Shown here: piece after piece, positions 1 through 64,000 of the stretch | Layout: each line of letters opens with the position of its first letter | Position numbering within the stretch: the stretch's first letter is position 1 | Virus record (IMG/VR): IMGVR_UViG_2724679538_000004 | Location: 45,799-109,798 of that record | Reading direction: 5' to 3' (one strand) | DNA from: a virus | Lineage: Duplodnaviria; Heunggongvirae; Uroviricota; Caudoviricetes | Length of the DNA stretch: 64,000 nt | Notes under the pieces: generated by a model | What the model saw: the letters and a program-made list of their open reading frames with translations, nothing else | Database searches by the model: none | What the model was told of the DNA's origin: nothing | Translations under genes and position numbers: made by a program

Positions 1-1596
1 ATCATCCGCGGTGAAGACGGTGACATGACCAAAGGCAAGGACACGCTGACGCAGGAGTTCGTTGAACGTCTGATTGGTGCATCGAAAGAGGTGTTCATGG
101 CGTCTATCTACGCCAGTCAGGAAGCAATGCCAGATCTACCTGGGATGTCCGACAAAAACCTCAAAACCATCGTAGAAGAGGCCGCTGGTGTAGACAGACT
201 AACACGCGCTTACGCCATCGCTCGTGAACGTGCTAATGCAGCTGCCGCACGAATGGATGTTGTCAAAACCAAAATAGAGTCGGCCATTTCCACTATTGAG
301 TCCACACAGTCCGAAATTGATTCCGCAAAAGCCTCTTCTGAGTCATGGGAAAAAGAACGTTCTAAGCGCTATGACGATGCCCTGGCTGGGTTGGCCAGTG
401 CCGAGGTCGAATTAACGGAAGTCGAGCTTGAGATCCGCACTCTTCCCGAGCAAATCCGTGATACCGAGAAGGCAATCGAAAGTGAGCGCAATAAATTGGC
501 ATCAAAAGAAGAGCATGATGCTAAGTTGCTCAAAGTTCGAGGTGCGATAACTGACATTCGGTCCAGCATCAAAGCTACAGAAAGAAGCCAAAATGACGCG
601 ATGAATCGTGCCCGTAGTTTCAAAAACAAAGCGGAAGAGGTCAACACTAAAGTTGGCGCTCCATGCCCAACGTGTGGCAAAGCTTACTGCGAGGAAGATT
701 TGTCAACCGTGAAGGAAAGCTTCATCGAACAAGCGCGGCAGGAGATTGGGCAGGCGAAAACGCTGGCTGAGACTATGGCTAAGCACAAATCGCATCTTGA
801 GAAAGCATTAGGCATCGAAGCTGCTCTCGTCAAAGCCACACCTGATGTGAGCGCCATCATTACCAGAATCGAAGAGCTTACGAAGCAACTTTCTTCTCTA
901 CGCCATCGGGAGAAAGAGGTTGCTGCTATTGAGTCGCTTGTTGCTCGTGCTCGTGCTGATGTTGAGCGGATCACCAAAGAGATTAACCCGTTTATTGCTC
1001 TTATCGCGAGACACGAGGAAAGCCTTGCGACACGCAAATCAGCGTACAAGTCATTGAAAGACGAATTGAAGGCCATTCAGGAGCAATCATTGCTGTTAGA
1101 GAAAGCTCGTCAGGTTTATTCGCCAGCAGGGGTACGCTCTCACATTTTGACGTCAGTTACGCCCTTCCTTAATGCACGTACCGCTGAGTATCTCAATACG
1201 TTGTCTGACGGGAATATTACTGCTGAGTGGTCGACGATGGATGTCACTAAAAAAGGTGAGTATCGCGACAAATTCAACATTAGTGTGCAGAAGAAAGGTT
1301 CAAGTAAGTCGTTCCAGACCCTCTCTGGTGGTGAGAAGCGGAAGGTTCGCATTGCGTGTTCTTTGGCATTGCAAGATCTGGTCAGTAACCGGGCGAGTAA
1401 AAACATCGATTTGTTTATCGGCGACGAAATTGACGATGCACTCGATACAGCCGGTCTTGAGCGCCTCATGGGTATTCTGGAGTCCAAAGCTCGCGAGCGG
1501 GGTACTGTGCTGATTATCTCCCATAAAGAGATGAAGTCATGGTTCCGGGAAACGATCACTGTCGAAGTTAAAGAGGGGCGCAGCTATGTCGTTTAA
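1..1596 (+). CDS. sbcC: SbcC/Rad50-like recombination ATPase, 3' portion (5' end lies outside window)
   Basis: Frame is open to the window edge; CxxC zinc-hook (CPTC) within a long coiled-coil region; C-terminal ABC signature LSGGE, Walker B/D-loop GDEIDDALD, H-loop ISHK. Confidence 0.75.
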   Translation: MIRGEDGDMTKGKDTLTQEFVERLIGASKEVFMASIYASQEAMPDLPGMSDKNLKTIVEEAAGVDRLTRAYAIARERANAAAARMDVVKTKIESAISTIESTQSEIDSAKASSESWEKERSKRYDDALAGLASAEVELTEVELEIRTLPEQIRDTEKAIESERNKLASKEEHDAKLLKVRGAITDIRSSIKATERSQNDAMNRARSFKNKAEEVNTKVGAPCPTCGKAYCEEDLSTVKESFIEQARQEIGQAKTLAETMAKHKSHLEKALGIEAALVKATPDVSAIITRIEELTKQLSSLRHREKEVAAIESLVARARADVERITKEINPFIALIARHEESLATRKSAYKSLKDELKAIQEQSLLLEKARQVYSPAGVRSHILTSVTPFLNARTAEYLNTLSDGNITAEWSTMDVTKKGEYRDKFNISVQKKGSSKSFQTLSGGEKRKVRIACSLALQDLVSNRASKNIDLFIGDEIDDALDTAGLERLMGILESKARERGTVLIISHKEMKSWFRETITVEVKEGRSYVV

Positions 1597-2314
1597 ATTA
1601 AGCCGCTCGCAGTTTTTGCAGGTGTTTGCGGTGATGCAGTCAATAAAACTGATCAATGAACATACCTACAATGGTGCGGCACCAGGCATTATGTGGGGCA
1701 GCAATAATATCGACAAAGCGCAATTTGCTCAGTTGATTGGCCTAATATCCGAGACACCATTGATGCAAAGTTTGAAATCCCTGCCGTCTGGATGTACTGC
1801 CCCGATCTTGATCAATCCTTTTGTTGAAGGTGGATATATTCCCGACACCGGACCTGGGTTTATTGCAACCCATGAAAATGAAGGTCTTAACATTAAAAGC
1901 GACGCGTACTTTGGGGCAATGGATGCACATATCTGTATGGCTTTCACGAACCTTATTCGATTTGCCAATAAGCGAGCGGATAGTTTGGCATCGCCAGGTG
2001 ATGGTTTTACCGGTTTCCTTATCGAAAGAAGGGATAAAAAGTACAGTGCGGACAAACTACAGTTCATTGGGAAGTATGGAGAAAATGCAGAAATCGAACT
2101 ACAGCTACCTCATGTTTTAGCAAACAATAGCGCAGACAGTAGGCTGTTGATGGATATCATGCGTCATTTCATTCTGGAAAGCGTTAAACATGTCGACGAT
2201 AAGGCCGTCGCGCACAATACCGAATCTTTTGACTTCGCAACATTGCAAACGGCAACAGTGGTCAAATCGTTAGAGACGAGATTATTGGAAAACCCTGTAT
2301 GGGGAACATGGTAA
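1586..2314 (+). CDS. hypothetical protein
   Basis: 242-aa ORF with purine-rich RBS, overlaps the SbcC-like stop; no phosphoesterase (SbcD) motifs seen. Confidence 0.45.
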   Translation: MSFKLSRSQFLQVFAVMQSIKLINEHTYNGAAPGIMWGSNNIDKAQFAQLIGLISETPLMQSLKSLPSGCTAPILINPFVEGGYIPDTGPGFIATHENEGLNIKSDAYFGAMDAHICMAFTNLIRFANKRADSLASPGDGFTGFLIERRDKKYSADKLQFIGKYGENAEIELQLPHVLANNSADSRLLMDIMRHFILESVKHVDDKAVAHNTESFDFATLQTATVVKSLETRLLENPVWGTW

Positions 2315-2323
2315 GGAGGCCAT

Positions 2324-2893
2324 ATGAGTAAAAAAATCAGCGTAGTTGGTGTAGACCCTTCAATGAGCAACTTTGGGCTTGCTGTGGGCACTTTAGACCT
2401 TGAAACGGACGAACTTGAGATTCAAGGCCTTACTCTTGTGGAAACTAAAGCGGGAAGCAACAAAAAGACGGTCCGCGTAAACAGCGACGATCTGCGCCGC
2501 GCGAACGAAATCTGGCGTGCAGCCAAGCCCATAATCGAGAAGGCTCAGATGGTGTTTTGCGAATTGCCGGTTGGTAGCCAGTCCAGTCGTGCGCAAACTT
2601 CATACGGCATCTGCATTGGCGTACTAGCGTGTGTGGACAAGCCATTGATACAGGTCACACCAAACGAAATCAAACATTTTGTCGGTAACAAACTTACTAC
2701 GTCGAAAGAAGAAATTATCCAGTGGGCTACGAAAAAACACCCTAAAGCACCGTGGTTGCGTCGTAAGCAATCTGGACAGGATGTGCTCGTGAATAAAAAC
2801 GAACATTTGGCTGATGCTGTGGCAGCCATCCATACCGGTATGCAAACAGATCAGTTCCGTCAGGTACGTGAAATGCTCAAGTCACTTATATAA
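2324..2893 (+). CDS. RuvC-like Holliday-junction resolvase (putative)
   Basis: N-terminal VGVDPS and C-terminal EHLADAVAAIH resemble RuvC acidic catalytic motifs; AGGAGG RBS. Confidence 0.5.
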   Translation: MSKKISVVGVDPSMSNFGLAVGTLDLETDELEIQGLTLVETKAGSNKKTVRVNSDDLRRANEIWRAAKPIIEKAQMVFCELPVGSQSSRAQTSYGICIGVLACVDKPLIQVTPNEIKHFVGNKLTTSKEEIIQWATKKHPKAPWLRRKQSGQDVLVNKNEHLADAVAAIHTGMQTDQFRQVREMLKSLI

Positions 2894-2902
2894 ACCAGAT
2901 TG

Positions 2903-2922
2903 ATAGGTAAGTACTTATCTAT
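2903..2922. promoter_or_regulatory. copy of recurrent palindrome ATAGGTAAGTACTTAYCTAT
   Basis: Near-perfect inverted repeat directly after a stop codon; same motif recurs about 13 times in the window. Confidence 0.4.
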
Positions 2923-2928
2923 TAACAT

Positions 2929-2958
2929 GGGCCACTACATTTAGTGGCCCTTTTTATT
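2929..2958 (+). terminator. intrinsic terminator-like hairpin
   Basis: GGGCCACTACATTTAGTGGCCC stem-loop followed by a T-run. Confidence 0.55.
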
Positions 2959-2967
2959 TGGTGATAC

Positions 2968-5283
2968 ATGATAAGCATCGTAAAACGTAACGGCCAAACA
3001 GAGCCGTTATCCGAAGAAAAATACAACCGCGTCGTAATGTATGGCGTAGAAGGTATTCGTGGCGTAAGCGCATCAGCTGTAGCAATGGGAGCTGCGGCCA
3101 GTATTTTTGATGGGATGACCACCAGCCAGTTGCATGAGGCTTTGGTTAAATCTGCTGCGGACCTAATCTCTCCAGAGACACCAAACTACTCACAAGTAGC
3201 CGCACGTCTGAACATTTTCAAAATCCGCAAGCATGCATTCGGTCAATACGACTATCCGAATTTCTATCAACACATTGTTAAAAATGTCAACAAAGGCGTT
3301 TATGACGCAGATCTACTGAAATACTACTCGGTCGAAGAAATAGAGGAGCTTGGCATATACATTAAGCCTAAGCGTGATGAGCTTTTTGGTTATGCAGCTA
3401 CTGTTCAGCTACATAGCAAATACCTTGTCCAGAATCGTGTGACTGGAGAAATCTACGAGGGGCCACAACATATTTATATGCTGGTGGGCATGTGTCTGTT
3501 CCAGAATTGGGAAGACGACTGCGCTGGCAAAACTCGTATGGAGATGGTCAAAGGCTTCTATGACATCACCAGTACGTTCAAATTGTCCTTGCCGACCCCA
3601 ATCATGGCAGGCGTTCGTACTCCTACTCGCCAGTTCTCCAGTTGTGTGCTGATTGAGTCTGGGGATAGTCTGAAAGGGATTAGTGCAGCTTCAGCCGCAA
3701 TTATCGACTACGTTTCACGTCGTGCTGGAATTGGTATTGGTTTTGGCCGCATACGTGCGCTGGGAAGTGAGATCCGCAATGGTGAAGCCACCCATACCGG
3801 AGTTCTTCCATTCCTGAAGCATTTCCAGACTGCTGTTAAATCTTGCTCGCAAGGTGGTGTTCGTGGTGGAGCAGCAACAGCGTTTTACCCGATCTGGCAT
3901 CTTGAAGTTGAAAGTCTGCTGGTGGTGAAAAACAACCGAGGTATCGAGGAAAACCGTGTTCGCCATCTTGATTACGGAGTAATGATCAATCGCCTCATGT
4001 ATCGCCGACTTGTTCGAGGCGAGAACATTACTCTGTTCAGTCCGCATGATGTGCCTGATATGTACGAAGCCTTCTTTACAGATCAGGATCTGTTTGAAAA
4101 GCTGTACCATAAATACGAAGCCGATGATTCAATCCGCAAGAAGTCAGTACCTGCCGTTGAGCTGTTTTCATCTCTGATGCAGGAACGAGCGTCCACTGGC
4201 CGCATTTATATTGCGAACGTCGACCATATTAATGAGCATGGTGCTTTTATTCCTGCTCTTGCACCTGTTCGTCAGTCAAACCTGTGCATGGAGATCACCC
4301 TACCCACTCGTCCACTGACATTTACCGACGATCCGAACGGTGAGATCGCGCTGTGCACTTTATCAGCTTTTAACCTAGGAGCCATCCGTTCACTGGAGTC
4401 TCTTAAAGAGGTTGCGTTCTATGCCGTGGCTGCACTGGATTCGCTACTGGATTATCAAGACTATCCGATGGATGCAGCGAAAGTGCCTGCCAAAGCTCGT
4501 CGTAGCCTGGGGATTGGTGTAACCAACTTTGCTTATTACCTGGCAAAGAATGGCGTTCGTTATTCTGATACCGCTGGCAATAAACTGGTGCATGAAACGT
4601 TTGAAGCTATCCAGTATTACCTTCTTGATGCCAGTTGCCGACTTGCGGAAGCAAAAGGTGAATGTGACTGGTTTGAGCAGACCAGGTACGCAATTGGCCA
4701 GTTGCCGATCGACCACTACCGTTCTTCATTAGACGAAAGTGACGAAACTAACTTTGAATTAAAGATGCCGTGGGAAGAACTGCGTGAACGAATTGCAAAA
4801 CACGGCCTTCGCAATTCCACGCTGACGGCACAAATGCCATGTGAGACTTCCAGCCAGATCACTAACTCCACCAACGGCATTGAACCGCCTCGTGGCCCGG
4901 TGTCAGTGAAATCTTCTAAGGACGGCATCGTCAAGATGGTCGTGCCTGAGTTTGAAAAATTGAAGGAACAGTATGAATACCTGTGGGATATGCCGGACAA
5001 CCGCGGCTATCTGACAAAGGTGGCGATCATCCAGAAGTTCTTCGACCAGGCTATTTCAGCCAATACCAACTATGACCCTTCTCGCTTTGAAGGCGATAAA
5101 GTTCCAATGATGACGCTACTGTCAGATTTGCTTCTTGCCTACAAGATGGGAGTTAAAACGCTTTACTACCACAACACCAGAGATGGTGCAGGAAAGCGTG
5201 ATGACGACGAACCGCAGAATCCACTGGCGCAAGCTGTAGCCGTCGAGCCAGAAGATGAGTGCGACGGAGCCTGCAAAATCTGA
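2968..5283 (+). CDS. nrdA: ribonucleoside-diphosphate reductase alpha subunit (class Ia)
   Basis: 771 aa; N-terminal ATP-cone-like region; catalytic SNLCMEI motif; overall resemblance to E. coli NrdA. Confidence 0.9.
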   Translation: MISIVKRNGQTEPLSEEKYNRVVMYGVEGIRGVSASAVAMGAAASIFDGMTTSQLHEALVKSAADLISPETPNYSQVAARLNIFKIRKHAFGQYDYPNFYQHIVKNVNKGVYDADLLKYYSVEEIEELGIYIKPKRDELFGYAATVQLHSKYLVQNRVTGEIYEGPQHIYMLVGMCLFQNWEDDCAGKTRMEMVKGFYDITSTFKLSLPTPIMAGVRTPTRQFSSCVLIESGDSLKGISAASAAIIDYVSRRAGIGIGFGRIRALGSEIRNGEATHTGVLPFLKHFQTAVKSCSQGGVRGGAATAFYPIWHLEVESLLVVKNNRGIEENRVRHLDYGVMINRLMYRRLVRGENITLFSPHDVPDMYEAFFTDQDLFEKLYHKYEADDSIRKKSVPAVELFSSLMQERASTGRIYIANVDHINEHGAFIPALAPVRQSNLCMEITLPTRPLTFTDDPNGEIALCTLSAFNLGAIRSLESLKEVAFYAVAALDSLLDYQDYPMDAAKVPAKARRSLGIGVTNFAYYLAKNGVRYSDTAGNKLVHETFEAIQYYLLDASCRLAEAKGECDWFEQTRYAIGQLPIDHYRSSLDESDETNFELKMPWEELRERIAKHGLRNSTLTAQMPCETSSQITNSTNGIEPPRGPVSVKSSKDGIVKMVVPEFEKLKEQYEYLWDMPDNRGYLTKVAIIQKFFDQAISANTNYDPSRFEGDKVPMMTLLSDLLLAYKMGVKTLYYHNTRDGAGKRDDDEPQNPLAQAVAVEPEDECDGACKI

Positions 5284-5287
5284 CATA

Positions 5288-5320
5288 TGGTGGGGGATAT
5301 CCCCACCTTCTCTTTGATTT
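5288..5320 (+). terminator. terminator-like hairpin
   Basis: GGTGGGGGATATCCCCACC hairpin followed by a T-rich stretch. Confidence 0.45.
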
Positions 5321-5344
5321 GTAAGCCTTGTTTAAACACATAAG

Positions 5345-5364
5345 ATAACAACTTGTTTAAACAC
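5345..5364 (+). promoter_or_regulatory. promoter/operator family motif (AACAACTTGTTTAA)
   Basis: Near-palindrome AAACAA-N-TTGTTT about 25 nt upstream of the nrdB start. Confidence 0.4.
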
Positions 5365-5388
5365 ACCAAAAAGCAAAAGGAAAAACAC

Positions 5389-6531
5389 ATGTCATATTCA
5401 ACGTTCCGTTTGGGTGCTAATGATGCAACCAAAGAGCCTATGTTCCTCGGACAATCTGTCAACGTGGCACGTTACGATCAGCAAAAGTACCGTGATTTTG
5501 AAAAGTTGATTGAACGTCAATTGTCTTTCTTCTGGCGGCCAGAAGAAGTTGATATTTCAAGCGATCGCATCGACTTCAATACGAAGCTGCGGGACCACGA
5601 ACGTCACATTTTCCTGAGTAATCTCCGTTATCAAACGTTACTCGATTCAGTTCAGGGACGTAGCCCAAATGCAACGCTGCTGCCGCTTATCTCTATCCCT
5701 GAACTGGAAACGTGGATTGAAACGTGGTCTTTCTCTGAGACTATCCATAGCCGCAGCTACACCCACATTATTCGTGGCATGGTGGATGACCCTAGCATTG
5801 TTTTTGACGGTATTGTTACGGATGAAGAAATCATCAACCGAGCGATCAGTATCTCTGCTGAATATGACAGGCTTTATGGGATGACCTGCGATCGCCAGTC
5901 GTTAGGTGAGAAGGAATTTGAGCGTCTGTACGTAAATGAATATGGCTGGGAGCCATACCCTTTGCAACGTCAGCTTTTCCGCACGTTGGTGTCTATTAAT
6001 GCGCTTGAGGCGATCCGTTTCTACGTAAGTTTTGCATGTACGTTTGCCTTTGGCGAACGGAAGTTGCTTGAGGGTAACACCAAAATTATGCGCTTTATTG
6101 CCCGTGATGAAGCTCTGCATTGCGAGGGAACAGAACGTATGATCCGCTTCATGCGTACAGGTCGCGAAGGTTTATTGTGGAAAGAGATTGCTGCTGATGA
6201 AGAAAATGTCATTTACGACACCATGAAATCAGTCGCCGAACAAGAAATGAACTGGGCAGACTATCTCTTCAAAGATGGCTCAATGATTGGTTTAAACGCA
6301 GAGATTCTCAAAAGCTACGTAAAGTACCGCACCAATCTGGCTATGAATCGTCTTGGCCTTAAGGCGTTATTCCCAGAAGTTACCAGTGATCCGCTGGTCT
6401 GGATGAATAAGTGGCTATTGACCGACACACTGCAAATCGCACCACAAGAGGCAGAGCAAAGCACATATCTGGTAGGTCAGATCGATTCTACCGTAGACAA
6501 AGCCTCACTGAGTCAGTTCGCGGACCTGTAA
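5389..6531 (+). CDS. nrdB: ribonucleoside-diphosphate reductase beta subunit
   Basis: Strong resemblance to E. coli NrdB over the whole length; ATG at 5389 with AAGGA RBS preferred over the upstream TTG at 5353. Confidence 0.9.
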
Positions 6532-6609
6532 GCCTATAAATTGCGTTATGTGGCCTGGTAACGCTGGGCCACAATGGAGCACAAGTTCTAATAAAGGAAA
6601 GAAAACGAT

Positions 6610-7485
6610 ATGAATTTTACCAAACTGAAAGACCACCTAAAGATTGCCACGGATCGTCTCGTTGGTTTCAAGGCTGAACCATATGAAATCAATGAAGGTC
6701 ACGTTATGGCGACGGAAGCTATTTACCAAATGGTCGATCAGTTTCATGAACTCTTTCAACACCCGCGTCGTGTGGTGCCAACACCGGAATTACTTCGTCT
6801 CCGTGCCAGATTGATTCATGAGGAAGCTGTAATAGAAGGCATCCCAGCCGCACAAAAAGGAGACATTGAGCAGCTGCTGGATGCAATGGCTGATTTTCTC
6901 TATGTAGGTGTAGGCACAATGGTCGCAGTTAAAGGTGGTATTTCTACAGGTATGACTTACTACACGCAGGAACAAAGCATTGATCGCTTTATTGAGACAT
7001 TCTTTGTGCCTCAGAATACTGTGTTCGATGACATGGCTATTCCATTCAAAGAAGCTCAGCAGGCGGCTGTGATGCTTGAAGAGTTGGCTGACAAACTTGA
7101 AAAGAAAACCATGAGAGATCCTGAACTGATTCAGGAGCTACGCCGTGTAATGAATAAAATTTACGTCGCGTGCATGATGACATATCGACTCGCTGATTTC
7201 TTGGGTGTCGATGTTGTTGAGCTGGTACGTGAGATTCATCGTTCCAACATGACTAAATTATGGCCTGCGGATATGGAAGAGCGCCAAAAGGCTGTAGAGA
7301 ACTGCAAATACGACAAACACGATCTAAGTTTTCGCCATGCGGACGGGACAGACATGATGATAGGCTTTCGTGTTTCAGATGGAAAAATACTCAAATCGCC
7401 AACATACAGTGACGTTGATCTTACTGCGTTTGTAGCGCAGGCGAAGTCTTCTGCAATATATGATGAAGTTAAAAAATTATTGTAG
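6610..7485 (+). CDS. all-alpha NTP pyrophosphohydrolase-like protein (MazG/HisE/dimeric-dUTPase superfamily), putative
   Basis: EExxE...D...D pattern (IHEEAVIEG...LLDAMADFLY) typical of the superfamily; sits in the nucleotide-metabolism cluster. Confidence 0.4.
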   Translation: MNFTKLKDHLKIATDRLVGFKAEPYEINEGHVMATEAIYQMVDQFHELFQHPRRVVPTPELLRLRARLIHEEAVIEGIPAAQKGDIEQLLDAMADFLYVGVGTMVAVKGGISTGMTYYTQEQSIDRFIETFFVPQNTVFDDMAIPFKEAQQAAVMLEELADKLEKKTMRDPELIQELRRVMNKIYVACMMTYRLADFLGVDVVELVREIHRSNMTKLWPADMEERQKAVENCKYDKHDLSFRHADGTDMMIGFRVSDGKILKSPTYSDVDLTAFVAQAKSSAIYDEVKKLL

Positions 7486-7629
7486 GTAGTTACTTATGTG
7501 TGTATATTAATTTTGTGTACTAACTACACCTGGTAAGAGAATCTTCGTATATTTTGGTGGCCATGTGCCACCATTTTTTTTGTCATCTGGTCTTGCCTGG
7601 TTTTCGCGTGTAAACTCTCACTTATGAAT

Positions 7630-7650
7630 AATAGGTATGTACTTATCTAT
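7630..7650. promoter_or_regulatory. copy of recurrent palindrome (AATAGGTATGTACTTATCTAT)
   Basis: Inverted repeat 18 nt upstream of the thyA-like start. Confidence 0.4.
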
Positions 7651-7667
7651 CTTTTTGTGGGGTTTAT

Positions 7668-8771
7668 GTGTCTCTTCTATTGAATGGTGAGCATACGAAT
7701 GGCCAGGTGGCTAATACATCGTATGCAAAAGTAATTGAAACGGTACTTAAATCAGGCGTGAAAGCAGGAGATCGGACTGGTACTGGCACTACGAGTGTTT
7801 CTTACGTTCCATCCTACTACTTACTGACTGGCGGCTCTGTTCCGTTGATTTCAGGGAAGGCTGTGAATTTAAAACCGCTTCTGGTTGAGCTGGAGTGGTA
7901 TCTCAAAGGAACAGGCAACATCCAGTTCCTGAAAGACAATGGCGTCAAAATTTGGGATGCCTGGGCTGATGAAAATGGCGATTTAGGACCGGTTTATGGC
8001 AAGCAATGGCGTCGGTGGGAAGACACCCGCATCGTTAGCAATAGTGAGTATTTAAAAAAAATCGACACGTTGCGTGAGCGCGGATACAAGGTCGAGGGGT
8101 ATCTGGGCATAAGTGAAGATCGCGTTGTGTTGTCCCGTGAAATCGACCAGCTACAGCGTATCGTCGACACACTGCGTACCAATCCTACCGATCGTCGTAT
8201 TCTGCTTAATGCGTGGAATGTTGGCGAGTTGGAAGATATGAAGTTGCCACCTTGTCACTTTGTCTTTTCTCTGTGGAGTCGTGAGCTGGACTTTAAGACC
8301 CGGCTGACGATGGCCACCGACATAGGCATCCAACACAATCGCTACGGCCACGAATCCATTTACACCCAGATGCTGTGTCTTCTGGAACGTGATGGAGGTA
8401 TTACAGAGAACATGCTGGACGAGCTGGGCATCCCGAAACGTATTCTGAACTCCTGTCTTGTGCAGCGTAGCGTCGATACTTTCGTTGGTATGCCTTTCAA
8501 TATCGCTGGTTATGGCATTCTCACTCACTTCCTCGCAAAGATCACCGGCCATATGGCTGGCGCATTCGTACATTTTGGTTTTGACGTTCATTTATACGAC
8601 AACCATATGGAAGGCGTTGAGGAACTGCTGAATCGCGAACCGCCAAAAGAGTCCGACCCTGTTGTCATCTTCCCGCATGAGTGGGCTGAGTTAGATGACT
8701 TCAAGTGGGAAGGTGTTCAGATTCTTGGCTATTCACCACTTCCGTGGATCAAGGTTCCAGTGGCGGTGTGA
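7668..8771 (+). CDS. thyA: thymidylate synthase family protein (ThyA homolog with two in-frame insertions)
   Basis: DRTGTGT, WADENGDLGPVYGKQWR, catalytic PCH, QRSxD and PFNIA motifs align with E. coli ThyA; GTG start assumed. Confidence 0.8.
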   Translation: MSLLLNGEHTNGQVANTSYAKVIETVLKSGVKAGDRTGTGTTSVSYVPSYYLLTGGSVPLISGKAVNLKPLLVELEWYLKGTGNIQFLKDNGVKIWDAWADENGDLGPVYGKQWRRWEDTRIVSNSEYLKKIDTLRERGYKVEGYLGISEDRVVLSREIDQLQRIVDTLRTNPTDRRILLNAWNVGELEDMKLPPCHFVFSLWSRELDFKTRLTMATDIGIQHNRYGHESIYTQMLCLLERDGGITENMLDELGIPKRILNSCLVQRSVDTFVGMPFNIAGYGILTHFLAKITGHMAGAFVHFGFDVHLYDNHMEGVEELLNREPPKESDPVVIFPHEWAELDDFKWEGVQILGYSPLPWIKVPVAV

Positions 8772-8772
8772 T

Positions 8773-9186
8773 ATGGCCAGAGGGATGTATGTACTGTGTG
8801 AAATCGATGATGTGCTGGCGAACGTCAGCCATCGTAAGTCGGTGCCTGAATCTGATGCAGGGGCTTTTATTGCAGGTGATGAACTCATCTTTCCAACCAG
8901 CCGCATGTTGCGTGGTTTTGCTCGCTCTGGTGCTGAGATCGTGCTTATCAGCCGTCGCTCCGAGTCTCTTGAAGGCCAGACAAAACGCTGGTTGAAAGAC
9001 TTTGGTGTTGATTACGACTGGCTTCACCTTGTTCCTGATGGTGTCAGTTTTGAAAAGCACATCAAACGCACGCTTGCTGAGCACAAGGGTGAGTTGCTGA
9101 TAGCTGCGCTGATCCACGATCCGCGATTGCGATCGACTTTAGCCAATTATCACCAACGCCCCATTATTTATGAGGTAAGCCAATGA
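8773..9186 (+). CDS. HAD-family 5'(3')-deoxyribonucleotidase-like protein (putative)
   Basis: N-terminal MYVLCEIDDVLA resembles the D-x-D-x-V/L HAD motif of NT5C-type nucleotidases; ATG at 8773 chosen because the upstream part of the tracked ORF overlaps thyA. Confidence 0.4.
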   Translation: MARGMYVLCEIDDVLANVSHRKSVPESDAGAFIAGDELIFPTSRMLRGFARSGAEIVLISRRSESLEGQTKRWLKDFGVDYDWLHLVPDGVSFEKHIKRTLAEHKGELLIAALIHDPRLRSTLANYHQRPIIYEVSQ

Positions 9187-9659
9187 GGATGATTGCAGCT
9201 GTAGGACGCAACTATGAAATTGGCATAGGAAACGTACTCCCCTGGCGTTGCCCAACAGACATGAAATTGTTCAAGCGGCTAACTCAAAACGCAAGTGTAG
9301 TGATGGGGCGTAAGACGATGGAAAGTCTGAAACGCCCACTGCCTGAGCGCCACAACCTTGTATTAACGCGCTCACAAGGTCATATGCCGAATGGGTTTTA
9401 CTCTGCTTGCGTGGAAGACGTGCTAAAGCTTCCAGAGCCTATCTGGGTAATTGGAGGCGGGCAGATTTATTCAACTCTTATGCCTTACGTAGAAGAAATA
9501 TGGCTTTCACATATAGGTGTTGATGTGCCAAACGCAGATGCATTCTTCCCTGTAGAGCTGATGCGCACATTGGGATTTGCTCCAGTGGAGACGGCATATA
9601 CGCAACGACAGAGTGAGGAAGAACCTGGATTTTTGCAGATTGTATACAGAAGGGCGTAA
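9183..9659 (+). CDS. folA: dihydrofolate reductase
   Basis: MRMIAAVGRNYEIG...LPW...VMGRKTMESL...LVLTR matches the DHFR N-terminal signature; ATGA overlap with upstream gene. Confidence 0.8.
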   Translation: MRMIAAVGRNYEIGIGNVLPWRCPTDMKLFKRLTQNASVVMGRKTMESLKRPLPERHNLVLTRSQGHMPNGFYSACVEDVLKLPEPIWVIGGGQIYSTLMPYVEEIWLSHIGVDVPNADAFFPVELMRTLGFAPVETAYTQRQSEEEPGFLQIVYRRA

Positions 9660-10303
9660 TGGATTACCGAATTGGGATCACTGGTGTACAGGGCAGTGGT
9701 AAAACAACCCTGGCAAAATACATCGACAAACACTTTGGCATTCCGTATGTGGATGCCGGGGTTGGCAGACTTATGAGTAGCTTAGGTGTGAAGGTTGGCG
9801 CAAAAATGCCGCTTTACGAGCGTCTTCAAATTCAGATGGAGATTGCAAAGCACATCGAAGTGATTACCCGTGGGGTTGAAGGCTTTGTGATTGATCGAAC
9901 TCCTGCTGATGTTATGGCTTACACGCTAGATCTTGTTGGGCAAACCAATGAAGAGAGGTGTATCGAGTTAGCAATCGACATTGAAAGGTTTTGCCACGAT
10001 ACGGCAATTTCAAATTTCAATGCCATAGCTGGTTTACGCCCGGGAGTCACATTGACCGACGACGACTTCAAACGTGAACAGAGAGGTTCTCTTGATCGTC
10101 TCTATGTTGCTCGTATAGACGCTCTTATGTGTGGGGAATTAACCAAAATCCACCTGCATCCGCAGAGGGGAGATCTGCAAACATTTATTATTTCAGAGCG
10201 GTATCGAACAGTCGAAGCAAGAGCCAGATCCGTGTTCAGGATGATTGATAACGCCGTTGAAAAAATTGAAAAAAGATTCAGTGGCCGCGTGACCGTTCAT
10301 TGA
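9659..10303 (+). CDS. P-loop nucleotide kinase-like protein (possible dNMP kinase)
   Basis: Walker A GVQGSGKTT near the N-terminus; TAATG coupling to DHFR; context among nucleotide-metabolism genes. Confidence 0.45.
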   Translation: MDYRIGITGVQGSGKTTLAKYIDKHFGIPYVDAGVGRLMSSLGVKVGAKMPLYERLQIQMEIAKHIEVITRGVEGFVIDRTPADVMAYTLDLVGQTNEERCIELAIDIERFCHDTAISNFNAIAGLRPGVTLTDDDFKREQRGSLDRLYVARIDALMCGELTKIHLHPQRGDLQTFIISERYRTVEARARSVFRMIDNAVEKIEKRFSGRVTVH

Positions 10304-10364
10304 AAATTGTTCGCCTCTCCAATATTGCAACAATAGAACTCTCAAAATGGATTAAGGATAAAAA

Positions 10365-10784
10365 ATGTTTACTGAAACGCTGCTGGAAGATGAGCTTGAT
10401 CGGAAAACGACAGAGGCTCTTATTCGCGTGGCAGACGAACATTCCAGGTCGCTTCTAAGTGATCGAGAGGCTCGTTTGGTAATTCGCGCCATATTTGAAA
10501 CGGTGCAAGGACTTGTTGGAGCGCAAGTTGGTGAAGCCGTTAATTTTGCAATGAATCAATTCAGTGGCGAAGCCAAGAAGCCACTGTTCCCTATGCATCT
10601 GAAGCTCGCGAATGGAACGGTGTTGTATGTTTCTGTTTGTCTTGATAATAACCAAATAAACGTACTCAATGTGACATCTGGCGAATGGCGCGATCCGGTT
10701 GTTTGCGAAAGTGGTGAAGAAGCATTGAAGAAAGCAGCTCAGTTTGTGCGTAGCGCATTGCTGAAAGGCGCGAAGAAGTTGTAA
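10365..10784 (+). CDS. hypothetical protein
   Basis: 139-aa ORF with RBS. Confidence 0.4.
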   Translation: MFTETLLEDELDRKTTEALIRVADEHSRSLLSDREARLVIRAIFETVQGLVGAQVGEAVNFAMNQFSGEAKKPLFPMHLKLANGTVLYVSVCLDNNQINVLNVTSGEWRDPVVCESGEEALKKAAQFVRSALLKGAKKL

Positions 10785-10793
10785 GGAGTATTA

Positions 10794-11351
10794 ATGGCTA
10801 CGTTAGTCGCTGGTATCGATATTGAGTCTACAGGGCTGGATTTCAGATCTGGTCATAAAATCATTGAAATTGCCATTACTCGTTATGAACTGGAGTCGCA
10901 ATCACACATCGATAACCTTGTAATGCGTTTTAATCCGCGTCGCAGCATTGATCCAAAAGCCCAGGCGGTTCATGGCATTTCTCTCGAAGATCTGGCAACC
11001 GAACCGTTGCTGTCTGACCATGCAAAAAAGATTGCCGATTACATGGGTACATGTAGTGCATGGGTTGCGCATAACGGCGAAGCGTTTGACATTCCATTCA
11101 TTCGTCACGAGTTTTCAGGGTATGGGATTGTATTATCGGACATACCACTAATAGACACTATGCTATCAGGTTTATGGGCTACCGAAGATGGCAAGCGTCC
11201 TCGTCTGGAAGAATTGGCGTTTTCACTTGGTTTTATTTATGACCATAAAAAGGCACACAGTGCATTGTATGACACTGATCTGATGATGAAGTGTTTCTTT
11301 AAGGCAAGAGATAAATACGGTTTTTTCAAACTGCCTTTTGAATCAGTATAA
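10794..11351 (+). CDS. DnaQ-like 3'-5' exonuclease (DEDDh family)
   Basis: Exo I GIDIESTGL, Exo II HNGEAFDIPF, Exo III HSALYDTD; AAGGAG RBS. Confidence 0.75.
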   Translation: MATLVAGIDIESTGLDFRSGHKIIEIAITRYELESQSHIDNLVMRFNPRRSIDPKAQAVHGISLEDLATEPLLSDHAKKIADYMGTCSAWVAHNGEAFDIPFIRHEFSGYGIVLSDIPLIDTMLSGLWATEDGKRPRLEELAFSLGFIYDHKKAHSALYDTDLMMKCFFKARDKYGFFKLPFESV

Positions 11352-11359
11352 CTTTAAAC

Positions 11360-11390
11360 AAAGCCTACTTTTTACGGAGTAGGCTTTGTC
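11360..11390 (+). terminator. terminator-like hairpin
   Basis: AAAGCCTACT...AGTAGGCTTT inverted repeat directly after the exonuclease stop. Confidence 0.45.
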
Positions 11391-11663
11391 AATACTAAAA
11401 GTATGCAACAAACAGCCTGGCGTATTCTACAACTGCAACAACACATTTAATTATAAAACTGCCTATGTTACCTTTTTGCGACGGGATTCCAAAAATACAG
11501 TTCTTGTGGGCCTGATGGTATATTTACAAGCCAAAAATTGCGAACAGGACCAACAATGCGCCTTCTATTTATTTCCTGCCTGTAATTAACACTTTTCCGC
11601 CTGATAGGTTTCATCAAAATATACACAGTGACGAAACAACTTAACAACTGACAGGAGCACGAA

Positions 11664-12455
11664 ATGAGTGTCGTTGAAAATGCAGTATTGAAAGATGACC
11701 TTGATGAACTGACAGCAATGCTTCAAGCGCTTGATGAACCAGTGCAAAAGGCGTCGCGGGTAGAAAATACAGATGAAATTGACAACTTACTTGAAGGACT
11801 GGATTCAGGTATTGCAGTAAGTTCCGATGACATTGTAGGGGAAGTGATAGACGCTGAGGTCTCTGGTGATTTTAGCTTTGCGTTAAATGAGTTAGAAATT
11901 GAACATGAGTCATTAAATGTAAACGATAAAGAAGAAGAGGAAAAAATTGAGTCTGATATATCTCAAAATAAAATAATTTCTGTTTCAGAGGAACAAATTA
12001 GCAGGTCAGATAAAGGAAAAAATAACAACAAAAAAATCCGTTCCACAAGAGGTCCACGCTTTACACTGGACGACAAAGAACAGTCATTTTTTGAAAATGC
12101 AGGCCTCGATAAAGAATCATTCCTTGCAGCTTATGAAAAAGCACCAGTTAAGGCAAAGGATAAGGTTTTGAATTTATTAAACTGGTTTAGTGGTGGTCCA
12201 GATATTAGTGTTTATACAGTAATATCATTGCGTCACATTATTGAGGCTAATGTGGCTACAAGTAACAGTATTAAAATTGCTTTGATGAGCAATCCTGAAA
12301 AACCTTATCCACTCAACACAGCATCAACGCAGGCCGGTCAGATGATGGCTGTTTTTCCTGCTACTGGAGTCGCTTTACGAGAAGGTGGAAATCTTACACT
12401 GAATGTGGAGTCGCCGATCATTAAGAAGTTTAAAGCGGAGTACACTATTGGATGA
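11664..12455 (+). CDS. hypothetical protein with strongly acidic N-terminal half
   Basis: 263-aa ORF with GGAG RBS; D/E-rich first ~100 residues. Confidence 0.5.
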   Translation: MSVVENAVLKDDLDELTAMLQALDEPVQKASRVENTDEIDNLLEGLDSGIAVSSDDIVGEVIDAEVSGDFSFALNELEIEHESLNVNDKEEEEKIESDISQNKIISVSEEQISRSDKGKNNNKKIRSTRGPRFTLDDKEQSFFENAGLDKESFLAAYEKAPVKAKDKVLNLLNWFSGGPDISVYTVISLRHIIEANVATSNSIKIALMSNPEKPYPLNTASTQAGQMMAVFPATGVALREGGNLTLNVESPIIKKFKAEYTIG

Positions 12456-12529
12456 AGTTCCCCTACTCAAAATAAAGCCCATAGAGAGCATTTTGTTGCT
12501 GGGTAAGCCAATCGCATACCCAGCACTAA

Positions 12530-12577
12530 AAAAACGCGTCAGAAAGCTTCTCGTGCACGTTCTGACGCGTTTTTTAT
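12530..12577. terminator. intrinsic terminator (A-run, hairpin, T-run)
   Basis: AAAAAACGCGTCAGAA...TTCTGACGCGTTTTTT. Confidence 0.6.
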
Positions 12578-12606
12578 TGGTTGATATGCATTTGAGGAAA
12601 TGAAAA

Positions 12607-12628
12607 AATAGGTAAGTAGTTACCTATA
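12607..12628. promoter_or_regulatory. copy of recurrent palindrome (AATAGGTAAGTAGTTACCTATA)
   Basis: Inverted repeat 13 nt upstream of the Dam-like start. Confidence 0.4.
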
Positions 12629-12640
12629 CGGAGTGATTCA

Positions 12641-13234
12641 ATGATAGCGGCTGAGAAAATTAAAAAACGAGAGCGTGACCCTTCTCTTAGAGATCTATGG
12701 CGCACACCTCAATGGTTGTTTAACGCTATCCAGAAATACTTAGGTGTTCAATTCGATGTGGACGTTGCCTGCAACAAAGACAACGCTCTTCTTGCAAATT
12801 ACATAGGCGTGGAGCGTGATGCTTTGAAAAGCAACTGGGGAGAACCGGGCACTATAGCATTCCTAAACCCGCCCTACTCGAAAATTTCCCCGTGGATCGA
12901 GGCCGCAATACGCGAACAAGCACGAGGTGTCACTACAGTTATGCTTATACCACAATCCCTTGATACAAAATGGTATGAGCGGGCCACTGAGCACGCAAAC
13001 GAAACGGTTATTCTGTCTGGAGGTCGTGTGGCTTTCGTGGAACCAGACGTTAATTTGGGATTTGTGGAGGTAAACATTAACCCTGGTGGAAGTATGCTTC
13101 TGATTTTTAGAGGCTTTTGTCAGGGAGCTGGACACACGATTAGAAAAATTCCTCTGGCGGTGTTGAAACAGCTGGGGGGTTATGATCCTGCCAATGTTTC
13201 CAGAAAGAAAAGAACATACAAGAAGGCAGCTTAA
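12641..13234 (+). CDS. phage Dam-family DNA N6-adenine methyltransferase
   Basis: DLWRTPQWLF and NPPYS motifs typical of phage Dam-type methyltransferases. Confidence 0.7.
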   Translation: MIAAEKIKKRERDPSLRDLWRTPQWLFNAIQKYLGVQFDVDVACNKDNALLANYIGVERDALKSNWGEPGTIAFLNPPYSKISPWIEAAIREQARGVTTVMLIPQSLDTKWYERATEHANETVILSGGRVAFVEPDVNLGFVEVNINPGGSMLLIFRGFCQGAGHTIRKIPLAVLKQLGGYDPANVSRKKRTYKKAA

Positions 13235-13236
13235 GT

Positions 13237-13335
13237 TCTGTCTGGGAGTGTTCTTGGACCTGCTTCTGTATAAATAAATACATACTAATATATTAATATA
13301 CAGATGCAGGTTTTTTGTAGCAAACGTGCCAGACC
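13237..13335. repeat. nested-hairpin element (outer GTCTGGG/CCAGAC, inner AT-rich CCTGCTTCTGTATA/TATACAGATGCAGG, T-run)
   Basis: Read directly; a paralogous element lies at 42805-42903. Confidence 0.5.
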
Positions 13336-13416
13336 TTGACAACATCCCAGAACCCACTAGAAACCCTCCCCAGACGCTCTAGAATCAATTTTGAGTAGCA
13401 AAGTAAGGAAACACAC

Positions 13417-13647
13417 ATGGTCTATCAAACAAACGTTGTAGCGCTCGTTGAGAGCGATTTTCTAGCCCAGGCGCGTGAAATGCTTAAAGATCGCGAGCGG
13501 GCGTTTAATTTGTATGAATGGGCACTCAAATGCCTACATCTTGGCGAGCATAAAGAACTTGTTGAACAGCTGTTAGGTGAGTTGATTAATGAGGTGTTTG
13601 CCTTAAACGTCCAGCTACATGGGCGAGAAAGTAACCAACCCCAATAA
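13417..13647 (+). CDS. hypothetical small protein
   Basis: 76-aa ORF with AAGGAA RBS. Confidence 0.35.
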   Translation: MVYQTNVVALVESDFLAQAREMLKDRERAFNLYEWALKCLHLGEHKELVEQLLGELINEVFALNVQLHGRESNQPQ

Positions 13648-14183
13648 TAGATAAGTACCTACTATTCATATTATTTATCTTAAGTGATAGGATACTATAG
13701 TTTTCAGTCCATGTACTGGAGACTCGACCTGATGGGTGGAGGGTAGCGTCACTGGCGTCAGGTTTAAAAAAAAGCTCACTACCAGCGTAGAACCGGTGCC
13801 GTTTAGGCGCTGGGGAAGGGGGAACCAGAGTGAGCAGAGACAAGGGTCACTTTATGATTGTCGAGTCTGGGAAGTTCGAGAGGTTGAATCCAGTACTCCC
13901 CTTCATAAAGTGTGGGAAGATCTCGGTTCTGGGATGCTGTCATCCATAACTTCCCAAGCTTAAGCTGGCAGTAGACTTAAGCCATAACTTTTCAGGTTAT
14001 GAAACGACCAGGTTGGTGAGGAACTTTTGTACTCACCTCCCTGGGAGGATATTACCTGAAAAGACAACCTCTCACTTCGTTCGAGGTGAACTTCACTCAC
14101 TTCGTTCGTTCAGTTCAGATTAATTAAAAACCTCTTCTGGGAAGTAAGGTTTTAAAAAATAAATTTATTATTAATAAGTTATA

Positions 14184-14208
14184 ACACGCACGCGTGTGCG
14201 CACGCGCG
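14184..14208. other. 25-nt perfectly alternating purine/pyrimidine GC-rich tract (ACACGCACGCGTGTGCGCACGCGCG)
   Basis: Read directly; about 40 nt upstream of the RNase HI start. Confidence 0.5.
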
Positions 14209-14246
14209 AGGAAAAAATCGGCGCGGCGCTTGATTCAGGAGTTTAT

Positions 14247-14843
14247 ATGACGACGAAGACACCAGCCCGATCGCAAGCAAAAACTCTCAAAAAAGCCAAA
14301 AACAAAAATTCTCCCCGCACCAATCACACAACGCCTGTCGTAGAGTTCAATCCCCAGCTTAAAACCGTGAAAATCTTTAGTGATGGCTCTTGCCTTAAAA
14401 ATCCGGGTGGTCCTGGCGGTTACGGTATCGTTCTCCAGTATCGTGGTGAGGAACGCGAGTTCTCAGATGGTTTTCATAGCACCACTAATAACCGCATGGA
14501 GATGATGGGCGCACTCATCGGGCTGGAGCGTTTGAAATATCCATGCAACGTTATTTTGTACTCTGATAGCCAGTATCTGAAAAACGGCATGACACAGTGG
14601 ATGAAATGGTGGAAACGAAATGGATGGATGACTTCTGATAAAAAACCGGTAAAGAATGTTGATCTGTGGAAGCGTCTGGATGAGGCCGCAAGTCGACATA
14701 ATGTTCGCTGGAAGTGGGTTAAAGGCCATGCGGGACATCGTGAAAACGAGATCTGTGATCGTCTTGCTAAGATTGCAGCATTCACTGCCGCTGATACTCC
14801 ATTTAAAAAAGATTTAGGTTTTTTGAATCAAAATAGTAAGTAA
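14247..14843 (+). CDS. rnhA: ribonuclease HI with basic N-terminal extension
   Basis: [45 protein letters not shown] align with E. coli RNase HI; ATG 14247 preceded by CAGGAG. Confidence 0.85.
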
Positions 14844-14985
14844 GTATTTACCTATTATTTAGATTAAGGTATTCTGATCACCGTCAGGATGACAATGTGT
14901 CGGTGAGACACAGTTCCAGGATGGAACGGGAAAGGCGGCTGGTTAATGCCAGCCGCAACTCTTTCTGACACTGGATGGAGTCCTA

Positions 14986-15483
14986 ATGGCACGTCAAACC
15001 TATTTCACTTCTGCAACTAAAAGCAAACGCCCACGCTCTTTACGTCAAATTTTGGCCGAGCTATTTAGCGGTCGCGCTTTGTCACGCCTTGATGAACTGG
15101 AGTCTACCGTTCAGTTGCTGACGAAACGTTTAGATGATCAAGCATCAGTCGTTGCGAATATGGGGGCGATTGTTACCTCTCGTTCTTCACGCGAGGCGAA
15201 AAAAGTACGTCCTTTAGTGAAGGAGAAAAATAACAAGGACAGTTCGAATGGAAAATTTTCAAAGAAAGAGGCTGAAACCAATGGCCTACGCTCTCATTTT
15301 GCTTTCACTGGCGACGGTAGCCGTCCCAGCAGGCCAGAGCCTTTTGATGCAGGATTCTTCCACCACACGTCAGCCGACGACAATTTCCACCGCTCCAGTG
15401 GAGCGTCCTGTCTCTCTGGATGGGATGTCGGTGGATGCGATACCTCAAGTTCATCCAGTTACTCTGGATCATGCTGCGATTAA
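14986..15483 (+). CDS. hypothetical protein (Ser-rich C-terminus)
   Basis: 165-aa ORF with GGAG RBS. Confidence 0.4.
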   Translation: MARQTYFTSATKSKRPRSLRQILAELFSGRALSRLDELESTVQLLTKRLDDQASVVANMGAIVTSRSSREAKKVRPLVKEKNNKDSSNGKFSKKEAETNGLRSHFAFTGDGSRPSRPEPFDAGFFHHTSADDNFHRSSGASCLSGWDVGGCDTSSSSSYSGSCCD

Positions 15484-15492
15484 GGCTGTTGC

Positions 15493-15681
15493 ATGAACTG
15501 GCTTTCAAATCACTTTGGAAAAATTTGGCTGGTTATTGTGGCTCTCATGGCCGCAGGTTGGGTGTCAAACATTGTAAAACTCGTTTGCTCTGGGGATCTC
15601 CAGTTTCAGGCTGGAATGACTCTGGCTCGTGTAGTTGGGATTTTTATGTTTCCAGTCGGTTCGGTGCTTGGCTATTTCTAA
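15493..15681 (+). CDS. small hydrophobic (membrane) protein
   Basis: 62-aa ORF with two hydrophobic segments. Confidence 0.4.
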   Translation: MNWLSNHFGKIWLVIVALMAAGWVSNIVKLVCSGDLQFQAGMTLARVVGIFMFPVGSVLGYF

Positions 15682-15740
15682 TGCGTGTCGGAGTTGAGGC
15701 TTTAGAAGCCATAGTTCATGTAATTCTGTTTACTTCACTT

Positions 15741-15760
15741 AGAAAACAACTTGTTTTGAC
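15741..15760 (+). promoter_or_regulatory. promoter/operator family motif (AGAAAACAACTTGTTTTGAC)
   Basis: Near-palindrome upstream of the TerB-like gene. Confidence 0.4.
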
Positions 15761-15782
15761 AAATAACATATAGGAAAAACAC

Positions 15783-16208
15783 ATGTTAGGTTTCTTTAAA
15801 AAGAAAACTCGTAAAGCTGTTATCGAAGTCAAAAAAATGGAGAACCGTGATGCGGTTGAAGCCACTGTGTGGGGCGCGTATATGATCTCCTATTCCGATG
15901 GCACATGCGATGCAAAAGAAATTTCCATTCTTGAGAAAACAATTGCAGCTCTGCCTGCGTTTTCTCCGTTTGCTGCTGAGATAGCCCAGATGAGTGCCAA
16001 TATCCGCGCTCAATACGAAGCCTCACCACGCCGAGCTAATGCTCAAGCTTTACGTGAACTGGCTGATGTGGCCGGGACTAATGATGCAGTAGATGTTCTG
16101 TGTCTGTGTATTGATATTGCCGATCAGGACGGTATTGGCGAGGAGGAAGAGTTGGTGTTGAAAAAAATCGCTCAGGCGCTCCAGCTTTCACTGGATGCTT
16201 ATCTCTAA
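15783..16208 (+). CDS. TerB-like domain protein
   Basis: Two repeated segments (ISYSDGTCDAKE... and IDIADQDGIGEEEE...IAQALQL) resembling the TerB tellurite-resistance fold. Confidence 0.55.
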   Translation: MLGFFKKKTRKAVIEVKKMENRDAVEATVWGAYMISYSDGTCDAKEISILEKTIAALPAFSPFAAEIAQMSANIRAQYEASPRRANAQALRELADVAGTNDAVDVLCLCIDIADQDGIGEEEELVLKKIAQALQLSLDAYL

Positions 16209-16366
16209 TGCTTGAGAGATTCCGGCTTGTGATCGTCATTGCTCTTTTGGTGATGGCGGTGCTGGTGGATTTTACGGGAAAGATCATGTCTGTCATTTCT
16301 GATGGCGTTCTTGTTGGTCTGGCGATCTACTTCGCTCGCCCTCTAATCCGTAATGCAAAGTGTTAA
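16208..16366 (+). CDS. small hydrophobic protein (52 aa)
   Basis: TAATG-coupled to the TerB-like gene; mostly hydrophobic; below the ORF-track size cutoff. Confidence 0.35.
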   Translation: MLERFRLVIVIALLVMAVLVDFTGKIMSVISDGVLVGLAIYFARPLIRNAKC

Positions 16367-16371
16367 TAACA

Positions 16372-16397
16372 AGGGCCGACTATGGCCCTTTTGTTTC
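16372..16397 (+). terminator. intrinsic terminator
   Basis: AGGGCCGACTATGGCCCT hairpin plus T-run. Confidence 0.5.
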
Positions 16398-16408
16398 ATG
16401 GAGCGCGT

Positions 16409-17224
16409 ATGTTTGAGATTTCAACACTCACTTCTACTACCAAAGGTTTTCACGATAAGCCTTCAATGACCAGTCAGGAGATTGCCGAGTTGGTTGGCAG
16501 TCGTCACGACAGCGTTAAACGCACCATAGAACGGCTGGTAAAAACTGGCGTCATTACTTTTCCACCAATGGTGGAAAAGCCCACCGCAGGTCGCCCTTCG
16601 ACGATGTACCTGTTTGAAGGCGATCAGGGCAAACGAGACAGCATTGTCGTAGTTGCGCAGCTGTCGCCGGAATTTACGGCACGTTTAGTTGATCGCTGGA
16701 GAGAGTTGGAGTCCATATATGGCGCAGCTGTGACTCCAGCGATACCTCGTACCTACAAAGAAGCTCTTGTTCATTTGCTTCATCAGGTTGAAGAAAACGA
16801 GCGCCTTGAAAAGAAAAATGAGGCTTTGGAAGTAGCGCTGTCAAATGCAAAGCCAAAAGCCATTCTGATGGATACGATTTGCGGAACCGCAAATGAACTT
16901 TACGGGCTTAATGAAGCTGGGCGCATTCTCGGTACATCTGGTGTTGTTATGGGGGAATTTCTGGATTCTCTTGGCGACGTTTATGTAAAGCGCAAATACA
17001 CAACTATCAATCGTCAGTTCTTGAAGGCTTTCATTGACCGTGGCTATGGGAAAAATGTCGTGATCGGAACTGGACGTAACCAGGCAAAATTCACCTTTAA
17101 GGGGCTTTGCTTTGCGGCTGTGAAGCTGATTGCCGCAGGAAAAATAACCGTCAACTCCATCGAATATGAACCGTGCCGGGAACATGTTGAGCGTGAATTG
17201 AAGGGCGCAAAAAGTCTTCATTGA
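16409..17224 (+). CDS. Rha-family phage regulatory protein (antirepressor-like)
   Basis: MTSQEIAELVGSRHDSVKRTIERLV matches the Rha N-terminal signature; ATG 16409 with GGAG RBS. Confidence 0.55.
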   Translation: MFEISTLTSTTKGFHDKPSMTSQEIAELVGSRHDSVKRTIERLVKTGVITFPPMVEKPTAGRPSTMYLFEGDQGKRDSIVVVAQLSPEFTARLVDRWRELESIYGAAVTPAIPRTYKEALVHLLHQVEENERLEKKNEALEVALSNAKPKAILMDTICGTANELYGLNEAGRILGTSGVVMGEFLDSLGDVYVKRKYTTINRQFLKAFIDRGYGKNVVIGTGRNQAKFTFKGLCFAAVKLIAAGKITVNSIEYEPCREHVERELKGAKSLH

Positions 17225-17295
17225 TTTTCAACGTGGACACTCACCTTTTCATTGCGATTGTTCCCCTCTCCTAATCAGACACAATAAAGCCAATA

Positions 17296-17316
17296 AGAAA
17301 ACAACTTGTTTAATCA
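17296..17316 (+). promoter_or_regulatory. promoter/operator family motif (AAGAAAACAACTTGTTTAATC)
   Basis: Directly upstream of the RBS of the 17331 gene. Confidence 0.4.
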
Positions 17317-17330
17317 TCAAGGAAAAACAC

Positions 17331-17900
17331 ATGTGCGAGAAATGCAAAGCGATAGCTGATGAACAAAATGCCCTATTTGAAGAAATGGGTGCTAATGAGC
17401 TGGTAAAAATGTTAGCCATTCTTCGGGGAATAGAAGACGTTTCCATATTTGAGAGAGTGCTAACAGCACATAGTTTTAAGTCTACCTTTGAAGAGCCAAT
17501 TCAGGTTGTCGCTTTGGCGCACCATTTTGGTGTTCATTATCTTGCTGAAAAAGAGCGAGCTAAAAAGTTGCAGGCGACTTTGGATATGGTGAGCGAGCCT
17601 CAACGAACTCATGACGATAACAAGAGTGAGACGATTATTGCTGACAAAGATCGTGAAATTGCCGGACTCAAATCCTCTCTAACAATGTTGATGTCCGCAA
17701 TGAACCTGGTGTCATCTCAGGCTGGCTTAAAAATGCCATCACTAAATAGCTATGATCCGATGGCAGTGCGCCAGCTGCTTGGTGCAATGGCTGATCAGCT
17801 TGACGACACGAAAAATCGTATTGAAGATATGATGCGGGAACTTAGTCATCGTCATAATCTGACAACTCAGCCACATAAAGCTTTTCAAGTATCACATTAA
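17331..17900 (+). CDS. hypothetical protein
   Basis: 189-aa ORF with AAGGAAA RBS. Confidence 0.45.
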   Translation: MCEKCKAIADEQNALFEEMGANELVKMLAILRGIEDVSIFERVLTAHSFKSTFEEPIQVVALAHHFGVHYLAEKERAKKLQATLDMVSEPQRTHDDNKSETIIADKDREIAGLKSSLTMLMSAMNLVSSQAGLKMPSLNSYDPMAVRQLLGAMADQLDDTKNRIEDMMRELSHRHNLTTQPHKAFQVSH

Positions 17901-17902
17901 TA

Positions 17903-17927
17903 AAAGGGGATTCGTCCCCTTTTTCCT
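17903..17927 (+). terminator. intrinsic terminator
   Basis: AAGGGGATTCGTCCCCTT hairpin plus T-run. Confidence 0.6.
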
Positions 17928-17970
17928 TACCTAAGTGAAATTTTAAAAATATTATTCTTTTTATATTATT

Positions 17971-18414
17971 TTAAATACCAGGATTAGATAAATTGTCTAT
18001 GAATGTGCGGGTGGTATTGACAAATCCAGACCCAGAAAAGCGCATAATGAAGCCGTTTTCATCAAAAGTTACGCTCTTTTTATTCATAAATTCATTAAAA
18101 ATATGATTTGTGCCTGCTCTTGTTGAGGGATACCAATATATTCCCATATCACTGTCGCAGTCCTGATGCATGCGAACCTTTACACCGTTTATTTGCATGG
18201 GGACTGACTCGCCTGTTGTAGTGCATTTTTGTGATCTGTATGGTGTTAAGTATAAACCAGGTTCATTACCCTTTGATCTGGCAATAAAAATATACCAATT
18301 GCCGTCATCTGACAGTACTGCCGGAAGACTGTTCTTGGCTATATACCATCCTTCGGCGTTTGCCACAGATATTGAGCCGAATGTCAGAAGCATTGCGGCG
18401 ATAAATTTATGCAT
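17971..18414 (-). CDS. secreted protein of unknown function (moron-like, opposite strand)
   Basis: N-terminal signal peptide MHKFIAAMLLTFGSISVANA; flanked by AT-rich DNA. Confidence 0.55.
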   Translation of the reverse strand: MHKFIAAMLLTFGSISVANAEGWYIAKNSLPAVLSDDGNWYIFIARSKGNEPGLYLTPYRSQKCTTTGESVPMQINGVKVRMHQDCDSDMGIYWYPSTRAGTNHIFNEFMNKKSVTFDENGFIMRFSGSGFVNTTRTFIDNLSNPGI

Positions 18415-18635
18415 CGTTTTACCTCTTTAAAGAAAGGCTATTAATTTAATGGTTAAGGTGCAGTCACAGGCATTCAATTGAAGTGTAGAAAAAATTGAAG
18501 GCGCTAAGCGATAAGCGCTAATCAATGTAGCATAATACGTTGTTGTTGTAACAATAAAACAACATGTAATTTTGACGTCCATCGCCTTAATAACATCTTT
18601 ATCCCCTTTTTAACTTATTCATAATTAAACCAATT

Positions 18636-18654
18636 AGAAAATAATTTGTTTACT
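18636..18654 (+). promoter_or_regulatory. promoter/operator family motif (AGAAAATAATTTGTTTACT)
   Basis: Upstream of the methyltransferase-fusion gene. Confidence 0.35.
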
Positions 18655-18663
18655 GGTTTGATT

Positions 18664-20349
18664 ATGACAACTGCCCTTTCAATCACTGACACCTTCAAAA
18701 CAAGTTCAGAAGTTGACTATCGAAAAGAGCTTAACCTCATCCATAAAATCGTTGCAGAGTGCGAACGCGAGATCGCTTTCATGCGCCAGGTACATGATTA
18801 CGTATATGGCGATGAACGCCATAAGATGATTAATCGTTTGTTACGACTTAACTACCGTCCAGATGATGAGAACGCTCGTTTTAATAACATTGTACTGGAC
18901 AAGGCTGATCTCGAATGGGTGAAGCAGAACATCTGGGCTGAATACTGGAAAAAGGTCACTGATATGACTAACGTTCTGCTGATCATGCCAGCTTCCCGTC
19001 GCGAGGAGTGGCGTGAGCAATTTATCGAGGGCAAGCAGGAAATCACCAAAACTGACAGAACTGGCTACCAGATGAAGGTTAAGGAGTTCGTTGGAGTACC
19101 CGAGTTCAAGGTAGAAACTGTCATACCAACGATGATTAGCCTTCTAAATGACAGACATAAATATCTTTCTGAGCGCGTGTACGGTTTGTTTAAGGTGCTG
19201 AGTCCTGCACATAAGACCAACAAAACGAACGGCTTTAGCGAACGTTTGATCATTGCCAATTGCATTACTGATTTTTGGCGGGATAGCGTAAGTGTTAATT
19301 ATAAGCTTGAGGACTACATTGACGATCTGCGGGTATTGCTGCATTTCTTCGCGCACAAAGAGTTCATTACTATTAATCGCAGTTCGCAGATGCTATCCCT
19401 GGCATACAGAGCTAATGGCTGCAACACCGGTGAGTGGGTGAGCGTCGACGGCAATTTAATGCGTGTGAAGATGTTCAAGAACGGTAACGTTCACTTCGAA
19501 ATCCACCCTGACGTGGCCTGGAAGTTGAATGAAGTTCTGGCGCACAGTATGCCATCAGCCATACCTGCACCATGTCGTACCGCGCCAAAAACGCGAGCGC
19601 CAAAAGAGTTTGGCACTATTCATAAGATTATTTCAGACCCTGTACGAATCGCTTTGCGAGACGGACGACGTACCCGTAATCAAGAAGCCTGGTACTTTTC
19701 TGATTCATGTTTGCAGAAAAATCAGGTGGAAGAGTTGGAGCGTACATTAAGTTTTATTGGAGGAGTACGGGAGAACAGTCAGTGGACGTTCCCCTATGAT
19801 GCGACACAAACAATAAACAGTATCGTTGATACGGGGCTAGTTCCAGAAGCGAAATCACACCAGTTCTATCCAACACCGCATGTAATCGCTGAGTATGTGG
19901 CGAGAGCGATCGATCATAAGCCTGGAGAAACTCTTTTGGAACCGGAAGCCGGGCGTGGTGATTTGTTGTCCTGTATTGACGCTAACCGGGAAGATATTAC
20001 CTGCATAGAATTAGCTCCCCTTTTTGCGGATATCCTCCGTTCAAAGGGGTACGCGAATACGATTTGTTGCGACTTCTTGAAATGGTCAGAGAGTAATGCA
20101 GGCTATCAATTCGACAAAATCGTTATGAATCCCCCCTACTCTTTTAATCGCTATAAAGAGCACACGCTATCTGCTCTTGGGCATCTGAAAGTTGGAGGCA
20201 GGCTGGTGGCCGTGTTGCCGGGAAACTCGCCTTCGCTTAATTGGATGACTTTGGATAATTACGTTTATGCAAAGGGGAAATCTTTCACTGGTGAGTTCGC
20301 TGATACGGGGGTTACTGTCAGCGTGTATGTCTTCAAACGCGTAAAATAA
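18664..20349 (+). CDS. DNA methyltransferase with a ~400-aa N-terminal domain of unknown function
   Basis: C-terminal ~160 aa carries FYPTP, LEPEAGRGDL (SAM-binding) and NPPY motifs; ATG 18664. Confidence 0.65.
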   Translation: MTTALSITDTFKTSSEVDYRKELNLIHKIVAECEREIAFMRQVHDYVYGDERHKMINRLLRLNYRPDDENARFNNIVLDKADLEWVKQNIWAEYWKKVTDMTNVLLIMPASRREEWREQFIEGKQEITKTDRTGYQMKVKEFVGVPEFKVETVIPTMISLLNDRHKYLSERVYGLFKVLSPAHKTNKTNGFSERLIIANCITDFWRDSVSVNYKLEDYIDDLRVLLHFFAHKEFITINRSSQMLSLAYRANGCNTGEWVSVDGNLMRVKMFKNGNVHFEIHPDVAWKLNEVLAHSMPSAIPAPCRTAPKTRAPKEFGTIHKIISDPVRIALRDGRRTRNQEAWYFSDSCLQKNQVEELERTLSFIGGVRENSQWTFPYDATQTINSIVDTGLVPEAKSHQFYPTPHVIAEYVARAIDHKPGETLLEPEAGRGDLLSCIDANREDITCIELAPLFADILRSKGYANTICCDFLKWSESNAGYQFDKIVMNPPYSFNRYKEHTLSALGHLKVGGRLVAVLPGNSPSLNWMTLDNYVYAKGKSFTGEFADTGVTVSVYVFKRVK

Positions 20350-20369
20350 TAGGTAAATACTTACTTAAA
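20346..20369. promoter_or_regulatory. copy of recurrent palindrome (AATAATAGGTAAATACTTACTTAA)
   Basis: Overlaps the stop codon of the methyltransferase gene. Confidence 0.35.
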
Positions 20370-20410
20370 ATATGTAAGAATGTAGTTAGTTGAAGACGAG
20401 AGAAAAGCAC

Positions 20411-21106
20411 ATGACAAATTACAGATTTACGGCATGGGATGATTCACGGCCCCCCTTCAAATTCTGTATGAGAGGAGAACTTGATCAGCCTGCTGGAGCA
20501 ATCATCATCGATAAAGATGTTGTTAAGTTTGAGGGTGACTTTGATACATCAGCAAAGCTTTTCGTTGAACATGTTGCCAAACGCTGGAGTAAGCAGTGGA
20601 AAAGCCTTGAAAAACGCGCTCTTGGATTTGATGTATTTATGGCTGGCATTGATACAGCAAAAAAGGCTCTGGCTGCCGGAAATCCATTAGATCTTGAATC
20701 ACTTTTCAAAGGTGAAATGGCCTCAGCCATGTTCGCCACTATGTTCGCGGGTGAGTTCGTCCGTAGCGGTGCCAGAAACTATCTGGAGCTGTTGTACAAC
20801 GTTCCTGAAATGGGTGATTTTACCGTCACTATTCAACGCAAAGAAGGTAAGACTCCAGGCGAACGTATCGCTGAACTTGAGGCTGTGGTGGACCAGCGTA
20901 ACGGAGAATGTGATCGTTTGGTCAACGAACTTAATGCTCTCCGGGAAGAAAAAATTGGAACGGGTAGCAATACACGCAATGCTGCGGATATCTACTTCCA
21001 GTTAGTCGAGGAATGCCAGATTCCACCAGGCGGATCTCTTGTCGATTACGTCAGACATTTAATGGAGCAAGTGGATTCCAAAGATAAAGATAGTGAGGGA
21101 CGCTAA
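20411..21106 (+). CDS. hypothetical protein
   Basis: ATG 20411 with GAGAG RBS; the tracked ORF begins at an upstream TTG. Confidence 0.45.
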   Translation: MTNYRFTAWDDSRPPFKFCMRGELDQPAGAIIIDKDVVKFEGDFDTSAKLFVEHVAKRWSKQWKSLEKRALGFDVFMAGIDTAKKALAAGNPLDLESLFKGEMASAMFATMFAGEFVRSGARNYLELLYNVPEMGDFTVTIQRKEGKTPGERIAELEAVVDQRNGECDRLVNELNALREEKIGTGSNTRNAADIYFQLVEECQIPPGGSLVDYVRHLMEQVDSKDKDSEGR

Positions 21107-21384
21107 TGTTTGGCGTTGATGCAGGTCGTATTGCTGCTTTTGTACAAAAGCCACTTGAAAACCCACTGTCTCGCAGTGAGCAAATGGAACTTGCAAGGCT
21201 GTTTCTGCATATCAAGGAACAGATGGATTCCTTCAACAGTCTTCCAGAACGGCCTATTTCTGACGTTCATGTTCAGATGGTCATTGATAGCCACGAAAAG
21301 GGTTGGGCGACGATTGTTCCCTGCAAAATCACTTATGAACTTGCAAAAGAAGTAAAGGAATTACGAGGTAGTAAAAATGACTGA
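21106..21384 (+). CDS. hypothetical protein
   Basis: 92-aa ORF overlapping the upstream stop. Confidence 0.4.
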   Translation: MFGVDAGRIAAFVQKPLENPLSRSEQMELARLFLHIKEQMDSFNSLPERPISDVHVQMVIDSHEKGWATIVPCKITYELAKEVKELRGSKND

Positions 21385-21697
21385 TCGAAAACGATTTGAG
21401 GCATGGTGTTGTAAGAATTTAAGGAAGTGCAATCTTTTAAAAATTGGCGGATCAAATGGTGAGTACATTTCGCCAACAATGCAGGCTCGTTGGGAGATTT
21501 GGAAGGCAGCCTCGCAGGAAATGCGTCGAGTAGCCTCCGCATTCAAAACAGGTGAAGCTGTGTCCGCTAAAGCTGCAATAGATACGCTTGATCGCATGGG
21601 GTTTACGTGGGAAGGGGGTGTCTACTGGAAGCCTCCGGTTGGATTAATTCCCTCATATCTCATCCAGCAGCTTAATGCCGAGCACAACCCATCGTAA
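21377..21697 (+). CDS. hypothetical protein
   Basis: 106-aa ORF overlapping the upstream gene by 8 nt. Confidence 0.4.
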   Translation: MTDRKRFEAWCCKNLRKCNLLKIGGSNGEYISPTMQARWEIWKAASQEMRRVASAFKTGEAVSAKAAIDTLDRMGFTWEGGVYWKPPVGLIPSYLIQQLNAEHNPS

Positions 21698-21704
21698 ATA
21701 AATA

Positions 21705-21725
21705 AAGGCCATAAGTTATGGCCTT
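21705..21725. terminator. hairpin (AAGGCCATAAGTTATGGCCTT)
   Basis: Inverted repeat after the stop codon; no clean T-run. Confidence 0.4.
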
Positions 21726-21726
21726 A

Positions 21727-21785
21727 AATAAATTGTTTTCTACCTTTTCTTATTTGTGAAAATAACCACAACTAGAAAACAATGG
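21727..21785 (+). promoter_or_regulatory. sigma70-like promoter (TTGTTTTC ... TGTGAAAAT) plus operator half-site
   Basis: Nearly identical to the promoter at 27652-27718. Confidence 0.45.
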
Positions 21786-21793
21786 AGTTAAGA

Positions 21794-22435
21794 ATGTCTC
21801 GCATTTCCGAAGCACACATGTTCGCCGCTGGCGCTCATGGTGGCGTTGGCCAGAAAAGAAAATATACCGGTGAAGATTATATCAATCACCCGGTTGCTGT
21901 CCGAGAGATTGTTGCATTGCATGACGGAACCGTGGAGATGCAGATCGCGGCGCTTCTGCATGATGTGGTCGAAGACACCAATGTAACCACAGAGATGGTA
22001 CGTGATCACTTCGGTGAGCGCGTAGCTGAAATGGTTCAGGCTCTGACCAATATTGCAAGGCCAGAAGACGGCAATCGAATACAGCGTTTCATCATCAATG
22101 TCCGGGAGCTGGAGCAAAATCTCGACATGCAGACGCGCATGATCAAGCTGGCTGACCTGCTCGACAATACCTCTTCTATCGTGAGTCGCGATCCTGAGTT
22201 TTCAGCTATCTACCTTGCAGAGAAAGAGCTGATGCTGGACGTACTTTTTAACGGGAAGGAGATTGGTACCAACGCTGATGTTGTCGAGTACATGGAGAGG
22301 ATAGGTATAGAACACCCGTTGCTATTAAGCGCAATGGCGAAAGTCACTGAAGGTATTGCGCTTCTGAAACCGGTACTCATCAAACGTTATGAAAAACACA
22401 AATCGCTGATCTGGAGCGCGTGGGAGGCTGCATGA
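21794..22435 (+). CDS. HD-domain small alarmone hydrolase, (p)ppGpp-hydrolase-like (SpoT/Mesh1 family)
   Basis: HGGVGQKRKYTGEDYINHPVAV and AALLHDVVEDT match the RelA/SpoT HD hydrolase signature; GGAG RBS before ATG 21794. Confidence 0.75.
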   Translation: MSRISEAHMFAAGAHGGVGQKRKYTGEDYINHPVAVREIVALHDGTVEMQIAALLHDVVEDTNVTTEMVRDHFGERVAEMVQALTNIARPEDGNRIQRFIINVRELEQNLDMQTRMIKLADLLDNTSSIVSRDPEFSAIYLAEKELMLDVLFNGKEIGTNADVVEYMERIGIEHPLLLSAMAKVTEGIALLKPVLIKRYEKHKSLIWSAWEAA

Positions 22436-22974
22436 AGGTCGAAAAAATAGATGTTCTTTCCTTTGTGTTGACAGATCTGGAACGTCTCGATCCGGTTCGA
22501 GTGATGATTGAAAACTACGAATCTGGTAAGGGAAGAATCACCATCACCTGCTACGGAAAAGCGTGGACTGCGGCTTGGTTTGCTATGGGCGGTGATGATG
22601 TGCAGACGTTCATCAAGCGAGTCAGCAACGACTATCTAATCGACAATTTCGACCCTCAACTGCCAAGAACGGTCGACGATGACAACGATGCAAATCTGCT
22701 TTTCGTGAAGTCAGAAATAATAAAGTTACGAAGAGAGAGAGAAATCGACGCCGTACTGGCTCGTGAAATGTGGGACGAGGCGGAAAACGCCGATGACGTA
22801 AAAGAAAGCTGCTGTTGTTTCGGCGTCGGTAACAAACTGCTGAATCTCTTTGGCGATGATCCGTGGTATGCCTCCTGGCCAACGATACCAAACCCGAAAT
22901 ACCAGTATCTTGAACGCATTGTGAACGCGGTACGTGAAGGGTTGAAAGAGTTAGACAAGTTAGAGGCATCGTAA
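22432..22974 (+). CDS. hypothetical protein
   Basis: ATG 22432 with GGGAGG RBS. Confidence 0.45.
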   Translation: MKVEKIDVLSFVLTDLERLDPVRVMIENYESGKGRITITCYGKAWTAAWFAMGGDDVQTFIKRVSNDYLIDNFDPQLPRTVDDDNDANLLFVKSEIIKLRREREIDAVLAREMWDEAENADDVKESCCCFGVGNKLLNLFGDDPWYASWPTIPNPKYQYLERIVNAVREGLKELDKLEAS

Positions 22975-23468
22975 TGAGAGAGAAAATCAAGAACCCGGTC
23001 GTCGTATTGTATAAACGGGAAAACAGCGATTCTTATGCGGTATCCATCACTGATGGAAGCCAGAACATGCACGATGGCCTGCTAATGGCCTCAGTGTCTC
23101 CTGATGAGTCGGACTATCCCTTCGCCACCTTCGCTATGGTTGGTTACTACATGGCTGCCGAAATTGAGAAGTTACGGGCGCAGAGAGACGCATTGGCGGC
23201 GGAGAATGTGGCATTGAGGTCTAAGGCTGAGGAACTGGCAAATGAAGCGTCAAAAATTTACTCGGCATACAACGCCACTATCACAGAGCCTGACGGGGAT
23301 TTTATAGACATGCAGACACTGCATGAAATGCAGTGCATAGAAACTCCAGCTACCGACGCTTTCCTAGTTGAAGTACGAGCGCAGGGCGTAGAGGTGTTTG
23401 CTGAGTGCGCATACACACTTGAACATCATGATCACGCAGTGGCCTTCGCATCAAAGGAGAGTGAGTGA
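22974..23468 (+). CDS. hypothetical protein
   Basis: 164-aa ORF, TAATG coupling. Confidence 0.45.
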   Translation: MREKIKNPVVVLYKRENSDSYAVSITDGSQNMHDGLLMASVSPDESDYPFATFAMVGYYMAAEIEKLRAQRDALAAENVALRSKAEELANEASKIYSAYNATITEPDGDFIDMQTLHEMQCIETPATDAFLVEVRAQGVEVFAECAYTLEHHDHAVAFASKESE

Positions 23469-23469
23469 T

Positions 23470-23667
23470 ATGGATAAAAATACCCCTGCTTACTGGAGTC
23501 TATCACTTGATACCGAATGCCCGAAATGCGGTATCAATTTCGATCTACTTTGTGATGCTGATTTCTGGGAGTTTTCTGGAGCAAAACAGGCATGTGAAGA
23601 AATAACAGGTTACGAAACATGCTGTCCAGAATGCAACCATGAATTTAAAACAGATTTTGTGTATTGA
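23470..23667 (+). CDS. small zinc-ribbon protein
   Basis: CPKCG ... CCPECNH cysteine pairs. Confidence 0.4.
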   Translation: MDKNTPAYWSLSLDTECPKCGINFDLLCDADFWEFSGAKQACEEITGYETCCPECNHEFKTDFVY

Positions 23668-23677
23668 AGCATAGCAA

Positions 23678-24307
23678 ATGACCACCTTTACTAAAGAACA
23701 ACTAATTGATCATATTAATGATCGCAAAGATGTCCGTCAGAGAATGTTGGAAACTGCGACGATTTCTTCTGGATTCAGAGAATATCTTGAAAGAGAGCTT
23801 GCCACCGATCGGATTGCCCTGGCGTCGCTGGAAGCAAAACCAATAGGTGCATTCCACATTGCAGAACAGCAAGTTGAAGGCACAAGTGACTATCTCAAGG
23901 ATGGAGAATGGCCTATTGATAATGGAATTATTGAGGTCTACGCCGCTCCACCCGTTCCAGTAGTACCGGAAGAAAAACCAATGCCTAATCCTCTTAGCAT
24001 GTACGCGGTTGATGCTGTTGCCGCTATTGCAGAGGTGAGAGGATGGAACGCCTGCCGCGCAGCCATACTTCAGAGTCAAGATAGGGGCATTAAGGATGCA
24101 TGGATAAGCTGTAGTGAGCGAATGCCAGATGATGGTCAGCACGTAATTATTTTATGTGATGGCGCATTTGTTCTTTATGCGCAATATCGAGACGGTGAGT
24201 TTTTTGATGTCGTCCGTGATGGTGATGAATTTTTCGAAACGCAGAGCCGCAACGTCACACACTGGATGCAGCTACCAGAACCGCCGCAGGAGTCGAAGAG
24301 TGAATAA
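23678..24307 (+). CDS. DUF551-like domain protein
   Basis: C-terminal WISCSERMPDDGQHVIILCDG ... VTHWMQLPEPP resembles the DUF551 signature seen in enterobacterial prophages. Confidence 0.5.
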   Translation: MTTFTKEQLIDHINDRKDVRQRMLETATISSGFREYLERELATDRIALASLEAKPIGAFHIAEQQVEGTSDYLKDGEWPIDNGIIEVYAAPPVPVVPEEKPMPNPLSMYAVDAVAAIAEVRGWNACRAAILQSQDRGIKDAWISCSERMPDDGQHVIILCDGAFVLYAQYRDGEFFDVVRDGDEFFETQSRNVTHWMQLPEPPQESKSE

Positions 24308-24521
24308 AGCAGAGTTATTTCAGAAAATATCGGCTCTCGCGGCTGAATGCCACGCTATAGCATCTGAGCTTGATGTTGGCGACGAACGAACCGAGATGTT
24401 CGAAATATACAGTGTACTGCGCAATCTCTCTCGGCGTGGCTACGCCATTCAGGTAGGGCGAGTGACTAATCCACTACTCACATCATGTGATGAGGATGAC
24501 CCGGATGAGGATGACGAATGA
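24300..24521 (+). CDS. hypothetical small protein with acidic C-terminal tail
   Basis: GTG start preceded by AGGAG. Confidence 0.35.
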   Translation: MNKAELFQKISALAAECHAIASELDVGDERTEMFEIYSVLRNLSRRGYAIQVGRVTNPLLTSCDEDDPDEDDE

Positions 24522-24901
24522 TGAATAAATCAGTAGCCGGTGAGTTTCAGAAGGAAGTCGATAATACCACTGTTCTATTGGACGATATTTTAAGCATTCT
24601 CGCGCTGCTTGAGGCTGGAGAATGGTCAGAACATTGCACCAAAACAGAGCTAGGCGGTCGGCTTGAAAGAGAGATTACACGGCTGATTAGCGATGCCCAA
24701 AATTATTTGTCACCTGAGAACCTCCCTTGCGATGTAGTCCTTGTGCCAGGGATGAGGATACACGAAGGTGTCAGAACGAAAACATTATTGACCGCATTAC
24801 AGAGAAGAGCCGAATTAAAGTCGCGGGTTAAGTTGATGCCATCGAAAATGCTTGATGCCATCAAATTTACGCAATCGCAACATACTGAGAGAGATAAATG
24901 A
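24518..24901 (+). CDS. hypothetical protein
   Basis: 127-aa ORF, ATGA coupling. Confidence 0.4.
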   Translation: MMNKSVAGEFQKEVDNTTVLLDDILSILALLEAGEWSEHCTKTELGGRLEREITRLISDAQNYLSPENLPCDVVLVPGMRIHEGVRTKTLLTALQRRAELKSRVKLMPSKMLDAIKFTQSQHTERDK

Positions 24902-25527
24902 GCACGGTAGCGAAAGATCTCACAGAAGATATTCTCAATGAAATTATTGCTGGCGCGAATACCTCGCTTGAACAATATCTTGCGTTGGCGCTAAGAGCCG
25001 AACGTCGAGACAGAAAGCATTTTTATGAGCGATTACCAGGGAAGCGACCAGATAGATCAGATGAAGAAGGTAGCGATATAGACTACATGGAACCTTTAGA
25101 TGTTTATCAACTTGGTAAAGATGATGGCTGGAACGCTTATCACGATGCTGTGTTGAAGTTGGATGAAAAAGTGAAACCTCTTTCGCGACCAGTAGATCAC
25201 GGTTTTCGCGATAACTGCGAGTGCTCTAGTTGTCAGATCACGGCTCGTATTTGTTCCGAATTAACAGATAAGTCCACCCTAATCTACGAAGTTAATGTAG
25301 GCGGTAATACATGGGTCGAATGCACAAGAGCTGCATACGTAAGAGCAAAAGACAACGGCGAATTGACCAGAGTTGTTACCCATCACCCAAATAATGTGCT
25401 TAAAGATCACCAGATTCGAGAACTAGTGAATGAATTGCGGGATATTGCGGTTACGTATCACGGAACGCAGCAATTGCGGGAGAAGATTGCCAGAGCAGTG
25501 AACAACTCAATCCGTCCAGAAAAATAA
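24898..25527 (+). CDS. hypothetical protein
   Basis: 209-aa ORF, ATGA coupling. Confidence 0.45.
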   Translation: MSTVAKDLTEDILNEIIAGANTSLEQYLALALRAERRDRKHFYERLPGKRPDRSDEEGSDIDYMEPLDVYQLGKDDGWNAYHDAVLKLDEKVKPLSRPVDHGFRDNCECSSCQITARICSELTDKSTLIYEVNVGGNTWVECTRAAYVRAKDNGELTRVVTHHPNNVLKDHQIRELVNELRDIAVTYHGTQQLREKIARAVNNSIRPEK

Positions 25528-25544
25528 GTAATAGTACGATAAAG

Positions 25545-25569
25545 AGGCCCCATGCTCTTGATGGGGCCT
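25545..25569 (+). terminator. hairpin after gene end
   Basis: AGGCCCCATGCTCTTGATGGGGCCT. Confidence 0.4.
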
Positions 25570-25736
25570 GTAGCAACAAGCGTTATGGACGTTGGTTTAC
25601 GTACTCAATGATCGCTTTGATAATCGCGAACATCGGCGGCACGATTTTGAAAAGTAAGTTAAGCATAACAGGCCTCACTTAGTTTTATCGCGCCTAGCTG
25701 CAAATACCTTTGAGCTTGCCTTTGCAGTTGCAATAT

Positions 25737-25933
25737 CTGTAGTCGCCAGATACTTACGGCACGATTTCGAGTTAAGGTAAGGTTTGAGAGTCACCAAAAA
25801 CCTGGACTTAAATCTTCTTTGAGAACAATGATGTTTAGTAAATGGTCATTGTTACTAGGTATGACCACTCTACGTTTCTTGATGAATCCAGTACATTCGG
25901 TTAATCTTAACTCAGTCGCCAGATACTTATGGC
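25737..25933. repeat. two direct repeats AGTCGCCAGATACTTA(C/T)GGC about 174 bp apart in an 800-bp noncoding gap
   Basis: Read directly. Confidence 0.5.
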
Positions 25934-25970
25934 TCAGGAACAGAGACGCAAACTCCGTTTCCTTTTAAAA

Positions 25971-25998
25971 AGCCCGGTCTAGTCAACTGGGCTTTTTA
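25971..25998 (+). terminator. terminator-like hairpin
   Basis: AGCCCGGTCTAGTCAACTGGGCT plus T-run. Confidence 0.45.
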
Positions 25999-26292
25999 AT
26001 GTCTGCTTTTTAACCAAACATACCCTCAATACTGCAACATCAGTGTCTTGCGAATCAAGATAGTGTGTATAGATTTTTCATGCAAGTGCATAAGTCTGTG
26101 GATAACTCAGGAAGGAAAAAGTGACTTCCGCGCACTTTAGGCCGGACAAGGCCTTCGAAAAAGTCAATGGGAAGAAAAAATTTGTTAAAAATAACGTTTG
26201 TTTGAATTGTATATTTTATACCTGTCAATAGTTAGCATCTTATTAACATCTTTTTTAAGAGACAGAGTTTAAAAACATGTCGCTCCAACATA

Positions 26293-26312
26293 TACTGTAT
26301 GTACATACAGTA
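26293..26312. promoter_or_regulatory. LexA (SOS) box
   Basis: Perfect 20-bp palindrome TACTGTATGTACATACAGTA (CTGT-N8-ACAG) about 15 nt upstream of the UmuD'-like start. Confidence 0.8.
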
Positions 26313-26328
26313 TTAAGAGGCGAGTATT

Positions 26329-26718
26329 ATGGGATTCCCATCTCCTGCAGCGGATTATGTTGAAAGCCGTATTTCTCTTGATCGGCAGATAATTAGACAT
26401 CCTTCAGCGACCTACTTCCTGCGAGCGGCTGATAGCCATCACCGCGAAGGAATATTGCAGGGGGCGCTGCTGGTGGTCGATTCTTCACTAACTCCGGTTG
26501 ATGGTTCACTGCTTGTATGTGCTATTGATGGGGAATTTCGTGTAAAAAAATACCGTAAGTATCCGCGTCAGTACCTGGAGGATTTAAGAACTGGCAAGAA
26601 GGAAGCATTGCCAAAGGATGACGATGGATGCACTGGCAGTACTGCCGTGTTTGGTGTCATCACTCACATTATCAACGACGCAAGAAGTGGCGAATTTGAT
26701 GATTGTCCTGTGATGTAG
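26329..26718 (+). CDS. umuD: UmuD'-like protein (pre-processed form, HumD-like)
   Basis: Begins MGFPSPAADYVE, i.e. at the position of the UmuD Cys24/Gly25 self-cleavage site as I recall it; Ser/Lys dyad positions and GEFxVKK, VFGV(I/V)xH(I/V) conserved; AAGAGG RBS. Confidence 0.8.
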   Translation: MGFPSPAADYVESRISLDRQIIRHPSATYFLRAADSHHREGILQGALLVVDSSLTPVDGSLLVCAIDGEFRVKKYRKYPRQYLEDLRTGKKEALPKDDDGCTGSTAVFGVITHIINDARSGEFDDCPVM

Positions 26719-26723
26719 ATAGA

Positions 26724-26747
26724 AAGCCCTCGTTTGTATGAGGGCTT
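26724..26747. terminator. bidirectional terminator between convergent genes
   Basis: AAGCCCTCGTTTGTATGAGGGCTT. Confidence 0.5.
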
Positions 26748-26762
26748 CTAGGTAAACACAAA

Positions 26763-27506
26763 TCACTGCATGTTGCCGAATTTTTTGTTAAGGCTTTTTC
26801 GTATTGTCTCTATGGTTTTCTCCCTATCTGAATATAGTTCGCTAACTACATAGTCCATAATCTCAAAAGCACCTTCGATATCTTTGATCCGAACTTCATC
26901 AAACGTATGACTGCCTGCATTCCCCAAGAACTTTATCGCCAAAAGATTTTGAGCAAGTTTGCTGCCCTCTTCCGGGATTTTTTCGATACGATGGTGCAAT
27001 CGGATTGTCTTACCTTTATCATTTTGCGTAGGTATCCCCATAGAGGTAAGGATATTTTCTACAGCGATTCTGATTAGGTTTGCTGCGGCACCTTGCTGCA
27101 TTAAAAAAATGGAAAAAGCAGCTTTCAGGGGGCCACTTACTTCATCCGGGCAGTTCTCTGGAATTTGAAAAACATTCAAGGAAGGAACAAAGCAAAGAGG
27201 TTTGTACCATTGATAATATTCGTCTGCCATTTCCTCTGGTTGGTAATCTCTATCCCATCCTGCCTTTCCTACGCAGGCAACCGCTTCGCCACATTTTGCT
27301 CGTGAACATTTGGCCATACAGCTGAAATAGGACTCAGACATATCGTAATCAAACCAATCTTCATTTTGTGCTTTCCTGGTACCTAAAGACTCCTCTTCAA
27401 CAAAACTATCTTGCATGATTTCCAGAGTCTTTTGTCCGCAGACCGGACAAGGCCAGTCCACATGTTTATCGCTGTAAAATCGATGGGAAATTTTATGAAT
27501 AGCCAT
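26763..27506 (-). CDS. zinc-ribbon protein; C-terminal region resembles DUF4145-type module (tentative)
   Basis: N-terminal CPVCG ... C..C; C-terminal LAIKFLGNAGSHTFDE; opposite strand to all neighbours. Confidence 0.5.
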   Translation of the reverse strand: MAIHKISHRFYSDKHVDWPCPVCGQKTLEIMQDSFVEEESLGTRKAQNEDWFDYDMSESYFSCMAKCSRAKCGEAVACVGKAGWDRDYQPEEMADEYYQWYKPLCFVPSLNVFQIPENCPDEVSGPLKAAFSIFLMQQGAAANLIRIAVENILTSMGIPTQNDKGKTIRLHHRIEKIPEEGSKLAQNLLAIKFLGNAGSHTFDEVRIKDIEGAFEIMDYVVSELYSDREKTIETIRKSLNKKFGNMQ

Positions 27507-27651
27507 TTATTTCGCTCCATGCATATTGGCCGAAATGAGTTCAAACGATACCAATATGAATAATAGATGCGTTACTTTAAGACACTGTGGATTAAATACA
27601 AAGCATGGCTACCAACAGAAGGAACAAAAGATACTGGTTACAAATACCCGT

Positions 27652-27718
27652 AAATAAATTGTTTTCTACCTTTTCTTAATTGTGATAATAAACCACACAA
27701 GAAAACAAATTGTTTAGG
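27652..27718 (+). promoter_or_regulatory. sigma70-like promoter (TTGTTTTC, extended -10 TGTGATAAT) followed by operator CAAGAAAACAAATTGTTTAGG
   Basis: Read directly; same architecture at 21727-21785. Confidence 0.5.
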
Positions 27719-27728
27719 AGTGGCAAAA

Positions 27729-28028
27729 ATGCTGAACATTACCCAAGCCTACCAGGTGGCATTGATTAGTGCATCTCATACATCAGAGGAAGATGCTCGC
27801 CGATTCATGATCGCAAGCAATGAGCTGGATTGGGTTTCACAAATTGACGGCGGTTGTATTGTCCACGCCTGGTTACAGGATGATGTCTGGAAAGACAACT
27901 TGCGTCGATATGGTATATCCGAAGGCGCAATTGCTAACATTCAGAAAGTACTTGATGTAGGCTTTGACTCTGTACATTTCGATTGTGGCGCACCGGTCGT
28001 TGAAGGGCTTGAGTGCTGGAACTGGTAA
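27729..28028 (+). CDS. hypothetical protein
   Basis: ATG 27729 with AGGAG RBS. Confidence 0.45.
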   Translation: MLNITQAYQVALISASHTSEEDARRFMIASNELDWVSQIDGGCIVHAWLQDDVWKDNLRRYGISEGAIANIQKVLDVGFDSVHFDCGAPVVEGLECWNW

Positions 28029-28064
28029 TCCGGCAAACGTTCCATACTATGTAACGGAGAATTT

Positions 28065-28250
28065 ATGCTTAAAGAGGACTCATATCTACTAAAGGCGCTT
28101 GAAATGCGTGGCGTTGAACCTACAGTGAAAAACGCTCACGATATCTACCTTCAGTTTTCACCGGAGCTGAAACGGCTCATAAATCAATACGGGGTTAATG
28201 ACTCAAGTGTTAAAGCAATGATAGATGATGAATTAGACCATCTCATCTAA
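28065..28250 (+). CDS. hypothetical small protein
   Basis: 61-aa ORF with GGAG RBS. Confidence 0.35.
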   Translation: MLKEDSYLLKALEMRGVEPTVKNAHDIYLQFSPELKRLINQYGVNDSSVKAMIDDELDHLI

Positions 28251-28402
28251 TCGTTTCCTATGATAATGGTTTTCACTTTGAGATTGTTATTTTTCATAGC
28301 CAAAGCTGATGTTTGTGGAAGGTGGATTGATAAACGGATGCGTATTTAGGTTATACAAGTGAGAAAATTGATAATATATAAACGCGATTTTTATGTGATG
28401 GA

Positions 28403-28972
28403 ATGGATGTAATGGAAACCCAGAACCAACAAACAAAACCTCTGAATAACATTTATGCGTGGATTCTAGCGTTCATGCCTTTCTTCTTTGCAGTATCGCC
28501 GGAAGAGTATACCAATTACGCTATTATAATTGGGGGTGTAACTACCATCGGTTTGTTAGTAGCTGACAGAATGGCTCTATCGGAGTCTGGCTGTGAACCA
28601 CCTTCAATTCTATGGGGGGTATTCCTCCTGCCTGTCTATCTCTGGAAGCGCGCGACTATTACAAAAGGCAGCAGAGTGCCATTTATCATAATCGTTGCGT
28701 CGCTGGCTTGGGTTATCTTCATCGGCATCCCACACAAGGACGAGGTTGCTCTTGAAGAAGCAGCCTGCCCTCTCGTGACAACTATTCTGAAAGAGAATAA
28801 CGGTTCGACTGCACCAAAATGTATGAAGGTGACAATAGAGGACAAGGTGACGGATAAGTTCTATAGAGCAACGGCTACACTAGACAATGGTAATGACATT
28901 AACATTACTCTGGAACTTACCGGCGACAGGAACTTCTACGTCCGTGTTCCAAATGTTTATCTGAACAACTAA
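28403..28972 (+). CDS. membrane protein (multiple hydrophobic segments)
   Basis: Several predicted transmembrane stretches. Confidence 0.45.
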   Translation: MDVMETQNQQTKPLNNIYAWILAFMPFFFAVSPEEYTNYAIIIGGVTTIGLLVADRMALSESGCEPPSILWGVFLLPVYLWKRATITKGSRVPFIIIVASLAWVIFIGIPHKDEVALEEAACPLVTTILKENNGSTAPKCMKVTIEDKVTDKFYRATATLDNGNDINITLELTGDRNFYVRVPNVYLNN

Positions 28973-29100
28973 CGGTTGCAACTTATTGATAATGGCGGTC
29001 ACAATTTGATTCTTTTCTATAAGAATCCGTTGATCGCCACTACTCCCCTTCCATACCTGCAACCACATCCTTAAATATCAATTAGTTATAGTTGTTTATA

Positions 29101-29124
29101 CCAATAAGAAAACAACTAAATAAC
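29101..29124 (+). promoter_or_regulatory. promoter/operator family motif (variant)
   Basis: CCAATAAGAAAACAACTAAATAAC; no convincing gene downstream. Confidence 0.3.
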
Positions 29125-29313
29125 AGATCAACGAAATGTCAATGCTTTCGCCCGATTTGGTCTATAAAATTGACGTTTTCACACATCACTTCTTATACCC
29201 GCAATCCTACGCAGCAGACAGCGCCACAGCGTCCAATTTTCACCACAGATGACCCAACAACTACCAATAAAAACACACGCTCAAAATCGCTCCCGTTGCG
29301 TTACACAACCATA

Positions 29314-29356
29314 TAAACAACTTGTTTTCAGGCATAACAAAACAACTAAATAACAC
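29314..29356 (+). promoter_or_regulatory. promoter/operator family motifs (TAAACAACTTGTTTTCAGG and CATAACAAAACAACTAAATAACAC)
   Basis: Immediately upstream of the A/C-rich noncoding tract. Confidence 0.35.
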
Positions 29357-29900
29357 ATATGCCATTCCCCAAAACAACCAACCTCTTTATGGCAGGCTAC
29401 CGAAAAGACCCACCTCTTCTTCCCAGGCTACCGGACAACCAACCTAACTTTCACAGGCAATTCGAAACCTCCATACGCGCGATACCCACGACACGCCATT
29501 CCCCAAATAGCGAAGAACCACCGAAACCCCAACGAAGCTTGTAACCGCAAGGATTTCCTCAATCCCAAAAGACACGAAACAGAACATTCGAGGGAAACGC
29601 CATTACCCAATACACGAATAACTACAAAAGCCTTTCACGCACTCCATACAAGCAACTCAAACACAATAACGAAAGGAATCGCCCACCTGCCATTACTCCA
29701 TACACGGAGAAGAACAATCACCAAAACGTCGAGAACAACCCAGAGAAGAACCACCGCAAAACGAACGAAACCATATAAACCGACAGAGAGAACTACACAC
29801 CCAATTCACCAACAGAAATAGTCGCCGTATAGAACGTTCAGGGAGGAGTGAGTATTAACGCCTATAGAGAGCTTGAGACAGATAAAACACGAAGAAAACA
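29357..29900 (+). other. A/C-rich, G-poor noncoding tract with dispersed GCCATT(A/C)C(C/T)C...ACACG repeats (candidate untranslated transcript)
   Basis: No credible ORF on either strand; composition skew visible by eye; bounded by promoter-like motifs upstream and a hairpin/T-run downstream. Confidence 0.35.
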
Positions 29901-29946
29901 CAACATGTATAACGGAGAAGCCAGGTATGTATAAGTGGGGAGTGGA

Positions 29947-29968
29947 GGAGGGGTGTCGCCTCCTTTTT
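29947..29968 (+). terminator. terminator-like hairpin plus T-run
   Basis: GGAGG-GGTGTCG-CCTCC then TTTTT. Confidence 0.45.
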
Positions 29969-30032
29969 CGTATTTATTCAACTCCTGATTTTATCCCCCC
30001 GTAAAACCCCTACGGTCAGCCTTCGGTCCATA

Positions 30033-30173
30033 CAGGGAAAAGGTTGCATCCCGCTACAGAAACGGCTGGGTTGCCTTCGGGGAACGGCTGGAGGTTTTCA
30101 GGGAAACGGTCGAGTTGCCTGTGTGGGTTTCGGGAAAAGGCTCGATGCCGGTTCAGGAACGGTGGCGTACCGG
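30033..30173. repeat. about six tandem imperfect ~22-bp repeats of (C)AGGGAAA(A/C)GG type (iteron-like)
   Basis: CAGGGAAAAGG, CGGGGAACGG, CAGGGAAACGG, CGGGAAAAGG, CAGGAACGG read in series. Confidence 0.55.
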
Positions 30174-30475
30174 TATAGCGAGAGGGAGAGTTGCGGCTAC
30201 CCACCTGTAATGTGCGGGAAGAAGGGAGACTCTCACGTATAGGCGAACCTACTTCCCGCTGGATTCCCTCTGAATGCCCAGCTACAGCGTAATTGTGCCA
30301 GACAGTCCGCGGGTCACAATCGATTTCAGTAGGTTTTCGGGGAGAGGATTATTCTGCCCACCAGCTCCCTGCGGCCAGTAAATCAGAATAATGTAAAAAG
30401 TGCCCACGGTACTGAACCTGAAAAGTCACTACTAAAACTGCATTTACCGGAATAAAACTCTTTTTCACCTATGTG

Positions 30476-30518
30476 TTATTGCGATAATAACACCAACGAG
30501 AAAACAAGTTGTTTACGG
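30476..30518 (+). promoter_or_regulatory. promoter (-10-like GCGATAAT) plus operator CGAGAAAACAAGTTGTTTACGG
   Basis: Read directly. Confidence 0.45.
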
Positions 30519-30525
30519 AGTGGTA

Positions 30526-30837
30526 ATGAATACCTCATTGGTTCTTGGTCTTGCAGAAGGTCAGGACAGAAAAGAAAAGCCAACTTTGATGGGACACCTC
30601 ACATTGTTGGATATCGTAGCGAACGGAACTTCTATTCGACTGTTTCGTGAAAAAGCTATTACCTTCGACAAAGTGAATTTAACGCGCTATGTGATGGTTG
30701 TTCGTCGCCAGCGAGGAAGAGGGTGGATGTCAGTTCAGAAAATGTGGCCAGAGGACCAGCTTGAACTGGCACTGATGGAAGTGAACCGCGTAGCCCAGCA
30801 AGAAATCCAACGAGCTTCTGTTCAGGCAGTGGCTTAA
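30526..30837 (+). CDS. hypothetical protein
   Basis: ATG 30526 with ACGGAG RBS. Confidence 0.45.
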   Translation: MNTSLVLGLAEGQDRKEKPTLMGHLTLLDIVANGTSIRLFREKAITFDKVNLTRYVMVVRRQRGRGWMSVQKMWPEDQLELALMEVNRVAQQEIQRASVQAVA

Positions 30838-30871
30838 GCATGTGCAAGCAGTAGTTAGTCGAGTGTACGAC

Positions 30872-30900
30872 AGCCCTGATTCCTTACAGGGCTTTTTTGT
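30872..30900 (+). terminator. intrinsic terminator
   Basis: AGCCCTGATTCCTTACAGGGCT plus TTTTTT. Confidence 0.6.
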
Positions 30901-30924
30901 ATTGTAAGTAACTACTTACAATAA
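30901..30924. promoter_or_regulatory. copy of recurrent palindrome (ATTGTAAGTAACTACTTACAATAA)
   Basis: Inverted repeat about 40 nt upstream of the next start. Confidence 0.35.
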
Positions 30925-30963
30925 TAGAATTACCTCGTTCGTTAACTTACATACAGGGAGAGT

Positions 30964-31362
30964 ATGATGAGCGTAAAACGCGAAAACCTGACAATCGATA
31001 TGTACTATGCCTCTGAAAAAGCAGAAGACGAAGCGGTTGCAAAAATTACCGTGATGATTCGTGACAATGAATCTGGTGCAGAGGTACAAACAAGCACTCT
31101 TGTACGCACAGGAACAGGCGAAGAGGCGACTTATGCCGTCGGCTATCAGAATATCAACGATGCCACGGACCCGCTGTTACTTAAACTGGAAAACCACTTC
31201 CGCAGTGTCGATAAGGTGCTTTTTGAGAAGCTGATGGAAGCCGTGGATGAGGTGTATACCTCAAACCTCAACAGCAATACTACCTGGATGGGACAGTATG
31301 GCCTGCGAATTACCACCGGCGCTCAAGTAGAAACCGTCATCCCCGAAAGCGTATTCGCTTAA
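30964..31362 (+). CDS. hypothetical protein
   Basis: 132-aa ORF with GGGAGAG RBS. Confidence 0.45.
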   Translation: MMSVKRENLTIDMYYASEKAEDEAVAKITVMIRDNESGAEVQTSTLVRTGTGEEATYAVGYQNINDATDPLLLKLENHFRSVDKVLFEKLMEAVDEVYTSNLNSNTTWMGQYGLRITTGAQVETVIPESVFA

Positions 31363-31372
31363 TCCTCTTTGA

Positions 31373-31399
31373 ATGGCGCGTAAACCGCGCCATTTTCTT
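31373..31399 (+). terminator. intrinsic terminator
   Basis: ATGGCGCGTAAACCGCGCCAT plus T-rich run. Confidence 0.55.
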
Positions 31400-31405
31400 A
31401 TGCCC

Positions 31406-31424
31406 GATAACAATTTGTTTTCTG
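31406..31424 (+). promoter_or_regulatory. promoter/operator family motif (GATAACAATTTGTTTTCTG)
   Basis: Read directly. Confidence 0.4.
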
Positions 31425-31443
31425 CCTTATCTGATTTGTGAAA

Positions 31444-31854
31444 ATGATTTCACTGAAGCAACTTAATAAGGAAACCATCATGGAACTTGATATCTATATC
31501 GAGACGCAGCCTAAAAACGATCTGAATAACGAGGAATCCAGAAGACAGGTTGCTTACTTCCGCAAGTTCAATGCGCTCGTTGGGTGGATGGAGCGCAACG
31601 TAGGTGAAGTCGAAAATTGTGAGCTTTTAGAATTAACGATGAATGACATTTGTTTTCTGAAAGCTCATTTGATGCACATAAACGAAAGTAATTGCGAAGA
31701 GTACTTACCTACACAGGAAGGGTTTTTCTTCGGCAGTCAGGAGTACGATGAAGGTTACTGGCATGACGTGGATAAGCTGAAAAAACTGGTGGAAGACCTG
31801 ATTAGGAACCACGACTTCCACAATAACAGACTGACATTTTGCGCCTGGTGGTAA
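31444..31854 (+). CDS. hypothetical protein (start uncertain; an ATG at 31480 has the better RBS)
   Basis: ORF in the expected cassette position. Confidence 0.4.
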   Translation: MISLKQLNKETIMELDIYIETQPKNDLNNEESRRQVAYFRKFNALVGWMERNVGEVENCELLELTMNDICFLKAHLMHINESNCEEYLPTQEGFFFGSQEYDEGYWHDVDKLKKLVEDLIRNHDFHNNRLTFCAWW

Positions 31855-32136
31855 ATATGGGGGATTTTAGAAAGCGTCTTAAGGAAAGAACTGAGCAGGC
31901 CAGGAGGCAAAACGCGTTTTCTGTTATCCGGTACGCGAAACAATTCAGTCGGAACAACAAGTCAGTTGAGGAAAAGATCCTCAGCGTAATAGGACGATAA
32001 TTATTGAGGCTACCAGCATGGATAGCCTCACTGACTTTTCTTATAACCGAAGGTTAGTTTTGAAACCTGGCTAATGACTTCCAGTACCTGTCTTGATAAT
32101 TCAGCCTGCATTAACTTCTTTTCTGCCTTATCTACA

Positions 32137-32175
32137 CTGCGATAATTACACCAACAAGAAAACAACATGTTTACG
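32137..32175 (+). promoter_or_regulatory. promoter (-10-like TGCGATAAT) plus operator CAAGAAAACAACATGTTTACGC
   Basis: Read directly. Confidence 0.45.
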
Positions 32176-32185
32176 CAGTGAGGAT

Positions 32186-32473
32186 ATGCACATGACTGAT
32201 TTCACCATTACTACCAAAGCACAAAATGTATTCCTTGAATCATGGCTGGACTTGCCGGAAACAGAACAGCAAGAAATGGATCATGTGGAATATGACGAGC
32301 AGGTAAGCACGCGATTCTTCCACTTTGAGGGCTGCGTTTACGATATTGCCGACTTCATGCGAGATGACCGCTTCCCTGAATGGCACGCAAGCTATCCACT
32401 TAACGCCTTCGCCATGCTGATGATCCGTGTGGATGACTCAGGGGATACCATCGATGTCGGTTTGCTCCACTAA
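32186..32473 (+). CDS. hypothetical protein
   Basis: ATG 32186 with GAGGAT RBS. Confidence 0.4.
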   Translation: MHMTDFTITTKAQNVFLESWLDLPETEQQEMDHVEYDEQVSTRFFHFEGCVYDIADFMRDDRFPEWHASYPLNAFAMLMIRVDDSGDTIDVGLLH

Positions 32474-32503
32474 ATAATAAGGGACCACCAGCATTGGTGG
32501 CTC

Positions 32504-32776
32504 TTATATCATTTTTGCGAGCTTATTCATTTTGGTGAAGTCAATTGGCAATTCGGCCAAAGGTATCAAATAGTCTTTTTGTGCCCAGAAGTTTGGAGAT
32601 CTGCCCACTACATACGAAAGCCGATAAGCGTCTTCATCGGTAATCGGCTTTCTTTGTTCTAGTATAGCTTCAGCATAGTCGATACTAACCGCCATGCTGC
32701 GAGCCAATAATTCAACCCCAATACCGTAATCGTCATAAATGGCATCAAGAAATTTTTTCACATCAAGTTGGGACAT
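32504..32776 (-). CDS. XRE-type helix-turn-helix DNA-binding protein (putative regulator)
   Basis: LARSMAVSIDYAEAILEQRKP resembles an HTH motif; lone minus-strand gene among plus-strand cassettes. Confidence 0.45.
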   Translation of the reverse strand: MSQLDVKKFLDAIYDDYGIGVELLARSMAVSIDYAEAILEQRKPITDEDAYRLSYVVGRSPNFWAQKDYLIPLAELPIDFTKMNKLAKMI

Positions 32777-32861
32777 ATGATTATCTCCTCAAATAAGCCA
32801 AGTTTTTATTATATAACGATATTTTTCGATTGTGGGTAATATGATTACACCCGCAGGCTAA

Positions 32862-32945
32862 AAACACCAACCTCTTACCTCCAGGCTACCGATTAACCCA
32901 CCTGTTCCCGTCCGGCTACCGCAACTTTCCACTTTGACGCCTTAT
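32862..32945. repeat. paralog of the 29375-29465 element (contains two CAGGCTACCG-type direct repeats)
   Basis: Aligns by eye with 29375-29465. Confidence 0.5.
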
Positions 32946-32953
32946 TCGTACAA

Positions 32954-32992
32954 CGATAATTAACACCAACAAGAAAACAATTTGTTATTTAC
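32954..32992 (+). promoter_or_regulatory. promoter (-10-like CGATAAT) plus operator CAAGAAAACAATTTGTTATTTACG
   Basis: Read directly. Confidence 0.45.
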
Positions 32993-33007
32993 GATAAGGA
33001 ATTAATC

Positions 33008-33490
33008 ATGAATTTTATCGTTACTGTAAACGCACCCGCACATGGCAATATCGCTGTAACGTTCTCTGACATTGAAAAACGAGTACTTGGTGCATGGCGC
33101 GACAATGAGACGGTAGAACTGTCAGCACAAGAAAAATGCATTATTGCACGCGACATCATTGGTAATCGTCGTTACTCGCGGGTATTTGAGAAAGCGTATG
33201 TGGTAAATTCTGGATTCGGAACGTTCGTCTTTCCGGTGCGCTCCGGGCGATTCTGCCAGTCCAAGCTGATTGAGTTCGCTACGCAGATTTCTGTCTGGAT
33301 TAAAACTCAATCGTCGTTCAAATTTTCCGACGATGAAGCAGTATCGCAGGGGATGCGGATCGCCAACAATGCGATAAAATGCAAAAACATTACGTATGCC
33401 GCTGGCGTTGACACATGGAAACTGTTTTGCGCTAACTTTATGCTGAATGTATACGCAAGCAACCGCATCCACATCCTTGATGGCGTGTAA
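33008..33490 (+). CDS. hypothetical protein
   Basis: 160-aa ORF with AAGGAA RBS. Confidence 0.45.
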   Translation: MNFIVTVNAPAHGNIAVTFSDIEKRVLGAWRDNETVELSAQEKCIIARDIIGNRRYSRVFEKAYVVNSGFGTFVFPVRSGRFCQSKLIEFATQISVWIKTQSSFKFSDDEAVSQGMRIANNAIKCKNITYAAGVDTWKLFCANFMLNVYASNRIHILDGV

Positions 33491-33539
33491 CTGAGAAGAG
33501 GGCCAGAAACGGCCCTTTCTCTATAGCCACCAGCTGCCG

Positions 33540-33657
33540 CAGGGAAATTTTCAGAAACGGCGAGGAACGCATTCATGAACCGACGGGAAACGGCCAAGAT
33601 TTTTTCGGGAAACGGCTGCATTCGCCTTTATGTAGAAAAACATCGGGAAGCTGGTGG
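33540..33657. repeat. second array of GGGAAACGG-type repeats, flanked by CCACCAGCT / AGCTGGTGG inverted repeat
   Basis: CAGGGAAA, CGACGGGAAACGGCC, CGGGAAACGGCTG, CGGGAAGCTGG read in series. Confidence 0.5.
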
Positions 33658-34082
33658 AATCCAACCAGCGGTTGTCGGACAGGTGAGCGCGGAAAATAAT
33701 GATGACTTTCGTCGCCTGAGACATACAGATTTCTTTCATAGCGTAATCACATACGTGATTAAGTAGTGTGATTATGTGAAAAATCACGCGCACATAATAC
33801 GCGAGCGGATAAAGAACAACACAAAATGCCGATCCGCGCCGACAAATAAACGCGGATCACATAGCAAGACTAATAACCAATGATTAGCCATACATTATAA
33901 CGCAATATAACGCGATTTAAGCGCGTTAATGTGTTAAGTAATGGGTATGTACTGGTAAGGATGTAAAAGCGCGTCTATGGTGTTATTTTGGCGCTTATTT
34001 TTATGTTGTTGGAGTGAGTCAAAGACAATAAAAAAACGCGCCATTGATGGCGCGTTATTGTGGAAGTATTGGAAACGAAAAA

Positions 34083-34101
34083 AGCGCCCATAGTGGGCGC
34101 T
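34083..34101 (-). terminator. terminator for minus-strand gene
   Basis: Hairpin AGCGCCCATAGTGGGCGCT preceded on the plus strand by an A-run; an identical hairpin lies at 34354-34370. Confidence 0.5.
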
Positions 34102-34105
34102 CGAT

Positions 34106-34336
34106 TTATTTATGTAAACTGATTTCAAATCCCATTTCTACAAACGCTTTCAGCATTAAAAATATATCAGCGTCGTTCACCTCAGCTTTTTTGCGCTCCT
34201 GGTCGCTCAATAAGTCAATTTTGCGCGTCGTTTCATCTATAAGCTCGACTGCGCGCCCAGCGTAACCAGCGATCCCAGCGATCCGATTTACATAATATTC
34301 ATTGTGGACGTTAACGCCAGCGATAAGAATAAACAT
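34106..34336 (-). CDS. hypothetical small protein
   Basis: 76-aa ORF flanked by the duplicated hairpins. Confidence 0.4.
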   Translation of the reverse strand: MFILIAGVNVHNEYYVNRIAGIAGYAGRAVELIDETTRKIDLLSDQERKKAEVNDADIFLMLKAFVEMGFEISLHK

Positions 34337-34353
34337 GATTAAGCTCCTTAAAA

Positions 34354-34370
34354 GCGCCCATAGTGGGCGC
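34354..34370 (-). terminator. terminator for minus-strand gene (duplicate hairpin)
   Basis: GCGCCCATAGTGGGCGC. Confidence 0.45.
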
Positions 34371-34383
34371 CAGATTCCATTAA

Positions 34384-35034
34384 TTACGCTTTGAAAGCAT
34401 CAGCCAGATAGTTATAGAAATCATTTTTAATAAAGCGATATTGCTGCGTACCAGCTTTTGCGCTTCCCATTCCTTTGACTTTCTCAACAAGTCCAAGACG
34501 TTCACAAAGATTAATTAGCTGATTAGCTTGAGTATAGCCAGCGTCAAGTTTAATCTCACACGCTTTTTTAGCTTCATTCATTAAATCGAAAACAGCGCCA
34601 TTTGTGAACGTCTCGATCTCGTCGTTAATCATATCGATTAAAGCGAATACACGAGATCCTGACATATCAGCGACGGAATATACACATGTTCCAGCTTTAA
34701 TAGATTTAACAAGATAAACCAGCTTTTCCAGTGAATAACTATTAGTCATAGCGTCACGGAAAAATACTTCTGGGGCTTGTTTACTTGCTTTAATCGCATA
34801 GTAGAAAACAGAACATAATTTATCGTCTTCTACTGCGTTAACCACGTTGTTGATGAAGTAAGCAAGCTTAGTGGTCGCAGCTTGCATATTTGCTTTGTCT
34901 GCTTTAGTGTGCGTACCATTTTTATAATGTTCGTTATATGTTTGAGTTGCCAGATCTGCTTTTTCGCGCAGCTCATCGGATACAATGGAAGCAGCTTCAA
35001 TGATGGATTTTTTAGAAATGATAATGTTAGCCAT
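34384..35034 (-). CDS. hypothetical protein
   Basis: 216-aa ORF. Confidence 0.5.
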   Translation of the reverse strand: MANIIISKKSIIEAASIVSDELREKADLATQTYNEHYKNGTHTKADKANMQAATTKLAYFINNVVNAVEDDKLCSVFYYAIKASKQAPEVFFRDAMTNSYSLEKLVYLVKSIKAGTCVYSVADMSGSRVFALIDMINDEIETFTNGAVFDLMNEAKKACEIKLDAGYTQANQLINLCERLGLVEKVKGMGSAKAGTQQYRFIKNDFYNYLADAFKA

Positions 35035-35317
35035 GATAATTTTCCTTATGTAAATTTAAAATTTATTGTCGTTAGCGTCTTCGCTTTCGACGAGTTCAAT
35101 TATCGATACGCGAAAAAAGATTTCAAGTGTTTTTTTAAATTTTTTTGCAGGGACGAAAGTCCTAGAAATAAAAGCGAGATCGTCGAAGGTGTTCCCTAAA
35201 TAAATAATCGATTCCGGCTTTTGACCTTATATATATTTAGGTTATTTAATTTATAGAATATAAAGAAGTGACATGAAAAATAATAACCGGACTTAGCCGG
35301 TTATTAACCTTATAGAT

Positions 35318-35626
35318 TTATTGGACAGACTCTACAGCCTTACGATTGGTGTCAAATAGCGCATCAACGAACTGTGCCGATGACTCGCTAGATTCGCAAT
35401 CCAACATTGCCCGTTCTTCATTTGCCACTTTCTTACACAGTTCCACATTCTCACCTATCGCTTTTCCTGCTTTTACGGCTGCCGAAAATTGATACATGCA
35501 AACTGATACATTCTGAGACGTTGAGCACACGTCATTCATCAGCGACTGAATGACAGGCTTATAGTCCATTGCATTTGCCGCAACTGAGCAAAGTAAAAAT
35601 AATGGTGGTAACAATATCGATTTCAT
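35318..35626 (-). CDS. small exported (periplasmic) protein
   Basis: Signal peptide MKSILLPPLFLLCSVAANA. Confidence 0.5.
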   Translation of the reverse strand: MKSILLPPLFLLCSVAANAMDYKPVIQSLMNDVCSTSQNVSVCMYQFSAAVKAGKAIGENVELCKKVANEERAMLDCESSESSAQFVDALFDTNRKAVESVQ

Positions 35627-35629
35627 AAC

Positions 35630-36226
35630 TCAAAAAGGCAAAATTCGTTCAACCCAATCGAACAAAACAACTATTTTTCTACCGTTCTCGACACGTAGTG
35701 TAACCTGACAAGCATCTGCGCCTGCTGACACCCCCTCAATTTCACGGCCATCCGCCATGTACACCCTTATAGATTTGTTTGCTTTATGGGCCTGGTTGCA
35801 AATTGCAAAAAAATCACGGCGTGATGGCCGATTGTCAACATAATCAGGGTGAACTGTTAATCGACCTTTGAAATCGTGAGCGATACCGTCAACCACACCT
35901 GATTCAATTGTACTAATGCGTTCAAGTGGAAGCCTTATACGATTTTCTTTGTCAAAAGGGGCTGGGCAAAGATCAACTTTGTTACGAGATGGCATGAGAC
36001 CATAAACGTACATGCAAAACGCCTGGCCATCTTCGAGAGTGGCCCTTACAGGAATTTGTTCTCTGCGCCAGAACATCAGGAGGTTTTCAATATTCTTATA
36101 ATCTCGCGGCCAGACCTCCGCTGGCACGCCGTAGGTGATGTCTTTAGTCGTCATGTCATTATAAAGTTGTTGGCAATATATCCATTGTACCATCCCAGGT
36201 TGTGAAGACCCGATATGTTTTAGCAT
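35630..36226 (-). CDS. hypothetical protein (start uncertain because it overlaps the upstream gene)
   Basis: 198-aa ORF. Confidence 0.45.
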   Translation of the reverse strand: MLKHIGSSQPGMVQWIYCQQLYNDMTTKDITYGVPAEVWPRDYKNIENLLMFWRREQIPVRATLEDGQAFCMYVYGLMPSRNKVDLCPAPFDKENRIRLPLERISTIESGVVDGIAHDFKGRLTVHPDYVDNRPSRRDFFAICNQAHKANKSIRVYMADGREIEGVSAGADACQVTLRVENGRKIVVLFDWVERILPF

Positions 36227-36578
36227 CGTTTTGTTTTAGCCTTATTTCTCGCTCCATCCGAGAAGGGTTAAATGCGCAAAGCCCTGAGCTTTCAATTGAT
36301 GTGCCAACTATCCACTCACCTTCATTAAGAAAGAAGGTGACTTTTTCTCCTGGTTTCAACTTGGCGGATGTCTCACCATTGATAAAAATGGAGGCATAAC
36401 AGCCTGAGCCTACAAGACCTTTGTCTCGAACAATCGTTAATGTTGATACATTTGGCGTCTGGTATTTGAAGATTCTTTCTTGAGGCGCAACTTTCGCTTT
36501 TGAAACTGAGATAGAGGAGGATGAACACCCAATTAGAGAGGCCCCAAACATTAAAATAATGAATTTTGTAGCTTTCAT
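36159..36578 (-). CDS. lipoprotein (putative)
   Basis: MKATKFIILMFGASLIGCSSS signal with L-I-G-C lipobox. Confidence 0.55.
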   Translation of the reverse strand: MKATKFIILMFGASLIGCSSSSISVSKAKVAPQERIFKYQTPNVSTLTIVRDKGLVGSGCYASIFINGETSAKLKPGEKVTFFLNEGEWIVGTSIESSGLCAFNPSRMEREIRLKQNDAKTYRVFTTWDGTMDILPTTL

Positions 36579-36602
36579 AGTACCTAACATATTAATTCAT
36601 CG

Positions 36603-37145
36603 TTATTTATTGATTAGTGTTCTCTTGTAAATATCTACCAGAAGATCGTCTCTTTTAATATCGGTGCAGATATCATCGAATGTCAATGTTTTCGATAATA
36701 TGCTTGCATTGTACTTTTCTATGAAACATTTTAGCGCCAGGTGGTCCTTGAAAATGAATGAAAAACCATATGATGAATCGCTATCATCTATGTATCTTTT
36801 GGCTTTAGGATAACCGTATAAATTTGAATGTAATTCTAATTTACCAGGCGACACACCATCACATGAATTCATAATCGAGAACAAACACGATAAATTGTAT
36901 GGGTAAAATACAATACCGCAATTGGTTTTTACCCCCTCAATATCTTTAACATATATATAGTGTTCATAATCGTCTTTATATGAAGCCTTAAGCTTATATC
37001 TGATTAGTTTATGTTCGCCATTTTGTATTGGAGATAGATATGCCTGTTTTGCTAAACAAGATTTTTTTGACTTATAATATGTATGAATGCATTCTTTAAT
37101 CTGCCTTGCACTCAAATAGTTATTGTCAATATTTAGCTTTCCCAT
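36603..37145 (-). CDS. hypothetical protein in an AT-rich segment
   Basis: 180-aa ORF; local base composition visibly more AT-rich than surrounding genes. Confidence 0.45.
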   Translation of the reverse strand: MGKLNIDNNYLSARQIKECIHTYYKSKKSCLAKQAYLSPIQNGEHKLIRYKLKASYKDDYEHYIYVKDIEGVKTNCGIVFYPYNLSCLFSIMNSCDGVSPGKLELHSNLYGYPKAKRYIDDSDSSYGFSFIFKDHLALKCFIEKYNASILSKTLTFDDICTDIKRDDLLVDIYKRTLINK

Positions 37146-37464
37146 ATAGCTCTATAAACTGAAACCAAAACGCTTGTTAATAGCCTACAAACCTCGTTCA
37201 GCCAATCAAGTTTTTTTCTCAGCCGGAGGCTTGCGCTTATAAAAATGTGATCAATATCACGCATTGTCGCTCACTACATACACGTGAACTCTCACAATCT
37301 TCTAGTTACGCCTGATTGATTTATAGCCTTTTTGGTGAAAACAAGAGCAAATTGTGAATTTTATTTAATATCAGAGGATAATTACTTCAACAACATCATT
37401 GATGTGCCTCTTTTGACAAGTAAGCACATCATAATCTTAGTAATTAGAGGAAGAAGATAGAACG

Positions 37465-37761
37465 TTACGGTAGCCTGCTAAGGATTTCGTCCAGATCTTC
37501 CTTAGTCAAATTTGAGTTTTCATAAATCTGCATAATCCTTTCGCGAGCTTTAGCAGAAGCTTTTGCAGTTGCGCCCAAAGAAGAAGCAATTTTGTCAAAC
37601 TCGGCCATCGGCATCTTTTCAAGTACAACATTGATGATTTCAGACTTTGACAGTTTTAGGTTTTTGTCTTTCAGTTTGGCTTTAAATTTTGTTAGTTTGT
37701 TGTTCGCCTGTTCAGTTAATGCGACCTGACAATACGTTGTTTTTTTCTCGCTCATAGTCAA
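37465..37761 (-). CDS. small DNA-binding-like protein (possible ribbon-helix-helix)
   Basis: N-terminal strand-then-helix pattern (TTYCQVALTEQANNKL); ATGA-coupled to the helicase gene. Confidence 0.35.
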   Translation of the reverse strand: MTMSEKKTTYCQVALTEQANNKLTKFKAKLKDKNLKLSKSEIINVVLEKMPMAEFDKIASSLGATAKASAKARERIMQIYENSNLTKEDLDEILSRLP

Positions 37762-39317
37762 TCTCGTTTCAAAATCCCAAAATCAAAAGTACCACCTACT
37801 GGCAAAACGCCTTCCGCAAAACCTGGTGTTGTATCGATAATATGCTTCCGTTCGTAAGAATGAGACAGTAAGTATTTATTACTAACGTCAATAAAATCAC
37901 TGATAAAGCACACATTGGCTTGATTTTTCTTGGCTCGAAGGCCGCGACCAACACGTTGCCTCATCTCAACTTCGGCCTTTCCACCACCAGCCAGAATCAC
38001 TGCCCCAACACTCGGTACATCAACACCAACATCCAGAATAGTCGACCCTATTAAAACATCTATTTCGCCGGACGCTAAACTATTCAATTTTGCTTGCCTT
38101 GTCGATTGGTTGGACTCGCCATAAATGAAGTCAACTTTCAGACCGGACTCCTTCATCATTTCCATTAAGATCTGCCCGTGGCGCTTAAGGCGAACTAGAG
38201 TCATACAGTTCAGAGAATGCTTTTTATACATTAACGCTTCTCGAACTATGGCCTCGTTACGACTTAGATTATATACGATCCCCAACTGATAAGCCTTTTG
38301 GTAGGCGGTACTCATGCCAACCCTAAAATTTAGATGCTTATTAGCGAGTTCAGCCTTGATTCGTGCCTCGTCTGGAATGTAGGCAATTTTATGATAGAGG
38401 AAGTATGGTTTGGCCAAAATACCTTTATCAATTAGATATTTTTCTGTGACCTTGATTTCTATGCGACCAGCCACGGCCATCAGGCGCATGTTGGCTTCGG
38501 TAGAGTCCTTCATGAAAGGGGTTGCAGTCAGCGCAAGACGATAATCTGCGTTCACACAAAGACGGGCGATATCATAGAAGTTGGAGCCGGAAGACTCATG
38601 GGCTTCTTCAAGAATGAGAAGAGAAACGCTAGAAAGAAAGCGCTTTACCAAATCTCGGCGTTTTAGATGGTAGTTTTTCTTATCTGCCGATGCGTCTCGT
38701 GGCGGCTCTTCAAGGAAGCTTGCCAATGTCTGTACCGTGGCGACGTTGATATGACGTGAAACCTGAAACTCACCAGATCCAATTACTCCAACTTTCTGAC
38801 CTTTTAGCCATGATTCGCCATTTTCTGCACGGTAATCGATAGATTTCTGAAAGTTTTCTGCCATTTGATACATCAGAACAGAACGAGTGGTTAAAAATAG
38901 CGTCATGCGGCCAATTCTTGCAGCTGCTTTACATGCAACGTTAGATTTCCCGCCACCAGTTGCGATCTGCGCAATCATCATCCCTTCTCGTACTAGAGTT
39001 TCTACCGTCTGATCCTGATATGCATAATCTGGGTTATATGGGAAAGGGTTAACAACTGGGTTTGGTTTCCCAAGTGCAGGGGCTTTGTCCTTTCGAATAT
39101 GTAAGCATTTGATGCCTGCTTTATTCAGATTCGAGGCTACAGGCTTCGCGAATCCAGCGGGGAACGAGTTTTTGCTCCAGTTGAACATGGTGCTTGTGCC
39201 TTTCCAATCACCAGCTTCAACTTCATAGCTCAGCATCTCTTGCACGAGTCGTTTTACATTGTCATCAGCGCCAGAAATCAGTGCGTTTACAGCATTAGAT
39301 ACAATCCGAACTGTCAT
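37758..39317 (-). CDS. superfamily-2 DEAD/DEAH-type helicase
   Basis: Motif I ATGGGKS, motif II LEEAHE, motif III TATP, motif VI QRVGRGLR. Confidence 0.8.
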   Translation of the reverse strand: MTVRIVSNAVNALISGADDNVKRLVQEMLSYEVEAGDWKGTSTMFNWSKNSFPAGFAKPVASNLNKAGIKCLHIRKDKAPALGKPNPVVNPFPYNPDYAYQDQTVETLVREGMMIAQIATGGGKSNVACKAAARIGRMTLFLTTRSVLMYQMAENFQKSIDYRAENGESWLKGQKVGVIGSGEFQVSRHINVATVQTLASFLEEPPRDASADKKNYHLKRRDLVKRFLSSVSLLILEEAHESSGSNFYDIARLCVNADYRLALTATPFMKDSTEANMRLMAVAGRIEIKVTEKYLIDKGILAKPYFLYHKIAYIPDEARIKAELANKHLNFRVGMSTAYQKAYQLGIVYNLSRNEAIVREALMYKKHSLNCMTLVRLKRHGQILMEMMKESGLKVDFIYGESNQSTRQAKLNSLASGEIDVLIGSTILDVGVDVPSVGAVILAGGGKAEVEMRQRVGRGLRAKKNQANVCFISDFIDVSNKYLLSHSYERKHIIDTTPGFAEGVLPVGGTFDFGILKRD

Positions 39318-39361
39318 AAATCTCTTTCCTTCGTGCCTTTTGTGTGTTATTTGGCTATCAT

Positions 39362-39385
39362 AATAAGTAAGTGCTTATCTAATGG
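39362..39385. promoter_or_regulatory. copy of recurrent palindrome in a divergent intergenic region (AATAAGTAAGTGCTTATCTAATGG)
   Basis: Lies between the minus-strand helicase and the plus-strand ParB-like gene. Confidence 0.35.
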
Positions 39386-40080
39386 ATTGTATCAGCAAAA
39401 TGGATGTGAAAATCACGATTTTGCAGGTTGAAGTGGCCAACCTGCGTCCAAATTCATGGAACACCAACTCAGTAGGTGCTCAAAACTTCGAAAAACTGAA
39501 AGGATCTATCGAAAAATTGGGCTTTTTTAAGCCTATTTTGGCGCGTGAGCTTAATGACGGCATTTATGAAATCCTCGGCGGCGAACATCGCTGGCGTGCG
39601 GCCATTGAACAAGGAATTTCAACGGTTCCAGTGCTATCGGTTGGCAAAATTAGCGACTTAGTAGCGAAACAGATGTCACTCGTGGACAACGAACGCTACG
39701 GCGAAGACGATCAGATTGCTTTGCAGCGCTTTATTGAAGAAATTCAGTCTGAACTCGATTACCAGTTGTCAGAAATTGCCCCTTATGACGATGAAATTTC
39801 TATGGTTCTTGCAAAAGAGGCTGCAATTGACCTCGAAGCTCTTGAGGCACTGTCGCGTGGGGAGGATGAGCCTGTAGATACTGACAAGCGTGAAAAAATC
39901 GAACGCGCCGGAACAGATCATCAGACCATGCGTTTCAAAGTTACCTTTGATGCGTCAGATCGTGTTGCCGACACAATAAAAAACATCATCAAAGAACAAG
40001 CAATTAACACTGGCAATGAAATGGAGAACGCTGGTGAGGCTTTGGTGTGGCTGGTCGACTACTACAAGGAGCGTATGTAA
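39382..40080 (+). CDS. ParB-like nuclease-domain protein 1
   Basis: ILGGEHRWRAA matches the ParB/Srx box (GxxRxxA). Confidence 0.65.
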   Translation: MDCISKMDVKITILQVEVANLRPNSWNTNSVGAQNFEKLKGSIEKLGFFKPILARELNDGIYEILGGEHRWRAAIEQGISTVPVLSVGKISDLVAKQMSLVDNERYGEDDQIALQRFIEEIQSELDYQLSEIAPYDDEISMVLAKEAAIDLEALEALSRGEDEPVDTDKREKIERAGTDHQTMRFKVTFDASDRVADTIKNIIKEQAINTGNEMENAGEALVWLVDYYKERM

Positions 40081-40748
40081 TGACCAAAAAGTTTGAAATC
40101 GTATATCGCAATCCGGCAGATCTCATTCCTTACGAGATGAATGCCAAAAAGCATGATGAACAGCAGATCCGAGATCTGGCCGCAGCCATTAAAAAGCGCG
40201 GATTTGACCAGCCAATTACGGTCGATAAGAACGACGTAATTATTACTGGCCACGGCCGCCGTGAGGCTGCAATTTTTGCTGGGCTTGAGCGCGTACCAGT
40301 TATTGTTCGCGATGATCTGAGTGATGACGAGGTTCGTGCGAAGCGCCTTGAAGATAACCGACTCGCCAGCATTGATTACGATGCAATTAAGCTACAGAAA
40401 GAGCTTGAGTCGCTTGTTCTGGACGATATCGAGGTTTTCGGCTTTGAAGAGCGAGAGTTGAATGTTCTCGTTGGCAGCATGACTGAGGAAATGGATACCG
40501 ACTCGTTAGTTATCGATCTGGGCGAAGAAACCAAACGACAGAAGGATGAGCACACCGAAATCAGTCGTGAAGTTGCAGCGGAAGAAGTGCGCGTTGTCGA
40601 CGTATTGGGCTTTAAAACGCTCCCTGCTGGCTCTGCCATTGTTGTTGGTGATTTGCTTGCCCACATGGAAGAAATGACTGGAGAAAGCGGGGTAGACGCA
40701 TTTGTGGCATATGCGGAGAAGATCTCTTCCGGGGAGATGACTGCATGA
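40080..40748 (+). CDS. ParB-like nuclease-domain protein 2
   Basis: ITGHGRREAAIFAG ParB box; TAATG coupling with AAGGAG RBS. Confidence 0.65.
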   Translation: MTKKFEIVYRNPADLIPYEMNAKKHDEQQIRDLAAAIKKRGFDQPITVDKNDVIITGHGRREAAIFAGLERVPVIVRDDLSDDEVRAKRLEDNRLASIDYDAIKLQKELESLVLDDIEVFGFEERELNVLVGSMTEEMDTDSLVIDLGEETKRQKDEHTEISREVAAEEVRVVDVLGFKTLPAGSAIVVGDLLAHMEEMTGESGVDAFVAYAEKISSGEMTA

Positions 40749-41383
40749 GCAAATACATCATCAACGTATCGTTTCAGACTCGCGTAAATAAAACCACGCG
40801 CACGTTGGAAATCGCCGAGTCGTTCGGGCTTGGCCTTGACGAAAAAGAGTGGACGCTTTACGACAATCTGGAGCTGGAAGTTAAGCAGGGCGATGTAGTG
40901 TACATCACCGGCCAATCCGGTTCAGGCAAATCAGTTGTGCTGCGCGAACTGCAACGCCAGATGAAAGATGAAGGGCTTTCTGTGGCCTCCATCGATGATT
41001 TTACATTCGACAATGATGTTAACGTCATCGACCAGCTAGGGAAAACAACCAGCGAAGCGCTGGGGCTGCTGTCTATGGCCGGATTGAATGACGCCTATCT
41101 CTTTGTGCGCAAACCTTCCGAAATGTCTGACGGTCAGAAATATCGTCTCAAGATCGCCAAGCTAATTGAGTCAGGCGCAAAAGTGTGGGCTGCGGACGAG
41201 TTCGGTGCTGTTCTTGATCGTGTAACGGCGCAGGTCGTGGCGTCCAATCTACAGCGTGCAGCCCGTAAAGTTGGGGCGACGGTGATGGTTGCGACAACTC
41301 ATGAGGACCTTAAAAACGCTCTTCGTCCTGATATGCAGATCACTAAGCACTATAAAGAGCGAGTGAAGGTGGAATATGCCTGA
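40745..41383 (+). CDS. small ABC-type ATPase
   Basis: Walker A GQSGSGKS, signature-like SDGQKYR, Walker B AADEFG, H-loop TTHE; ATGA coupling. Confidence 0.6.
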   Translation: MSKYIINVSFQTRVNKTTRTLEIAESFGLGLDEKEWTLYDNLELEVKQGDVVYITGQSGSGKSVVLRELQRQMKDEGLSVASIDDFTFDNDVNVIDQLGKTTSEALGLLSMAGLNDAYLFVRKPSEMSDGQKYRLKIAKLIESGAKVWAADEFGAVLDRVTAQVVASNLQRAARKVGATVMVATTHEDLKNALRPDMQITKHYKERVKVEYA

Positions 41384-41630
41384 TTTGAAGATTGTAGAGC
41401 TGAAGCCATCGAAAGAGGATGACAATAACAATGTTGAGGTCATCCGCTTGCTGGAAGAAGCACTCCAGTACGCCAGAGAAGGCAAATCCCAGAGTCTGGC
41501 GCTGCTGATGATCAATAACGACGGCAGTGTCATGGATTGCTGGCATAACGGTGGGCGTCCTTACGTCATGGTTGGGGCGATGGAATCGCTTCGCCTGGAC
41601 TTCATCAATGCCAATATAGAGCGCAGGTGA
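41376..41630 (+). CDS. hypothetical small protein
   Basis: 84-aa ORF overlapping the ATPase gene. Confidence 0.4.
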   Translation: MPDLKIVELKPSKEDDNNNVEVIRLLEEALQYAREGKSQSLALLMINNDGSVMDCWHNGGRPYVMVGAMESLRLDFINANIERR

Positions 41631-41635
41631 TCGAC

Positions 41636-42526
41636 ATGACAGACATCATCATCAAACGCTACCGCCTTGAAGAGTTTCCGCGTCATCTGGACTTTCTGGA
41701 GCGAATGACTGTCACAAAGGGGACTGTAGAGGACTGGCACGCTCTTAAGTCGCTTCACTACAAAACTGACGGCAAACCTTTCGCACCAACTTATTATCGC
41801 TGCGAACTGGATGGCCGTCTGGTGGGCGTCGTGGTAATGGCTTACCCGAAACTTTTGCTGGCACCTCGCCATCGCATGTTTCCTAAGTTGAAACCAACCA
41901 CTAACACCACCGTGGCGAACCAGTACTGGGGGCGATACGTGAATAACAACTTTGCGGTGATCAGTCGCTCAGTTGTGGATACTCAGTACCGTGGCGTTGG
42001 CGTCTCTTATCGAATGATTAACCTGGTTAGCAGGATGCATGATCGGCCAATAATTGAGATCCAGTCCTCAATGAGCAAATACAATCCCTTCGCCATGAAA
42101 GCAGGGTTCAAGTTCATCCGCCCTGAGCGACCGAAGAGCTATGAAAGTGCACTGCGTGTGTTCCAGCGCCATTTCCGCTCCGACCCGGGAGATAACGAGG
42201 CGATCGTCAAAGAGTTGTTCGCAATGAGCGAGTCCCGTCGTCGCCGTGCACTGCGTGATCTGGTGGCGGACTACCACAAGAACAGTTCCCTGGCAAAAGC
42301 TGGGCGGAATCGTGGCACGACGATTCAGGACATTGCCGACAGTCTCGTGGACGAGGCCAGCATAGTGAAGCTGCTCAAGGACATTCACAACCTGAGCTTT
42401 ACGTCTCCGTTGTATGGTGTGTACCGAAACCCTGACTTTGGCCGTCGACTGCCTGATTCGCTGCCACTGCTGGCATTCGACAAACAACCTTTGGATAAAC
42501 CGTTAGAAATTGCTTTACCGGCATAA
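41636..42526 (+). CDS. GNAT-like acyltransferase-fold protein (putative)
   Basis: VVDTQYRGVGVSYRMINLV resembles GNAT motif A (Q/R-x-x-G-x-G/A). Confidence 0.45.
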   Translation: MTDIIIKRYRLEEFPRHLDFLERMTVTKGTVEDWHALKSLHYKTDGKPFAPTYYRCELDGRLVGVVVMAYPKLLLAPRHRMFPKLKPTTNTTVANQYWGRYVNNNFAVISRSVVDTQYRGVGVSYRMINLVSRMHDRPIIEIQSSMSKYNPFAMKAGFKFIRPERPKSYESALRVFQRHFRSDPGDNEAIVKELFAMSESRRRRALRDLVADYHKNSSLAKAGRNRGTTIQDIADSLVDEASIVKLLKDIHNLSFTSPLYGVYRNPDFGRRLPDSLPLLAFDKQPLDKPLEIALPA

Positions 42527-42535
42527 GGATTTGCC

Positions 42536-42802
42536 ATGACGTTAACCGATAAACAAAAGGACATTATCAAAACGCTCAATCTCGGTTATGAACGAGGACA
42601 TCTACTTGATCTGGACGAATTGCTTGAAGTTTTGCCCTACAAAACATCTAAGCAAAGTATCCAGTTCTCTATTCGCGCACTGATCAAAAAAGGGCTGGTG
42701 GAGAAAGGAAACACTCGCCAGCGCAGTGATACTCGATATCACCGTCGTACTCTTGGGTTAACTACTTTAGGTCGAGCACGAGCCAAATTACTGGTGATGT
42801 AA
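42536..42802 (+). CDS. small basic protein, possible winged-helix DNA-binding
   Basis: 88-aa basic ORF. Confidence 0.35.
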   Translation: MTLTDKQKDIIKTLNLGYERGHLLDLDELLEVLPYKTSKQSIQFSIRALIKKGLVEKGNTRQRSDTRYHRRTLGLTTLGRARAKLLVM

Positions 42803-42804
42803 TA

Positions 42805-42903
42805 GGTCTGGGGTGCTTATTTAAAGCCTGCGTCTGTATATATAAATAATAAATAACTTATTAAATATATACGGAAGCAGGTTCAATAAGACACGCCCAG
42901 ACC
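42805..42903. repeat. nested-hairpin element paralogous to 13237-13335
   Basis: Outer GGTCTGGGG/CCCAGACC, inner CCTGCGTCTGTATATATA/TATATACGGAAGCAGG. Confidence 0.5.
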
Positions 42904-42917
42904 TAATTTGACACCCC

Positions 42918-42964
42918 AGAAAACAAGTTGGTTAGTGAATGCAATAAACAAGTTGTTTTAGAGC
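42918..42964 (+). promoter_or_regulatory. two copies of the promoter/operator family motif
   Basis: CAGAAAACAAGTTGGTTAG and AATAAACAAGTTGTTTTAGAG. Confidence 0.4.
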
Positions 42965-42998
42965 GCATGGACGCGCTCTGTGTGTTTTAGAGGGATCT

Positions 42999-43631
42999 AT
43001 GACTGTCGAAAAAGACGAGGGAAAAACTCGCCTGACACCAGCGGAGTGGGCCGAAGCAGAAGCCAAATGGACGTCAGGCGAATATACACTCTCAAAGCTG
43101 GAGGAAGAGTACGGCATTCGCCGTGAAACACTCTCCAGACATTTCAAAAAGCGAGGATTGGAGAAAGGCGCAGACTCTGTTGGGAAGATGGTTCGCGAGT
43201 CTCTCAAATCTGACGCAGAGCTTCGTGCTAAAGCCCGTGCAGAAAAGATAGAAGAACGTCGTACACGTTATGACGGCTGGGCATATGCCTTGGGGCAGAT
43301 GGTGATGGTCGAAGTCACTACTGCTAAACGTGAGGGAAAACCTTTAGGGGGGATTGAGGATTCTCTTAAGAGCTTACAGAGAGCAAGTAATACCCTTGCA
43401 AAATGCTTTGAAATTTCGTCCAAAGCGTTGGGCATGGATCATGCGGAAAATGACGAGGAAGAAATTCCTAACCTGGTATTTGGCGAACTTACGCCTTCTC
43501 AGGTGGCGAAATTACGTCAGGAAGACGATGAGCCTGAAATCATCGATGACGAATTGCTTGAGGCACTAGAGGAAGAAGCTCTTAGCGAACTGGACGCCAG
43601 TGAGGAGGAGAGCGAAGGGGGAGATAAGTAA
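42999..43631 (+). CDS. terminase small subunit (putative)
   Basis: Immediately upstream of and coupled to the large terminase; acidic C-terminus. Confidence 0.5.
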   Translation: MTVEKDEGKTRLTPAEWAEAEAKWTSGEYTLSKLEEEYGIRRETLSRHFKKRGLEKGADSVGKMVRESLKSDAELRAKARAEKIEERRTRYDGWAYALGQMVMVEVTTAKREGKPLGGIEDSLKSLQRASNTLAKCFEISSKALGMDHAENDEEEIPNLVFGELTPSQVAKLRQEDDEPEIIDDELLEALEEEALSELDASEEESEGGDK

Positions 43632-44887
43632 TGTCGATCCCGTCTTCTCTGAGTCTTGTGCAGCTGCATTCTGGGCAGATGAAGGTGTTCCAGTCGCCAC
43701 ATCGATTTAAGGTGGTATGCGCAGGTCGTCGCTGGGGTAAGTCCAGGTTGTCGATCTCAACCATAATTCGTGCGGCAGCAAAGAGCAAAAAGCAAAGAGT
43801 CTGGTACGTAGCGCCGACCTATCAAATGGCACGCCAGATTCTGTGGGATGACCTACAGGAAGTTCTGCCTCGCAAGTGGGTTCGTAAAAAGAACGACACC
43901 ACGATGACAATCGTGTTGAAGAACGGTTCTGAGATCGCCCTCAAAGGTGCTGATAAACCTGACACTCTGCGCGGCGTAGCGTTGCATTTTGTAGTGCTTG
44001 ATGAATTTCAGGATATGAAGGCTGATACCTGGTACAAGGTATTACGACCTACTCTTTCATCGACACGAGGCGGTGCACTGATCATTGGTACGCCAAAAGG
44101 ATTCTCGGAATTTCACAAACTGTGGACCATCGGCCAGAACATTGAGCTGCAAAGAAAAGGACAGTGGAAGAGTTGGCAGTTTGTTACCGCTGATTCTCCG
44201 TTTGTGCCTACTGCCGAAATCGAAGCGGCAAAGAACGATATGGACCCGAAGTCCTTTGCGCAGGAATACCTGGCCAGCTTCGAAAACATGTCAGGTCGTG
44301 TTTATTACCCGTTTGATCGTAACGTGCATGTGAAGCCACTCCAGTTCAATCCGAAACTACCTATTTGGGTTGGGCAGGATTTCAACATAGACCCGATGTC
44401 TTCTGTAATTTTGCAACCACAGCCAAACGGTGAACTATGGGCAGTTGATGAGTTGGTACTCTTCTCATCAAACACGGCAGAAGTGTGTGACGAACTGGAA
44501 CGACGCTATTGGCGATGGAAATCGCAGGTGACGATTTTTCCTGACCCCGCTGGGGCATATCGTCAGCACGCGCGAGGTGAATCAGATGTCGATATCTTTA
44601 AAGAAAAGGGATTCTTACGTGTTGACTATTCGAAGAAGCACCCGCCGATTGCAGATCGTGTGAATGCTGTAAACCGTATGCTGATGAGCGCATCAGGTGA
44701 AGTTCGTCTCTATGTCGATCCTAAGTGCAAGCACCTCATAGATTCTCTTGAAAAGGTTATCTACAAGCCCGGATCTCGTGACATGGATAAGTCAGGTGGG
44801 GTTGAGCACAGCGCAGACGCATTGGGCTACCCAGTTCATCGTAGGTATCCGGTGAAAAATCGTGTTATTCTTGGTGGATCTAGATAG
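43631..44887 (+). CDS. terminase large subunit
   Basis: Walker A VVCAGRRWGKSRL, Walker B FVVLDEFQD; followed by the portal gene. Confidence 0.75.
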   Translation: MSIPSSLSLVQLHSGQMKVFQSPHRFKVVCAGRRWGKSRLSISTIIRAAAKSKKQRVWYVAPTYQMARQILWDDLQEVLPRKWVRKKNDTTMTIVLKNGSEIALKGADKPDTLRGVALHFVVLDEFQDMKADTWYKVLRPTLSSTRGGALIIGTPKGFSEFHKLWTIGQNIELQRKGQWKSWQFVTADSPFVPTAEIEAAKNDMDPKSFAQEYLASFENMSGRVYYPFDRNVHVKPLQFNPKLPIWVGQDFNIDPMSSVILQPQPNGELWAVDELVLFSSNTAEVCDELERRYWRWKSQVTIFPDPAGAYRQHARGESDVDIFKEKGFLRVDYSKKHPPIADRVNAVNRMLMSASGEVRLYVDPKCKHLIDSLEKVIYKPGSRDMDKSGGVEHSADALGYPVHRRYPVKNRVILGGSR

Positions 44888-44903
44888 GTAAGTACTTACC
44901 TAT
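44884..44903. promoter_or_regulatory. copy of recurrent palindrome (ATAGGTAAGTACTTACCTAT)
   Basis: Perfect copy overlapping the TerL stop codon, 19 nt before the portal start. Confidence 0.4.
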
Positions 44904-44921
44904 GAATATGGAGAAATTCAA

Positions 44922-46496
44922 ATGGAATTGGATGACAAACAAATTAAAGATTTAGTGGCAAGACGCCACCCTGAATACGAAAAGAAAAAGACACATTGGG
45001 ACTTCCTCGCCAGCACTTACGCTGGTGGGCGTGGTTGGTTCGCTGACAACATCTTTCGTTATTTCAAAGAAGGCGATCAGGAGTTTAAGGAACGTCTTGA
45101 GCGTGCTTACCGCTTCAATCACACCCGTGAAGTAGTAAACCTCATTAATAAATACCTGTTTAAAGAAGATATCCATCGAAACACAGAGGAAGCGCCTGAG
45201 CAGATCCGTAACTTCTGGAAAAGAGCGACACGCCAGAATGCATCTATCGACTCATTTATGGCTGCTATCGATTTGCAATCGTCAATCTATGGCCGTATTT
45301 GGGTTGTTGTAGATAGCACAATGAATGGTGATGTGGAGTCAGTCGCTGATGAGAAGAGGAAGAATGCACGTGCCTATGCCTACTGGATTTCCCCTCAACA
45401 AATGCTGGATGTGGCATGGGATGATGACGGCAATATGTTATGGGCGTTAATTGTGGAAGTTGCTCGTGATGATGCAGATCCATTTACTTCAACCGGTCAG
45501 GAATACCAACGTTATCGTCTGTGGACACAAAACGAGTGGTATCTGTTCCGTGAAGAAGTTAAGAAGAGCGCTGGCGGAGCCGGTCGCCGTCAGGCAAAAG
45601 TTATTTTAGAGGATAGCGGTGAACATAATCTCGGCGTAGTTCCCGTGTTTCCTGTTGATTGTATTGGAGAAAGCGAATCACCGTATTTCAGTCCATCGTT
45701 AATCGATGACATCGCATATCTTGATCGTGCTGTAGCCAACTATTTGTCTAACCTTGATGCCATTATTCAGGATCAAACTTTCAGTCAGTTGGCTATCCCC
45801 GTGCAGTCGATGATGCCTGGTGATGAAAGCCATAGCAAGGTGCTGGAAATGGGCACAAAACGAGTTTTCACCTACGATTCTGAAGGTGGAAACCAGCCGT
45901 TTTATCTTTCTCCAGATCCAAAACAAGCTCAGATGATCATCACTACGATTAAGACGGTGATTAATGAAATCTACCATTCAGTTGGTGTTGCTGGCGAACG
46001 AACGAAGCAGGATAACGCACAGGGAATCGATAACTCTTCTGGTGCCGCTAAGATGTATGACTTCCAGCGAGTTAACAGTCTGCTGGTCACAAAAGCAGAG
46101 CGTCTTGAAAGGGCAGAGCGACAAATTATGCAACTTGTCGCTAAATGGATGGGAGTCGAGCTGGATGAAGACCATTCTCTAATTGCTTACCCTGAGAGTT
46201 TTGATATTCGCGGTCTTACTGACGAATTTGCTGTTGCTGAGAAGCTGTCAATGCTTCAAGCGCCTGATTCTGTACGTCGTCGTCAGATGGAAATGCTCAT
46301 CGAGAAGATTTTCCCGAATATCACTGAGGCGATGAAAAAGGAATTTGATAAAGATCTCTTGAATTTTCCGCCAAAAAATGATCTAAATACCCTTGAAAAT
46401 AAGTCAGTACTTACTTATCATCGAGATACAGCTCAAGAAACCGAGCAAGATCAACCCCGAGGGAGTGGGGACTCATCTACTCAAGAAACCGAGTGA
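44922..46496 (+). CDS. portal protein (putative)
   Basis: 524 aa; position between terminase and scaffold. Confidence 0.6.
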   Translation: MELDDKQIKDLVARRHPEYEKKKTHWDFLASTYAGGRGWFADNIFRYFKEGDQEFKERLERAYRFNHTREVVNLINKYLFKEDIHRNTEEAPEQIRNFWKRATRQNASIDSFMAAIDLQSSIYGRIWVVVDSTMNGDVESVADEKRKNARAYAYWISPQQMLDVAWDDDGNMLWALIVEVARDDADPFTSTGQEYQRYRLWTQNEWYLFREEVKKSAGGAGRRQAKVILEDSGEHNLGVVPVFPVDCIGESESPYFSPSLIDDIAYLDRAVANYLSNLDAIIQDQTFSQLAIPVQSMMPGDESHSKVLEMGTKRVFTYDSEGGNQPFYLSPDPKQAQMIITTIKTVINEIYHSVGVAGERTKQDNAQGIDNSSGAAKMYDFQRVNSLLVTKAERLERAERQIMQLVAKWMGVELDEDHSLIAYPESFDIRGLTDEFAVAEKLSMLQAPDSVRRRQMEMLIEKIFPNITEAMKKEFDKDLLNFPPKNDLNTLENKSVLTYHRDTAQETEQDQPRGSGDSSTQETE

Positions 46497-46518
46497 TAAG
46501 TAACTGAAAGGAATTTTT

Positions 46519-47406
46519 ATGTATCTGTGGCAAATGCTTATGGCCCAACGTGGGCTTATGAATGTGGCCGAAGCGCATGAGCGTGGAGGTGCAGGCGTTG
46601 CTCCTGCTGAGAATGATCAGGGTGCACAAGTCCTTGACAATCAGAATGAGCAAAAAGAGCAGCCGAAGGGCGATGACGAGTTTGCTGGCATGACTCAGGA
46701 AGAGTTGGTGGCCGAGCTTCGTAAGTCCAAAAAAGCTGGTGCTGAACTACTGAAAGAGAACATGAAGCGCAAAGAGAAAGAGCGCACATTGGCCGATCAG
46801 CTTGCTCAGTACGGCGATATTGATCCGGCGCGTGCTCGTCAGCTTTTAGAAGCTGAACAGGCCGCAGAAAACGCACGTCGTGAGGCGGAGCAGGCTGAGC
46901 TTGAGCGTCGTGGTGAGTTCGATGCTGTTAAGAAGCAGATGATCGAAGCACATCAGGCAGAGCTGGCACAACGTGACGAACGCTATGCCGCACTGGAGAG
47001 TGAGAACACCGCACTGAAATCTCAATTAGTTGAGATGACAATAGGCGCTTCTTTCAGCAACTCAACATTCCTACGTGACAAAGTTCTGATGACTCCGGCA
47101 AAAGCTCGCGTTGTCTACGGTTCTCATTTCGAAGTTGGTGAAGACGGTAGTGTTGTGGGCTATGACAAACCGGCAGGTCATAAGGAACGAACTGTTCTGG
47201 TTGACGGTGAAGGTAAACCGTTGCCGTTTGAATCCGCGATTGAACGCATTGTGCGGGCAGATCCGGAAGCTGACGCATTGATGCGCAGCGAAGCCAAGCA
47301 GGGTGCTGGTTCTAATACTAAACCAACCCATAAAGTTACCCAGCCGAAGAATAAGTCAACTATGGATAAGTTGGCGTCAGGTCTGGGGAAAATCGGACTT
47401 AAGTAA
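46519..47406 (+). CDS. scaffolding protein (putative)
   Basis: Charged A/E/R/Q-rich coiled-coil-like sequence directly upstream of the capsid gene. Confidence 0.55.
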   Translation: MYLWQMLMAQRGLMNVAEAHERGGAGVAPAENDQGAQVLDNQNEQKEQPKGDDEFAGMTQEELVAELRKSKKAGAELLKENMKRKEKERTLADQLAQYGDIDPARARQLLEAEQAAENARREAEQAELERRGEFDAVKKQMIEAHQAELAQRDERYAALESENTALKSQLVEMTIGASFSNSTFLRDKVLMTPAKARVVYGSHFEVGEDGSVVGYDKPAGHKERTVLVDGEGKPLPFESAIERIVRADPEADALMRSEAKQGAGSNTKPTHKVTQPKNKSTMDKLASGLGKIGLK

Positions 47407-47431
47407 CATCTTAATCAAAGGGAATTGATAG

Positions 47432-48313
47432 ATGCCATTACTGCGTGAAGAAGCTGAAAAGCTGTCTAATAACGAACTTGAACAGGGCGTGATTGAAACC
47501 ATCATCGATCGCGATGACTTGTTCGCAATCCTGCCGTTCATGAAGATTAATTCCAAGGCGTACCTGTACAATCGTGAGGCTACCCTGAGCGAAGCAGAGT
47601 TCATCGACGTGAACGACACCATCACCGAAGGTGCAGCAACCTTCACTGAACATGTAGCGAAGCTGCGTATTCTGGCGGGTGATGTAGACGTCGACAAATT
47701 CCTGGCAACCACGATGGCAGATACCAACAACCAGCTGGCTATCCAGGTTCGTCAGAAAGTAAAAGGTCTGGCTCGCGCATTCCGTCGTAATCTGATTCTG
47801 GGGGACTCCAGTTCCAACAATAAGGCGTTTGATGGCATTCCTCGCCTGATGCACGCCGATCAGAAGATCGATATCGCAAAAGCCGCTATGACCTTCTCAA
47901 TGTTCGACGAACTGGTCGATGCGGTTAAAGATCTTGGTGCTGACTGCATCATGATGCGCTCAGAACATCTGCGTGCATATCGTGCACTGCTGCGTACCGT
48001 TAACGTTGGTCCGTCTGAAATTATGATGGAGAATTTCGGTCGTCCGATGCTGTGCCATAACGGTGTGCCGTTCATCGTAAACGACTTTATTCCGCTGACC
48101 ACCGAGAAGGATGCAGCAGACATCTACTGCCTGCACCTGTCGGAAGAAAATGGTGTAACTGGTCTGTATGGCGGCGACAACGCAGGTATTGTCGTAGAGA
48201 ATATTGGTACTGTTCAGAACAAAGACGCTACGCGTACTCGTGTGAAATGGTACTGCTCTCTGGCGAACAAGCACGACAAGGCTATCGCTGCGCTGACCAA
48301 TGTAAAAATTTAA
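47432..48313 (+). CDS. major capsid protein (putative)
   Basis: 293 aa; strong RBS; followed by palindrome and a strong terminator; assigned by position. Confidence 0.55.
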   Translation: MPLLREEAEKLSNNELEQGVIETIIDRDDLFAILPFMKINSKAYLYNREATLSEAEFIDVNDTITEGAATFTEHVAKLRILAGDVDVDKFLATTMADTNNQLAIQVRQKVKGLARAFRRNLILGDSSSNNKAFDGIPRLMHADQKIDIAKAAMTFSMFDELVDAVKDLGADCIMMRSEHLRAYRALLRTVNVGPSEIMMENFGRPMLCHNGVPFIVNDFIPLTTEKDAADIYCLHLSEENGVTGLYGGDNAGIVVENIGTVQNKDATRTRVKWYCSLANKHDKAIAALTNVKI

Positions 48314-48320
48314 CCTAAAT

Positions 48321-48342
48321 AATAGGTAAGCACTTACCTATG
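48321..48342. promoter_or_regulatory. copy of recurrent palindrome (AATAGGTAAGCACTTACCTATG)
   Basis: Directly after the capsid gene. Confidence 0.4.
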
Positions 48343-48350
48343 CTTTCAAG

Positions 48351-48377
48351 GGGTGGGCTTTGCGCCCACCTTTTTTC
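48351..48377 (+). terminator. intrinsic terminator
   Basis: GGTGGGCTTTGCGCCCACC plus TTTTTT. Confidence 0.65.
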
Positions 48378-48402
48378 AAGGTGGAAACGGAGAGAGCGAA
48401 CG

Positions 48403-48834
48403 ATGAAACCAGCGAAAATACGCCTAATTGAACCATCCTTCATCGGCTATACAGGTGTCTTATGTGGAGTGCAGTTCAAAGACGGTATTTCTGTAAAAGA
48501 TCTGCCTTTTATTGATCAGCAACGAATTTGCGCTTCAATGCGTGCCATGACCCTTGAAGGTGAGAACGCATCTCCCTCTGCTGCTTATGGTGCTCGTCAC
48601 ACATTATCTGCCGATAAAGTCGTTGAAAAAGAAGCCCCAGAAATTGTGCCGTTGAAGCGCGGTAAGTCAGAGGAAGAAAAGAAAGTTCAGCATTTTTCTC
48701 GTGAAGAATTGGAGTCAATTGCTGACAGTGAAGGAATTGCAGGTCTTCGTATCATTGGCAATCAGTTTGGCGTGAAAGCGAAAGGTATTGTTGAAATGAT
48801 CGAAGGAATCCTGAAAGCGCAAGGCGGTGAGTAA
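48403..48834 (+). CDS. hypothetical head-associated protein
   Basis: ATG 48403 with GGAGAG RBS. Confidence 0.4.
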   Translation: MKPAKIRLIEPSFIGYTGVLCGVQFKDGISVKDLPFIDQQRICASMRAMTLEGENASPSAAYGARHTLSADKVVEKEAPEIVPLKRGKSEEEKKVQHFSREELESIADSEGIAGLRIIGNQFGVKAKGIVEMIEGILKAQGGE

Positions 48835-49667
48835 TGGCGCAGATCGACACCTACCGAGGCGGGGAGACGGTTTCCCTGTCATTTGCATTTAATGTGCTGG
48901 ATATCCAGTCGGCCACATATACAGTTCGAGATGGAGCCGGGACTGCACTCGTTGAAGACGAGCCGATTGATATTACAGAAGGTCAGATGGCAATTCCGGT
49001 CGTCGTGTCGGCTGAACATAACCAACTTGCGGATAAAGAGCGCGATCTGCGTTACGTCATCGTCAAAGCGGTGGCATCAGGACTCACGCATGAAGAGCGT
49101 AGAATGTATGTTCTGCTAAACAGCTTTGAGCTGGCAATACCAGAACAATCATTTGCAACCATCGCTGATGCACAGATGCAGGCCATTGATATGTTGAATG
49201 GTGACACTTTGCTGGCAGATGGTGAAGGTTTGATGCGTAAACGTCTCATAGAAGCCACCAGACGAATAAAAACATTGCCATTCTCAGTTCGTAAAATTCT
49301 TCGAATCGACTTCGACAGATATGACCGTCCTCAGAACATGTTAAACGTGTACGACATCCCGTGGGGTGCTGATGGGGCATATCGACATGATTTGGTCGAT
49401 TGGGAGCAAATGACGCATGAGAAGTTTGAAGAATTTCCTGAATACTTCAAAGAAGCGTTAATGCTGGCCGTTATCAACGAAGCGTGCGAAATCGCTAATG
49501 GTAATGATGTAGCAGCAGCTCGCGAAGACGGTATTTTGTCTGAATCAATTGGTGAAACAACCAACATGTACCGAACAGGTAAAGCGGCAAATACCCATGT
49601 TGCTCGTAGCACCTGGAGGCTGCTAGTTAGTTATATCAACAATCGGATGATTATCCGTCGTGCGTAA
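48834..49667 (+). CDS. hypothetical structural protein
   Basis: 277-aa ORF in the head-tail joining region. Confidence 0.4.
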   Translation: MAQIDTYRGGETVSLSFAFNVLDIQSATYTVRDGAGTALVEDEPIDITEGQMAIPVVVSAEHNQLADKERDLRYVIVKAVASGLTHEERRMYVLLNSFELAIPEQSFATIADAQMQAIDMLNGDTLLADGEGLMRKRLIEATRRIKTLPFSVRKILRIDFDRYDRPQNMLNVYDIPWGADGAYRHDLVDWEQMTHEKFEEFPEYFKEALMLAVINEACEIANGNDVAAAREDGILSESIGETTNMYRTGKAANTHVARSTWRLLVSYINNRMIIRRA

Positions 49668-49764
49668 CTCTCGTCGCACCATTTACTTCTGGTCGAATGG
49701 CTTAAGACGTGAACACGCGCCTTCGCCTGGTAATGCGTGCGGCGATCTTCACGAGGGAGAGTGG

Positions 49765-50109
49765 ATGAACGTTTCATGGCAAACAGAAATTTCAATATAC
49801 CGTTTTGGCGTAAAAAACGTTTACGGTGAGGCTCAGCTGCAATTTGTCAGGAAGACAAATGTTGGTGTTGTTAAGTTCGAGCAGAGCAATGAAAAGTCTT
49901 CTGTTCGTGCAGATAGCTCTGGTAGCCGTGGTAAAGCCAATCTGGAGTTGTTTGACGCGGTATTAGTAATACCACTTGAAGCGGCGGTGCAGCTCGACGA
50001 TGTACTGATACTTGAAGGGCAGAAATTAAAAGTCTCAAGTGTGCATCGTAGATGGGGATTGCGTGGTCGACCTGGGCATCTTGAGGTTGGTGCAAATATA
50101 TGGGTCTGA
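49765..50109 (+). CDS. head-tail connector/adaptor-like protein (putative)
   Basis: ATG 49765 with GAGGGAGAG RBS; position. Confidence 0.35.
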   Translation: MNVSWQTEISIYRFGVKNVYGEAQLQFVRKTNVGVVKFEQSNEKSSVRADSSGSRGKANLELFDAVLVIPLEAAVQLDDVLILEGQKLKVSSVHRRWGLRGRPGHLEVGANIWV

Positions 50110-50573
50110 AATATGATGCGCACCAATTCAAACGTGCAGGAGAGAGACTTAACAACAGTCAGAAAGCCTTTAAGCGCTATCTCATCAGAGATATGGAAAG
50201 ACTGGCTCGTTTGGTTGAACGGCTAAGTCGAGCAATGGCCCCGCTGGAAACAGGCTCTCTGGAGACAGCCATCTTTGCCAGAGTGATTAAAGAAGGGTAT
50301 TCAGGGCTGCGCATTGAGCTTTCTGTGTCTGGCGCAAAACCACGTCAGGGGCATCCGGGTGTAGAAGTCGGTGACTATGCCAGGTATATGGAACTGGGTA
50401 AATATCGACTCGGTTATCTTTCTCGAATGAAGAACGTGACAAACCCACCAATTGCCGGTGTTAAACCTCGTGTTGGACCACACTTTCTGGAAAGAGCGGT
50501 GCAGATTAGCGAGAAGCAGTTCTCCGAATCGATTCTTGAGGCTGCCAGGAAAGCCGGATTTACGAGAGGTTAA
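50100..50573 (+). CDS. tail/neck component (putative)
   Basis: 157-aa ORF; position. Confidence 0.35.
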   Translation: MGLKYDAHQFKRAGERLNNSQKAFKRYLIRDMERLARLVERLSRAMAPLETGSLETAIFARVIKEGYSGLRIELSVSGAKPRQGHPGVEVGDYARYMELGKYRLGYLSRMKNVTNPPIAGVKPRVGPHFLERAVQISEKQFSESILEAARKAGFTRG

Positions 50574-50574
50574 C

Positions 50575-50958
50575 GTGTTTATTGAAGCATTTGCCAACTT
50601 AATGCAGAAGGCAAAGATTGGTACTGTAGGTACAGATATTTTCTGCCATTACATGCCAGCCGATGTTAAATCTGGCGTACTACTGATCAATCCGAATACC
50701 GGTATCAGTATTGATCACGAGTTACAGGGCTTTTATCACGAGTCGTTTACTATCATTGTCCGTGGCGCAACGATTACCAAAACAATCGAAAAGGCAAACA
50801 AGATAATTGATATGTTTCCTATTCAGGAAACAGAATCCAATGGCGTCTTTTTTCGTCTTGTGCGTCCTCTGTCAATGCCGATCACTTATCCAAAAAACGA
50901 CGGTGCATTAATTGAAGCAGGTATACCAATTGAATTTGCTGGCTATTTATTGAATTAA
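50575..50958 (+). CDS. tail completion-like protein (putative)
   Basis: GTG 50575 with GAGAGG RBS; position. Confidence 0.35.
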   Translation: MFIEAFANLMQKAKIGTVGTDIFCHYMPADVKSGVLLINPNTGISIDHELQGFYHESFTIIVRGATITKTIEKANKIIDMFPIQETESNGVFFRLVRPLSMPITYPKNDGALIEAGIPIEFAGYLLN

Positions 50959-50961
50959 ATT

Positions 50962-50985
50962 AATAGGTAAGTATATACTTACTAC
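50962..50985. promoter_or_regulatory. copy of recurrent palindrome (AATAGGTAAGTATATACTTACTAC)
   Basis: Upstream of the major tail gene. Confidence 0.35.
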
Positions 50986-51032
50986 ACGCGCAATGATTGT
51001 GCCGATTTAACGGAAAAAGGAGTTTTCCATCA

Positions 51033-51779
51033 ATGTCTAATACCCATGTAAAAAACATCAAACTCGGTGCCTGCAGGGTGTCATTTGGTGGTGTGGATCT
51101 GGGGTACACCAAAGGTGGTGTTCAGGTTGAAGTGGCAACTGAAACGCTGAAAGTCACCGTCGACCAGCACGGCCAGACAGTTATGTCCGAGCTGGTGCAG
51201 GGTCGTAACATTACCATTACTGCGCCGCTGGCCGAGTCTGTATTGAAGAATATGGTCGATCTGATGCCGGGGTCTACTCTGAACGAAGACGACAACGCTG
51301 TGACCATCACTTCCGCACAGGGTGTCAACCTGATCGACGTAGCCAAAGAGCTGGTTCTGACTCCGCAGGACACTACCGACTACGTTCTGACCATCCCGAA
51401 AGCTGCGACCGCTGGTAACTTCACCATGACCTACCAGTCTGATGATGTTCGTGTGTTCTCTGTTCAGTTCAGTGCGTACCCTGATGACGAAGGCGTTCTG
51501 GGTAGAATGAGCGGTCCTAAACCGGTAAAAACCGTGTCGATCTCACCGGATTCCCCCATTGTAAAGGTTGGAGAGACTGTGCAACTGACAGCTGAAATCA
51601 CGCCAGCTGACGCCGCAGACAAAACCGGTGTTTGGGAATCCGAAGATCTTGAAAAGGCCACGGTAGACCAAACAGGTCTTGTGCGTGGCGCGGGGCAGGG
51701 TTCCACAAACATCTCCTTCACCAGCAATAGCGGTGGTAAGAAGGCTACTAAATCAGTAACGATTAATCCCGCAGATTAA
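51033..51779 (+). CDS. major tail protein with C-terminal Ig-like (Big_2-type) domain
   Basis: C-terminal VSISPDSPIVKVGETVQLTAEITPADAADKTGVWESED...ATVD resembles Big_2 Ig-like domains as in lambda gpV; AAAAAGGAG RBS. Confidence 0.65.
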   Translation: MSNTHVKNIKLGACRVSFGGVDLGYTKGGVQVEVATETLKVTVDQHGQTVMSELVQGRNITITAPLAESVLKNMVDLMPGSTLNEDDNAVTITSAQGVNLIDVAKELVLTPQDTTDYVLTIPKAATAGNFTMTYQSDDVRVFSVQFSAYPDDEGVLGRMSGPKPVKTVSISPDSPIVKVGETVQLTAEITPADAADKTGVWESEDLEKATVDQTGLVRGAGQGSTNISFTSNSGGKKATKSVTINPAD

Positions 51780-51833
51780 TCAGTGACTAAGCAGAGGCTC
51801 AGGATGGGCCTCTCTTTTAAAAGGATTTAACCA

Positions 51834-52151
51834 ATGACCAAATTACTCGACCTCGATTCCATTCTGCCTCCGAAGAAAAGCATCAAATTTGGCGGTCAGG
51901 AATATCCCATCGTTGAAATGACGGTAGGTCTGTTCGTTTCCATCAAGCAGATGGAAGGTAAAGATCTCATGAACATGTCTCCTGTTGAGCAAGTGACAGC
52001 TTATGCAGATCTGGTTCGTAAGGTTATCCCTTCAGTGCCTGACGAAGTTCTTGAAAAACTGACTGTTCCGCAACTCCAGCAGATCTTCACCTTCGCTATG
52101 GAAGTGATTGATGAAGAAAACGAAAAAGCGGCTGGCGAAGGGGCAAAGTAA
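51834..52151 (+). CDS. tail assembly chaperone (gpG-like)
   Basis: Small acidic ORF between the major tail and tape-measure genes. Confidence 0.55.
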   Translation: MTKLLDLDSILPPKKSIKFGGQEYPIVEMTVGLFVSIKQMEGKDLMNMSPVEQVTAYADLVRKVIPSVPDEVLEKLTVPQLQQIFTFAMEVIDEENEKAAGEGAK

Positions 52152-52501
52152 TTTCCCGTGATGAATCCGGGATAAGGACCGTCTCAATAGATCTCGGATT
52201 CTATTTCAGTCGTGTAGTTGCTCACTACGCCGTGTCGCCATTAGAGCTACTGAACGTTCCTCTCACGATGTTCTGGATGCTCAGTCGCAATATAGACCGT
52301 CTGCGTGCGGAAGAGGATGTCCGCAACTTACAAGTCGCTCGTGCGTCCCAGGCGGATGGCGAGGCTGTGAAGGCGTTCATGGAGGGTTTGCAACTCAGGA
52401 TTGGAAGACCAGTCGTAACAGATAAAGTCTACGATCCAAGCCAGGATAAGGCAGACCCTGACGCCAAAGAGCAACTGATGCAAATATTTGGCAGAGGATG
52501 A
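52115..52501 (+). CDS. tail assembly chaperone frameshift extension (gpGT-like, -1 frame)
   Basis: The -1 frame is open from 52115, overlapping the last codons of the G-like ORF, with an A5 run at 52123-52127. Confidence 0.45.
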   Translation, partial: RKRKSGWRRGKVISRDESGIRTVSIDLGFYFSRVVAHYAVSPLELLNVPLTMFWMLSRNIDRLRAEEDVRNLQVARASQADGEAVKAFMEGLQLRIGRPVVTDKVYDPSQDKADPDAKEQLMQIFGRG

Positions 52502-52508
52502 CAAGGGA

Positions 52509-55500
52509 ATGTCACAAAACGTAGAGTTTATCCTGTCGCTGGAAGACAAACAGTTTACAGCGTCAATCGATCGTGCGGGGAAACTGCTTACTCGATTTGG
52601 TGAGCAGGTAACAAAGCCTGCTCAAAAAATCCAAACCTTTGAACGCTCTTTGGGTTCGGTCGCCCGTATCATTGGCGTTCTGGAAAGCAAGCTCGATTCT
52701 ACGGCAGATAAACTACAGGATGTAGCTGCTGGTTTTGAGCTTGCTTCAGATGCTACGCGTAAAATGCGTGGCAACATCACAAGCCTCAATTCTGGTCTTA
52801 AAGCCCTGATTGAGCGCGTCGATACGACAACTTCTTCAGTAGATAAACTCACCGCTTCATTACGTAAAGTGCAATTAGAGCTGAATGACTTCTCTGATTG
52901 GGCGACGTATGCGAGCAAAAGCGCAAGCCGTTTTGGTACGGAGGTCAAAGAAGCCTCTGCATCAGTCAGCGGAATGAACACGCGTCTAAATAGCACTGCA
53001 AAACGACTTAGCAATTGGGGGGTGACAACAAGCCAGGCTGCCGAGGGACTGAAAAAGGTTCGTGAGCAGATGGACGAAGTTATCGGACGTCAGCAACTGA
53101 TTAGCAAGCCGGTACGTGTTCGTACATCTGGAAGTGGCGATGGTGGTAGCGGGCGGCGTAGCGGCGCTTCTGGTCACAGCGGTAAAAATAACGAAGGAAG
53201 TATGTTCTCTGGTCTTCGTGGCAACATTTTCCTGCTTGGCGAGATCGGAGATGCAGCCAGAACGGTTACTGACATCATGTTTGGGTGGCAGAAGCCTATT
53301 GTTGAAGCTGCGGCCGAAATGGAACGTATGCGGGTGATGCTTCGTGGGTTGAATAAGGAGAAGTCAAACCCTGGCCAGGCTGCCGCCGATGATATGAAGT
53401 ACATCGTAGACATGGCTCAAAATGCGCCGTTTGCGATGCAGGCGTTAACAGATTCCTTCGTGAAGTTTCGTTCTGCTGGCTTAGATCCAACCGATGGTTC
53501 TCTAAAGGCGCTGGTGGACTCCGTTGCTCGTTTTGGTGGTGATAGTGAGCTGTTGAAACGTGCGGCTGTGGCCGTTCAGCAGATGTCAGGTAAGGGCGTA
53601 GTGTCTATGGAAGAGCTACGTCAGCAATTAGGCGAAGCAGTTCCTAACGCGATGCAGGCAATGGCAGACGCAGCTGGCATCACTATGGGTGAACTGACTA
53701 AAGCTGTTGCCAGTGGTACGGTTGAAGCAAAACAGGCGTTGTCTCTGATGTTTGTTGGTCTGCGTGCAGAAAATGAAAATGCCGCGAAGGACATGATGCA
53801 GACGTATACCGGTGCGCTGGCGCAGCTGCAAACCTCCTTCACGTTATTTGCTGATCGCGTTGGCCAGGCTGGATATCTGGACTCTCTGTCAAAGGGGATG
53901 AAAGAACTGGCTTCAATCATGAATAGCGCCGAAGGGATTTCGTTTGCCAATTCTTTAGGTTCGGGATTAACGACGGCAATCGATGGGTTGCGTCAGCTTG
54001 CTCAGTGGTTGGCAAAGAATCAGGAATTGGTAATTAATCTCGGTAAGGTCGTGGCCGCGATGGTTGCGTTCAAACTGATGCGCGCGGGGATCATGGGGGT
54101 AGTTGGTGCTGGCAGCCAGATGGTTAGCACCTTTACTACAATGGCTACCGCTATCCAGACGCCATTTAACCTGGGCGCTACAGCAGTAACTCGATTCAAT
54201 CGTGCAGCACGTATGGGGTTGGCTCCGATCCCCTCTCTTATTTTCGCCATCCGTGGGGCGATTACGGGGCTTAAAGGCGCTTTTGCTGGATTAACGGCGT
54301 TCATTGCGGCAAACCCTATAGGGGCAGCATTTACAGTTGCTACTGTAGCTGTTTCTGGCCTAATCACGTACATGACCATGCTTCGTAGCGAAACGTCAAA
54401 GGTCGTTGACGAGATTAGGAAAATCCCAGAGGCGATGACTGCGGCGAAACGAGCGCAGATGGCCGATCGAGCAGAAAAACTCGAAAAGCAGATTATTGCT
54501 GATCAACGAGCGTTAAAAACTGGTGAGGGTGTTAATTACGTATCCAACTCTGCTGGTGTTATTACTCATAAAGAGTCGAAGGCTGATATCGAAGCACGCC
54601 TGAAAAAAAATCAGGAAGAGTATCAAAAGATAACCGGCACGATAGCTCTTGGTGATGGCGCTGTAGCAAAGCGTTTGGCTAAAGAGGCTGCCGAATCTCA
54701 GATTGAGAAAATTCGAGCTGACAATCAGATTTTCGCTGCAACCTTCGTTAAAGCCCGTCAGGAGGCTCTGGAGAAGATCCAGAAAATCAATGATGACGGT
54801 TCGCTTTCAGATGACGAAAAGAACAAGCTATTGGCGCCGTTACGTGAAACGGTAAACAAAAGCTATCTGGAGCCAGCGCAAAAACTGGTTGATTCACTTT
54901 CTTCTCGTAAGAATGCGACTGAGAAGCAAATAGCGACTCTTAATGATCAGCTTGAAAAAGCCAAAAAAGATGGAAATACCGAGCAGATCCAGAAACTGCA
55001 AGGCAGTATTCGTGGTTATCAGGAGCATTTGGAAGCCGTTGCTCAGGAACTGACTCAGGCAGAGTTCGAGAGAGATAACGCGGCCAAAACTGGTAAGGGC
55101 GTAATGTCAAACCAGGGGACTGTTCTTGGGTTAGGTACAACTGATAAAGCGGCTAAGAAGGCGCTGGCGCAATATATGCGAAACCAGATGGATTCTGCGA
55201 CTTATCAGCGTACTTTGCCTGACGGCACTCCGATGATGGACTTCGAAGGTAAGCCGATTATTGGGCCTAAACAACTCAAGACGCAGCTTAATTTGCAGAA
55301 AGCATCCAGTGCCAGCTCTCTGGAGAAAATGAGCGATGAAGAGCGTGCCGCAGCCATTGCCGCACTGACTAAAGCTCGTGAACAGGATGCCGCAGCCGCC
55401 GAGAAAGCAGCCCAACGATCAGCTAATGCCTCACAGCGTGCGGCCAAGAAAGAACAGGCAGCGCAACAAAAACTGGCGGCCGGATACCAGAAGGCTCTGG

Positions 55501-57050
55501 ATAAAGCCGATCAGCTGATGGGGCAAATGGGTGAAAGCTCTAAGGCTACGGTATCGTTTGATCAGTCTCTACGCGATACAACGAAATCGCTGACAGATTT
55601 GGCTAATGCAGTTCCTACCGAGTTCATCACTCAAGAGATGATCGACAAGGCGAAAAAACGTCTTGAGGACCTCAAAAATGCGACACCTGAATATCGCGAG
55701 ATGTTCAATCGCCGCAATGTTGAGCAGATGATCTCCACTTGGGCACCGGATTCGGACTCCATTATCAGTGCTGGTTATACGCCGTCTCGTGAAGAGAAAG
55801 TTGCTGATTTTGAAGATACCTATAACCGCAATCTTAAGGCGTTGATAGAACTTCGTGATAAGGCGTCAGATCCTAAAGTCGTGGCGCTTTATACAAAGAA
55901 AATCAATCAGCTTATTGCCGCTGGCAATACCGCTCTCATTAAAGAGACGGGGACTGCAACGCAGAAGTTAGCATTGGAATACGAAAATCTGGCCGAGCAG
56001 ATCGAAAGCACCTGGACTGATTTATTTGGCGGCTTGACTGATGTGCTAACAGATTTCGTTATTAACGGGAAGATGAGCTTCTCCAGCCTGTCTCAGTCTA
56101 TTTTGAAAGATATCACCAATATGGTCGTGAAGTCGCAGATCACGCTGCCTCTAATGAACATGTTGGGGATGGGGACCACCGCAGTTGGTAGTTCACAGAG
56201 TGGTAATTTGCTCACCGGGGTCGCTTCCGCCGTTGCCAATCAAGGTGTGCGAATGGGCAACACTGTCAATGGCGACAAGTCAGTAGGCGAAGCGACGAAG
56301 GAGGCATCCAGCTCGGTAACAGGATTGGGGCAAACTACACAGCAGACCACCAGCGCAATTGGCACAGCAACAAATGCGATAGGTAGCTGGGTATCTGGGC
56401 TATTTGATAGCACCGAAGCCAAAGATGCCGAGACAAAAGCCGTGAAGGACTCCATCTTCTCGATGCAGAACCTCAGCTCTGTTACCGGTGCTTTGTCTGC
56501 TGCTTTTGCGATGCTTGGGGCGAATGCTTCTGGCTCGGGTAATAAGTGGTTGAGTTTCGGCGCAACAGTGGCATCTGGTTTGGTGTCTGCATGGGCTGGC
56601 GGTGCGTTCGACAGCACAAACACAGCTTCGGCTGGTGGGGTTGCTGATGGCACTAAAGGTATCCCTGATATTCCAAAGTTTGCTAATGGAGGGATTTTTG
56701 GGAAGGACGGTGTAATTCCACTTCGTGCGTATCAGAAAGGTGGAATTGCTAATTCGCCACAGTTGGCTCTGTTTGGTGAAGGCTCAATGAACGAGGCGTA
56801 TGTTCCCTTGCCTGATGGTCGAACTATCCCTGTTACATTGAATACCGATGGTGTCAGCGGAGGCGGGAATGTCGTTTCGCCTGTGTCTATTGAAATCAAT
56901 GTGCATAGTGATGGCAGCACTAAGGAGTCGGGTAACACAGAAAGTATCTGGAGTAATGCGGCTCAACGCATGAAGGCTATAGCTCTGGAGACCATCGCTC
57001 AGGAAAAACGGCCTGGCGGGTCACTCAACCCTAACACTAAACGCAACTAA
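52509..57050 (+). CDS. tail tape measure protein
   Basis: About 1510 aa; coiled-coil-rich N-terminal part, Ala/Gly-rich hydrophobic middle; position. Confidence 0.8.
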   Translation: MSQNVEFILSLEDKQFTASIDRAGKLLTRFGEQVTKPAQKIQTFERSLGSVARIIGVLESKLDSTADKLQDVAAGFELASDATRKMRGNITSLNSGLKALIERVDTTTSSVDKLTASLRKVQLELNDFSDWATYASKSASRFGTEVKEASASVSGMNTRLNSTAKRLSNWGVTTSQAAEGLKKVREQMDEVIGRQQLISKPVRVRTSGSGDGGSGRRSGASGHSGKNNEGSMFSGLRGNIFLLGEIGDAARTVTDIMFGWQKPIVEAAAEMERMRVMLRGLNKEKSNPGQAAADDMKYIVDMAQNAPFAMQALTDSFVKFRSAGLDPTDGSLKALVDSVARFGGDSELLKRAAVAVQQMSGKGVVSMEELRQQLGEAVPNAMQAMADAAGITMGELTKAVASGTVEAKQALSLMFVGLRAENENAAKDMMQTYTGALAQLQTSFTLFADRVGQAGYLDSLSKGMKELASIMNSAEGISFANSLGSGLTTAIDGLRQLAQWLAKNQELVINLGKVVAAMVAFKLMRAGIMGVVGAGSQMVSTFTTMATAIQTPFNLGATAVTRFNRAARMGLAPIPSLIFAIRGAITGLKGAFAGLTAFIAANPIGAAFTVATVAVSGLITYMTMLRSETSKVVDEIRKIPEAMTAAKRAQMADRAEKLEKQIIADQRALKTGEGVNYVSNSAGVITHKESKADIEARLKKNQEEYQKITGTIALGDGAVAKRLAKEAAESQIEKIRADNQIFAATFVKARQEALEKIQKINDDGSLSDDEKNKLLAPLRETVNKSYLEPAQKLVDSLSSRKNATEKQIATLNDQLEKAKKDGNTEQIQKLQGSIRGYQEHLEAVAQELTQAEFERDNAAKTGKGVMSNQGTVLGLGTTDKAAKKALAQYMRNQMDSATYQRTLPDGTPMMDFEGKPIIGPKQLKTQLNLQKASSASSLEKMSDEERAAAIAALTKAREQDAAAAEKAAQRSANASQRAAKKEQAAQQKLAAGYQKALDKADQLMGQMGESSKATVSFDQSLRDTTKSLTDLANAVPTEFITQEMIDKAKKRLEDLKNATPEYREMFNRRNVEQMISTWAPDSDSIISAGYTPSREEKVADFEDTYNRNLKALIELRDKASDPKVVALYTKKINQLIAAGNTALIKETGTATQKLALEYENLAEQIESTWTDLFGGLTDVLTDFVINGKMSFSSLSQSILKDITNMVVKSQITLPLMNMLGMGTTAVGSSQSGNLLTGVASAVANQGVRMGNTVNGDKSVGEATKEASSSVTGLGQTTQQTTSAIGTATNAIGSWVSGLFDSTEAKDAETKAVKDSIFSMQNLSSVTGALSAAFAMLGANASGSGNKWLSFGATVASGLVSAWAGGAFDSTNTASAGGVADGTKGIPDIPKFANGGIFGKDGVIPLRAYQKGGIANSPQLALFGEGSMNEAYVPLPDGRTIPVTLNTDGVSGGGNVVSPVSIEINVHSDGSTKESGNTESIWSNAAQRMKAIALETIAQEKRPGGSLNPNTKRN

Positions 57051-57092
57051 CAAACGGCTGCCCAGCATTGGGCAGTCTCACAAGGATGTGAA

Positions 57093-57428
57093 ATGGAAAG
57101 GAAAACATTTAACTGGTATCCAGATTACGAGTCTGAAAAGACGGTTAAACCTAATGTTACCGTTCTGAATTTTGGTGACGATTATGAGCAGCGTCAGTCT
57201 AATGGACTAAATCGCATCAAAGAAGAATGGTCACTGACCTTTACTCGAACGTGCGCTGAGATCAACGCTATTGATGACTTTTTGACTGAGCGTGCAGGTG
57301 TAGAGTCATTTTATTGGACGAATCCAAGAGGCAAGCAGATAGTCGTTGTGTGTGACACTCATACAGTGAAACGTTACAGAGGCTATTTCCTTCTGACCGC
57401 AACATTCCGACAAGTTTTTGAAGTTTAA
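57093..57428 (+). CDS. minor tail protein (lambda gpM-like position and size)
   Basis: 111-aa ORF directly after the tape-measure gene. Confidence 0.5.
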   Translation: MERKTFNWYPDYESEKTVKPNVTVLNFGDDYEQRQSNGLNRIKEEWSLTFTRTCAEINAIDDFLTERAGVESFYWTNPRGKQIVVVCDTHTVKRYRGYFLLTATFRQVFEV

Positions 57429-57438
57429 TCTACCCACT

Positions 57439-57464
57439 GGATAAGTAAGTACTTATTTACTATT
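57439..57464. promoter_or_regulatory. copy of recurrent palindrome (GGATAAGTAAGTACTTATTTACTATT)
   Basis: Read directly. Confidence 0.35.
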
Positions 57465-57470
57465 ATTAAC

Positions 57471-57503
57471 GGCGCTGACAGGAAGTTAGCGCCGTTTGTT
57501 TTT
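57471..57503 (+). terminator. intrinsic terminator
   Basis: GGCGCTGACAGGAAGTTAGCGCC plus T-run. Confidence 0.55.
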
Positions 57504-57516
57504 CAAGGATGAAATA

Positions 57517-58215
57517 ATGGGTATTAAAGCTGATATTCAAAGCTTATCACCCTCTGCGCTCATTGAATTGTTCGTACTTGATATGTCGAACACAAACTCT
57601 GGGGGTAAGCTGTATTTTCACGCTGGCACAAACGAACTGATGGAACCAGTCGTTTGGCAGGGTATTACTTACGAACCGTGGCCTATCAAGGCATCAGGCT
57701 TTGATAAGACTGGTCAGGGGACTTTGCCTCGTCCAAAAATTCAGGTTTCAAACTTTGCTGGAACGGTCTCTGCGGAATTGCAGGCGAACGACGATCTGGT
57801 TGGTTGCCGAATTATTCGCAAAATGACTCTGGCTCGTTTTCTTGATGCCGCAAACTTCAAAGACGGTAACCCAACAGCAGATCCAAACCAACATTTCCCT
57901 GATGAGATGTGGTTTATCGAACAGAAGACTCTCGAAACGCACGAAGTCGTCGAGTTTGAACTGTCGAGTGTGTTCGACTTAATGGGTGTGCAACTGCCGT
58001 ATCGCCAGATCATTAAAAACACTTGCCCCTGGAAATATCGTAGTCCTGAGTGTGGATACACAGGTCCATATTTCGACAAAAACAACCAGCAAACGACAAT
58101 ATCAGGAGCGGATTACTGCACGAAACGCTATGACGCCTGCAATGCCCGTCGTAATTACTTTGCTAATGGGGTTATCCACTTTGGCGGTTTCATCGGGGCA
58201 ACGCGCTATGGGTAA
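57517..58215 (+). CDS. minor tail protein (lambda gpL-like)
   Basis: C-terminal cysteine cluster CPWKYRSPECGY...YCTKRYDAC; AAGGATG RBS. Confidence 0.55.
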   Translation: MGIKADIQSLSPSALIELFVLDMSNTNSGGKLYFHAGTNELMEPVVWQGITYEPWPIKASGFDKTGQGTLPRPKIQVSNFAGTVSAELQANDDLVGCRIIRKMTLARFLDAANFKDGNPTADPNQHFPDEMWFIEQKTLETHEVVEFELSSVFDLMGVQLPYRQIIKNTCPWKYRSPECGYTGPYFDKNNQQTTISGADYCTKRYDACNARRNYFANGVIHFGGFIGATRYG

Positions 58216-59005
58216 TACAGTTATCCCTGAGCTTGGCTCGGACGTTATGCAGCAAATCTATCTTTGCGCAATCAATCGTTACCCTAACGAAGCATGTGGC
58301 TTTCTCGTGCGAACGAATGGCGACAAATATCGCTTTATGGAAGCGCGGAACGTATCGGAAAACCCGCAAAACACCTTCGTGATGCATGTGGACGACATTA
58401 TAGCAGCGGAGGACGAGGGGGAAGTCGTAGCCATATGGCATTCGCACACTGACGAGTCCGCAGAAGCCTCAGATGCTGATCGAGCTGGGTGTGAGGCGAC
58501 AGAAGTACCGTGGATGATTCTGGCAGTTCGTAAGAATGTGGAGGGAGAAGCGCCTTTTCATTTCAGCGAGATGAATGTGATCACTCCAAACGGCTTCGAA
58601 ATGCCATACCTGGGGCGACCATATGTGTTTGGCGTTTTCGACTGCTGGATGCTGTGCCGTGACTACTTAAAGCGCGAGTTTAACGTCGAACTAAACCCGA
58701 ATGCACATCTGCACATCCCATCATGGTACACGGGTGACAACGACATCCTCGATCAGAACTACCGCAACGAGGGATTGGTGCGTCTTGCTCCTGGGACGGA
58801 ACCCAAGCGTGGCGACATTTTCTTTATCCAGTACGGAAAAATGCCTGATCACTGTGCTGTGTATATCGGCGACGGAATGATTCTGCATCACCAGATCGAC
58901 CGGCTTAGTTGTCGTGCTTATTACGGCGGGATGTATCAGAAACATACGACGCATCACTTGCGTCACAGAGACTTACTCAAGGGAGATGAGACGTGTCTGA
59001 GTTAG
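58208..59005 (+). CDS. tail assembly protein (lambda gpK-like; JAB/MPN plus NlpC/P60-like)
   Basis: EACGFLV...IWHSHTDESAEASDAD (JAMM-like) then Cys/His pair (DCWMLC ... HCAVYIGDG). Confidence 0.6.
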   Translation: MGNTVIPELGSDVMQQIYLCAINRYPNEACGFLVRTNGDKYRFMEARNVSENPQNTFVMHVDDIIAAEDEGEVVAIWHSHTDESAEASDADRAGCEATEVPWMILAVRKNVEGEAPFHFSEMNVITPNGFEMPYLGRPYVFGVFDCWMLCRDYLKREFNVELNPNAHLHIPSWYTGDNDILDQNYRNEGLVRLAPGTEPKRGDIFFIQYGKMPDHCAVYIGDGMILHHQIDRLSCRAYYGGMYQKHTTHHLRHRDLLKGDETCLS

Positions 59006-59583
59006 TTCATGTTCAGCTTGGCGGCCCAATGGCTAAACATTTTGGTCGCCACTGGCATCTTAAGGTGCGCAATACAAAGCAGGCGATTGATTTAATCGAA
59101 GCGAATCGCCCCGGCCTCAAAGCATGGATGAAGCGCAACATCAAAACCTATGACAGCTACCACATCCAGATAACCAACAAGCAGGGCCACAAATGGTCAG
59201 TTGACGAGGGTGAGTATCAGATGATGGGGCAGTCGGACAACATCGCGAAGATTCGCATTACGCCTGTTCCTCGCGGTAGTGGCGGCTCTGCTTTTGGTTG
59301 GTTTCAGACTGTCGTTGGGGCGGCACTGTTGGTTGCATCCGCATGGATGCCAGCACTGGCCCCACTTGGCCTGACATTAATGATGGGTGGGATTTCGCAG
59401 ATTATTTCACCACAGGCAACCAATGAAAGTGTGAGACAGGCTGATAACTCAAATTCGTTTTACTTCGATGGGCCTCAAAACACCACAAACCAGGGTAACC
59501 CTGTACAGCTCATCTATGGAGAGGAAATTTTGGTTGGCTCACAGGTAGTGAGTTCTTCAATCACGATTGACCAGCTGATGTAA
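58993..59583 (+). CDS. tail assembly protein (lambda gpI-like)
   Basis: GTG start overlapping the K-like gene; C-terminal hydrophobic segment. Confidence 0.5.
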   Translation: MSELVHVQLGGPMAKHFGRHWHLKVRNTKQAIDLIEANRPGLKAWMKRNIKTYDSYHIQITNKQGHKWSVDEGEYQMMGQSDNIAKIRITPVPRGSGGSAFGWFQTVVGAALLVASAWMPALAPLGLTLMMGGISQIISPQATNESVRQADNSNSFYFDGPQNTTNQGNPVQLIYGEEILVGSQVVSSSITIDQLM

Positions 59584-59600
59584 ACAAGGATTTTTTGGAC

Positions 59601-62600
59601 ATGGAACAGTTCAAGAAAAAAAAACTCCCACTTTTTATTGCTGGTGCAGGGGGTAAGAAAAGTAGCTCCAGCCGCACGCCAGTTGAAGCTGATGATACCG
59701 TTAATTCTCGTGCGATGGCCTCTATCCTCGATCTGCTTGGGGAAGGGGTAATTGGCGGGTTGGTGGACGGTGCAAAGTCAATTTTCATCGACGATCTGCC
59801 GATTCTGAATGAAGACAACTCTTCAAATTTTAGCGGCATTACCTGGGATTTTCGTGATGGCTCGCAAGACCAGACTCCAATGGCTGGTTTTGATTTTGTA
59901 GAAACGCCTAAGTCAGTAAACATTCAATTGAAACGGTCTCACGATGTTACCGTTTCAATTGACAACGACGAGGCCGATCGAGTCCGCGTCATCATGAAGT
60001 TCCCGTCGCTGCGTAGTGTCGATAAAAAATCAGGCGATACAAACGGCACGACTGTTAAATACAAGTTCCAGATCGCAAATGGAGATAACTCATTTGTTGA
60101 TGTTATTGCTGAGGGTGAGAAGAGCGAAGAGATCACGCTTACAGCGAAAAAGACGGGGGTGTATTACCGCAGCTATGAACTCAAGCTGCCTAAGCCGGGT
60201 CGTGCCTATAAAGTACGAGTAATCCGTATTACCGAAGATAGTAATACGCAGTACATCTATAACGACACATGGGTGGATTCAATCGGCGAAATTGTTGATA
60301 CGCCTATGAACTACCCGAACTCCGTACTGGTGGGGTTGAAGGTTAATTCAGAACAGTTCGGCAGCACAATGCCTTCGCGATCTTATTTGGTTCGCGGTCT
60401 GAAAATACGAGTACCTTCTAACTACGAAGAAACTTCAAATACTTACGCTGGGGTCTGGGATGGCACTTTTAAACTTCTCTCATCTTCAAACCCTGCTTGG
60501 ATTTTATTCGATTTGCTGACAAACAAGCGATATGGCCTTGGGCAGTACGTCTCAGAGTCCATGATTGACCTTGGCCAGTTGTATCAAATCGGACGGTATT
60601 GCGACGAAGAAGTTGATGATGGTTTCGGCGGTAAAGAGAAGCGATTTGCAATTAATACCCAGATAACAAGTCGTCAGGATGCCTATCGTCTGGTTCAGGA
60701 TATCGCTGGTGCATTTCGCGGCATGGTTTTCTGGGCCGGTGGCATGGTAAACGTGATGCAGGACAGTCCGTCTGATCCGGTAATGATGTTTACCAATTCA
60801 AACGTCAAGGATGGTCTTTTTAGCCGAAAAGGTTCCGCACGTAAAGACCGTCCGTCTGTTGCGCTTGTGACCTACAACAACAAGGAAGACGGCTATAAGC
60901 AAAACATCGAGTACGTTGAAGATCAGGAGGCAATGCGTCGCTATGGTGAGCGTAAAACAGAAGTAGTTGCGTTTGGTTGCACCAGTCGCGGACAGGCTCA
61001 TCGTGTTGGTCTATGGCTACTGTATACCGCTCGTATGGAGTCTGACGTAATCACCTTTACAGCAGGCTTGGACGCCTCGTTTCTGATGCCTGGTGAGACC
61101 GTTCTTATTCAGGACAAATATCGAGCAGGTAAACGAAACTCTGGTCGTATTGTTGCTTTTACCAAAAATAGCATCACGCTTGATGCGCCTGTGTCATTGG
61201 CCAAGGGCGGCAGCTTTATTCGTGTGCTCAATCAGGAAGGTAAGATTGTCGAGCGCGACATTCTGGAGACTGGAGAAGGTATTACCAAAGTCACATTTTC
61301 AACATCACTGAGATCTGATGAATACCCGGTTTTGAATGGTGTCTGGTCAATTACGGAGCCAGATCTTGAGCCAATGCGCGTTCGCATTGTTGGAATAGCT
61401 CAGGGCGATACAGCGGGAAGTTTCAATATTACTGCGGTTGAGAACAACCCAACCAAGTATGAAGCTATTGATAACGGGGCAACGCTTATACCGCAGAATA
61501 CGACGGTATTGGACCCGACGTACTCTAAGCCATCGAATCTGCAAATTACTGAGGGAACATACATCTCTAGTCCTGGCAACCTGTCTGTGAAACTAACCGC
61601 CACATGGGAAGGTAAGTCTCCAGAGTACTGGATTAGCTGGCGGCGCTCTGACGAAAATAACGTATCGAACTGGCAATCGGCGCGTGTTACCGAAGAGCAG
61701 TTTGAAATCGTTAATGTTGCAGAGAATGGGCGATATGACTTTCAGCTTTATGCTGTCTCGTTTAGTGGGAAGAAAACAGAGATCGTAAGCACCGTGTATC
61801 AGGTTCAGGGAACAATGACTCCACCTGATGCACCTACTGCTTTAACGGCTGTTGGCGACTATCGCAACGTTATTCTGAATTGGGTAAACCCTGATTCAAT
61901 CGATCTCGACCACATTAATGTGTACGCCTCTCAGACCAACAATTTAGATACAGCGAAACTCATTGCCGAGTCTGCGAGCACCACTTTCACCCATGCGGGT
62001 CTTGGAGATAGCGAGACGTGGTTCTATTGGGTACGTGCGGCAAACAAACGCGGAATGTTGAGCCAACCTAACTCCAATTTAGGCACTGAGGCGATAACAC
62101 GCGATGTTTTATCGTTCCTGACGGGAAAGATTACCTCGTCAGAACTTGGGCAGGAGCTGCTTGAAGAAATTAACGATAAAGTCTCTCAGGAGGCTGTCGA
62201 AGAAATTTATAAACAAATGGATGACAGTCTGCAAAGTCTTGATGAAAGACTTACTGAGGCAGATAAGCGTCTGGAGGAAGCACAAAGTGACCTGCAGAAT
62301 GAAGTTTCAGGAACTGTAGACAAGGTTAACGATGCACTTAAGCAGGTTGCAGACTCTAACGCAGCTTTTGTGGAGTTGGAAAAGACCGTTTCTGAACAGG
62401 GTAAAGCGGTTGCCAGTGCTGTAGACGCGGCAAATGCTGCTCTTGATAACGCCTCTGCGTTGATTGCAGAAGAACGTGAAGCAAGAGTTGAAGGCGATCT
62501 TGCAAACGCCAAACAGATTGAAGCGATGAAGTCTTCTGTCGACGATAGCGTTGCCGCTGTTGAAGAAATGAAGAAAACAGTTGCTGAGGTTGAGCGTGCA

Positions 62601-64000
62601 AGCGCAGAGGTTTCGACAAATATCGAGGCGTTGGCAAAAACCAACATCGACCTCGCATTGAGGCAAGATGAAGACCAGCACAAACAGTTAGTTAACAATG
62701 CAAAGATTGCCACTACCCAAAAGACCTTTGCTGATGATATGTCAGCAATGGCGACAAAAGTGGAGGAGATCCGGGCTGAAATAGGGGAAAACATTAAAGC
62801 ATCAATCACCGCTGAAACTACAGCTCGTGTTGAGGCAGACAAAGCAATCGCTACTCAAATTACAGAGTTACAGGCAAAGGTTGAAGGTGATATCTCTGCG
62901 TCGATTATTGCCGAGCAGGAAGCAAGGGCAACCGCCGACGAGTCATTGTCACGTCAAATTCTAAGCCTGAAAGCTCAGACTGGTGAAGATATTAAGGCTG
63001 CTGTCGCTGAGGAAACAAAAGCACGTACAGATCAAGATAGTGCATTGGCTTCCCAGATAAGCACGCTGAAAGCTCAAACAGCGGAGGATATTAAGTCGGC
63101 AATAGCTACCGAGTCCAAAGCGCGAACCGATCAGGATGCGGCTTTGGCTACTCAGATTACTAATCTGACAGCGCAAACCAGTAAAGATATTGCCGCAGCT
63201 GTATCAACAGAAACATCGGCAAGAACAGAAGCTGATAAAGCATTGAGTGGGCGAATTGATACGCTTAAAGCGTCAGTAGACGGAAATACAGCAACAATTC
63301 AACAACAGGCCACAGCTATTGCTGATACCAACAAAAAAGTCTCAACCGCGTGGACCTTGAAAATGGAGACTTCAACAAGCGGGGGGCAGAAGTATGTTGC
63401 CGGTATTGCGCTTGGTATCGACACCACTGGTCTTTCTCAGTTTTTGGTGCAAGCAGATCGCTTTGGTCTGGTGAACTCGGTCAATGGGAAAATCACTACT
63501 CCCTTTGTTATTGAAAATAGTATTGCCTATATGAACGGTGCTTATATCAAAAACGGCACGATAGATAACACCAAAATCGGCAATTACATCCAGTCCAATA
63601 ACTTTGTGAGCGGCTCAAACGGTTGGCGTATCGATAAGGCAGGTAATGCAGAGTTTCACAATGCAACCTTCCGAGGCGTTATATACGGCACTGATGGCTA
63701 CTTTAATGGCACCGTTAAGGCTAACAAGATCCTCGGTGATATCGTCAAAGCGGTGGGAAAGGCTTTTCCACATGATCCGCGCGAATCAGAATTTAAACCG
63801 TGGCCGTCAGGGACAATTACAGTGGTGATAGATGACGATCAGCAATTCGATAGACAAGTCATGATTCCAGCTATTGCGTTTCGTGGGGCGAAGCACCGGC
63901 AGGCATCCACAAACAGTGAATATTATTCATCCTGTCGTCTTGTTGTAAAAAAGAATGGTTCTGTAATTTATGACAAATCGACCAACGATGTTACAGCCAT
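59601..64000 (+). CDS. central tail fibre / host specificity protein (lambda gpJ-like), 3' end outside window
   Basis: ORF stays open from ATG 59601 to the window end; long beta-rich protein with FN3-like segments and a tandem coiled-coil repeat region. Confidence 0.7.
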   Translation, partial: MEQFKKKKLPLFIAGAGGKKSSSSRTPVEADDTVNSRAMASILDLLGEGVIGGLVDGAKSIFIDDLPILNEDNSSNFSGITWDFRDGSQDQTPMAGFDFVETPKSVNIQLKRSHDVTVSIDNDEADRVRVIMKFPSLRSVDKKSGDTNGTTVKYKFQIANGDNSFVDVIAEGEKSEEITLTAKKTGVYYRSYELKLPKPGRAYKVRVIRITEDSNTQYIYNDTWVDSIGEIVDTPMNYPNSVLVGLKVNSEQFGSTMPSRSYLVRGLKIRVPSNYEETSNTYAGVWDGTFKLLSSSNPAWILFDLLTNKRYGLGQYVSESMIDLGQLYQIGRYCDEEVDDGFGGKEKRFAINTQITSRQDAYRLVQDIAGAFRGMVFWAGGMVNVMQDSPSDPVMMFTNSNVKDGLFSRKGSARKDRPSVALVTYNNKEDGYKQNIEYVEDQEAMRRYGERKTEVVAFGCTSRGQAHRVGLWLLYTARMESDVITFTAGLDASFLMPGETVLIQDKYRAGKRNSGRIVAFTKNSITLDAPVSLAKGGSFIRVLNQEGKIVERDILETGEGITKVTFSTSLRSDEYPVLNGVWSITEPDLEPMRVRIVGIAQGDTAGSFNITAVENNPTKYEAIDNGATLIPQNTTVLDPTYSKPSNLQITEGTYISSPGNLSVKLTATWEGKSPEYWISWRRSDENNVSNWQSARVTEEQFEIVNVAENGRYDFQLYAVSFSGKKTEIVSTVYQVQGTMTPPDAPTALTAVGDYRNVILNWVNPDSIDLDHINVYASQTNNLDTAKLIAESASTTFTHAGLGDSETWFYWVRAANKRGMLSQPNSNLGTEAITRDVLSFLTGKITSSELGQELLEEINDKVSQEAVEEIYKQMDDSLQSLDERLTEADKRLEEAQSDLQNEVSGTVDKVNDALKQVADSNAAFVELEKTVSEQGKAVASAVDAANAALDNASALIAEEREARVEGDLANAKQIEAMKSSVDDSVAAVEEMKKTVAEVERASAEVSTNIEALAKTNIDLALRQDEDQHKQLVNNAKIATTQKTFADDMSAMATKVEEIRAEIGENIKASITAETTARVEADKAIATQITELQAKVEGDISASIIAEQEARATADESLSRQILSLKAQTGEDIKAAVAEETKARTDQDSALASQISTLKAQTAEDIKSAIATESKARTDQDAALATQITNLTAQTSKDIAAAVSTETSARTEADKALSGRIDTLKASVDGNTATIQQQATAIADTNKKVSTAWTLKMETSTSGGQKYVAGIALGIDTTGLSQFLVQADRFGLVNSVNGKITTPFVIENSIAYMNGAYIKNGTIDNTKIGNYIQSNNFVSGSNGWRIDKAGNAEFHNATFRGVIYGTDGYFNGTVKANKILGDIVKAVGKAFPHDPRESEFKPWPSGTITVVIDDDQQFDRQVMIPAIAFRGAKHRQASTNSEYYSSCRLVVKKNGSVIYDKSTNDVTA

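Follow-up and report, generated by a model that had tools for sequence, protein, structure and literature searches.

The minus-strand gene at positions 17971–18414 of the window, by which we mean the whole 64,000-nucleotide stretch of DNA that was analysed, is supported as an exported-protein moron that occupies a hotspot on a phage-plasmid: it is a well-supported case of a known type of feature and in this respect no surprise. The explanation that best accounts for the evidence as a whole, namely a moron whose product is exported, adopts an IalB-like fold and protects the carrier cell at its envelope, is one that we favour with moderate confidence, and the individual parts of this explanation differ in how firmly they can be stated. 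The coordinates of the features discussed below are collected in Table 1.

Table 1. Features of the moron cassette and of its surroundings; positions are those of the window.
Feature	Position	Strand	Basis and remarks
Left flanking backbone gene, 189 aa	17331–17900	+	Homologue of SSU5_094; phrog_5508 (function unknown); convergent with the moron gene
Variable cassette, ~0.7 kb	17889–18597		No nucleotide homologue at the slot in relatives, except for 73 nt that lie within the ORF
Bidirectional intrinsic terminator hairpin, AAAAGGGGA ttcg TCCCCTTTT and T-run	17902–17924	both	Fold energy
Moron ORF, 147-aa precursor of a predicted exported IalB-fold protein	17971–18414	-	ATG start; stop codon 17971–17973
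Mature domain, 127 aa	17974–18354	-	Invariant C64 and C86 (putative disulfide), G101 and F131
Sec-type signal peptide MHKFIAAMLLTFGSISVANA, codons 1–20	18355–18414	-	Hydropathy and A-x-A motif; predicted SPase I cleavage after A20
Shine-Dalgarno sequence AAAGAGGT	18421–18428	-	Read from the sequence; 7 nt 5' of the ATG
Terminator-like hairpin with T-run, 5' of the moron ORF	18489–18526	-	-10.3 kcal/mol, z -2.8
Right flanking backbone gene, DUF4942 and N6-adenine methyltransferase	18646–20349	+	Pfam and PHROG matches; homologue of SSU5_095

The initial annotation of this region had described a minus-strand ORF of 147 residues that is encoded opposite to its neighbours, and both statements hold: the ORF is present exactly as described, and the two flanking genes lie on the plus strand. 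The length of the ORF alone is weak evidence for a gene, because the flanking DNA is AT-rich and long chance ORFs are to be expected there. The alternative that we are dealing with a spurious ORF or a decaying pseudogene in an AT-rich spacer could draw on this tendency, on the lack of a recognisable promoter and on the databases, in which the protein is labelled hypothetical throughout. Against this stands the conservation of the protein: across 31 aligned family members (145–204 aa), the residues C64, C86, G101 and F131 are invariant (31/31), Y55, N76, V80, F109 and V115 are nearly so, the C-termini end in G-L, G-I, A-L or A-I, and identity among full-length homologues is 25–50%. The ratio dN/dS is 0.11–0.15 where dS can be estimated, which indicates purifying selection on the family; every comparison with the window allele is saturated at synonymous sites, and this allele is the most divergent of the clade of 147-aa proteins (dN 0.41–0.51). 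A good Shine-Dalgarno site, a confidently predicted fold and the occurrence of the identical protein on 20 contigs, recorded from Escherichia fergusonii, also speak against a chance ORF. Homologues with invariant residues, together with the low dN/dS where dS is unsaturated, take the gene beyond chance; the conservation refutes the notion of a spurious ORF, to which we leave next to no probability, and the stretch is almost certainly a real gene.

A clear signal peptide had likewise been noted from the sequence, and a rule-based reading bears this out. The precursor begins with MHKFIAAMLLTFGSISVANA followed by EGWY, with the cut predicted before E21, and shows an n-h-c layout: the Lys-containing and positive n-region MHK, the hydrophobic core FIAAMLLTFGSISV, which reaches Kyte-Doolittle values of up to 2.5, and the A-N-A site ahead of the glutamate, with small residues at positions -3 and -1 as suits Sec export and SPase I. 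Inspection of the sequence around the predicted cleavage site revealed no lipobox cysteine, and a lipoprotein of the type of Bor, Cor or Llp is ruled out for this reason. An N-terminal export segment is kept in 31/31 aligned relatives. On these grounds export of the moron protein to the periplasm appears very likely, and a signal peptide that comes without a lipid or outer-membrane anchor predicts a soluble periplasmic protein.

The window is collinear with phage-plasmids of the SSU5/pHCM2 type, showing 72–88% identity to PhiR41_1, SSU5 and hundreds of non-mobilizable plasmids; identity is about 79% for Salmonella phage SSU5 and 75–88% over larger stretches for the non-mobilizable Escherichia relatives, most of which are ~105–120 kb in size. 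Judged by its sequence, the window is part of an SSU5/pHCM2-like phage-plasmid of Escherichia fergusonii. The left flanking gene is 87% identical at the nucleotide level to Escherichia phage PhiR41_1 up to window position 17888, and local blastn against five relatives places the end of homology at 17878–17888, just inside the 3' end of this 189-aa gene, and its restart at 18598–18621, depending on the relative: these two breakpoints delimit the ~0.7-kb cassette. A blastn search of PLSDB with positions 17889–18660 found no match. As for the right flanking gene, its true start is probably the ATG at 18664, since the relatives of its DUF4942/N6-methylase product are 561 aa long.

In phage SSU5 the neighbouring genes SSU5_094 and SSU5_095 have a spacer of 141 nt between them, which contains only a different terminator, GGGGGC-gaaa-GCCCCCTTTTTT; to judge by the matched spans, the flanking genes stand side by side in three SSU5-like phages of Klebsiella as well. 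Elsewhere the same slot is filled with other cargo. In PhiR41_1 and about 119 PLSDB plasmids from E. coli and Shigella, and thus in the majority of the relatives from these hosts, it carries two membrane-protein genes co-oriented with the backbone, which match phrog_557 ("outer membrane protein") and phrog_425 ("membrane associated protein", moron category), and the hairpin at the terminator position of PhiR41_1 also differs from that of the window. Cronobacter sakazakii pCS1 harbours an antiparallel type I restriction-modification system in the slot, whilst some E. coli contigs have an IS element or restriction-modification genes next to the slot. Citrobacter pA_CitB, E. coli pLAO4 and many E. 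coli contigs carry a 147-aa homologue there in the same antiparallel orientation, which shares ~45% identity with the protein of the window and comes with different spacers and a different terminator of its own. Because the slot is empty or holds different cargo in different relatives, it is, on this sequence comparison, an accessory hotspot, and one of its cargoes is present in the window as a rare allele; that alleles within one slot are only about 45% identical argues for the swapping of cassettes rather than for housekeeping.

The initial annotation had further placed the gene between terminators, naming a strong plus-strand terminator at 17903–17927. This terminator is real, but it is not confined to the plus strand: the hairpin AAAAGGGGA-ttcg-TCCCCTTTT with its T-run folds with -11.6 kcal/mol (z -2.8) on the plus strand and with -12.1 kcal/mol (z -2.0) on the minus strand, where its copy is followed by UUUUAUU. 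As it folds well on both strands, we read it as a bidirectional terminator common to two convergent genes, so that the moron has a terminator of its own, though one that it has in common with the convergent left gene. A generic terminator scan missed this hairpin, apparently since extension of the stem through A-T pairs consumes the T-run. The description "between terminators" thus stands for the hairpin downstream of the gene, whereas the second hairpin resembles a terminator but is located on the 5' side of the gene, where it may insulate against read-through or be left over from the donor context. For this second hairpin a leader, attenuator or riboswitch in the 5' region was considered; Rfam gave no match here or elsewhere on the moron locus, and the sequence is not kept in the E. 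coli allele. Between this hairpin and the start codon (18415–18500) no convincing sigma-70 promoter for the moron was found, and the sole minus-strand match to the sigma-70 consensus in the intergenic region (18670–18641, 9/12) lies upstream of the terminator-like hairpin. The AT-rich DNA claimed for both sides of the gene is borne out by GC contents of 24% (17901–17970) and 31% (18415–18645), compared with 39.9% for the ORF and 45.6% for the window, so that the ORF and both spacers fall below the window in GC.

Taken together, the empty slot in SSU5, the homology breakpoints, the alternative cargo, the terminator, the lowered GC and relatives at cargo sites agree with the moron layout that had been proposed from the sequence alone. 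That proposal had been set against the possibility that the gene might belong to the conserved core and have a known function inside the cell; the gene is instead rare among relatives and its product bears an export signal. We therefore regard positions 17971–18414 as a moron or accessory cassette with high confidence, and the comparative features of a moron in the strict sense of Juhala and Hendrix are supported by the sequence, the promoter excepted. A core function of the SSU5-type phage itself, be it in lysis, virion assembly or DNA entry, would be in keeping with a phage-plasmid as carrier and with one homologue that is embedded in the tail operon of a P2-like prophage and shares the strand of its tail genes. 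The absence of the moron gene from SSU5 and most relatives, its antiparallel orientation and the occurrence of the family on non-phage small plasmids and chromosomes argue against such a function, and so does a tblastn search of 50,697 deposited phage genomes, in which neither the window protein nor one distant family member, from a jumbo phage, found a match. Since functional relatives lack the gene, this alternative is effectively refuted and must be rated as very improbable.

The protein belongs to a small family: 15 clusters at 90% identity were found among 5.8 billion proteins, and 29 representatives among 1.84 billion 50%-identity clusters. Whilst 26/29 representatives are about 105–205 aa long, the other three (784–3,575 aa) matched over short stretches only; the 26 stem from Enterobacteriaceae, Aeromonas and Xenorhabdus, with the remainder metagenomic, and a later profile search added a member from Vreelandella. 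This search, the third and run with a broad profile, gained no named or multi-domain members. Database labels offer little beyond "hypothetical": some UniRef entries read "Lipocalin-like domain-containing protein", a label that the fold search does not support. Pfam, searched with the moron protein and 17 relatives, returned only sub-threshold noise (GBS_Bsp-like, Fungal_lectin, DUF2690), the PADLOC-DB v2 defence models gave no match at E up to 0.01, and PHROGs yielded a single weak match to phrog_17116, of unknown function. Sequence and profile searches of the PDB produced only chance matches (SBP-domain proteins, sequestosome-1).

Members of this family occupy typical cargo positions in at least four further types of temperate phage and occur on a variety of other elements. 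A Cronobacter prophage carries a member between an AlpA-type gene and gtrA-gtrB-gtrC with a tailspike gene, a lambdoid prophage has one between antiterminator Q and the holin/lysozyme genes, antiparallel to them, and the P2-like copy already mentioned lies between the tail tube FII gene and that of the gpE chaperone. In seven IMG/VR prophage contigs the member is located within 400 nt of one contig end, and in the one of these seven that was examined it stands beside an integrase gene. The Aeromonas member is directly downstream of an Arc/Mnt-type repressor gene and adjoins an AntA antirepressor, a context that is, by its gene content, an immI-like region; P22 keeps sieA in its immI region. 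The position downstream of this repressor gene is the one hint, and an indirect one, that members may be expressed in the prophage or plasmid state. Plasmid-borne members include one on a Rop/ColE1-type plasmid adjoining Tn3-bla, others on a ColRNAI plasmid and on a 6.2-kb Rep3 plasmid, and one that is the only ORF of more than 100 aa on Klebsiella plasmids of 2.1 kb, on which no Rfam families were detected; the 153-aa clade to which the latter belongs occurs on small contigs of E. coli, Klebsiella, Salmonella and Yersinia. On a jumbo-phage contig related to Aeromonas and Klebsiella phages, the member forms part of an array of 14 genes for small exported proteins; the 13 other genes were considered as paralogues and rejected, the hhalign probability of 56% stemming from the signal peptide alone. 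Lone chromosomal members are present in Atlantibacter and Kluyvera among metabolic operons. Across about 20 contexts there is no conserved partner gene, and a cis-encoded toxin-immunity pair was discarded, as these contexts contain no toxin, effector or other partner gene.

Structure prediction had been suggested in the initial annotation as a check, and it gave a confident beta-rich domain with an IalB-like fold. The AlphaFold2 model, computed from the alignment of 31 sequences, has a mean pLDDT of 86.9 and a pTM of 0.77, with the mature domain mostly above 90; six or seven beta strands are followed by a helix (residues 99–111), two further strands and a C-terminal helix (131–143), whilst the signal peptide forms a separate N-terminal helix of lower confidence. 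Foldseek against BFVD retrieved a phage protein annotated as IalB (prob 0.99) and four unnamed phage proteins with E values of 1e-6 to 3e-5, a shallower first model led to the same top fold match, and the model conforms to the IalB fold as represented by PDB entry 3DTD. The mature protein thus probably adopts an IalB-like fold, as far as a model can tell. The Pfam IalB family, which we take to be PF06776, did not match any of 18 members (E up to 10 for 8 of them, up to 1 for 10), and homology to this family is not supported by these searches. For a predicted model, the assignment of the fold is reasonably firm. A weaker fold match was obtained with chain A of PDB entry 8z5n, from the LPHT ring of the sodium-driven polar flagellar motor of Vibrio; with its 270 residues, this chain is probably MotY, as suggested by its length. 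The N-terminal domain of MotY makes periplasmic protein-protein contacts and serves as a structural contact module in the flagellar T ring.

From these findings a mode of action can be proposed. A self-contained cassette of ~0.7 kb is inserted antiparallel between two SSU5-like backbone genes, supplying its own ribosome-binding site and using the bidirectional terminator. The mature protein of 127 aa (14 kDa) would be released into the periplasm in soluble form, where a disulfide between C64 and C86 may stabilise its IalB-like, beta-rich domain. To judge from its distribution, the protein would act alone, without a partner gene, during carriage of the prophage or plasmid, presumably through binding of an envelope component, and the carrier cell could in this way be protected at its envelope: either a superinfecting phage would be excluded or a lytic agent acting in the periplasm would be neutralised. 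Such a protective function is a hypothesis that we put forward tentatively. It would explain the capture of a single gene by very different mobile elements, even tiny plasmids, and also the positions expressed in lysogeny and the slot that is otherwise occupied by envelope proteins and a restriction-modification system; against it speaks that no known defence, inhibitor or immunity family was matched and that no promoter was found. There is, in particular, no sequence or fold likeness to Ivy, MliC/PliC, PliG, PliI, Cmi or T4 Spackle. The lone chromosomal copies in Atlantibacter and Kluyvera fit a general envelope role as well as they fit defence. A more specific and rather speculative version, to which we give a lower probability, would see the gene as an unrecognised single-gene protection determinant that acts in the periplasm, has an IalB-like fold and spreads alone among mobile elements; it would interfere with a step in the entry of phages or counteract a lytic toxin active in the periplasm. 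The elements concerned are phage-plasmids, prophages of the lambdoid, P22-like and P2-like types, a jumbo phage and also plasmids of ~2 kb with no other large ORF.

Protection of the carrier has two competitors at the level of function. The protein could be a general envelope housekeeping or stress protein that has become mobile by chance and brings a modest benefit by binding peptidoglycan or an envelope machine, in the manner of an IalB-domain protein from Rhizobiales and of the flagellar-motor component from Vibrio, and the chromosomal copies between metabolic operons as well as the purifying selection on the family are in line with this. It could also appeal to the role of the MotY N-terminal domain as a structural contact module, provided that 8z5n chain A is indeed MotY, and to RgsG, an IalB-domain protein that is essential, periplasmic and located at the growth zone (PMC7327166). 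A housekeeping protein sits poorly, however, with the patchy distribution of the family (its 15 clusters), with the location of most copies on phages, prophages and small plasmids and with the low identity of alleles from the same slot, and we consider this reading unlikely. Still less likely is a host-interaction factor, that is, an exported protein that aids adhesion, invasion, serum or immune resistance or colonisation with no part in defence against phages or toxins. This reading is modelled on IalB of Bartonella and on the lambda morons Bor and Lom; yet Pfam IalB is not matched, and how IalB itself works at the molecular level is not known (PMC7327166). The signal peptide moreover predicts a soluble periplasmic protein that has no lipid or outer-membrane anchor, and members also occur in environmental settings: the jumbo-phage contig, small plasmids from marine metagenomes, compost, Atlantibacter, Vreelandella and Xenorhabdus.

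Morons are a main route by which temperate phages alter their hosts, and phage-plasmids of the SSU5 group are common in clinical Enterobacteriaceae. The analysis maps an accessory hotspot on these elements that, depending on the relative, is empty or contains genes for membrane proteins, IS elements, a type I restriction-modification system or the gene for the exported protein, and it delineates a small protein family that lacks annotation and has been acquired several times over by very different mobile elements. That an exported protein which stands alone is captured repeatedly points to a selectable phenotype that should lend itself to a simple assay. Given that the IalB-like fold has no known mechanism, a phenotype found here would inform on the fold, and if the reading as single-gene protection were true, it would provide the first molecular function for the IalB fold.

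Comparison with known systems places the cassette closest to the morons of temperate phages (lambda bor and lom; those of HK97 and HK022; gtrABC and sieA of P22), with which it shares an extra unit between otherwise adjacent genes, a terminator of its own, a deviant base composition, a slot with variable occupants and an envelope-directed product. It differs from them in that the carrier is a phage-plasmid and not an integrated prophage, that the terminator is bidirectional and common to two genes and that no promoter was identified. The phrog_557 and phrog_425 occupants resemble the moron gene in sitting in the same SSU5 slot and in having envelope-directed products, but they are two genes, follow the orientation of the backbone and are unrelated to it in sequence. 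At the level of the protein, IalB (PDB 3DTD, COG5342) is 13% identical to the moron protein and has been described in the alphaproteobacteria Bartonella, Brucella and Rhizobiales, whereas the moron family is gammaproteobacterial and resides on mobile elements; MotY has a second, C-terminal domain and is a member of the flagellar ring, whereas the moron protein has neither sequence similarity to it nor a flagellar context. T4 Spackle, Ivy, MliC/PliC, PliG and Cmi are small, Sec-exported, stand-alone and often disulfide-bonded proteins that bind their partners in the periplasm, and this group of Spackle, lysozyme inhibitors and Cmi may, by analogy, serve as the working model for how the moron protein acts.

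In relatives of the window, the slot taken by the moron carries other cargo: across two SSU5-like contigs from E. coli (L009 and L011) and Cronobacter pCS1 (L029), the inserts at this hotspot comprise a type I restriction-modification system (hsdM, hsdS, hsdR) and IS3-family elements. Beside the insertion in both E. coli contigs, a 158-aa remnant is all that is left of the DUF4942/N6-adenine methylase gene. For the intact gene in the window, the mechanical ORF call starts at TTG 18646 (+) and gives 567 aa; the relatives are 561 aa long and begin M-(T/N)-T-A-L-S-I, and thus judging by these sequences the true start is likely ATG 18664 (+).

The divergent intergenic region also holds a terminator-like hairpin (see table below), which showed no conservation when compared with the E. 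coli allele, the homologue found in the same slot of some relatives. This hairpin could act as an insulator of the moron against antisense read-through, or it could be left over from the context of the donor.

Features of the window and of related sequences
Feature	Sequence	Position	Strand	Remark
TerB-domain protein, 141 aa	window	15783-16208	+	Pfam PF05099, E 1.3e-7
Rha-family regulator gene	window	16382-17224	+	second variable insertion
Terminator-like hairpin and T-run	window	18489-18526	minus (moron's own strand)	upstream of moron start codon
Hotspot region	L009	1-5796		E. coli SSU5-like contig
Hotspot region	L011	3380-5796		E. coli SSU5-like contig
Hotspot region	L029	3722-7051		Cronobacter pCS1
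Aeromonas member of moron family and neighbours	L041	5259-6480		Aeromonas media chromosome CP038444.1
14-gene head-to-tail array	L016 (also L017)	324-6955		Logan metagenome contigs SRR28157684, SRR28157685

Variability is also seen at the Rha gene. Phage PhiR41_1 lacks a counterpart of window positions 16405-17280; some E. coli phage-plasmids (L009) carry this stretch with 72% identity, and SSU5 has a gene annotated 'anti-repressor Ant' at this position. The TerB-domain gene, in the early region upstream of the Rha gene, is conserved in PhiR41_1. For the part of the phage-plasmid backbone at window positions 10000-30000, the annotation of relatives gives metG (methionine-tRNA ligase), apbC, an HD-domain protein and ribonuclease HI; these are unusual cellular-type genes that are seemingly common to the relatives listed.

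The Aeromonas member of the moron family lies 33 nt downstream of a co-oriented Arc/Mnt-type repressor gene, while opposite it lie another Arc gene and an AntA antirepressor; a polyvalent protein of 3,620 aa (methyltransferase, ddrB-ParB, LPD38) adjoins it. This arrangement suggests co-expression of the family member with a lysogeny-maintained repressor.

A further member of the moron family, P0013, is one of the 14 genes in an array on a jumbo-phage contig; all 14 array genes encode proteins of 141-160 aa with their own signal peptide. The remaining 13 are mutually paralogous, share two invariant cysteines and have no Pfam match on record; no relationship to the moron family was detectable, as their hhalign probability of 56% came from the signal peptide only, and they were rejected as its paralogues. 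Aeromonas phages PS1 and PS2 and Klebsiella phage N1M2 encode proteins with 33-34% identity to a 550-aa protein next to the array.

Follow-up and report, generated by a model that had tools for sequence, protein, structure and literature searches.

A DUF4942-type orphan methyltransferase encoded by an SSU5-like phage-plasmid

M.TaqI, M.BseCI and CamA are N6-adenine DNA methyltransferases of the gamma class, and they carry a C-terminal target-recognition domain of 150–300 aa. In sequence-specific enzymes, target-recognition domains are hypervariable. The methyltransferases of restriction–modification systems (Type I, II, IIG and III) have a conserved nuclease or specificity gene as partner, or a nuclease domain fused to them. 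Mobile elements also carry orphan methyltransferases. M.EcoGIX and M.BceJIII are plasmid orphan m6A methyltransferases that are specific for single strands; they belong to the beta class and have a DPPY motif (Fomenkov et al. 2020, PMC7736820). M.EcoGIX protects entering DNA from restriction (PMC7736820).

Proteins with a DUF4942 domain (Pfam PF13708) are known by name alone. In the parts of the literature covered here, DUF4942 appeared only in gene tables or as a gene-content entry. On the SRL pathogenicity island, a DUF4942 protein is encoded downstream of the YeeU/YeeV toxin–antitoxin genes (PMC6980539). Searches for functional literature on DUF4942, PF13708, SSU5, pHCM2 or IncHI methyltransferases found none, and no experimental report of methylation by any DUF4942-family member was found in the literature searched.

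The DNA analyzed here (the window, 64,000 nucleotides) is an SSU5-like phage-plasmid. Its nucleotide identity to Salmonella phage SSU5, Escherichia phage CMS-2020a and Klebsiella relatives was 76–78%, and it matched 535 plasmids, mostly non-mobilisable, of about 110 kb and from Enterobacteriaceae. We examined a plus-strand ORF that runs from a TTG at 18646 to 20349 and contains an internal ATG at 18664, from which a 561-aa protein is encoded. With the ATG start, the protein has the same length (561 aa) and begins with the same Met as most homologs, and gene callers chose this start on four public contigs carrying the identical protein. NCBI assembly GCA_000968885.2 holds the identical protein on a contig of 109.8 kb. 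No clear Shine–Dalgarno sequence was found before either candidate start, and a promoter and terminator scan around the gene gave nothing above shuffled expectation. The ORF is a real gene.

The syntenic ortholog of this gene is SSU5_095 (gp95, YP_006906727.1), annotated as "DNA methyltransferase". The two proteins are of equal length and share 81% amino acid identity over all 561 residues, whereas nucleotide identity is only about 76–78%. The gene order around it corresponds to SSU5_093 to SSU5_099: Rha/Ant-like, hypothetical, DUF4942-methyltransferase, hypothetical, small ORFs/Eaa-like and HD phosphohydrolase. A difference from SSU5 is an extra minus-strand ORF (17971–18414; 147 aa, with a signal-peptide-like N-terminus) upstream of the gene. 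The surrounding accessory genes on the same strand include Dam, RNase H, Ant and HD. For the flanking ORFs, no Pfam matches or PADLOC (defence-model) matches were obtained. About 600 plasmid records contained a copy at no less than 60% amino acid identity, representing orthologs on SSU5-like or pHCM2-like phage-plasmids. The DUF4942-methyltransferase is a standard accessory gene of SSU5-like phage-plasmids. In one SSU5-like relative, Klebsiella pJX11-2, only a 71-aa N-terminal remnant of the gene is left and Type I hsdR and hsdS genes are in its place, indicating that the gene is dispensable for maintenance there and that the site accepts cargo.

The sequence-only reading had described this gene as the second methyltransferase of the element, next to a Dam-family enzyme. 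Both assignments held. The Dam-family gene matched PF05869, whereas the 561-aa protein gave no match to that model; the latter looks like an intact SAM-dependent methyltransferase, probably of the DNA adenine-N6 type. The three motifs named in the earlier reading (FYPTP, EPEAGRG and NPPY) were all in place (Table 1). Together with C-I-E449, which we take to be the motif II position from established methyltransferase motif knowledge, and with D470-F471, they give the order X-like, I, II, III, IV, which is that of the gamma class. Conservation was counted in 130 representatives clustered at 50% identity or less. Q400, Y402, P403 and T404 were kept in at least 89% of them, and E426, P427, G430 and G432 in at least 96%. 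E449 was invariant in 54 sequences and kept in 95% of the 130. The core thus has every residue that one would expect in an enzyme that binds SAM and methylates adenine at N6.

Table 1. Features of the DUF4942-type methyltransferase gene and the Dam-family gene in the window
Feature	Position (nt)	Strand	Remarks
DUF4942-type methyltransferase CDS, complete	18664..20349	+	561 aa + stop; ortholog of SSU5_095
Variable N-terminal helical segment, residues 1–85	18664..18918	+	Long helix 20–48 and short helices (AF2)
Conserved DUF4942 core, residues 86–310	18919..19593	+	Pfam match at nt 19045–19551
Variable linker and small alpha/beta subdomain, residues 311–395	19594..19848	+	From AF2 model, PHROG 9133 and conservation
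Minimal Rossmann-fold SAM-dependent methyltransferase core, residues 396–561	19849..20346	+	Gamma-type motif order; without C-terminal target-recognition domain
FYPTP, residues 401–405, motif X-like	19864..19878	+	Aligns with "ETP" N-terminal motif of M.TaqI
EPEAGRG, residues 426–432, motif I (SAM-binding loop)	19939..19959	+	Aligns with LEPACAHG of M.TaqI
C-I-E449, acidic residue ending strand 2, presumed motif II position	20002..20010	+	Aligns with "VEI" of M.TaqI
D470-F471, motif III position	20071..20076	+	"DFLkW" / "DFLlW" alignment with M.TaqI DF; 98% conserved
NPPY, residues 489–492, catalytic motif IV	20128..20139	+	Aligns with NPPY of M.TaqI
Phage Dam-family methyltransferase (context)	12641..13234	+	PF05869, E 9e-38; ortholog of SSU5_088

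The best solved relative by sequence was M.TaqI, at E 0.16 when the single sequence was used and at 1.3e-3 with the family profile. In phmmer and hmmsearch alignments, residues 403–494 were collinear with M.TaqI residues 22–110 and included the "TP" motif, motif I, DF and NPPY. PADLOC models of Type II methyltransferases matched residues 396–526 (E 1e-12 and 6e-10), as did the PADLOC model of MADS mad2 (E 1e-15). Pfam N6_Mtase (PF02384) gave a partial match to residues 472–531 that was narrowly below threshold (19.9 bits against a cut-off of 20.4). Some family members carry precomputed PF02384 or PF05175 matches. The protein agrees with the gamma class in motif order, motif I and motif IV. It differs in its C-terminus: the core ends 69 residues past NPPY, so the C-terminal target-recognition domain of the TaqI type is absent. 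Whereas M.TaqI-type enzymes continue into that domain, the window protein stops with the core; its extension lies at the other end, as 395 N-terminal residues without likeness to any solved structure.

The N-terminal part had been described as an unknown domain of about 400 aa. It is catalogued, though by name alone: residues 128–296 matched Pfam DUF4942 (PF13708) with 72.2 bits against a cut-off of 25 (E 6e-20), covering profile positions 23–188 of 190. All 22 aligned homologs also matched PF13708. The domain is therefore that of a known Pfam family and not a novel one. A match to a routine family was the outcome that the sequence-only reading had itself set against its claim, and the claim of novelty fails on it, although this family is known only by its name. 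Its size was also revised, to about residues 1–330 followed by a small alpha/beta subdomain at about 320–394. PHROG 9133, a 1259-aa profile, aligned to residues 335–560, indicating that this subdomain goes with the methyltransferase core in other proteins. In the AF2 model, the long helix is followed by short helices up to residue 121 and by a hairpin (124–142) that is variable or missing in homologs; region 150–305 is mixed alpha/beta. Conserved residues of the small subdomain are G366, F376 and Y378.

Conservation was uneven along the protein. Identity to distant homologs was 37–43% in the DUF4942 core (86–310) and 34–40% in the catalytic core, whereas it was 6–26% in residues 1–85 and 311–365, which are in sequence essentially unrelated to the wider DUF4942 family. 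The residues invariant in the family, in sets of 54 and 130 diverse homologs, were W95, F148, L179-S180-x-x-H183-x-T185-N186, D221-x-R223, W258, D262, H277-x-E-x-H281-P-D283 and N289. Among the 130 representatives, W95, F148, L179, S180, H183, T185, N186, W258, H277, N289 and L292 were 100% conserved, and D221, R223 and D262 were conserved in at least 98%. Target-recognition domains of sequence-specific enzymes vary strongly, whereas the DUF4942 core matches the catalytic core in conservation. Such high conservation argues against a variable sequence-reading domain, and it would fit a fixed unusual substrate, partner binding or catalysis equally well. Structure comparison of the N-terminal module found no solved relative. 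No DNA-binding fold was recognised in the module, and searches of residues 1–392 gave no nuclease family or fold. A weak Pfam match to HTH_52 (residues 213–239) was discarded, as it was seen in only one of the 22 aligned homologs.

The joining of DUF4942 to a methyltransferase had been regarded as a noteworthy fusion. It turned out to be invariant throughout a very large family, of which the annotated SSU5_095 is a member. PHROG 6263 ("DNA methyltransferase") matched the 561-aa protein end to end (E 7e-266), and a word-indexed search returned 386 relatives. With a profile of distant members, at least 2,473 clusters (90% identity) were obtained, and nearly all of these were 520–585 aa long and carried PF13708. 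When residues 1–380 alone were used for a HMMER scan, 614 representatives at 50% identity were obtained; almost all were 510–580 aa long, with the match sited N-terminally. Family members of IncHI plasmids, lambdoid prophages and genomic islands, labeled "DUF4942 domain-containing protein" or "class I SAM-dependent methyltransferase", have the same two modules and length as the window protein, share 30–35% overall identity with it and have the invariant residues of both modules in common with it. About 342 of the 352 members of full length had retained NPP[YF]; the subfamily of the window protein has NPPY, whereas most of the family has NPPF. Candidate stand-alone DUF4942 proteins were rejected. 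Two of the three short representatives checked stop at a contig end; in the third, the gene is broken by a 2.2-kb insertion that lies after the FYPTP-like motif and before motif I. With a fixed architecture, and with short forms that are fragments or an interrupted gene, the two modules form one obligate unit rather than an occasional fusion. The gene, the family and the annotation are already public, and this is not a new fusion.

The catalytic core alone has relatives in giant phage proteins. PHROGs 15406, 11358, 10691 and 5143 share a homologous core at about residues 396–560 (E 3e-20 to 2e-5 against PHROG profiles), and tblastn identified "PLxRFG" proteins of Pseudomonas phages F116 and H66 with 33–35% identity in the core. 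These proteins are 1,200–3,900 aa long and have other domains, and the match is limited to the catalytic-core region. The PHROGs of very large phage proteins sharing the core are 1,259–3,925 aa long.

A tblastn search found 2,599 plasmid records with the protein, 1,380 of which were predicted to be conjugative. On IncHI2 and IncHI1B plasmids, the gene adjoins a Dam-family gene and a gene for a "DNA-binding protein", near rep genes. In Serratia and Aeromonas lambdoid prophages, it is located in the early-right operon, between cro/cII-like and nin/Q genes. The full-length form was present in 28 phage records, including Pseudomonas phages phiPSA1, psageK9 and Jeremy, Marinomonas phage P12026 and Aeromonas phage vB_AsaM-56. 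The DUF4942-methyltransferase is confined to mobile elements, namely phages, plasmids and islands. It is often paired with a second methyltransferase in unrelated elements.

The neighbors of the window gene are conserved in SSU5-like elements only. No conserved nuclease or specificity gene was found beside the DUF4942-methyltransferase in SSU5-like elements, IncHI plasmids or lambdoid prophages. As the neighbors vary between element types and none of them is a conserved nuclease or specificity partner, we class the enzyme as an orphan, in agreement with the earlier reading. Unlike for the methyltransferases of restriction–modification systems, neither a conserved partner nor a fused nuclease was found for it. 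In being an orphan on a mobile element it is like M.EcoGIX and M.BceJIII. Its gamma order and NPPY set it apart from these two enzymes as published, so that the likeness is a functional analogy at most. By that analogy, the experiments on M.EcoGIX are the best guide to what enzymes of this kind may do. Homology to M.EcoGIX, a methyltransferase of the plasmid leading region, had been considered because a Salmonella Typhi homolog has the source name "YdiA"; it was rejected since M.EcoGIX is a beta-class enzyme with DPPY (PMC7736820). A literature search for ydiA together with "leading region" found nothing.

The substrate and the role of the enzyme can be read in several ways. The top structural matches of the core were the rRNA m6A enzymes METTL5 (score 19.2, 15%) and PH1948 (18.3, 19%), with KsgA/Erm (about 17, 15–19%) close behind; for the DNA enzymes, the figures were M.BseCI (17.9, 21%), M.TaqI (17.3, 26%), CamA (16.6, 27%) and Type I HsdM (15–17, 16–24%). 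With rRNA enzymes as top structural matches and N6_Mtase below its cut-off, the assignment of DNA as the substrate rests on context. The protein could accordingly be a METTL5-, KsgA- or Erm-like RNA m6A methyltransferase acting on host rRNA or tRNA, with DUF4942 as an RNA- or ribosome-binding module. We consider this very unlikely. The NCBIfam models of rRNA adenine methyltransferases (KsgA/RsmA, Erm and METTL5) gave only 12–17 bits against cut-offs of 171–320, and the best matches at the sequence level were DNA enzymes (M.TaqI in the PDB and the Type II methyltransferase HMMs). An RNA substrate is also at odds with the distribution of the family, whose genes occur only on phages, plasmids and islands and often have another DNA methyltransferase gene as a neighbor. 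The protein might also be bifunctional: DUF4942 would be catalytic as well, perhaps as a nuclease or hydrolase that uses H183, D221, D262, H277, H281 and N289, in a single-chain enzyme that is restriction–modification-like or processes DNA. In Type IIG enzymes, a gamma-type methyltransferase is preceded by a nuclease. The polar residues that are invariant gather in three short motifs, LSxxHxTN, DLR and HxExHPD, the last of which is placed by the AF2 model at a strand–strand–helix element (residues 266–295), and the depositors of Pseudomonas phage Jeremy labeled its homolog "RE endonuclease". Even so, we regard a second activity as quite improbable.

Two further readings keep DNA as the substrate. 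The enzyme could be a regulatory DNA methyltransferase for epigenetic control of phage-plasmid replication, lysis–lysogeny or packaging. Its substrates might then be replication intermediates or single strands, as with M.EcoGIX and M.BceJIII. The lambdoid prophage gene adjoins the replication-gene position in its operon, the IncHI gene is close to rep and Dam genes, and single-strand-specific, replication-linked methyltransferases of mobile elements do exist (PMC7736820). Against a regulatory role are the dispensability of the enzyme in a Klebsiella relative that is maintained and the motif order and catalytic motif of M.EcoGIX, which its authors describe as beta-class with DPPY and which is thus unrelated in these respects. 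We think regulation unlikely to be the main role. Finally, DUF4942 might be a previously unrecognised substrate-selecting or second catalytic module, so that the family would be its own class of mobile-element methyltransferases, whose minimal gamma-type core always comes with some 330 aa of N-terminal domain. LSxxHxTN, DLR and HxExHPD are conserved like an active site across enzymes that are only 30% identical, and this would point to a fixed, non-canonical target. Such a target may be DNA that is single-stranded or being replicated, a structure in DNA, or adenines in general, methylated almost without specificity. We give the proposal of a separate class a low probability.

The reading we prefer, and hold to be moderately probable, is that of a solitary DNA adenine-N6 methyltransferase in which DUF4942 handles the substrate and which protects its own element from restriction. 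Its expression would go together with that of the other accessory genes on the element. Its minimal Rossmann core, the C-terminal 165 residues, would bind SAM via EPEAGRG, E449 and D470-F471 and accept a flipped adenine at NPPY. As the core has no C-terminal target-recognition domain, we infer that the DUF4942 module and the 320–394 subdomain bind the nucleic acid and select the target. The element's own DNA would be methylated, and host DNA incidentally. Methylated element DNA would then be less exposed to restriction on entry to a new host or during replication in it. The roles suggested by the sequence-only reading, namely target recognition by the N-terminal part, layered anti-restriction and epigenetic control, remain plausible.

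Within the window, the gene matters little, since it is an accessory gene already known and annotated in a group of phage-plasmids that has been sampled well. More is to be gained from the family as a whole. Found in about 2,600 plasmid records, its architecture ranks among the commonest for methyltransferases on the phage-plasmids, IncHI resistance plasmids and prophages of enterobacteria. Its frequent pairing with another methyltransferase makes the idea of layered protection testable. Learning the target of these enzymes and whether they weaken restriction would help explain how elements that spread resistance genes become established and which hosts they reach.

A second, unrelated DNA methyltransferase was repeatedly found with the DUF4942 methyltransferase across unrelated elements, including two plasmid types, two prophages and a Pseudomonas phage (listed in the table). 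The SSU5-like window likewise pairs its DUF4942 methyltransferase with a second methyltransferase.

The window methyltransferase is surrounded by accessory genes, namely RNase H, a Rha/Ant-like regulator and an HD-domain phosphohydrolase. The ORFs immediately beside it received no family assignment. A 147-aa ORF, on the strand opposite to the neighbouring methyltransferase, was called on all four contigs with an identical methyltransferase. It had no Pfam match, and tblastn found no match to it in SSU5, which has just a short gap between SSU5_094 and SSU5_095 where the window has this ORF.

Coordinates of the features (L numbers are comparison loci with DUF4942 methyltransferase homologs, each in its own coordinates)
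Feature	Location	Strand	Remark
RNase H (PF00075)	window 14196-14843	same as methyltransferase	matches SSU5_090
Rha/Ant-like regulator (PF09669)	window 16382-17224	same as methyltransferase	matches SSU5_093
Adjacent ORF	window 17331-17900		
147-aa ORF	window 17971-18414	-	between SSU5_094 and SSU5_095 orthologs; signal-peptide-like N-terminus (MHKFIAAMLLTFGSISVANA)
LSPAHKTN	window 19198-19221		
His500	window 20161-20163		
Adjacent ORF	window 20390-21106		
HD-domain phosphohydrolase (PF13328)	window 21782-22435	same as methyltransferase	matches SSU5_099
IncHI2 plasmid pair	L002 6351-10635		Dam-family gene one gene away
IncHI1B plasmid pair	L010 6288-10569		Dam-family gene one gene away
Aeromonas prophage pair	L004 124-702 and 10001-11647		PF05869 Dam
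phiPSA1 pair	L012 2131-6509		413-aa methyltransferase, next annotated CDS upstream
Serratia prophage pair	L003 4392-6014 and 13693-15060		ParB-N6_N4 methyltransferase
Interrupted homolog	L015 4001-7586		
Jeremy cluster	L011 1-5413		
pJX11-2 remnant locus	L005 4001-8180		

Two elements outside the named motifs were 100% conserved among 130 diverse family members: His500, eight residues past NPPY, and the N-domain motif L-S-x-x-H-x-T-N. To our knowledge, neither is any known named methyltransferase motif. They may mark a substrate-binding surface.

In the JGI metagenome contig Ga0558116_00102, an insertion of about 2.2 kb splits a DUF4942 methyltransferase gene after its QFYPTP-like motif and before motif I. 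The inserted DNA contains a long ORF, and nearby on the contig lies a reverse transcriptase/maturase gene of the group II intron type; a group II intron is therefore a possible identity for the insertion. In Pseudomonas phage Jeremy (PV565041.1), the DUF4942 homolog is labeled 'RE endonuclease'. Just upstream of it are a large gene for an ADP-ribosyltransferase and a 'nucleotide phosphatase', and the cluster resembles a set of genes for host takeover or counter-defence.

On pJX11-2, an SSU5-like plasmid of Klebsiella pneumoniae (NZ_CP064210.1), the methyltransferase was cut down to a 71-aa N-terminal remnant, mis-annotated as 'restriction endonuclease subunit M'. Phage vB_KpnS_p4727 and further Klebsiella plasmids carry comparable short N-terminal remnants. 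On pJX11-2, a Type I restriction-modification system (hsdR, hsdS) occupies the methyltransferase position, and this replacement indicates that the locus is a cargo-exchange site.

Follow-up and report, generated by a model that had tools for sequence, protein, structure and literature searches.

An open reading frame at positions 21782–22435 (+ strand) in the ORF listing of the window, by which we mean the whole 64-kb stretch of DNA analysed here, raises the question of which enzyme it encodes and what this enzyme does for the element that carries it. The original prediction was a stand-alone small alarmone hydrolase (SAH) of phage origin, able to block the host stringent response or alarmone-based toxin defences. 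Translation likely begins at the ATG at 21794, to judge from the Shine-Dalgarno sequence GGAG (21784–21787, + strand) placed 6 nt upstream of it. With this start, the coding sequence (21794–22435, + strand) comprises 213 codons and a stop, and its start and length are identical to those of the orthologue in Salmonella phage SSU5 (213 aa), PaSpo.

Both motifs regarded as hallmarks of the hydrolases of RelA/SpoT homologues (RSH) are present in the frame, YINHPVAV at aa 29–36 (21878–21901) and AALLHDVVEDT at aa 52–62 (21947–21979). The HMM search proposed as a check returned Pfam HD_4 over aa 8–135 with an E-value of 9.5e-19 and a score of 68.1 bits, the curated cutoff being 27.2 bits. The generic Pfam HD profile scored 26.2 bits (cutoff 22), and PHROG 990, "metal-dependent phosphohydrolase", was matched with an E-value of 4.5e-53. 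HD_4 and HD were the only Pfam matches above cutoff; HTH_9 (E 0.079, 13.5 bits) fell under its cutoff of 23.4 bits. The NCBIfam model spoT_relA (TIGR00691) aligned at positions 1–123 of 687 only, which is its N-terminal hydrolase part, and neither Pfam nor NCBIfam revealed synthetase (RelA_SpoT), TGS or ACT regions in the 213-aa protein, in agreement with the claim that a synthetase domain is missing. In comparison with the SSU5 gene, dN/dS equals 0.18 overall, 0.09 for aa 1–148 and 0.33 for aa 149–213, and these values indicate a coding sequence under purifying selection that is strongest on the catalytic core.

The active site was examined by alignment to human MESH1 (3nr1). The first part of the catalytic core (21857–21979, + strand) includes R22, the segment Y29-I-N-H32-P, the metal ligands H56-D57 and the catalytic pair E60-D61, and the second part (22145–22168, + strand) is K118-L-A-D121-L-L-D-N125, with the fourth metal ligand Asp and the substrate-binding Asn. 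Residues R22, H32, H56-D57 and E60-D61 align to R24, H35, H61-D62 and E65-D66 of MESH1, and D121 and N125 to its D122 and N126. In an alignment of 56 homologues reaching down to about 42% identity, all eight positions (R22, H32, H56, D57, E60, D61, D121 and N125) are invariant (56/56). According to established structural work on MESH1 and RelSeq, these positions provide the Mn2+ ligands, the Glu-Asp pair of catalysis and residues that bind the substrate. Absence of the catalytic His/Asp residues had been named as the observation that would speak against an alarmone hydrolase; the His, Asp and Glu residues are all intact.

A phmmer search of PDB sequences with the SAH as a query retrieved exclusively RSH hydrolase domains and small alarmone hydrolases, including SpoT (7qpr/7qps), M. 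tuberculosis Rel (5xnx), human MESH1 (3nr1/5vxa), Lmo0812 (4yf1), T. thermophilus Rel (6s2t), RelSeq (1vj7), P. aeruginosa SAH (6yvc) and C. glutamicum RelH (7qoc). The AlphaFold2 model built on the 56-homologue alignment is all-helical, with 12 helices, a mean pLDDT of 97 and a pTM of 0.92. The best 50 Foldseek matches of this model in the PDB (E <= 1e-3) are all hydrolase domains of MESH1, SAH, Rel or SpoT, and TM-scores normalised to the target are 0.74–0.79 for MESH1 and RelH. By its domain, residues, single-domain architecture and fold, the protein is an RSH hydrolase of the SAH class.

The window region shows 88.5% nucleotide identity to Salmonella phage SSU5. It also matches 277 plasmid records at 80–99%, of which 273 are predicted to be non-mobilizable; among the matches listed, plasmids measure about 104–115 kb, and their sources are Escherichia, Enterobacter, Salmonella, Citrobacter and Shigella. 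On account of the SSU5 match and the 277 plasmid matches, the window is considered part of an SSU5/pHCM2-like phage-plasmid, so that the predicted stand-alone enzyme on a phage element corresponds to a single-domain reading frame on an element of this type. Clinical E. coli, Salmonella Typhi, Klebsiella and Enterobacter commonly carry phage-plasmids of this type. A tblastn search located full-length orthologues of the SAH on 181 plasmids, including Klebsiella-type elements at 52–77% identity, under the annotations "HD domain-containing protein", "metal-dependent phosphohydrolase" and "guanosine polyphosphate pyrophosphohydrolase". As a side observation, copies of metG, apbC and der are present on one close relative plasmid (NZ_CP148383.1, including 74573–79595), along with four clustered tRNA genes (Ser, Thr, Tyr, Asn); a search for tRNA genes in the 64-kb window gave none.

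The SSU5 counterpart, SSU5_099 (YP_006906731.1), is 86% identical to the window SAH over all 213 residues and about 94% identical over aa 1–148. It is the sole locus in the SSU5 genome that matches the SAH query and the single HD_4 locus there, and as the only one it is presumably the PaSpo construct of the published experiments. Full-length identity together with synteny suggests that the window SAH belongs to the PaSpo subfamily, to which Jimmy et al. (PMC7229694) assign the SSU5 protein. The gene is another orthologue of a characterised and already annotated phage SAH, and the reading given here restates published work: publications of 2020 to 2024 already cover the enzyme family, its origin in phages and its ability to neutralise toxins.

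The experimental basis comes from Jimmy et al. (2020, PMC7229694), who list "Salmonella phage SSU5 SAH (PaSpo)" as neutralising, in E. coli, five of five validated toxSAS, namely CapRel, PhRel2, FaRel2, PhRel and FaRel (their Table 1). The same authors class the SSU5 enzyme as a stand-alone phage SAH and propose that phages carry SAHs to bypass alarmone-mediated defence. PaSpo(SSU5) has since served as a tool that permits expression of PhRel2 (Kurata et al., bioRxiv 10.1101/2021.04.30.441581), and it was used to detoxify CapRel-SJ46 (PMC9712102) and FaRel2, in the latter case with leaky PaSpo expression being sufficient (10.1101/2024.07.05.602228, Methods). [quoted passage not shown] The expectation that the gene product hydrolyses alarmones and blocks alarmone-toxin defences gains support from the toxSAS neutralisation known for its 86%-identical orthologue (PMC7229694). 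As regards the target, neutralisation of the toxins stands, but four of the five toxins modify the tRNA CCA end instead of producing alarmones (10.1101/2021.04.30.441581); for this reason, 3'-pyrophosphorylated tRNA is probably relevant as much as (p)ppGpp and (pp)pApp. By analogy with the in vivo neutralisation reported for the SSU5 orthologue (PMC7229694), the window SAH is expected to be a Mn2+-dependent 3'-pyrophosphohydrolase of (p)ppGpp, (pp)pApp or pp-tRNA.

In the literature we found neither in vitro kinetics of PaSpo nor a deletion phenotype in a phage or phage-plasmid, and because of that the native role of the SAH is one that we infer. We likewise infer its substrates, metal, expression timing and benefit in infection. 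In the proposed mechanism, a divalent metal (Mn2+ in solved relatives) would be held by H32, H56, D57 and D121, and a water molecule would be activated by E60-D61. The enzyme would then cleave the 3'-pyrophosphate off substrates pyrophosphorylated at the ribose 3' position, such as (p)ppGpp and (pp)pApp, and most likely also off tRNA with a CCA end to which toxSAS toxins have added a pyrophosphate. In this way it could reverse the arrest of growth or translation imposed by the host stringent response or by defences of the alarmone-synthetase type, for example CapRel of prophages resident in Salmonella, E. coli, Enterobacter and Klebsiella. CapRel defence systems are found in Salmonella and E. 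coli prophages and occur in Enterobacter and Klebsiella, and the genera bearing them coincide with the host range of SSU5-like phage-plasmids. Taken as a whole, we consider it very probable that the locus encodes a PaSpo-type SAH on an SSU5-like enterobacterial phage-plasmid, which hydrolyses 3'-pyrophosphates, counteracts arrest and is expressed from an operon.

Alternatively, the main job of the enzyme could be host takeover rather than counter-defence: lowered (p)ppGpp would leave the stringent response unable to stop the synthesis of rRNA, tRNA, nucleotides and DNA, which would be kept up during lytic growth or plasmid replication. The SAH has the same active site as SpoT, Rel and MESH1, which hydrolyse (p)ppGpp, and Jimmy et al. 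discuss accumulation of alarmones on infection (PMC7229694). A need for unrestrained synthesis also fits a close relative rich in genes for nucleotide and DNA metabolism (nrdAB, thyA, dfrA, dnaE and ligase). However, toxSAS neutralisation is the only phenotype reported for the orthologue, and the action of four of the five toxSAS is not mediated by alarmones. Host takeover as the principal role is possible but on balance unlikely; the two roles are not mutually exclusive.

The physiological substrate could also be a different 3'-phosphorylated nucleotide; NADPH, PAPS/pAp and a nucleotide immune signal are candidates, and toxSAS neutralisation would then be a side activity. MESH1, alike in fold and residues, has NADPH phosphatase activity and also binds PAPS (5vxa, 9chy; 10.1101/2021.04.30.441581), and an orphan bacterial SAH is described as metabolically promiscuous (PMC9765508). 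However, the sufficiency of leaky orthologue expression against FaRel2 (10.1101/2024.07.05.602228) points to an efficient and not an incidental activity, which makes this alternative very unlikely.

The region upstream of the SAH gene comprises several sequence elements. A hairpin, AAGGCCATAAGTTATGGCCTT, with a 9-bp stem and a 3-nt loop, is located at 21705–21725 (+ strand), between the upstream gene and a promoter-like element; the minimum free energy fold of 21690–21800 has a z-score of -3.25, and the hairpin may serve as an insulator or as a terminator that is weak or bidirectional. It is followed by an operator-like palindrome, AAATAAATTGTTTTCT (21726–21741, sequence given on the + strand), which belongs to the AGAAAACAA-N-TTGTTT family; the -35 region overlaps with this palindrome. 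The repeated promoter-like core of 28 nt, TTTTCTACCTTTTCTTATTTGTGAAAAT, occupies 21736–21763 (+ strand) and ends in the extended -10 sequence TGTGAAAAT of the TGnGAWAAT type (21755–21763, + strand). A further operator half-site, AGAAAACAA, is positioned in the 5' leader (21774–21782, + strand), inverted relative to 21733–21741.

These elements recur along the window. The 61-nt repeat family has seven copies, all on the + strand and each ending just before an ORF start, and the 28-nt core TTTTCTNCCTTNTCTNNNTTGYGAWAAT has four matches, with none expected by chance. Copies of the core are at 21736–21763, 27662–27689, 31418–31445 and 32119–32146, and looser copies at 11579, 18584 and 30447. The palindrome AGAAAACAA-N-TTGTTT gives 23 strand-wise matches at about 13 window sites, compared with 0.43 expected, while the pattern with a 2-nt instead of a 1-nt spacer was rejected because of only two, not significant, matches. 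The sites are at 5343, 15741, 17296, 18636, 21726, 27652, 27700, 29315, 30499, 31405, 32157, 32972 and 42918–42958, and most of them lie 20–45 nt upstream of a + strand ORF start. The palindrome family looks like the operator set of one regulator of the early/accessory arm. A generic sigma-70 scan did not call the promoter-like element upstream of the SAH gene, because its -35 region is poor. Promoter activity is nevertheless suggested by the TGnGAWAAT extended -10, by the repeat statistics and by the position ahead of ORF starts, and the palindromes are regarded as putative operators.

The SAH stop codon overlaps the next ATG (ATGA, 22432–22435), which opens a gene of 180 aa (22432–22974, + strand) belonging to the phiTE_072 family (phrog_3451; PF26211 on the Enterobacter homologue). 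The stop of this gene overlaps in turn the following ATG (TAATG, 22972–22976). The original prediction assigned to the SAH its own promoter copy at 21727–21785; the copy is a genuine repeat, but the successive stop/start overlaps rule out a promoter private to the SAH and place the promoter-like element at the head of an operon with the SAH as its first gene. Transcription of this translationally coupled operon would depend on the repeated extended -10 promoter and its operator-like palindromes. Because the promoter is repeated with flanking operator-like palindromes, the operon is probably co-regulated with about ten other early/accessory units.

Translational coupling to an uncharacterised gene leads to the question of whether the SAH is an ATfaRel-like type IV antitoxin or immunity protein for a toxic synthetase of the same element, for instance a toxSAS or a MuF-type (p)ppApp synthetase toxin, as SAHs of the PbcSpo subfamily are in the faRel operon (PMC7229694). 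The downstream partner is of the phiTE_072 family and has no Pfam match at E <= 0.01, hence no RelA_SpoT domain. In the ORFs flanking the SAH there is no RelA_SpoT Pfam match, and the annotations of the 13-kb SSU5 neighbourhood and of positions 1–50000 and 60000–109107 of a close relative plasmid of 109,107 bp include no RelA/SpoT synthetase. As no synthetase is present in the neighbours or annotated in the examined parts of the relative plasmid, as phiTE_072-family proteins are widespread in phages without an adjacent SAH, as the neighbours of the SAH differ in Klebsiella-type relatives, and as the SSU5 enzyme stands in the stand-alone class (PMC7229694), the role of an antitoxin to a cis-encoded toxSAS was rejected as extremely unlikely.

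The surroundings of the SAH gene include RNase H, TerB, Rha/anti-repressor and DUF4942/N6 methyltransferase genes, Ead/Ea22- and Eaa-like genes, DUF551 and a LexA-like S24 peptidase; none of the SAH neighbours had an NCBIfam match. This neighbourhood is typical of the accessory arm of SSU5-like elements. We have also considered obligate pairing of the SAH with the phiTE_072-family gene, and it was discarded: the phiTE_072 family occurs in many unrelated phages outside SSU5-like elements, and Klebsiella-type SAH loci do not have a phiTE_072-family gene. PHROG 3451 (287 positions) matches the N-terminal module of the 20390–21106 protein with its positions 9–103 and the phiTE_072 domain of 22432–22974 with positions 105–282. 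Since one profile spans both, the two window genes correspond to halves of a protein that other phages encode as a fusion, an indication that Ead/Ea22-like proteins are shuffled as modules. On a 110.6-kb contig of a relative, a 39%-identical SAH is preceded at a distance of about 2 kb by a Tad2-like gene (PF11195, anti-Thoeris sponge family), and a DUF4942 methyltransferase gene lies downstream of it; this hints at an anti-defence gene neighbourhood of the SAH in some relatives.

Several related phage-plasmids lack the SAH or carry it in disrupted form, and it is for that reason regarded as dispensable for the basic life cycle. In Escherichia phage Cyrano, the hairpin and promoter are kept at 98.6% identity, while the 1.2-kb cassette equivalent to window 21769–22973, consisting of the SAH and phiTE_072 genes, is missing. 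The Cyrano promoter leads directly into a homologue of window 22974–23468, with the breakpoint just after the -10. In an Enterobacter hormaechei element, an Ead/Ea22-like N-terminal module continues in frame into SAH aa ~76–213, and this fusion has no HD motif. In one E. coli variant, a Walker-A N-terminus is fused to the SAH at the EDT motif. Another E. coli variant, of 231 aa and 62% identity, has HG in place of HD and Tyr in place of H15, and it may be a pseudo-enzyme. These states fit a conditionally useful accessory gene; a pattern of loss and disruption is predicted by counter-defence, without being proof of it.

A more far-reaching and decidedly doubtful proposal is that the SAH and phiTE_072 genes form a mobile, often-lost counter-defence cassette, inserted downstream of the conserved extended -10 promoter of the AAACAA-N-TTGTTT regulon, whose state tracks the arms race with CapRel-type toxSAS and to which phiTE_072 might contribute. 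If true, the Cyrano deletion, the Enterobacter and E. coli fusion remnants and the HG variant would all follow the arms race with toxSAS of co-resident prophages. Natural loss variants could help to address protection by the SAH during infection or lysogeny. More generally, phage-encoded alarmone hydrolases are a plausible counter-measure to toxSAS and to alarmone-based abortive infection.

Comparison with known hydrolases extends from distant to close systems. The Aph1 (p)ppApp hydrolase family (7smg) likewise comprises small stand-alone HD-type hydrolases, acting on 3'-pyrophosphorylated adenosine nucleotides, but its match to the window SAH is much weaker (E 1.5e-06 in sequence, TMq 0.43), and Aph1 has 149 aa. 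The hydrolase domains of long RSHs (SpoT 7qpr; Rel 1vj7, 6s2t and 5xnx) are the best PDB sequence matches (E 1e-13 to 6e-11) and have the HD_4 domain and catalytic residues in common with the SAH. Long RSHs, however, have synthetase, TGS and ACT domains in addition and are under allosteric control, whereas the window SAH is a hydrolase domain only. Metazoan MESH1 (HDDC3; 3nr1, 5vxa, 9chy) is the best structural match, with a TM-score, normalised to the target, of 0.74–0.76 and alignment of all active-site residues, and it neutralises toxSAS in E. coli (PMC7229694). It differs in its sequence (27–29% identity), in its reported physiological substrate, NADPH, and in its length of 179 aa, the window SAH being about 30 residues longer owing to a C-terminal helix at aa 193–212.

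SAHs of the PbcSpo subfamily, represented by C. marina ATfaRel and the SAH of Salmonella phage PVP-SE1, are single-domain RSH hydrolases as well. Both neutralise all tested toxSAS (PMC7229694), and ATfaRel needs its catalytic Asp, as the D54A mutant is inactive (PMC7229694; 10.1101/2021.04.30.441581). They belong to a subfamily other than that of the window SAH, and ATfaRel is encoded beside its toxSAS in a toxin-antitoxin operon, while the window SAH is without a synthetase partner. The closest system is PaSpo(SSU5), with the syntenic order of DUF4942 methyltransferase, Ead/Eaa-like genes, SAH and phiTE_072-family gene, and with the upstream hairpin and promoter-like element common to both loci. 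The two proteins differ by 30 substitutions, of which the C-terminal helices (aa 149–213) account for 20, and the host background is of the E. coli type for the window and Salmonella for SSU5.

Follow-up and report, generated by a model that had tools for sequence, protein, structure and literature searches.

The question raised by this locus is whether a phage-borne gene that lies directly behind an apparent LexA operator encodes a ready-made form of UmuD', and, if it does, with which partner its product would act. The DNA examined is a window of 64,000 nucleotides (64 kb), i.e., the whole stretch that was analysed. The window belongs to an SSU5-like phage-plasmid of Escherichia: collinearity with Cyrano (pLF82) extends from coordinate 64967 to the end of that record and continues to coordinate 22224, and non-mobilizable E. 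coli plasmids of ~109 kb match the window at 86-89% identity. Cyrano is a siphovirus phage-plasmid that makes virions and is induced by ciprofloxacin (PMC9928086). An earlier note on the window had pointed to a perfect palindrome ~15 nt upstream of a 129-aa open reading frame (ORF), which it took for an already processed UmuD' under host SOS control. Direct reading of the sequence bears out both elements. The palindrome, TACTGTATGTACATACAGTA, of the form CTGT-N8-ACAG, occupies 20 bp at positions 26293-26312, and the ORF, humD, follows on the plus strand at positions 26329-26718, after a spacer of 16 nt. Its ATG, at 26329, stands 8 nt behind a Shine-Dalgarno sequence read as AAGAGG (26315-26320, plus strand). 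In the same frame, a TAA stop codon is found at 26314-26316; a longer N-terminus of the protein is therefore excluded.

Pfam, NCBIfam, tblastn and PDB searches identify the product of humD as a member of the HumD family, i.e., as a pre-truncated homolog of UmuD'. Residues 1-79 match the Peptidase S24 family of Pfam (PF00717) with 40.1 bits, against a gathering score of 23.3, and the entire protein, residues 1-129, matches positions 1-129 of the NCBIfam HumD equivalog NF051876 with 217 bits, against a cut-off of 120. When phage genomes were searched with tblastn, full-length identities of 87.6-88.4% were obtained to HumD of P1, P7, SJ46 and D6, and of 93-95% to unnamed orthologs in phages CMS-2020a, PhiR41_1 and Cyrano. 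The analogy to P1 HumD drawn in the earlier note is thus one of orthology, given this identity and the match to the equivalog. In the PDB, residues 2-118 match residues 1-114 of UmuD' (1umu, E=4e-24) and residues 25-136 of full-length UmuD (8gmt). An AlphaFold2 model built from a 52-sequence alignment was poor (mean pLDDT 51.7, pTM 0.39); the input alignment was shallow, with all members at least 65% identical. An identical protein (P0001) is already held by NCBI and UniRef under the name 'HumD family translesion DNA polymerase', and it is encoded on at least 15 contigs of ~109 kb. That is, humD is a full member of a curated family and is already catalogued; its recognition here is a correct rediscovery of HumD, and nothing new.

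The N-terminus of the protein reads MGFPSPAADYVE. In the alignment, Gly2 falls on Gly25 of UmuD (8gmt_B), which is residue 1 of UmuD' (1umu_A), and the proposal that the ORF begins at the point of UmuD self-cleavage is upheld by this result. The N-terminal GFPSPAADYVE is almost identical to the corresponding stretch of E. coli UmuD/UmuD' (1umu, 1i4v, 8gmt), which belongs to the same S24 fold family, whereas the 24-residue N-terminal arm of UmuD and its Cys24-Gly25 cleavage site are missing. The same start, a Met followed by the equivalent of Gly25, is seen in 110 of the 120 best homolog clusters (65-100% identical), in which the stretch GFPSPA is among the best conserved. The remaining clusters have an internal MGFPSPA, which suggests that their starts were mis-called. 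A self-cleavage site of its own, of the type Ala/Cys-Gly, is absent from the protein; there is no scissile bond because the protein begins at the Gly. As judged from its sequence, it is a member of the S24 family by homology and not a self-processing peptidase. Two further features set HumD-type proteins apart from UmuD': an internal insertion, at about residues 96-104, and a conserved C-terminal tail of ~11 residues, NDAR-GEFDDCPVM.

E. coli UmuD is repressed by LexA, and the palindrome upstream of humD is a predicted LexA operator (SOS box). It differs from the 20-nt LexA consensus, TACTGTATATATATACAGTA, at two positions, both of them central, so that CTGT-N8-ACAG is intact. This core alone proves nothing, since it occurs once in the 64-kb window against 0.91 occurrences expected from shuffled sequences. 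The full 20-nt consensus is more telling: with up to three mismatches allowed, it is found once (with the two mismatches noted), against 0.00 expected in 100 shuffles. A relaxed scan of the 64 kb revealed no second LexA-like site of this quality. Consensus scanning also predicts a sigma-70-like promoter on the plus strand, namely a -35-like hexamer TTTAAA (26268-26273), in place of which Cyrano has TTCAAA, and, after a spacer of 17 nt, a -10-like hexamer TATACT (26291-26296) that is identical in Cyrano and in loci L010, L012 and L013. The predicted -10 hexamer overlaps the LexA box by 4 nt. Such a placement of the operator, across both the -10 hexamer and the predicted start of transcription, is classical for SOS repression. 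A search for a divergent gene under LexA control, comparable to lxr of P1, was negative: at the box, the minus strand has no predicted promoter, and upstream of it there is no ORF that could credibly be such a gene. Regulation of humD by LexA has been stated elsewhere (PMC9603915). CYRAN_98, the humD ortholog of Cyrano, is missing from the prophage genes expressed in lysogeny, among which its neighbour CYRAN_99 is listed (PMC9928086); by analogy, this absence is consistent with repression in unstressed cells.

On its other side, humD faces a convergent ORF of 247 aa on the minus strand (26763-27506), assigned to DUF4145 from the ORF list and Pfam, so the next gene is oriented as had been noted before. 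Between the two genes, RNA folding predicts a GC-rich hairpin on both strands (26720-26750), with energies of -18.2 kcal/mol (z=-3.9) on the plus strand and -16.9 kcal/mol (z=-3.95) on the minus strand. This hairpin is probably a bidirectional terminator; the terminator scan did not call it because the plus strand lacks a strong T-run. From this layout, the predicted humD transcript is monocistronic and ends at a hairpin that faces the convergent gene. Rfam returned nothing at gathering score in the whole 64-kb window. A match to RT-17 near the humD locus was sub-threshold (22.5 bits against 40.4, E=0.19) and was treated as noise.

To place this arrangement among its relatives, ten loci were compared by extracting 70 nt of upstream sequence and the N-terminus from each: the window, P1, D6, N15, phiKO2, HK639, BTP1, Cyrano, PhiR41_1, and ENT39118, a phage with full-length umuDC. 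The start M/V-G-[F/Y]-P-S-P-A is common to all eight intact orphan genes, and BTP1 has MEFPSPA. A LexA box is present at all nine HumD-type loci. In P1, D6, N15, HK639, BTP1, Cyrano, PhiR41_1 and the window, this box, CTG-N10-CAG, begins 32-38 nt before the start codon, and in phiKO2 it is further off, at 62 nt upstream. The P1 record (AF234172) annotates the box as a LexA binding site within the regulatory region of lxr and humD, and in that of phiKO2 a LexA site is marked where dinI and umuD-like genes diverge. When the window was compared with P1-like genomes by megablast, similarity was restricted to the coding sequence; the promoter shared by the window and Cyrano cannot be aligned with that of P1, D6 and PhiR41_1. 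The box has been kept even though the promoters are unrelated, and thus the operator has been retained through promoter turnover. At the level of sequence, this is the best argument for selection on LexA control.

Among the known systems, P1 HumD (AF234172/AF234173) is the nearest parallel: it too has 129 aa, the N-terminal start of UmuD', no umuC partner and a LexA box about 16-20 nt before its start codon, and it falls in the same NCBIfam equivalog. P1 is a myovirus, whereas the carrier here is an SSU5-like siphovirus phage-plasmid; moreover, the P1 operator is shared with the divergent lxr, which has no counterpart here, the promoter sequence is unrelated, and the downstream neighbour is phd-doc in P1 but the convergent DUF4145 gene in the window. 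N15 gp26, phiKO2 gp23, HK639 gp28 and D6 orf108 resemble humD in their pre-truncated M-G-F-P-S-P-A start, in the LexA box upstream, and in being monocistronic 'morons' beside plasmid-maintenance or integration genes. Their identity to humD is only 65-70%, and in phiKO2 the operator is paired with a divergent dinI homolog. Operons of the umuDC type, such as that of Cronobacter phage ENT39118, mucAB and rumAB, encode a homologous D subunit behind a LexA box. They differ in two respects, namely an N-terminal arm with its cleavage site (…ISA followed by GFPSPAADY…) and an adjacent gene for a Y-family polymerase, both of which are absent here.

If the protein were to act as UmuD', it would need UmuC, and E. 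coli umuD, unlike humD, is in an operon with umuC. No gene of this kind adjoins humD, whose flanking ORFs are unrelated to umuC, in agreement with the earlier note. The UmuC protein of phage ENT39118 was therefore used as a tblastn query on a larger scale. The best match in the 64-kb window was not significant (E=0.077), nor was that in the complete Cyrano genome (E=0.27), and there were no matches in the 133-kb plasmid pHNAH968, which is 99.5% identical at the humD locus. The annotations of pHNAH968 and Cyrano likewise list no Y-family polymerase. It follows that the partner must be host UmuC, if the humD protein acts as UmuD'.

Our preferred reading, to which we assign a probability of about 0.8, is that the locus constitutes a self-contained, SOS-inducible humD cassette, whose product would be a ready-made UmuD' working with host UmuC. 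The sequence and the annotation of P1 suggest the following course of events. In the undamaged cell, host LexA would occupy the operator and block the single-gene transcript, because that site lies across both the -10 hexamer and the predicted start of transcription. Upon DNA damage, activation of RecA would lead to self-cleavage of LexA and hence to transcription of humD, as the annotation of homologs also implies. The product starts at the residue at which UmuD is cut; therefore, the slow RecA-mediated processing would not be needed. HumD would then dimerise like UmuD' and, with host UmuC, RecA and ATP, form a translesion polymerase resembling Pol V, sooner or more abundantly than the host could by itself. 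Both the damaged host DNA and that of the phage-plasmid could thereby be replicated, at the price of mutagenesis. From 88% identity to P1 HumD, we infer that the protein encoded here could substitute for UmuD'. In the one experimental study on the family, McLenigan and colleagues reportedly found in 1999 that P1 HumD complements UmuD' function in mutagenesis, that it dimerises, and that it binds UmuC and RecA filaments; it is also said to have been poorly expressed, with good complementation only at high copy number. In a CRISPRi screen, humD of P1 was dispensable for lytic growth (PMC10695390), and any benefit is thus conditional.

Whether host UmuC alone is the real partner is a separate matter. 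Cyrano and pHNAH968 encode their own DnaE, an epsilon-like exonuclease and a RecA homolog, as well as UvsY, a gp32-like SSB and UvsW; because SSU5-like elements bring the first three of these proteins with them, the partner might not be host UmuC alone. HumD could accordingly be mainly a modulator rather than a subunit of Pol V, acting through heterodimers with unprocessed host UmuD, through RecA filaments or through Pol III subunits, among which the DnaE and epsilon-like proteins of the element itself may figure. HumD would in this way lift the UmuD2C replication checkpoint, or adjust how the element recombines and restarts replication once damage has occurred. The umuD gene products are known to bind the alpha, beta and epsilon subunits of Pol III, and UmuD/UmuD' heterodimers are substrates of ClpXP. 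The conservation of the insertion and tail specific to HumD fits a role of this kind, as do two features of gene neighbourhood: hot, a homolog of Pol III theta, lies close to humD (directly downstream in D6, with lxr in between in P1), and the LexA site of phiKO2 is common to a homolog of dinI, a modulator of RecA filaments. We nevertheless consider it unlikely that modulation is the main function, in that the only experimental study on the family reports UmuD' complementation in mutagenesis; the two roles are in any case not mutually exclusive. Slightly more doubtful is the specific version in which SOS-induced HumD would use its insertion and tail to work with or regulate the replication and recombination proteins of the element, or would neutralise host UmuD in heterodimers. 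If this were true, HumD would be a switch by which the phage directs the replisome when DNA is damaged.

A different possibility is that HumD is an active S24 protease that works in trans, e.g., with host UmuD, LexA or a phage repressor as its substrate, since its own sequence offers no cleavage site. UmuD is known to be cleaved intermolecularly, and the Ser/Lys dyad was described in the earlier note as retained, context included. The residues themselves are indeed present: Ser36 and Lys73 align with Ser60 and Lys97 of UmuD, a hydroxyl residue (Ser or Thr) is kept at the Ser position in 118 of the 120 homolog clusters and Lys at its own in 115, and D6 orf108, like P1, keeps both. The motif around them is degenerate. 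All 120 clusters lack Gly58 of the GDSM motif, 103 have His in place of Met61, and the column of Asp59 is hypervariable, at the 3rd percentile of conservation. The column of the catalytic Ser itself comprises 74 Ser, 44 Thr and 2 Ala and lies in the 24th percentile of conservation, while that of Lys is no better than the median, and this within a family in which identity never falls below 65%. N15, phiKO2 and HK639 all have Thr for Ser, and HK639 in addition has Met for Lys. With the motif degenerate and the Ser position drifting to Thr and Ala, any protease activity is probably vestigial, and the two residues are most likely a relic of evolution rather than a functioning active site. Mutagenesis by UmuD', as Nohmi and colleagues are said to have reported in 1988, does not need Ser60. 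A protease acting in trans therefore strikes us as very improbable. The same can be said of the proposal that the LexA box serves as the prophage-induction sensor of the phage-plasmid, with cleavage of LexA at this site triggering the lytic programme. The induction of Cyrano, a close relative, by ciprofloxacin (PMC9928086) would be in keeping with such a sensor. Yet the predicted transcript is monocistronic, which makes this role unlikely: the box drives humD only, followed by the hairpin and the convergent gene, and there is no lytic or antirepressor gene downstream. Nor is a minus-strand promoter predicted at the box, which is the sole LexA-like site in the 64-kb window. A second LexA-like box, which in Cyrano and pHNAH968 adjoins the integrase and putative repressor genes, is a more plausible candidate for a link to induction, and the dispensability of humD for lytic growth of P1 argues in the same direction. 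The suggestion in the earlier note that the phage uses the box to sense induction thus finds no support. Least credible of all, to the point that we give it almost no weight, is the view that the palindrome has no part in regulation, being due to chance or to structure, and that the ORF is a remnant in decay. The minimal core is expected about 0.9 times in 64 kb, as noted, and decayed copies of humD do exist elsewhere, being frameshifted in BTP1 and reduced to truncated fragments in lambdoid and Stx phages. Against this stand the expectation of 0.00 for the full 20-nt match, the conserved position of the box across unrelated promoter contexts, and the ORF itself, which is intact, of full length relative to NF051876, and identical on the contigs mentioned above.

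The preferred reading, a pre-activated UmuD' behind a LexA operator, concerns a gene most of whose properties are on record. The HumD family, its pre-truncated form, its orphan status and its control by LexA are already described. The cassette of LexA box and humD has been known from P1 since 1999-2004, and what is added here is that it also travels in SSU5-like phage-plasmids; the sole increment is the carrier element, SSU5-like as opposed to P1-like, and even that is already annotated. Of 5,426 complete E. coli genomes, 370 contain the humD locus, whole or in part, nearly always on a plasmid, and RefSeq names the gene either 'HumD family translesion DNA polymerase' or 'S24 family peptidase'. 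SSU5-like elements are thus common in E. coli, and some of them carry resistance genes, such as NDM-1 on pHNAH968. Since quinolones trigger the SOS response, a pre-activated, damage-inducible mutagenesis factor carried by such elements would be relevant to antibiotic-induced mutagenesis; this follows from what was already known and is no discovery. The useful outputs of the analysis are the probably vestigial state of the dyad and an unannotated candidate type I toxin-antitoxin module nearby.

This candidate module (25545-26005) lies in the 800-nt gap upstream of humD (25528-26328), and from the sequence we see no functional link between the two. On the minus strand, a hydrophobic ORF of 27 aa, MLNLLFKIVPPMFAIIKAIIEYVNQRP, runs from 25663 down to 25580; it is preceded by a Shine-Dalgarno sequence, GAGG, and followed by a hairpin (25569-25545). 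On the plus strand, a conserved promoter, TTGAWG-N17-TAAKMT (25878-25906), precedes a predicted RNA of ~85 nt (25914-25997) that ends in a conserved hairpin and then a T-run. A 20-nt direct repeat occurs at 25741-25760 and 25914-25933, and as a consequence the first part of the ~85-nt RNA is complementary to what is presumably the 5' leader of the mRNA for the peptide. The pairs zorO-orzO, shoB-ohsC, dinQ-agrB and tisB-istR are divergent type I toxin-antitoxin systems arranged in this way. The small hydrophobic peptides match no Pfam or NCBIfam family, the module has no Rfam match, and in RefSeq nothing is annotated at its position in the 115 complete E. coli genomes that carry it. Copies with 67-76% DNA identity are found in plasmids of Enterobacter, Citrobacter and Klebsiella, where they encode one or two such peptides, each behind a separate Shine-Dalgarno sequence; the module of Citrobacter plasmids is located near repA and phd-like genes instead of humD. 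Among these copies, both repeats change in concert, and the differences that are left are mostly G·U-compatible. The predicted repeat duplexes have energies of -41 to -53 kcal/mol, and compensatory changes are seen in 9 of 27 predicted sRNA pairs.

HumD-type proteins differ from UmuD' in two segments that UmuD' lacks: an internal insertion at residues ~96-104, which is common to the group, and a conserved C-terminal tail at residues 116-129, with the pattern N-D-A-R-x-G-E-F-D-D-C-P-V-M. The residues of this tail are 91-98% conserved among clusters at least 65% identical overall.

The setting of humD homologs in other phages was also examined. In phage phiKO2 (positions 1181-1884), a dinI homolog and a humD homolog are arranged divergently, flanking an annotated LexA site. 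DinI blocks the RecA-mediated processing of UmuD. On this basis, phiKO2 would simultaneously induce an inhibitor of host UmuD activation and a pre-activated substitute. Some of the copies found outside the window are decayed. The copy in Salmonella phage BTP1 (positions 1501-1873) is frameshifted, encoding 28 amino acids followed by two pieces, and many lambdoid and Stx phages carry unannotated C-terminal HumD fragments, spanning residues ~45-128 or 73-128 (tblastn rows H42-H62), close to the phage ends or to integrase regions.

Convergent to humD, on the minus strand at 26763-27506, is a gene for a 247-aa protein that combines an N-terminal CxxC…C…C segment with a DUF4145 domain. This protein matches PHROG 1305, 'DNA binding protein' (E=6e-40); its match to the PADLOC defence model PD-T7-4 is weak (E=4e-5). 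In other phage-plasmids with an identical HumD, the same slot is filled by genes for a ParA/MinD-like ATPase (apbC) and a methionyl-tRNA synthetase. Thus, we conclude that the DUF4145 gene beside humD is a swappable cassette.

Upstream of humD, the window also includes an unannotated candidate type I toxin-antitoxin module, at 25545-26005 and involving both strands. On the minus strand, a 27-aa hydrophobic ORF (MLNLLFKIVPPMFAIIKAIIEYVNQRP), preceded by a Shine-Dalgarno sequence, runs from 25663 down to 25580 and is followed by a terminator hairpin at 25569-25545. A divergent sRNA of ~85 nt, whose promoter and terminator are both conserved, is found on the plus strand at 25914-25997. A 20-nt direct repeat, at 25741-25760 and 25914-25933, makes the sRNA complementary to the presumed mRNA leader. 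In diverged copies of the module, from Enterobacter, Citrobacter and Klebsiella plasmids, the peptide or peptides are kept, the two copies of the repeat covary, and compensatory changes are seen in the hairpins of the sRNA. On visual inspection, the peptides look similar to Ldr/Fst toxins. Searches of Pfam, NCBIfam and Rfam returned no matches to the module, and RefSeq has no annotation there. Close by, at 25999-26096 on the minus strand, a match to the Rfam RT-17 RNA scores 22.5 bits (E=0.19), below the gathering score of 40.4, and is most likely noise.

The closest complete relative at the humD locus is the plasmid pHNAH968 (NZ_CP104619.1), with 99.5% identity. This plasmid is a degraded SSU5-like element of 133 kb, which has lost most virion genes and gained blaNDM-1, tet(A), sul1/2, a class 1 integron and mph(A); it retains humD, the candidate toxin-antitoxin module and a truncated DUF4145 gene.

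A second LexA-like box is found in pHNAH968 (28248-28267) and in the phage-plasmid Cyrano (41044-41063), in a region outside the window; the sequences listed for Cyrano and pHNAH968 are TACTGTTTACTTATACAGTG and TACTGTATTTATAAACAGTG. In both elements, a gene for a tyrosine recombinase ('integrase') starts ~30-45 nt downstream of this box, which also adjoins a putative prophage repressor. The box is possibly a link between SOS and the lysogeny or resolution functions of the element.
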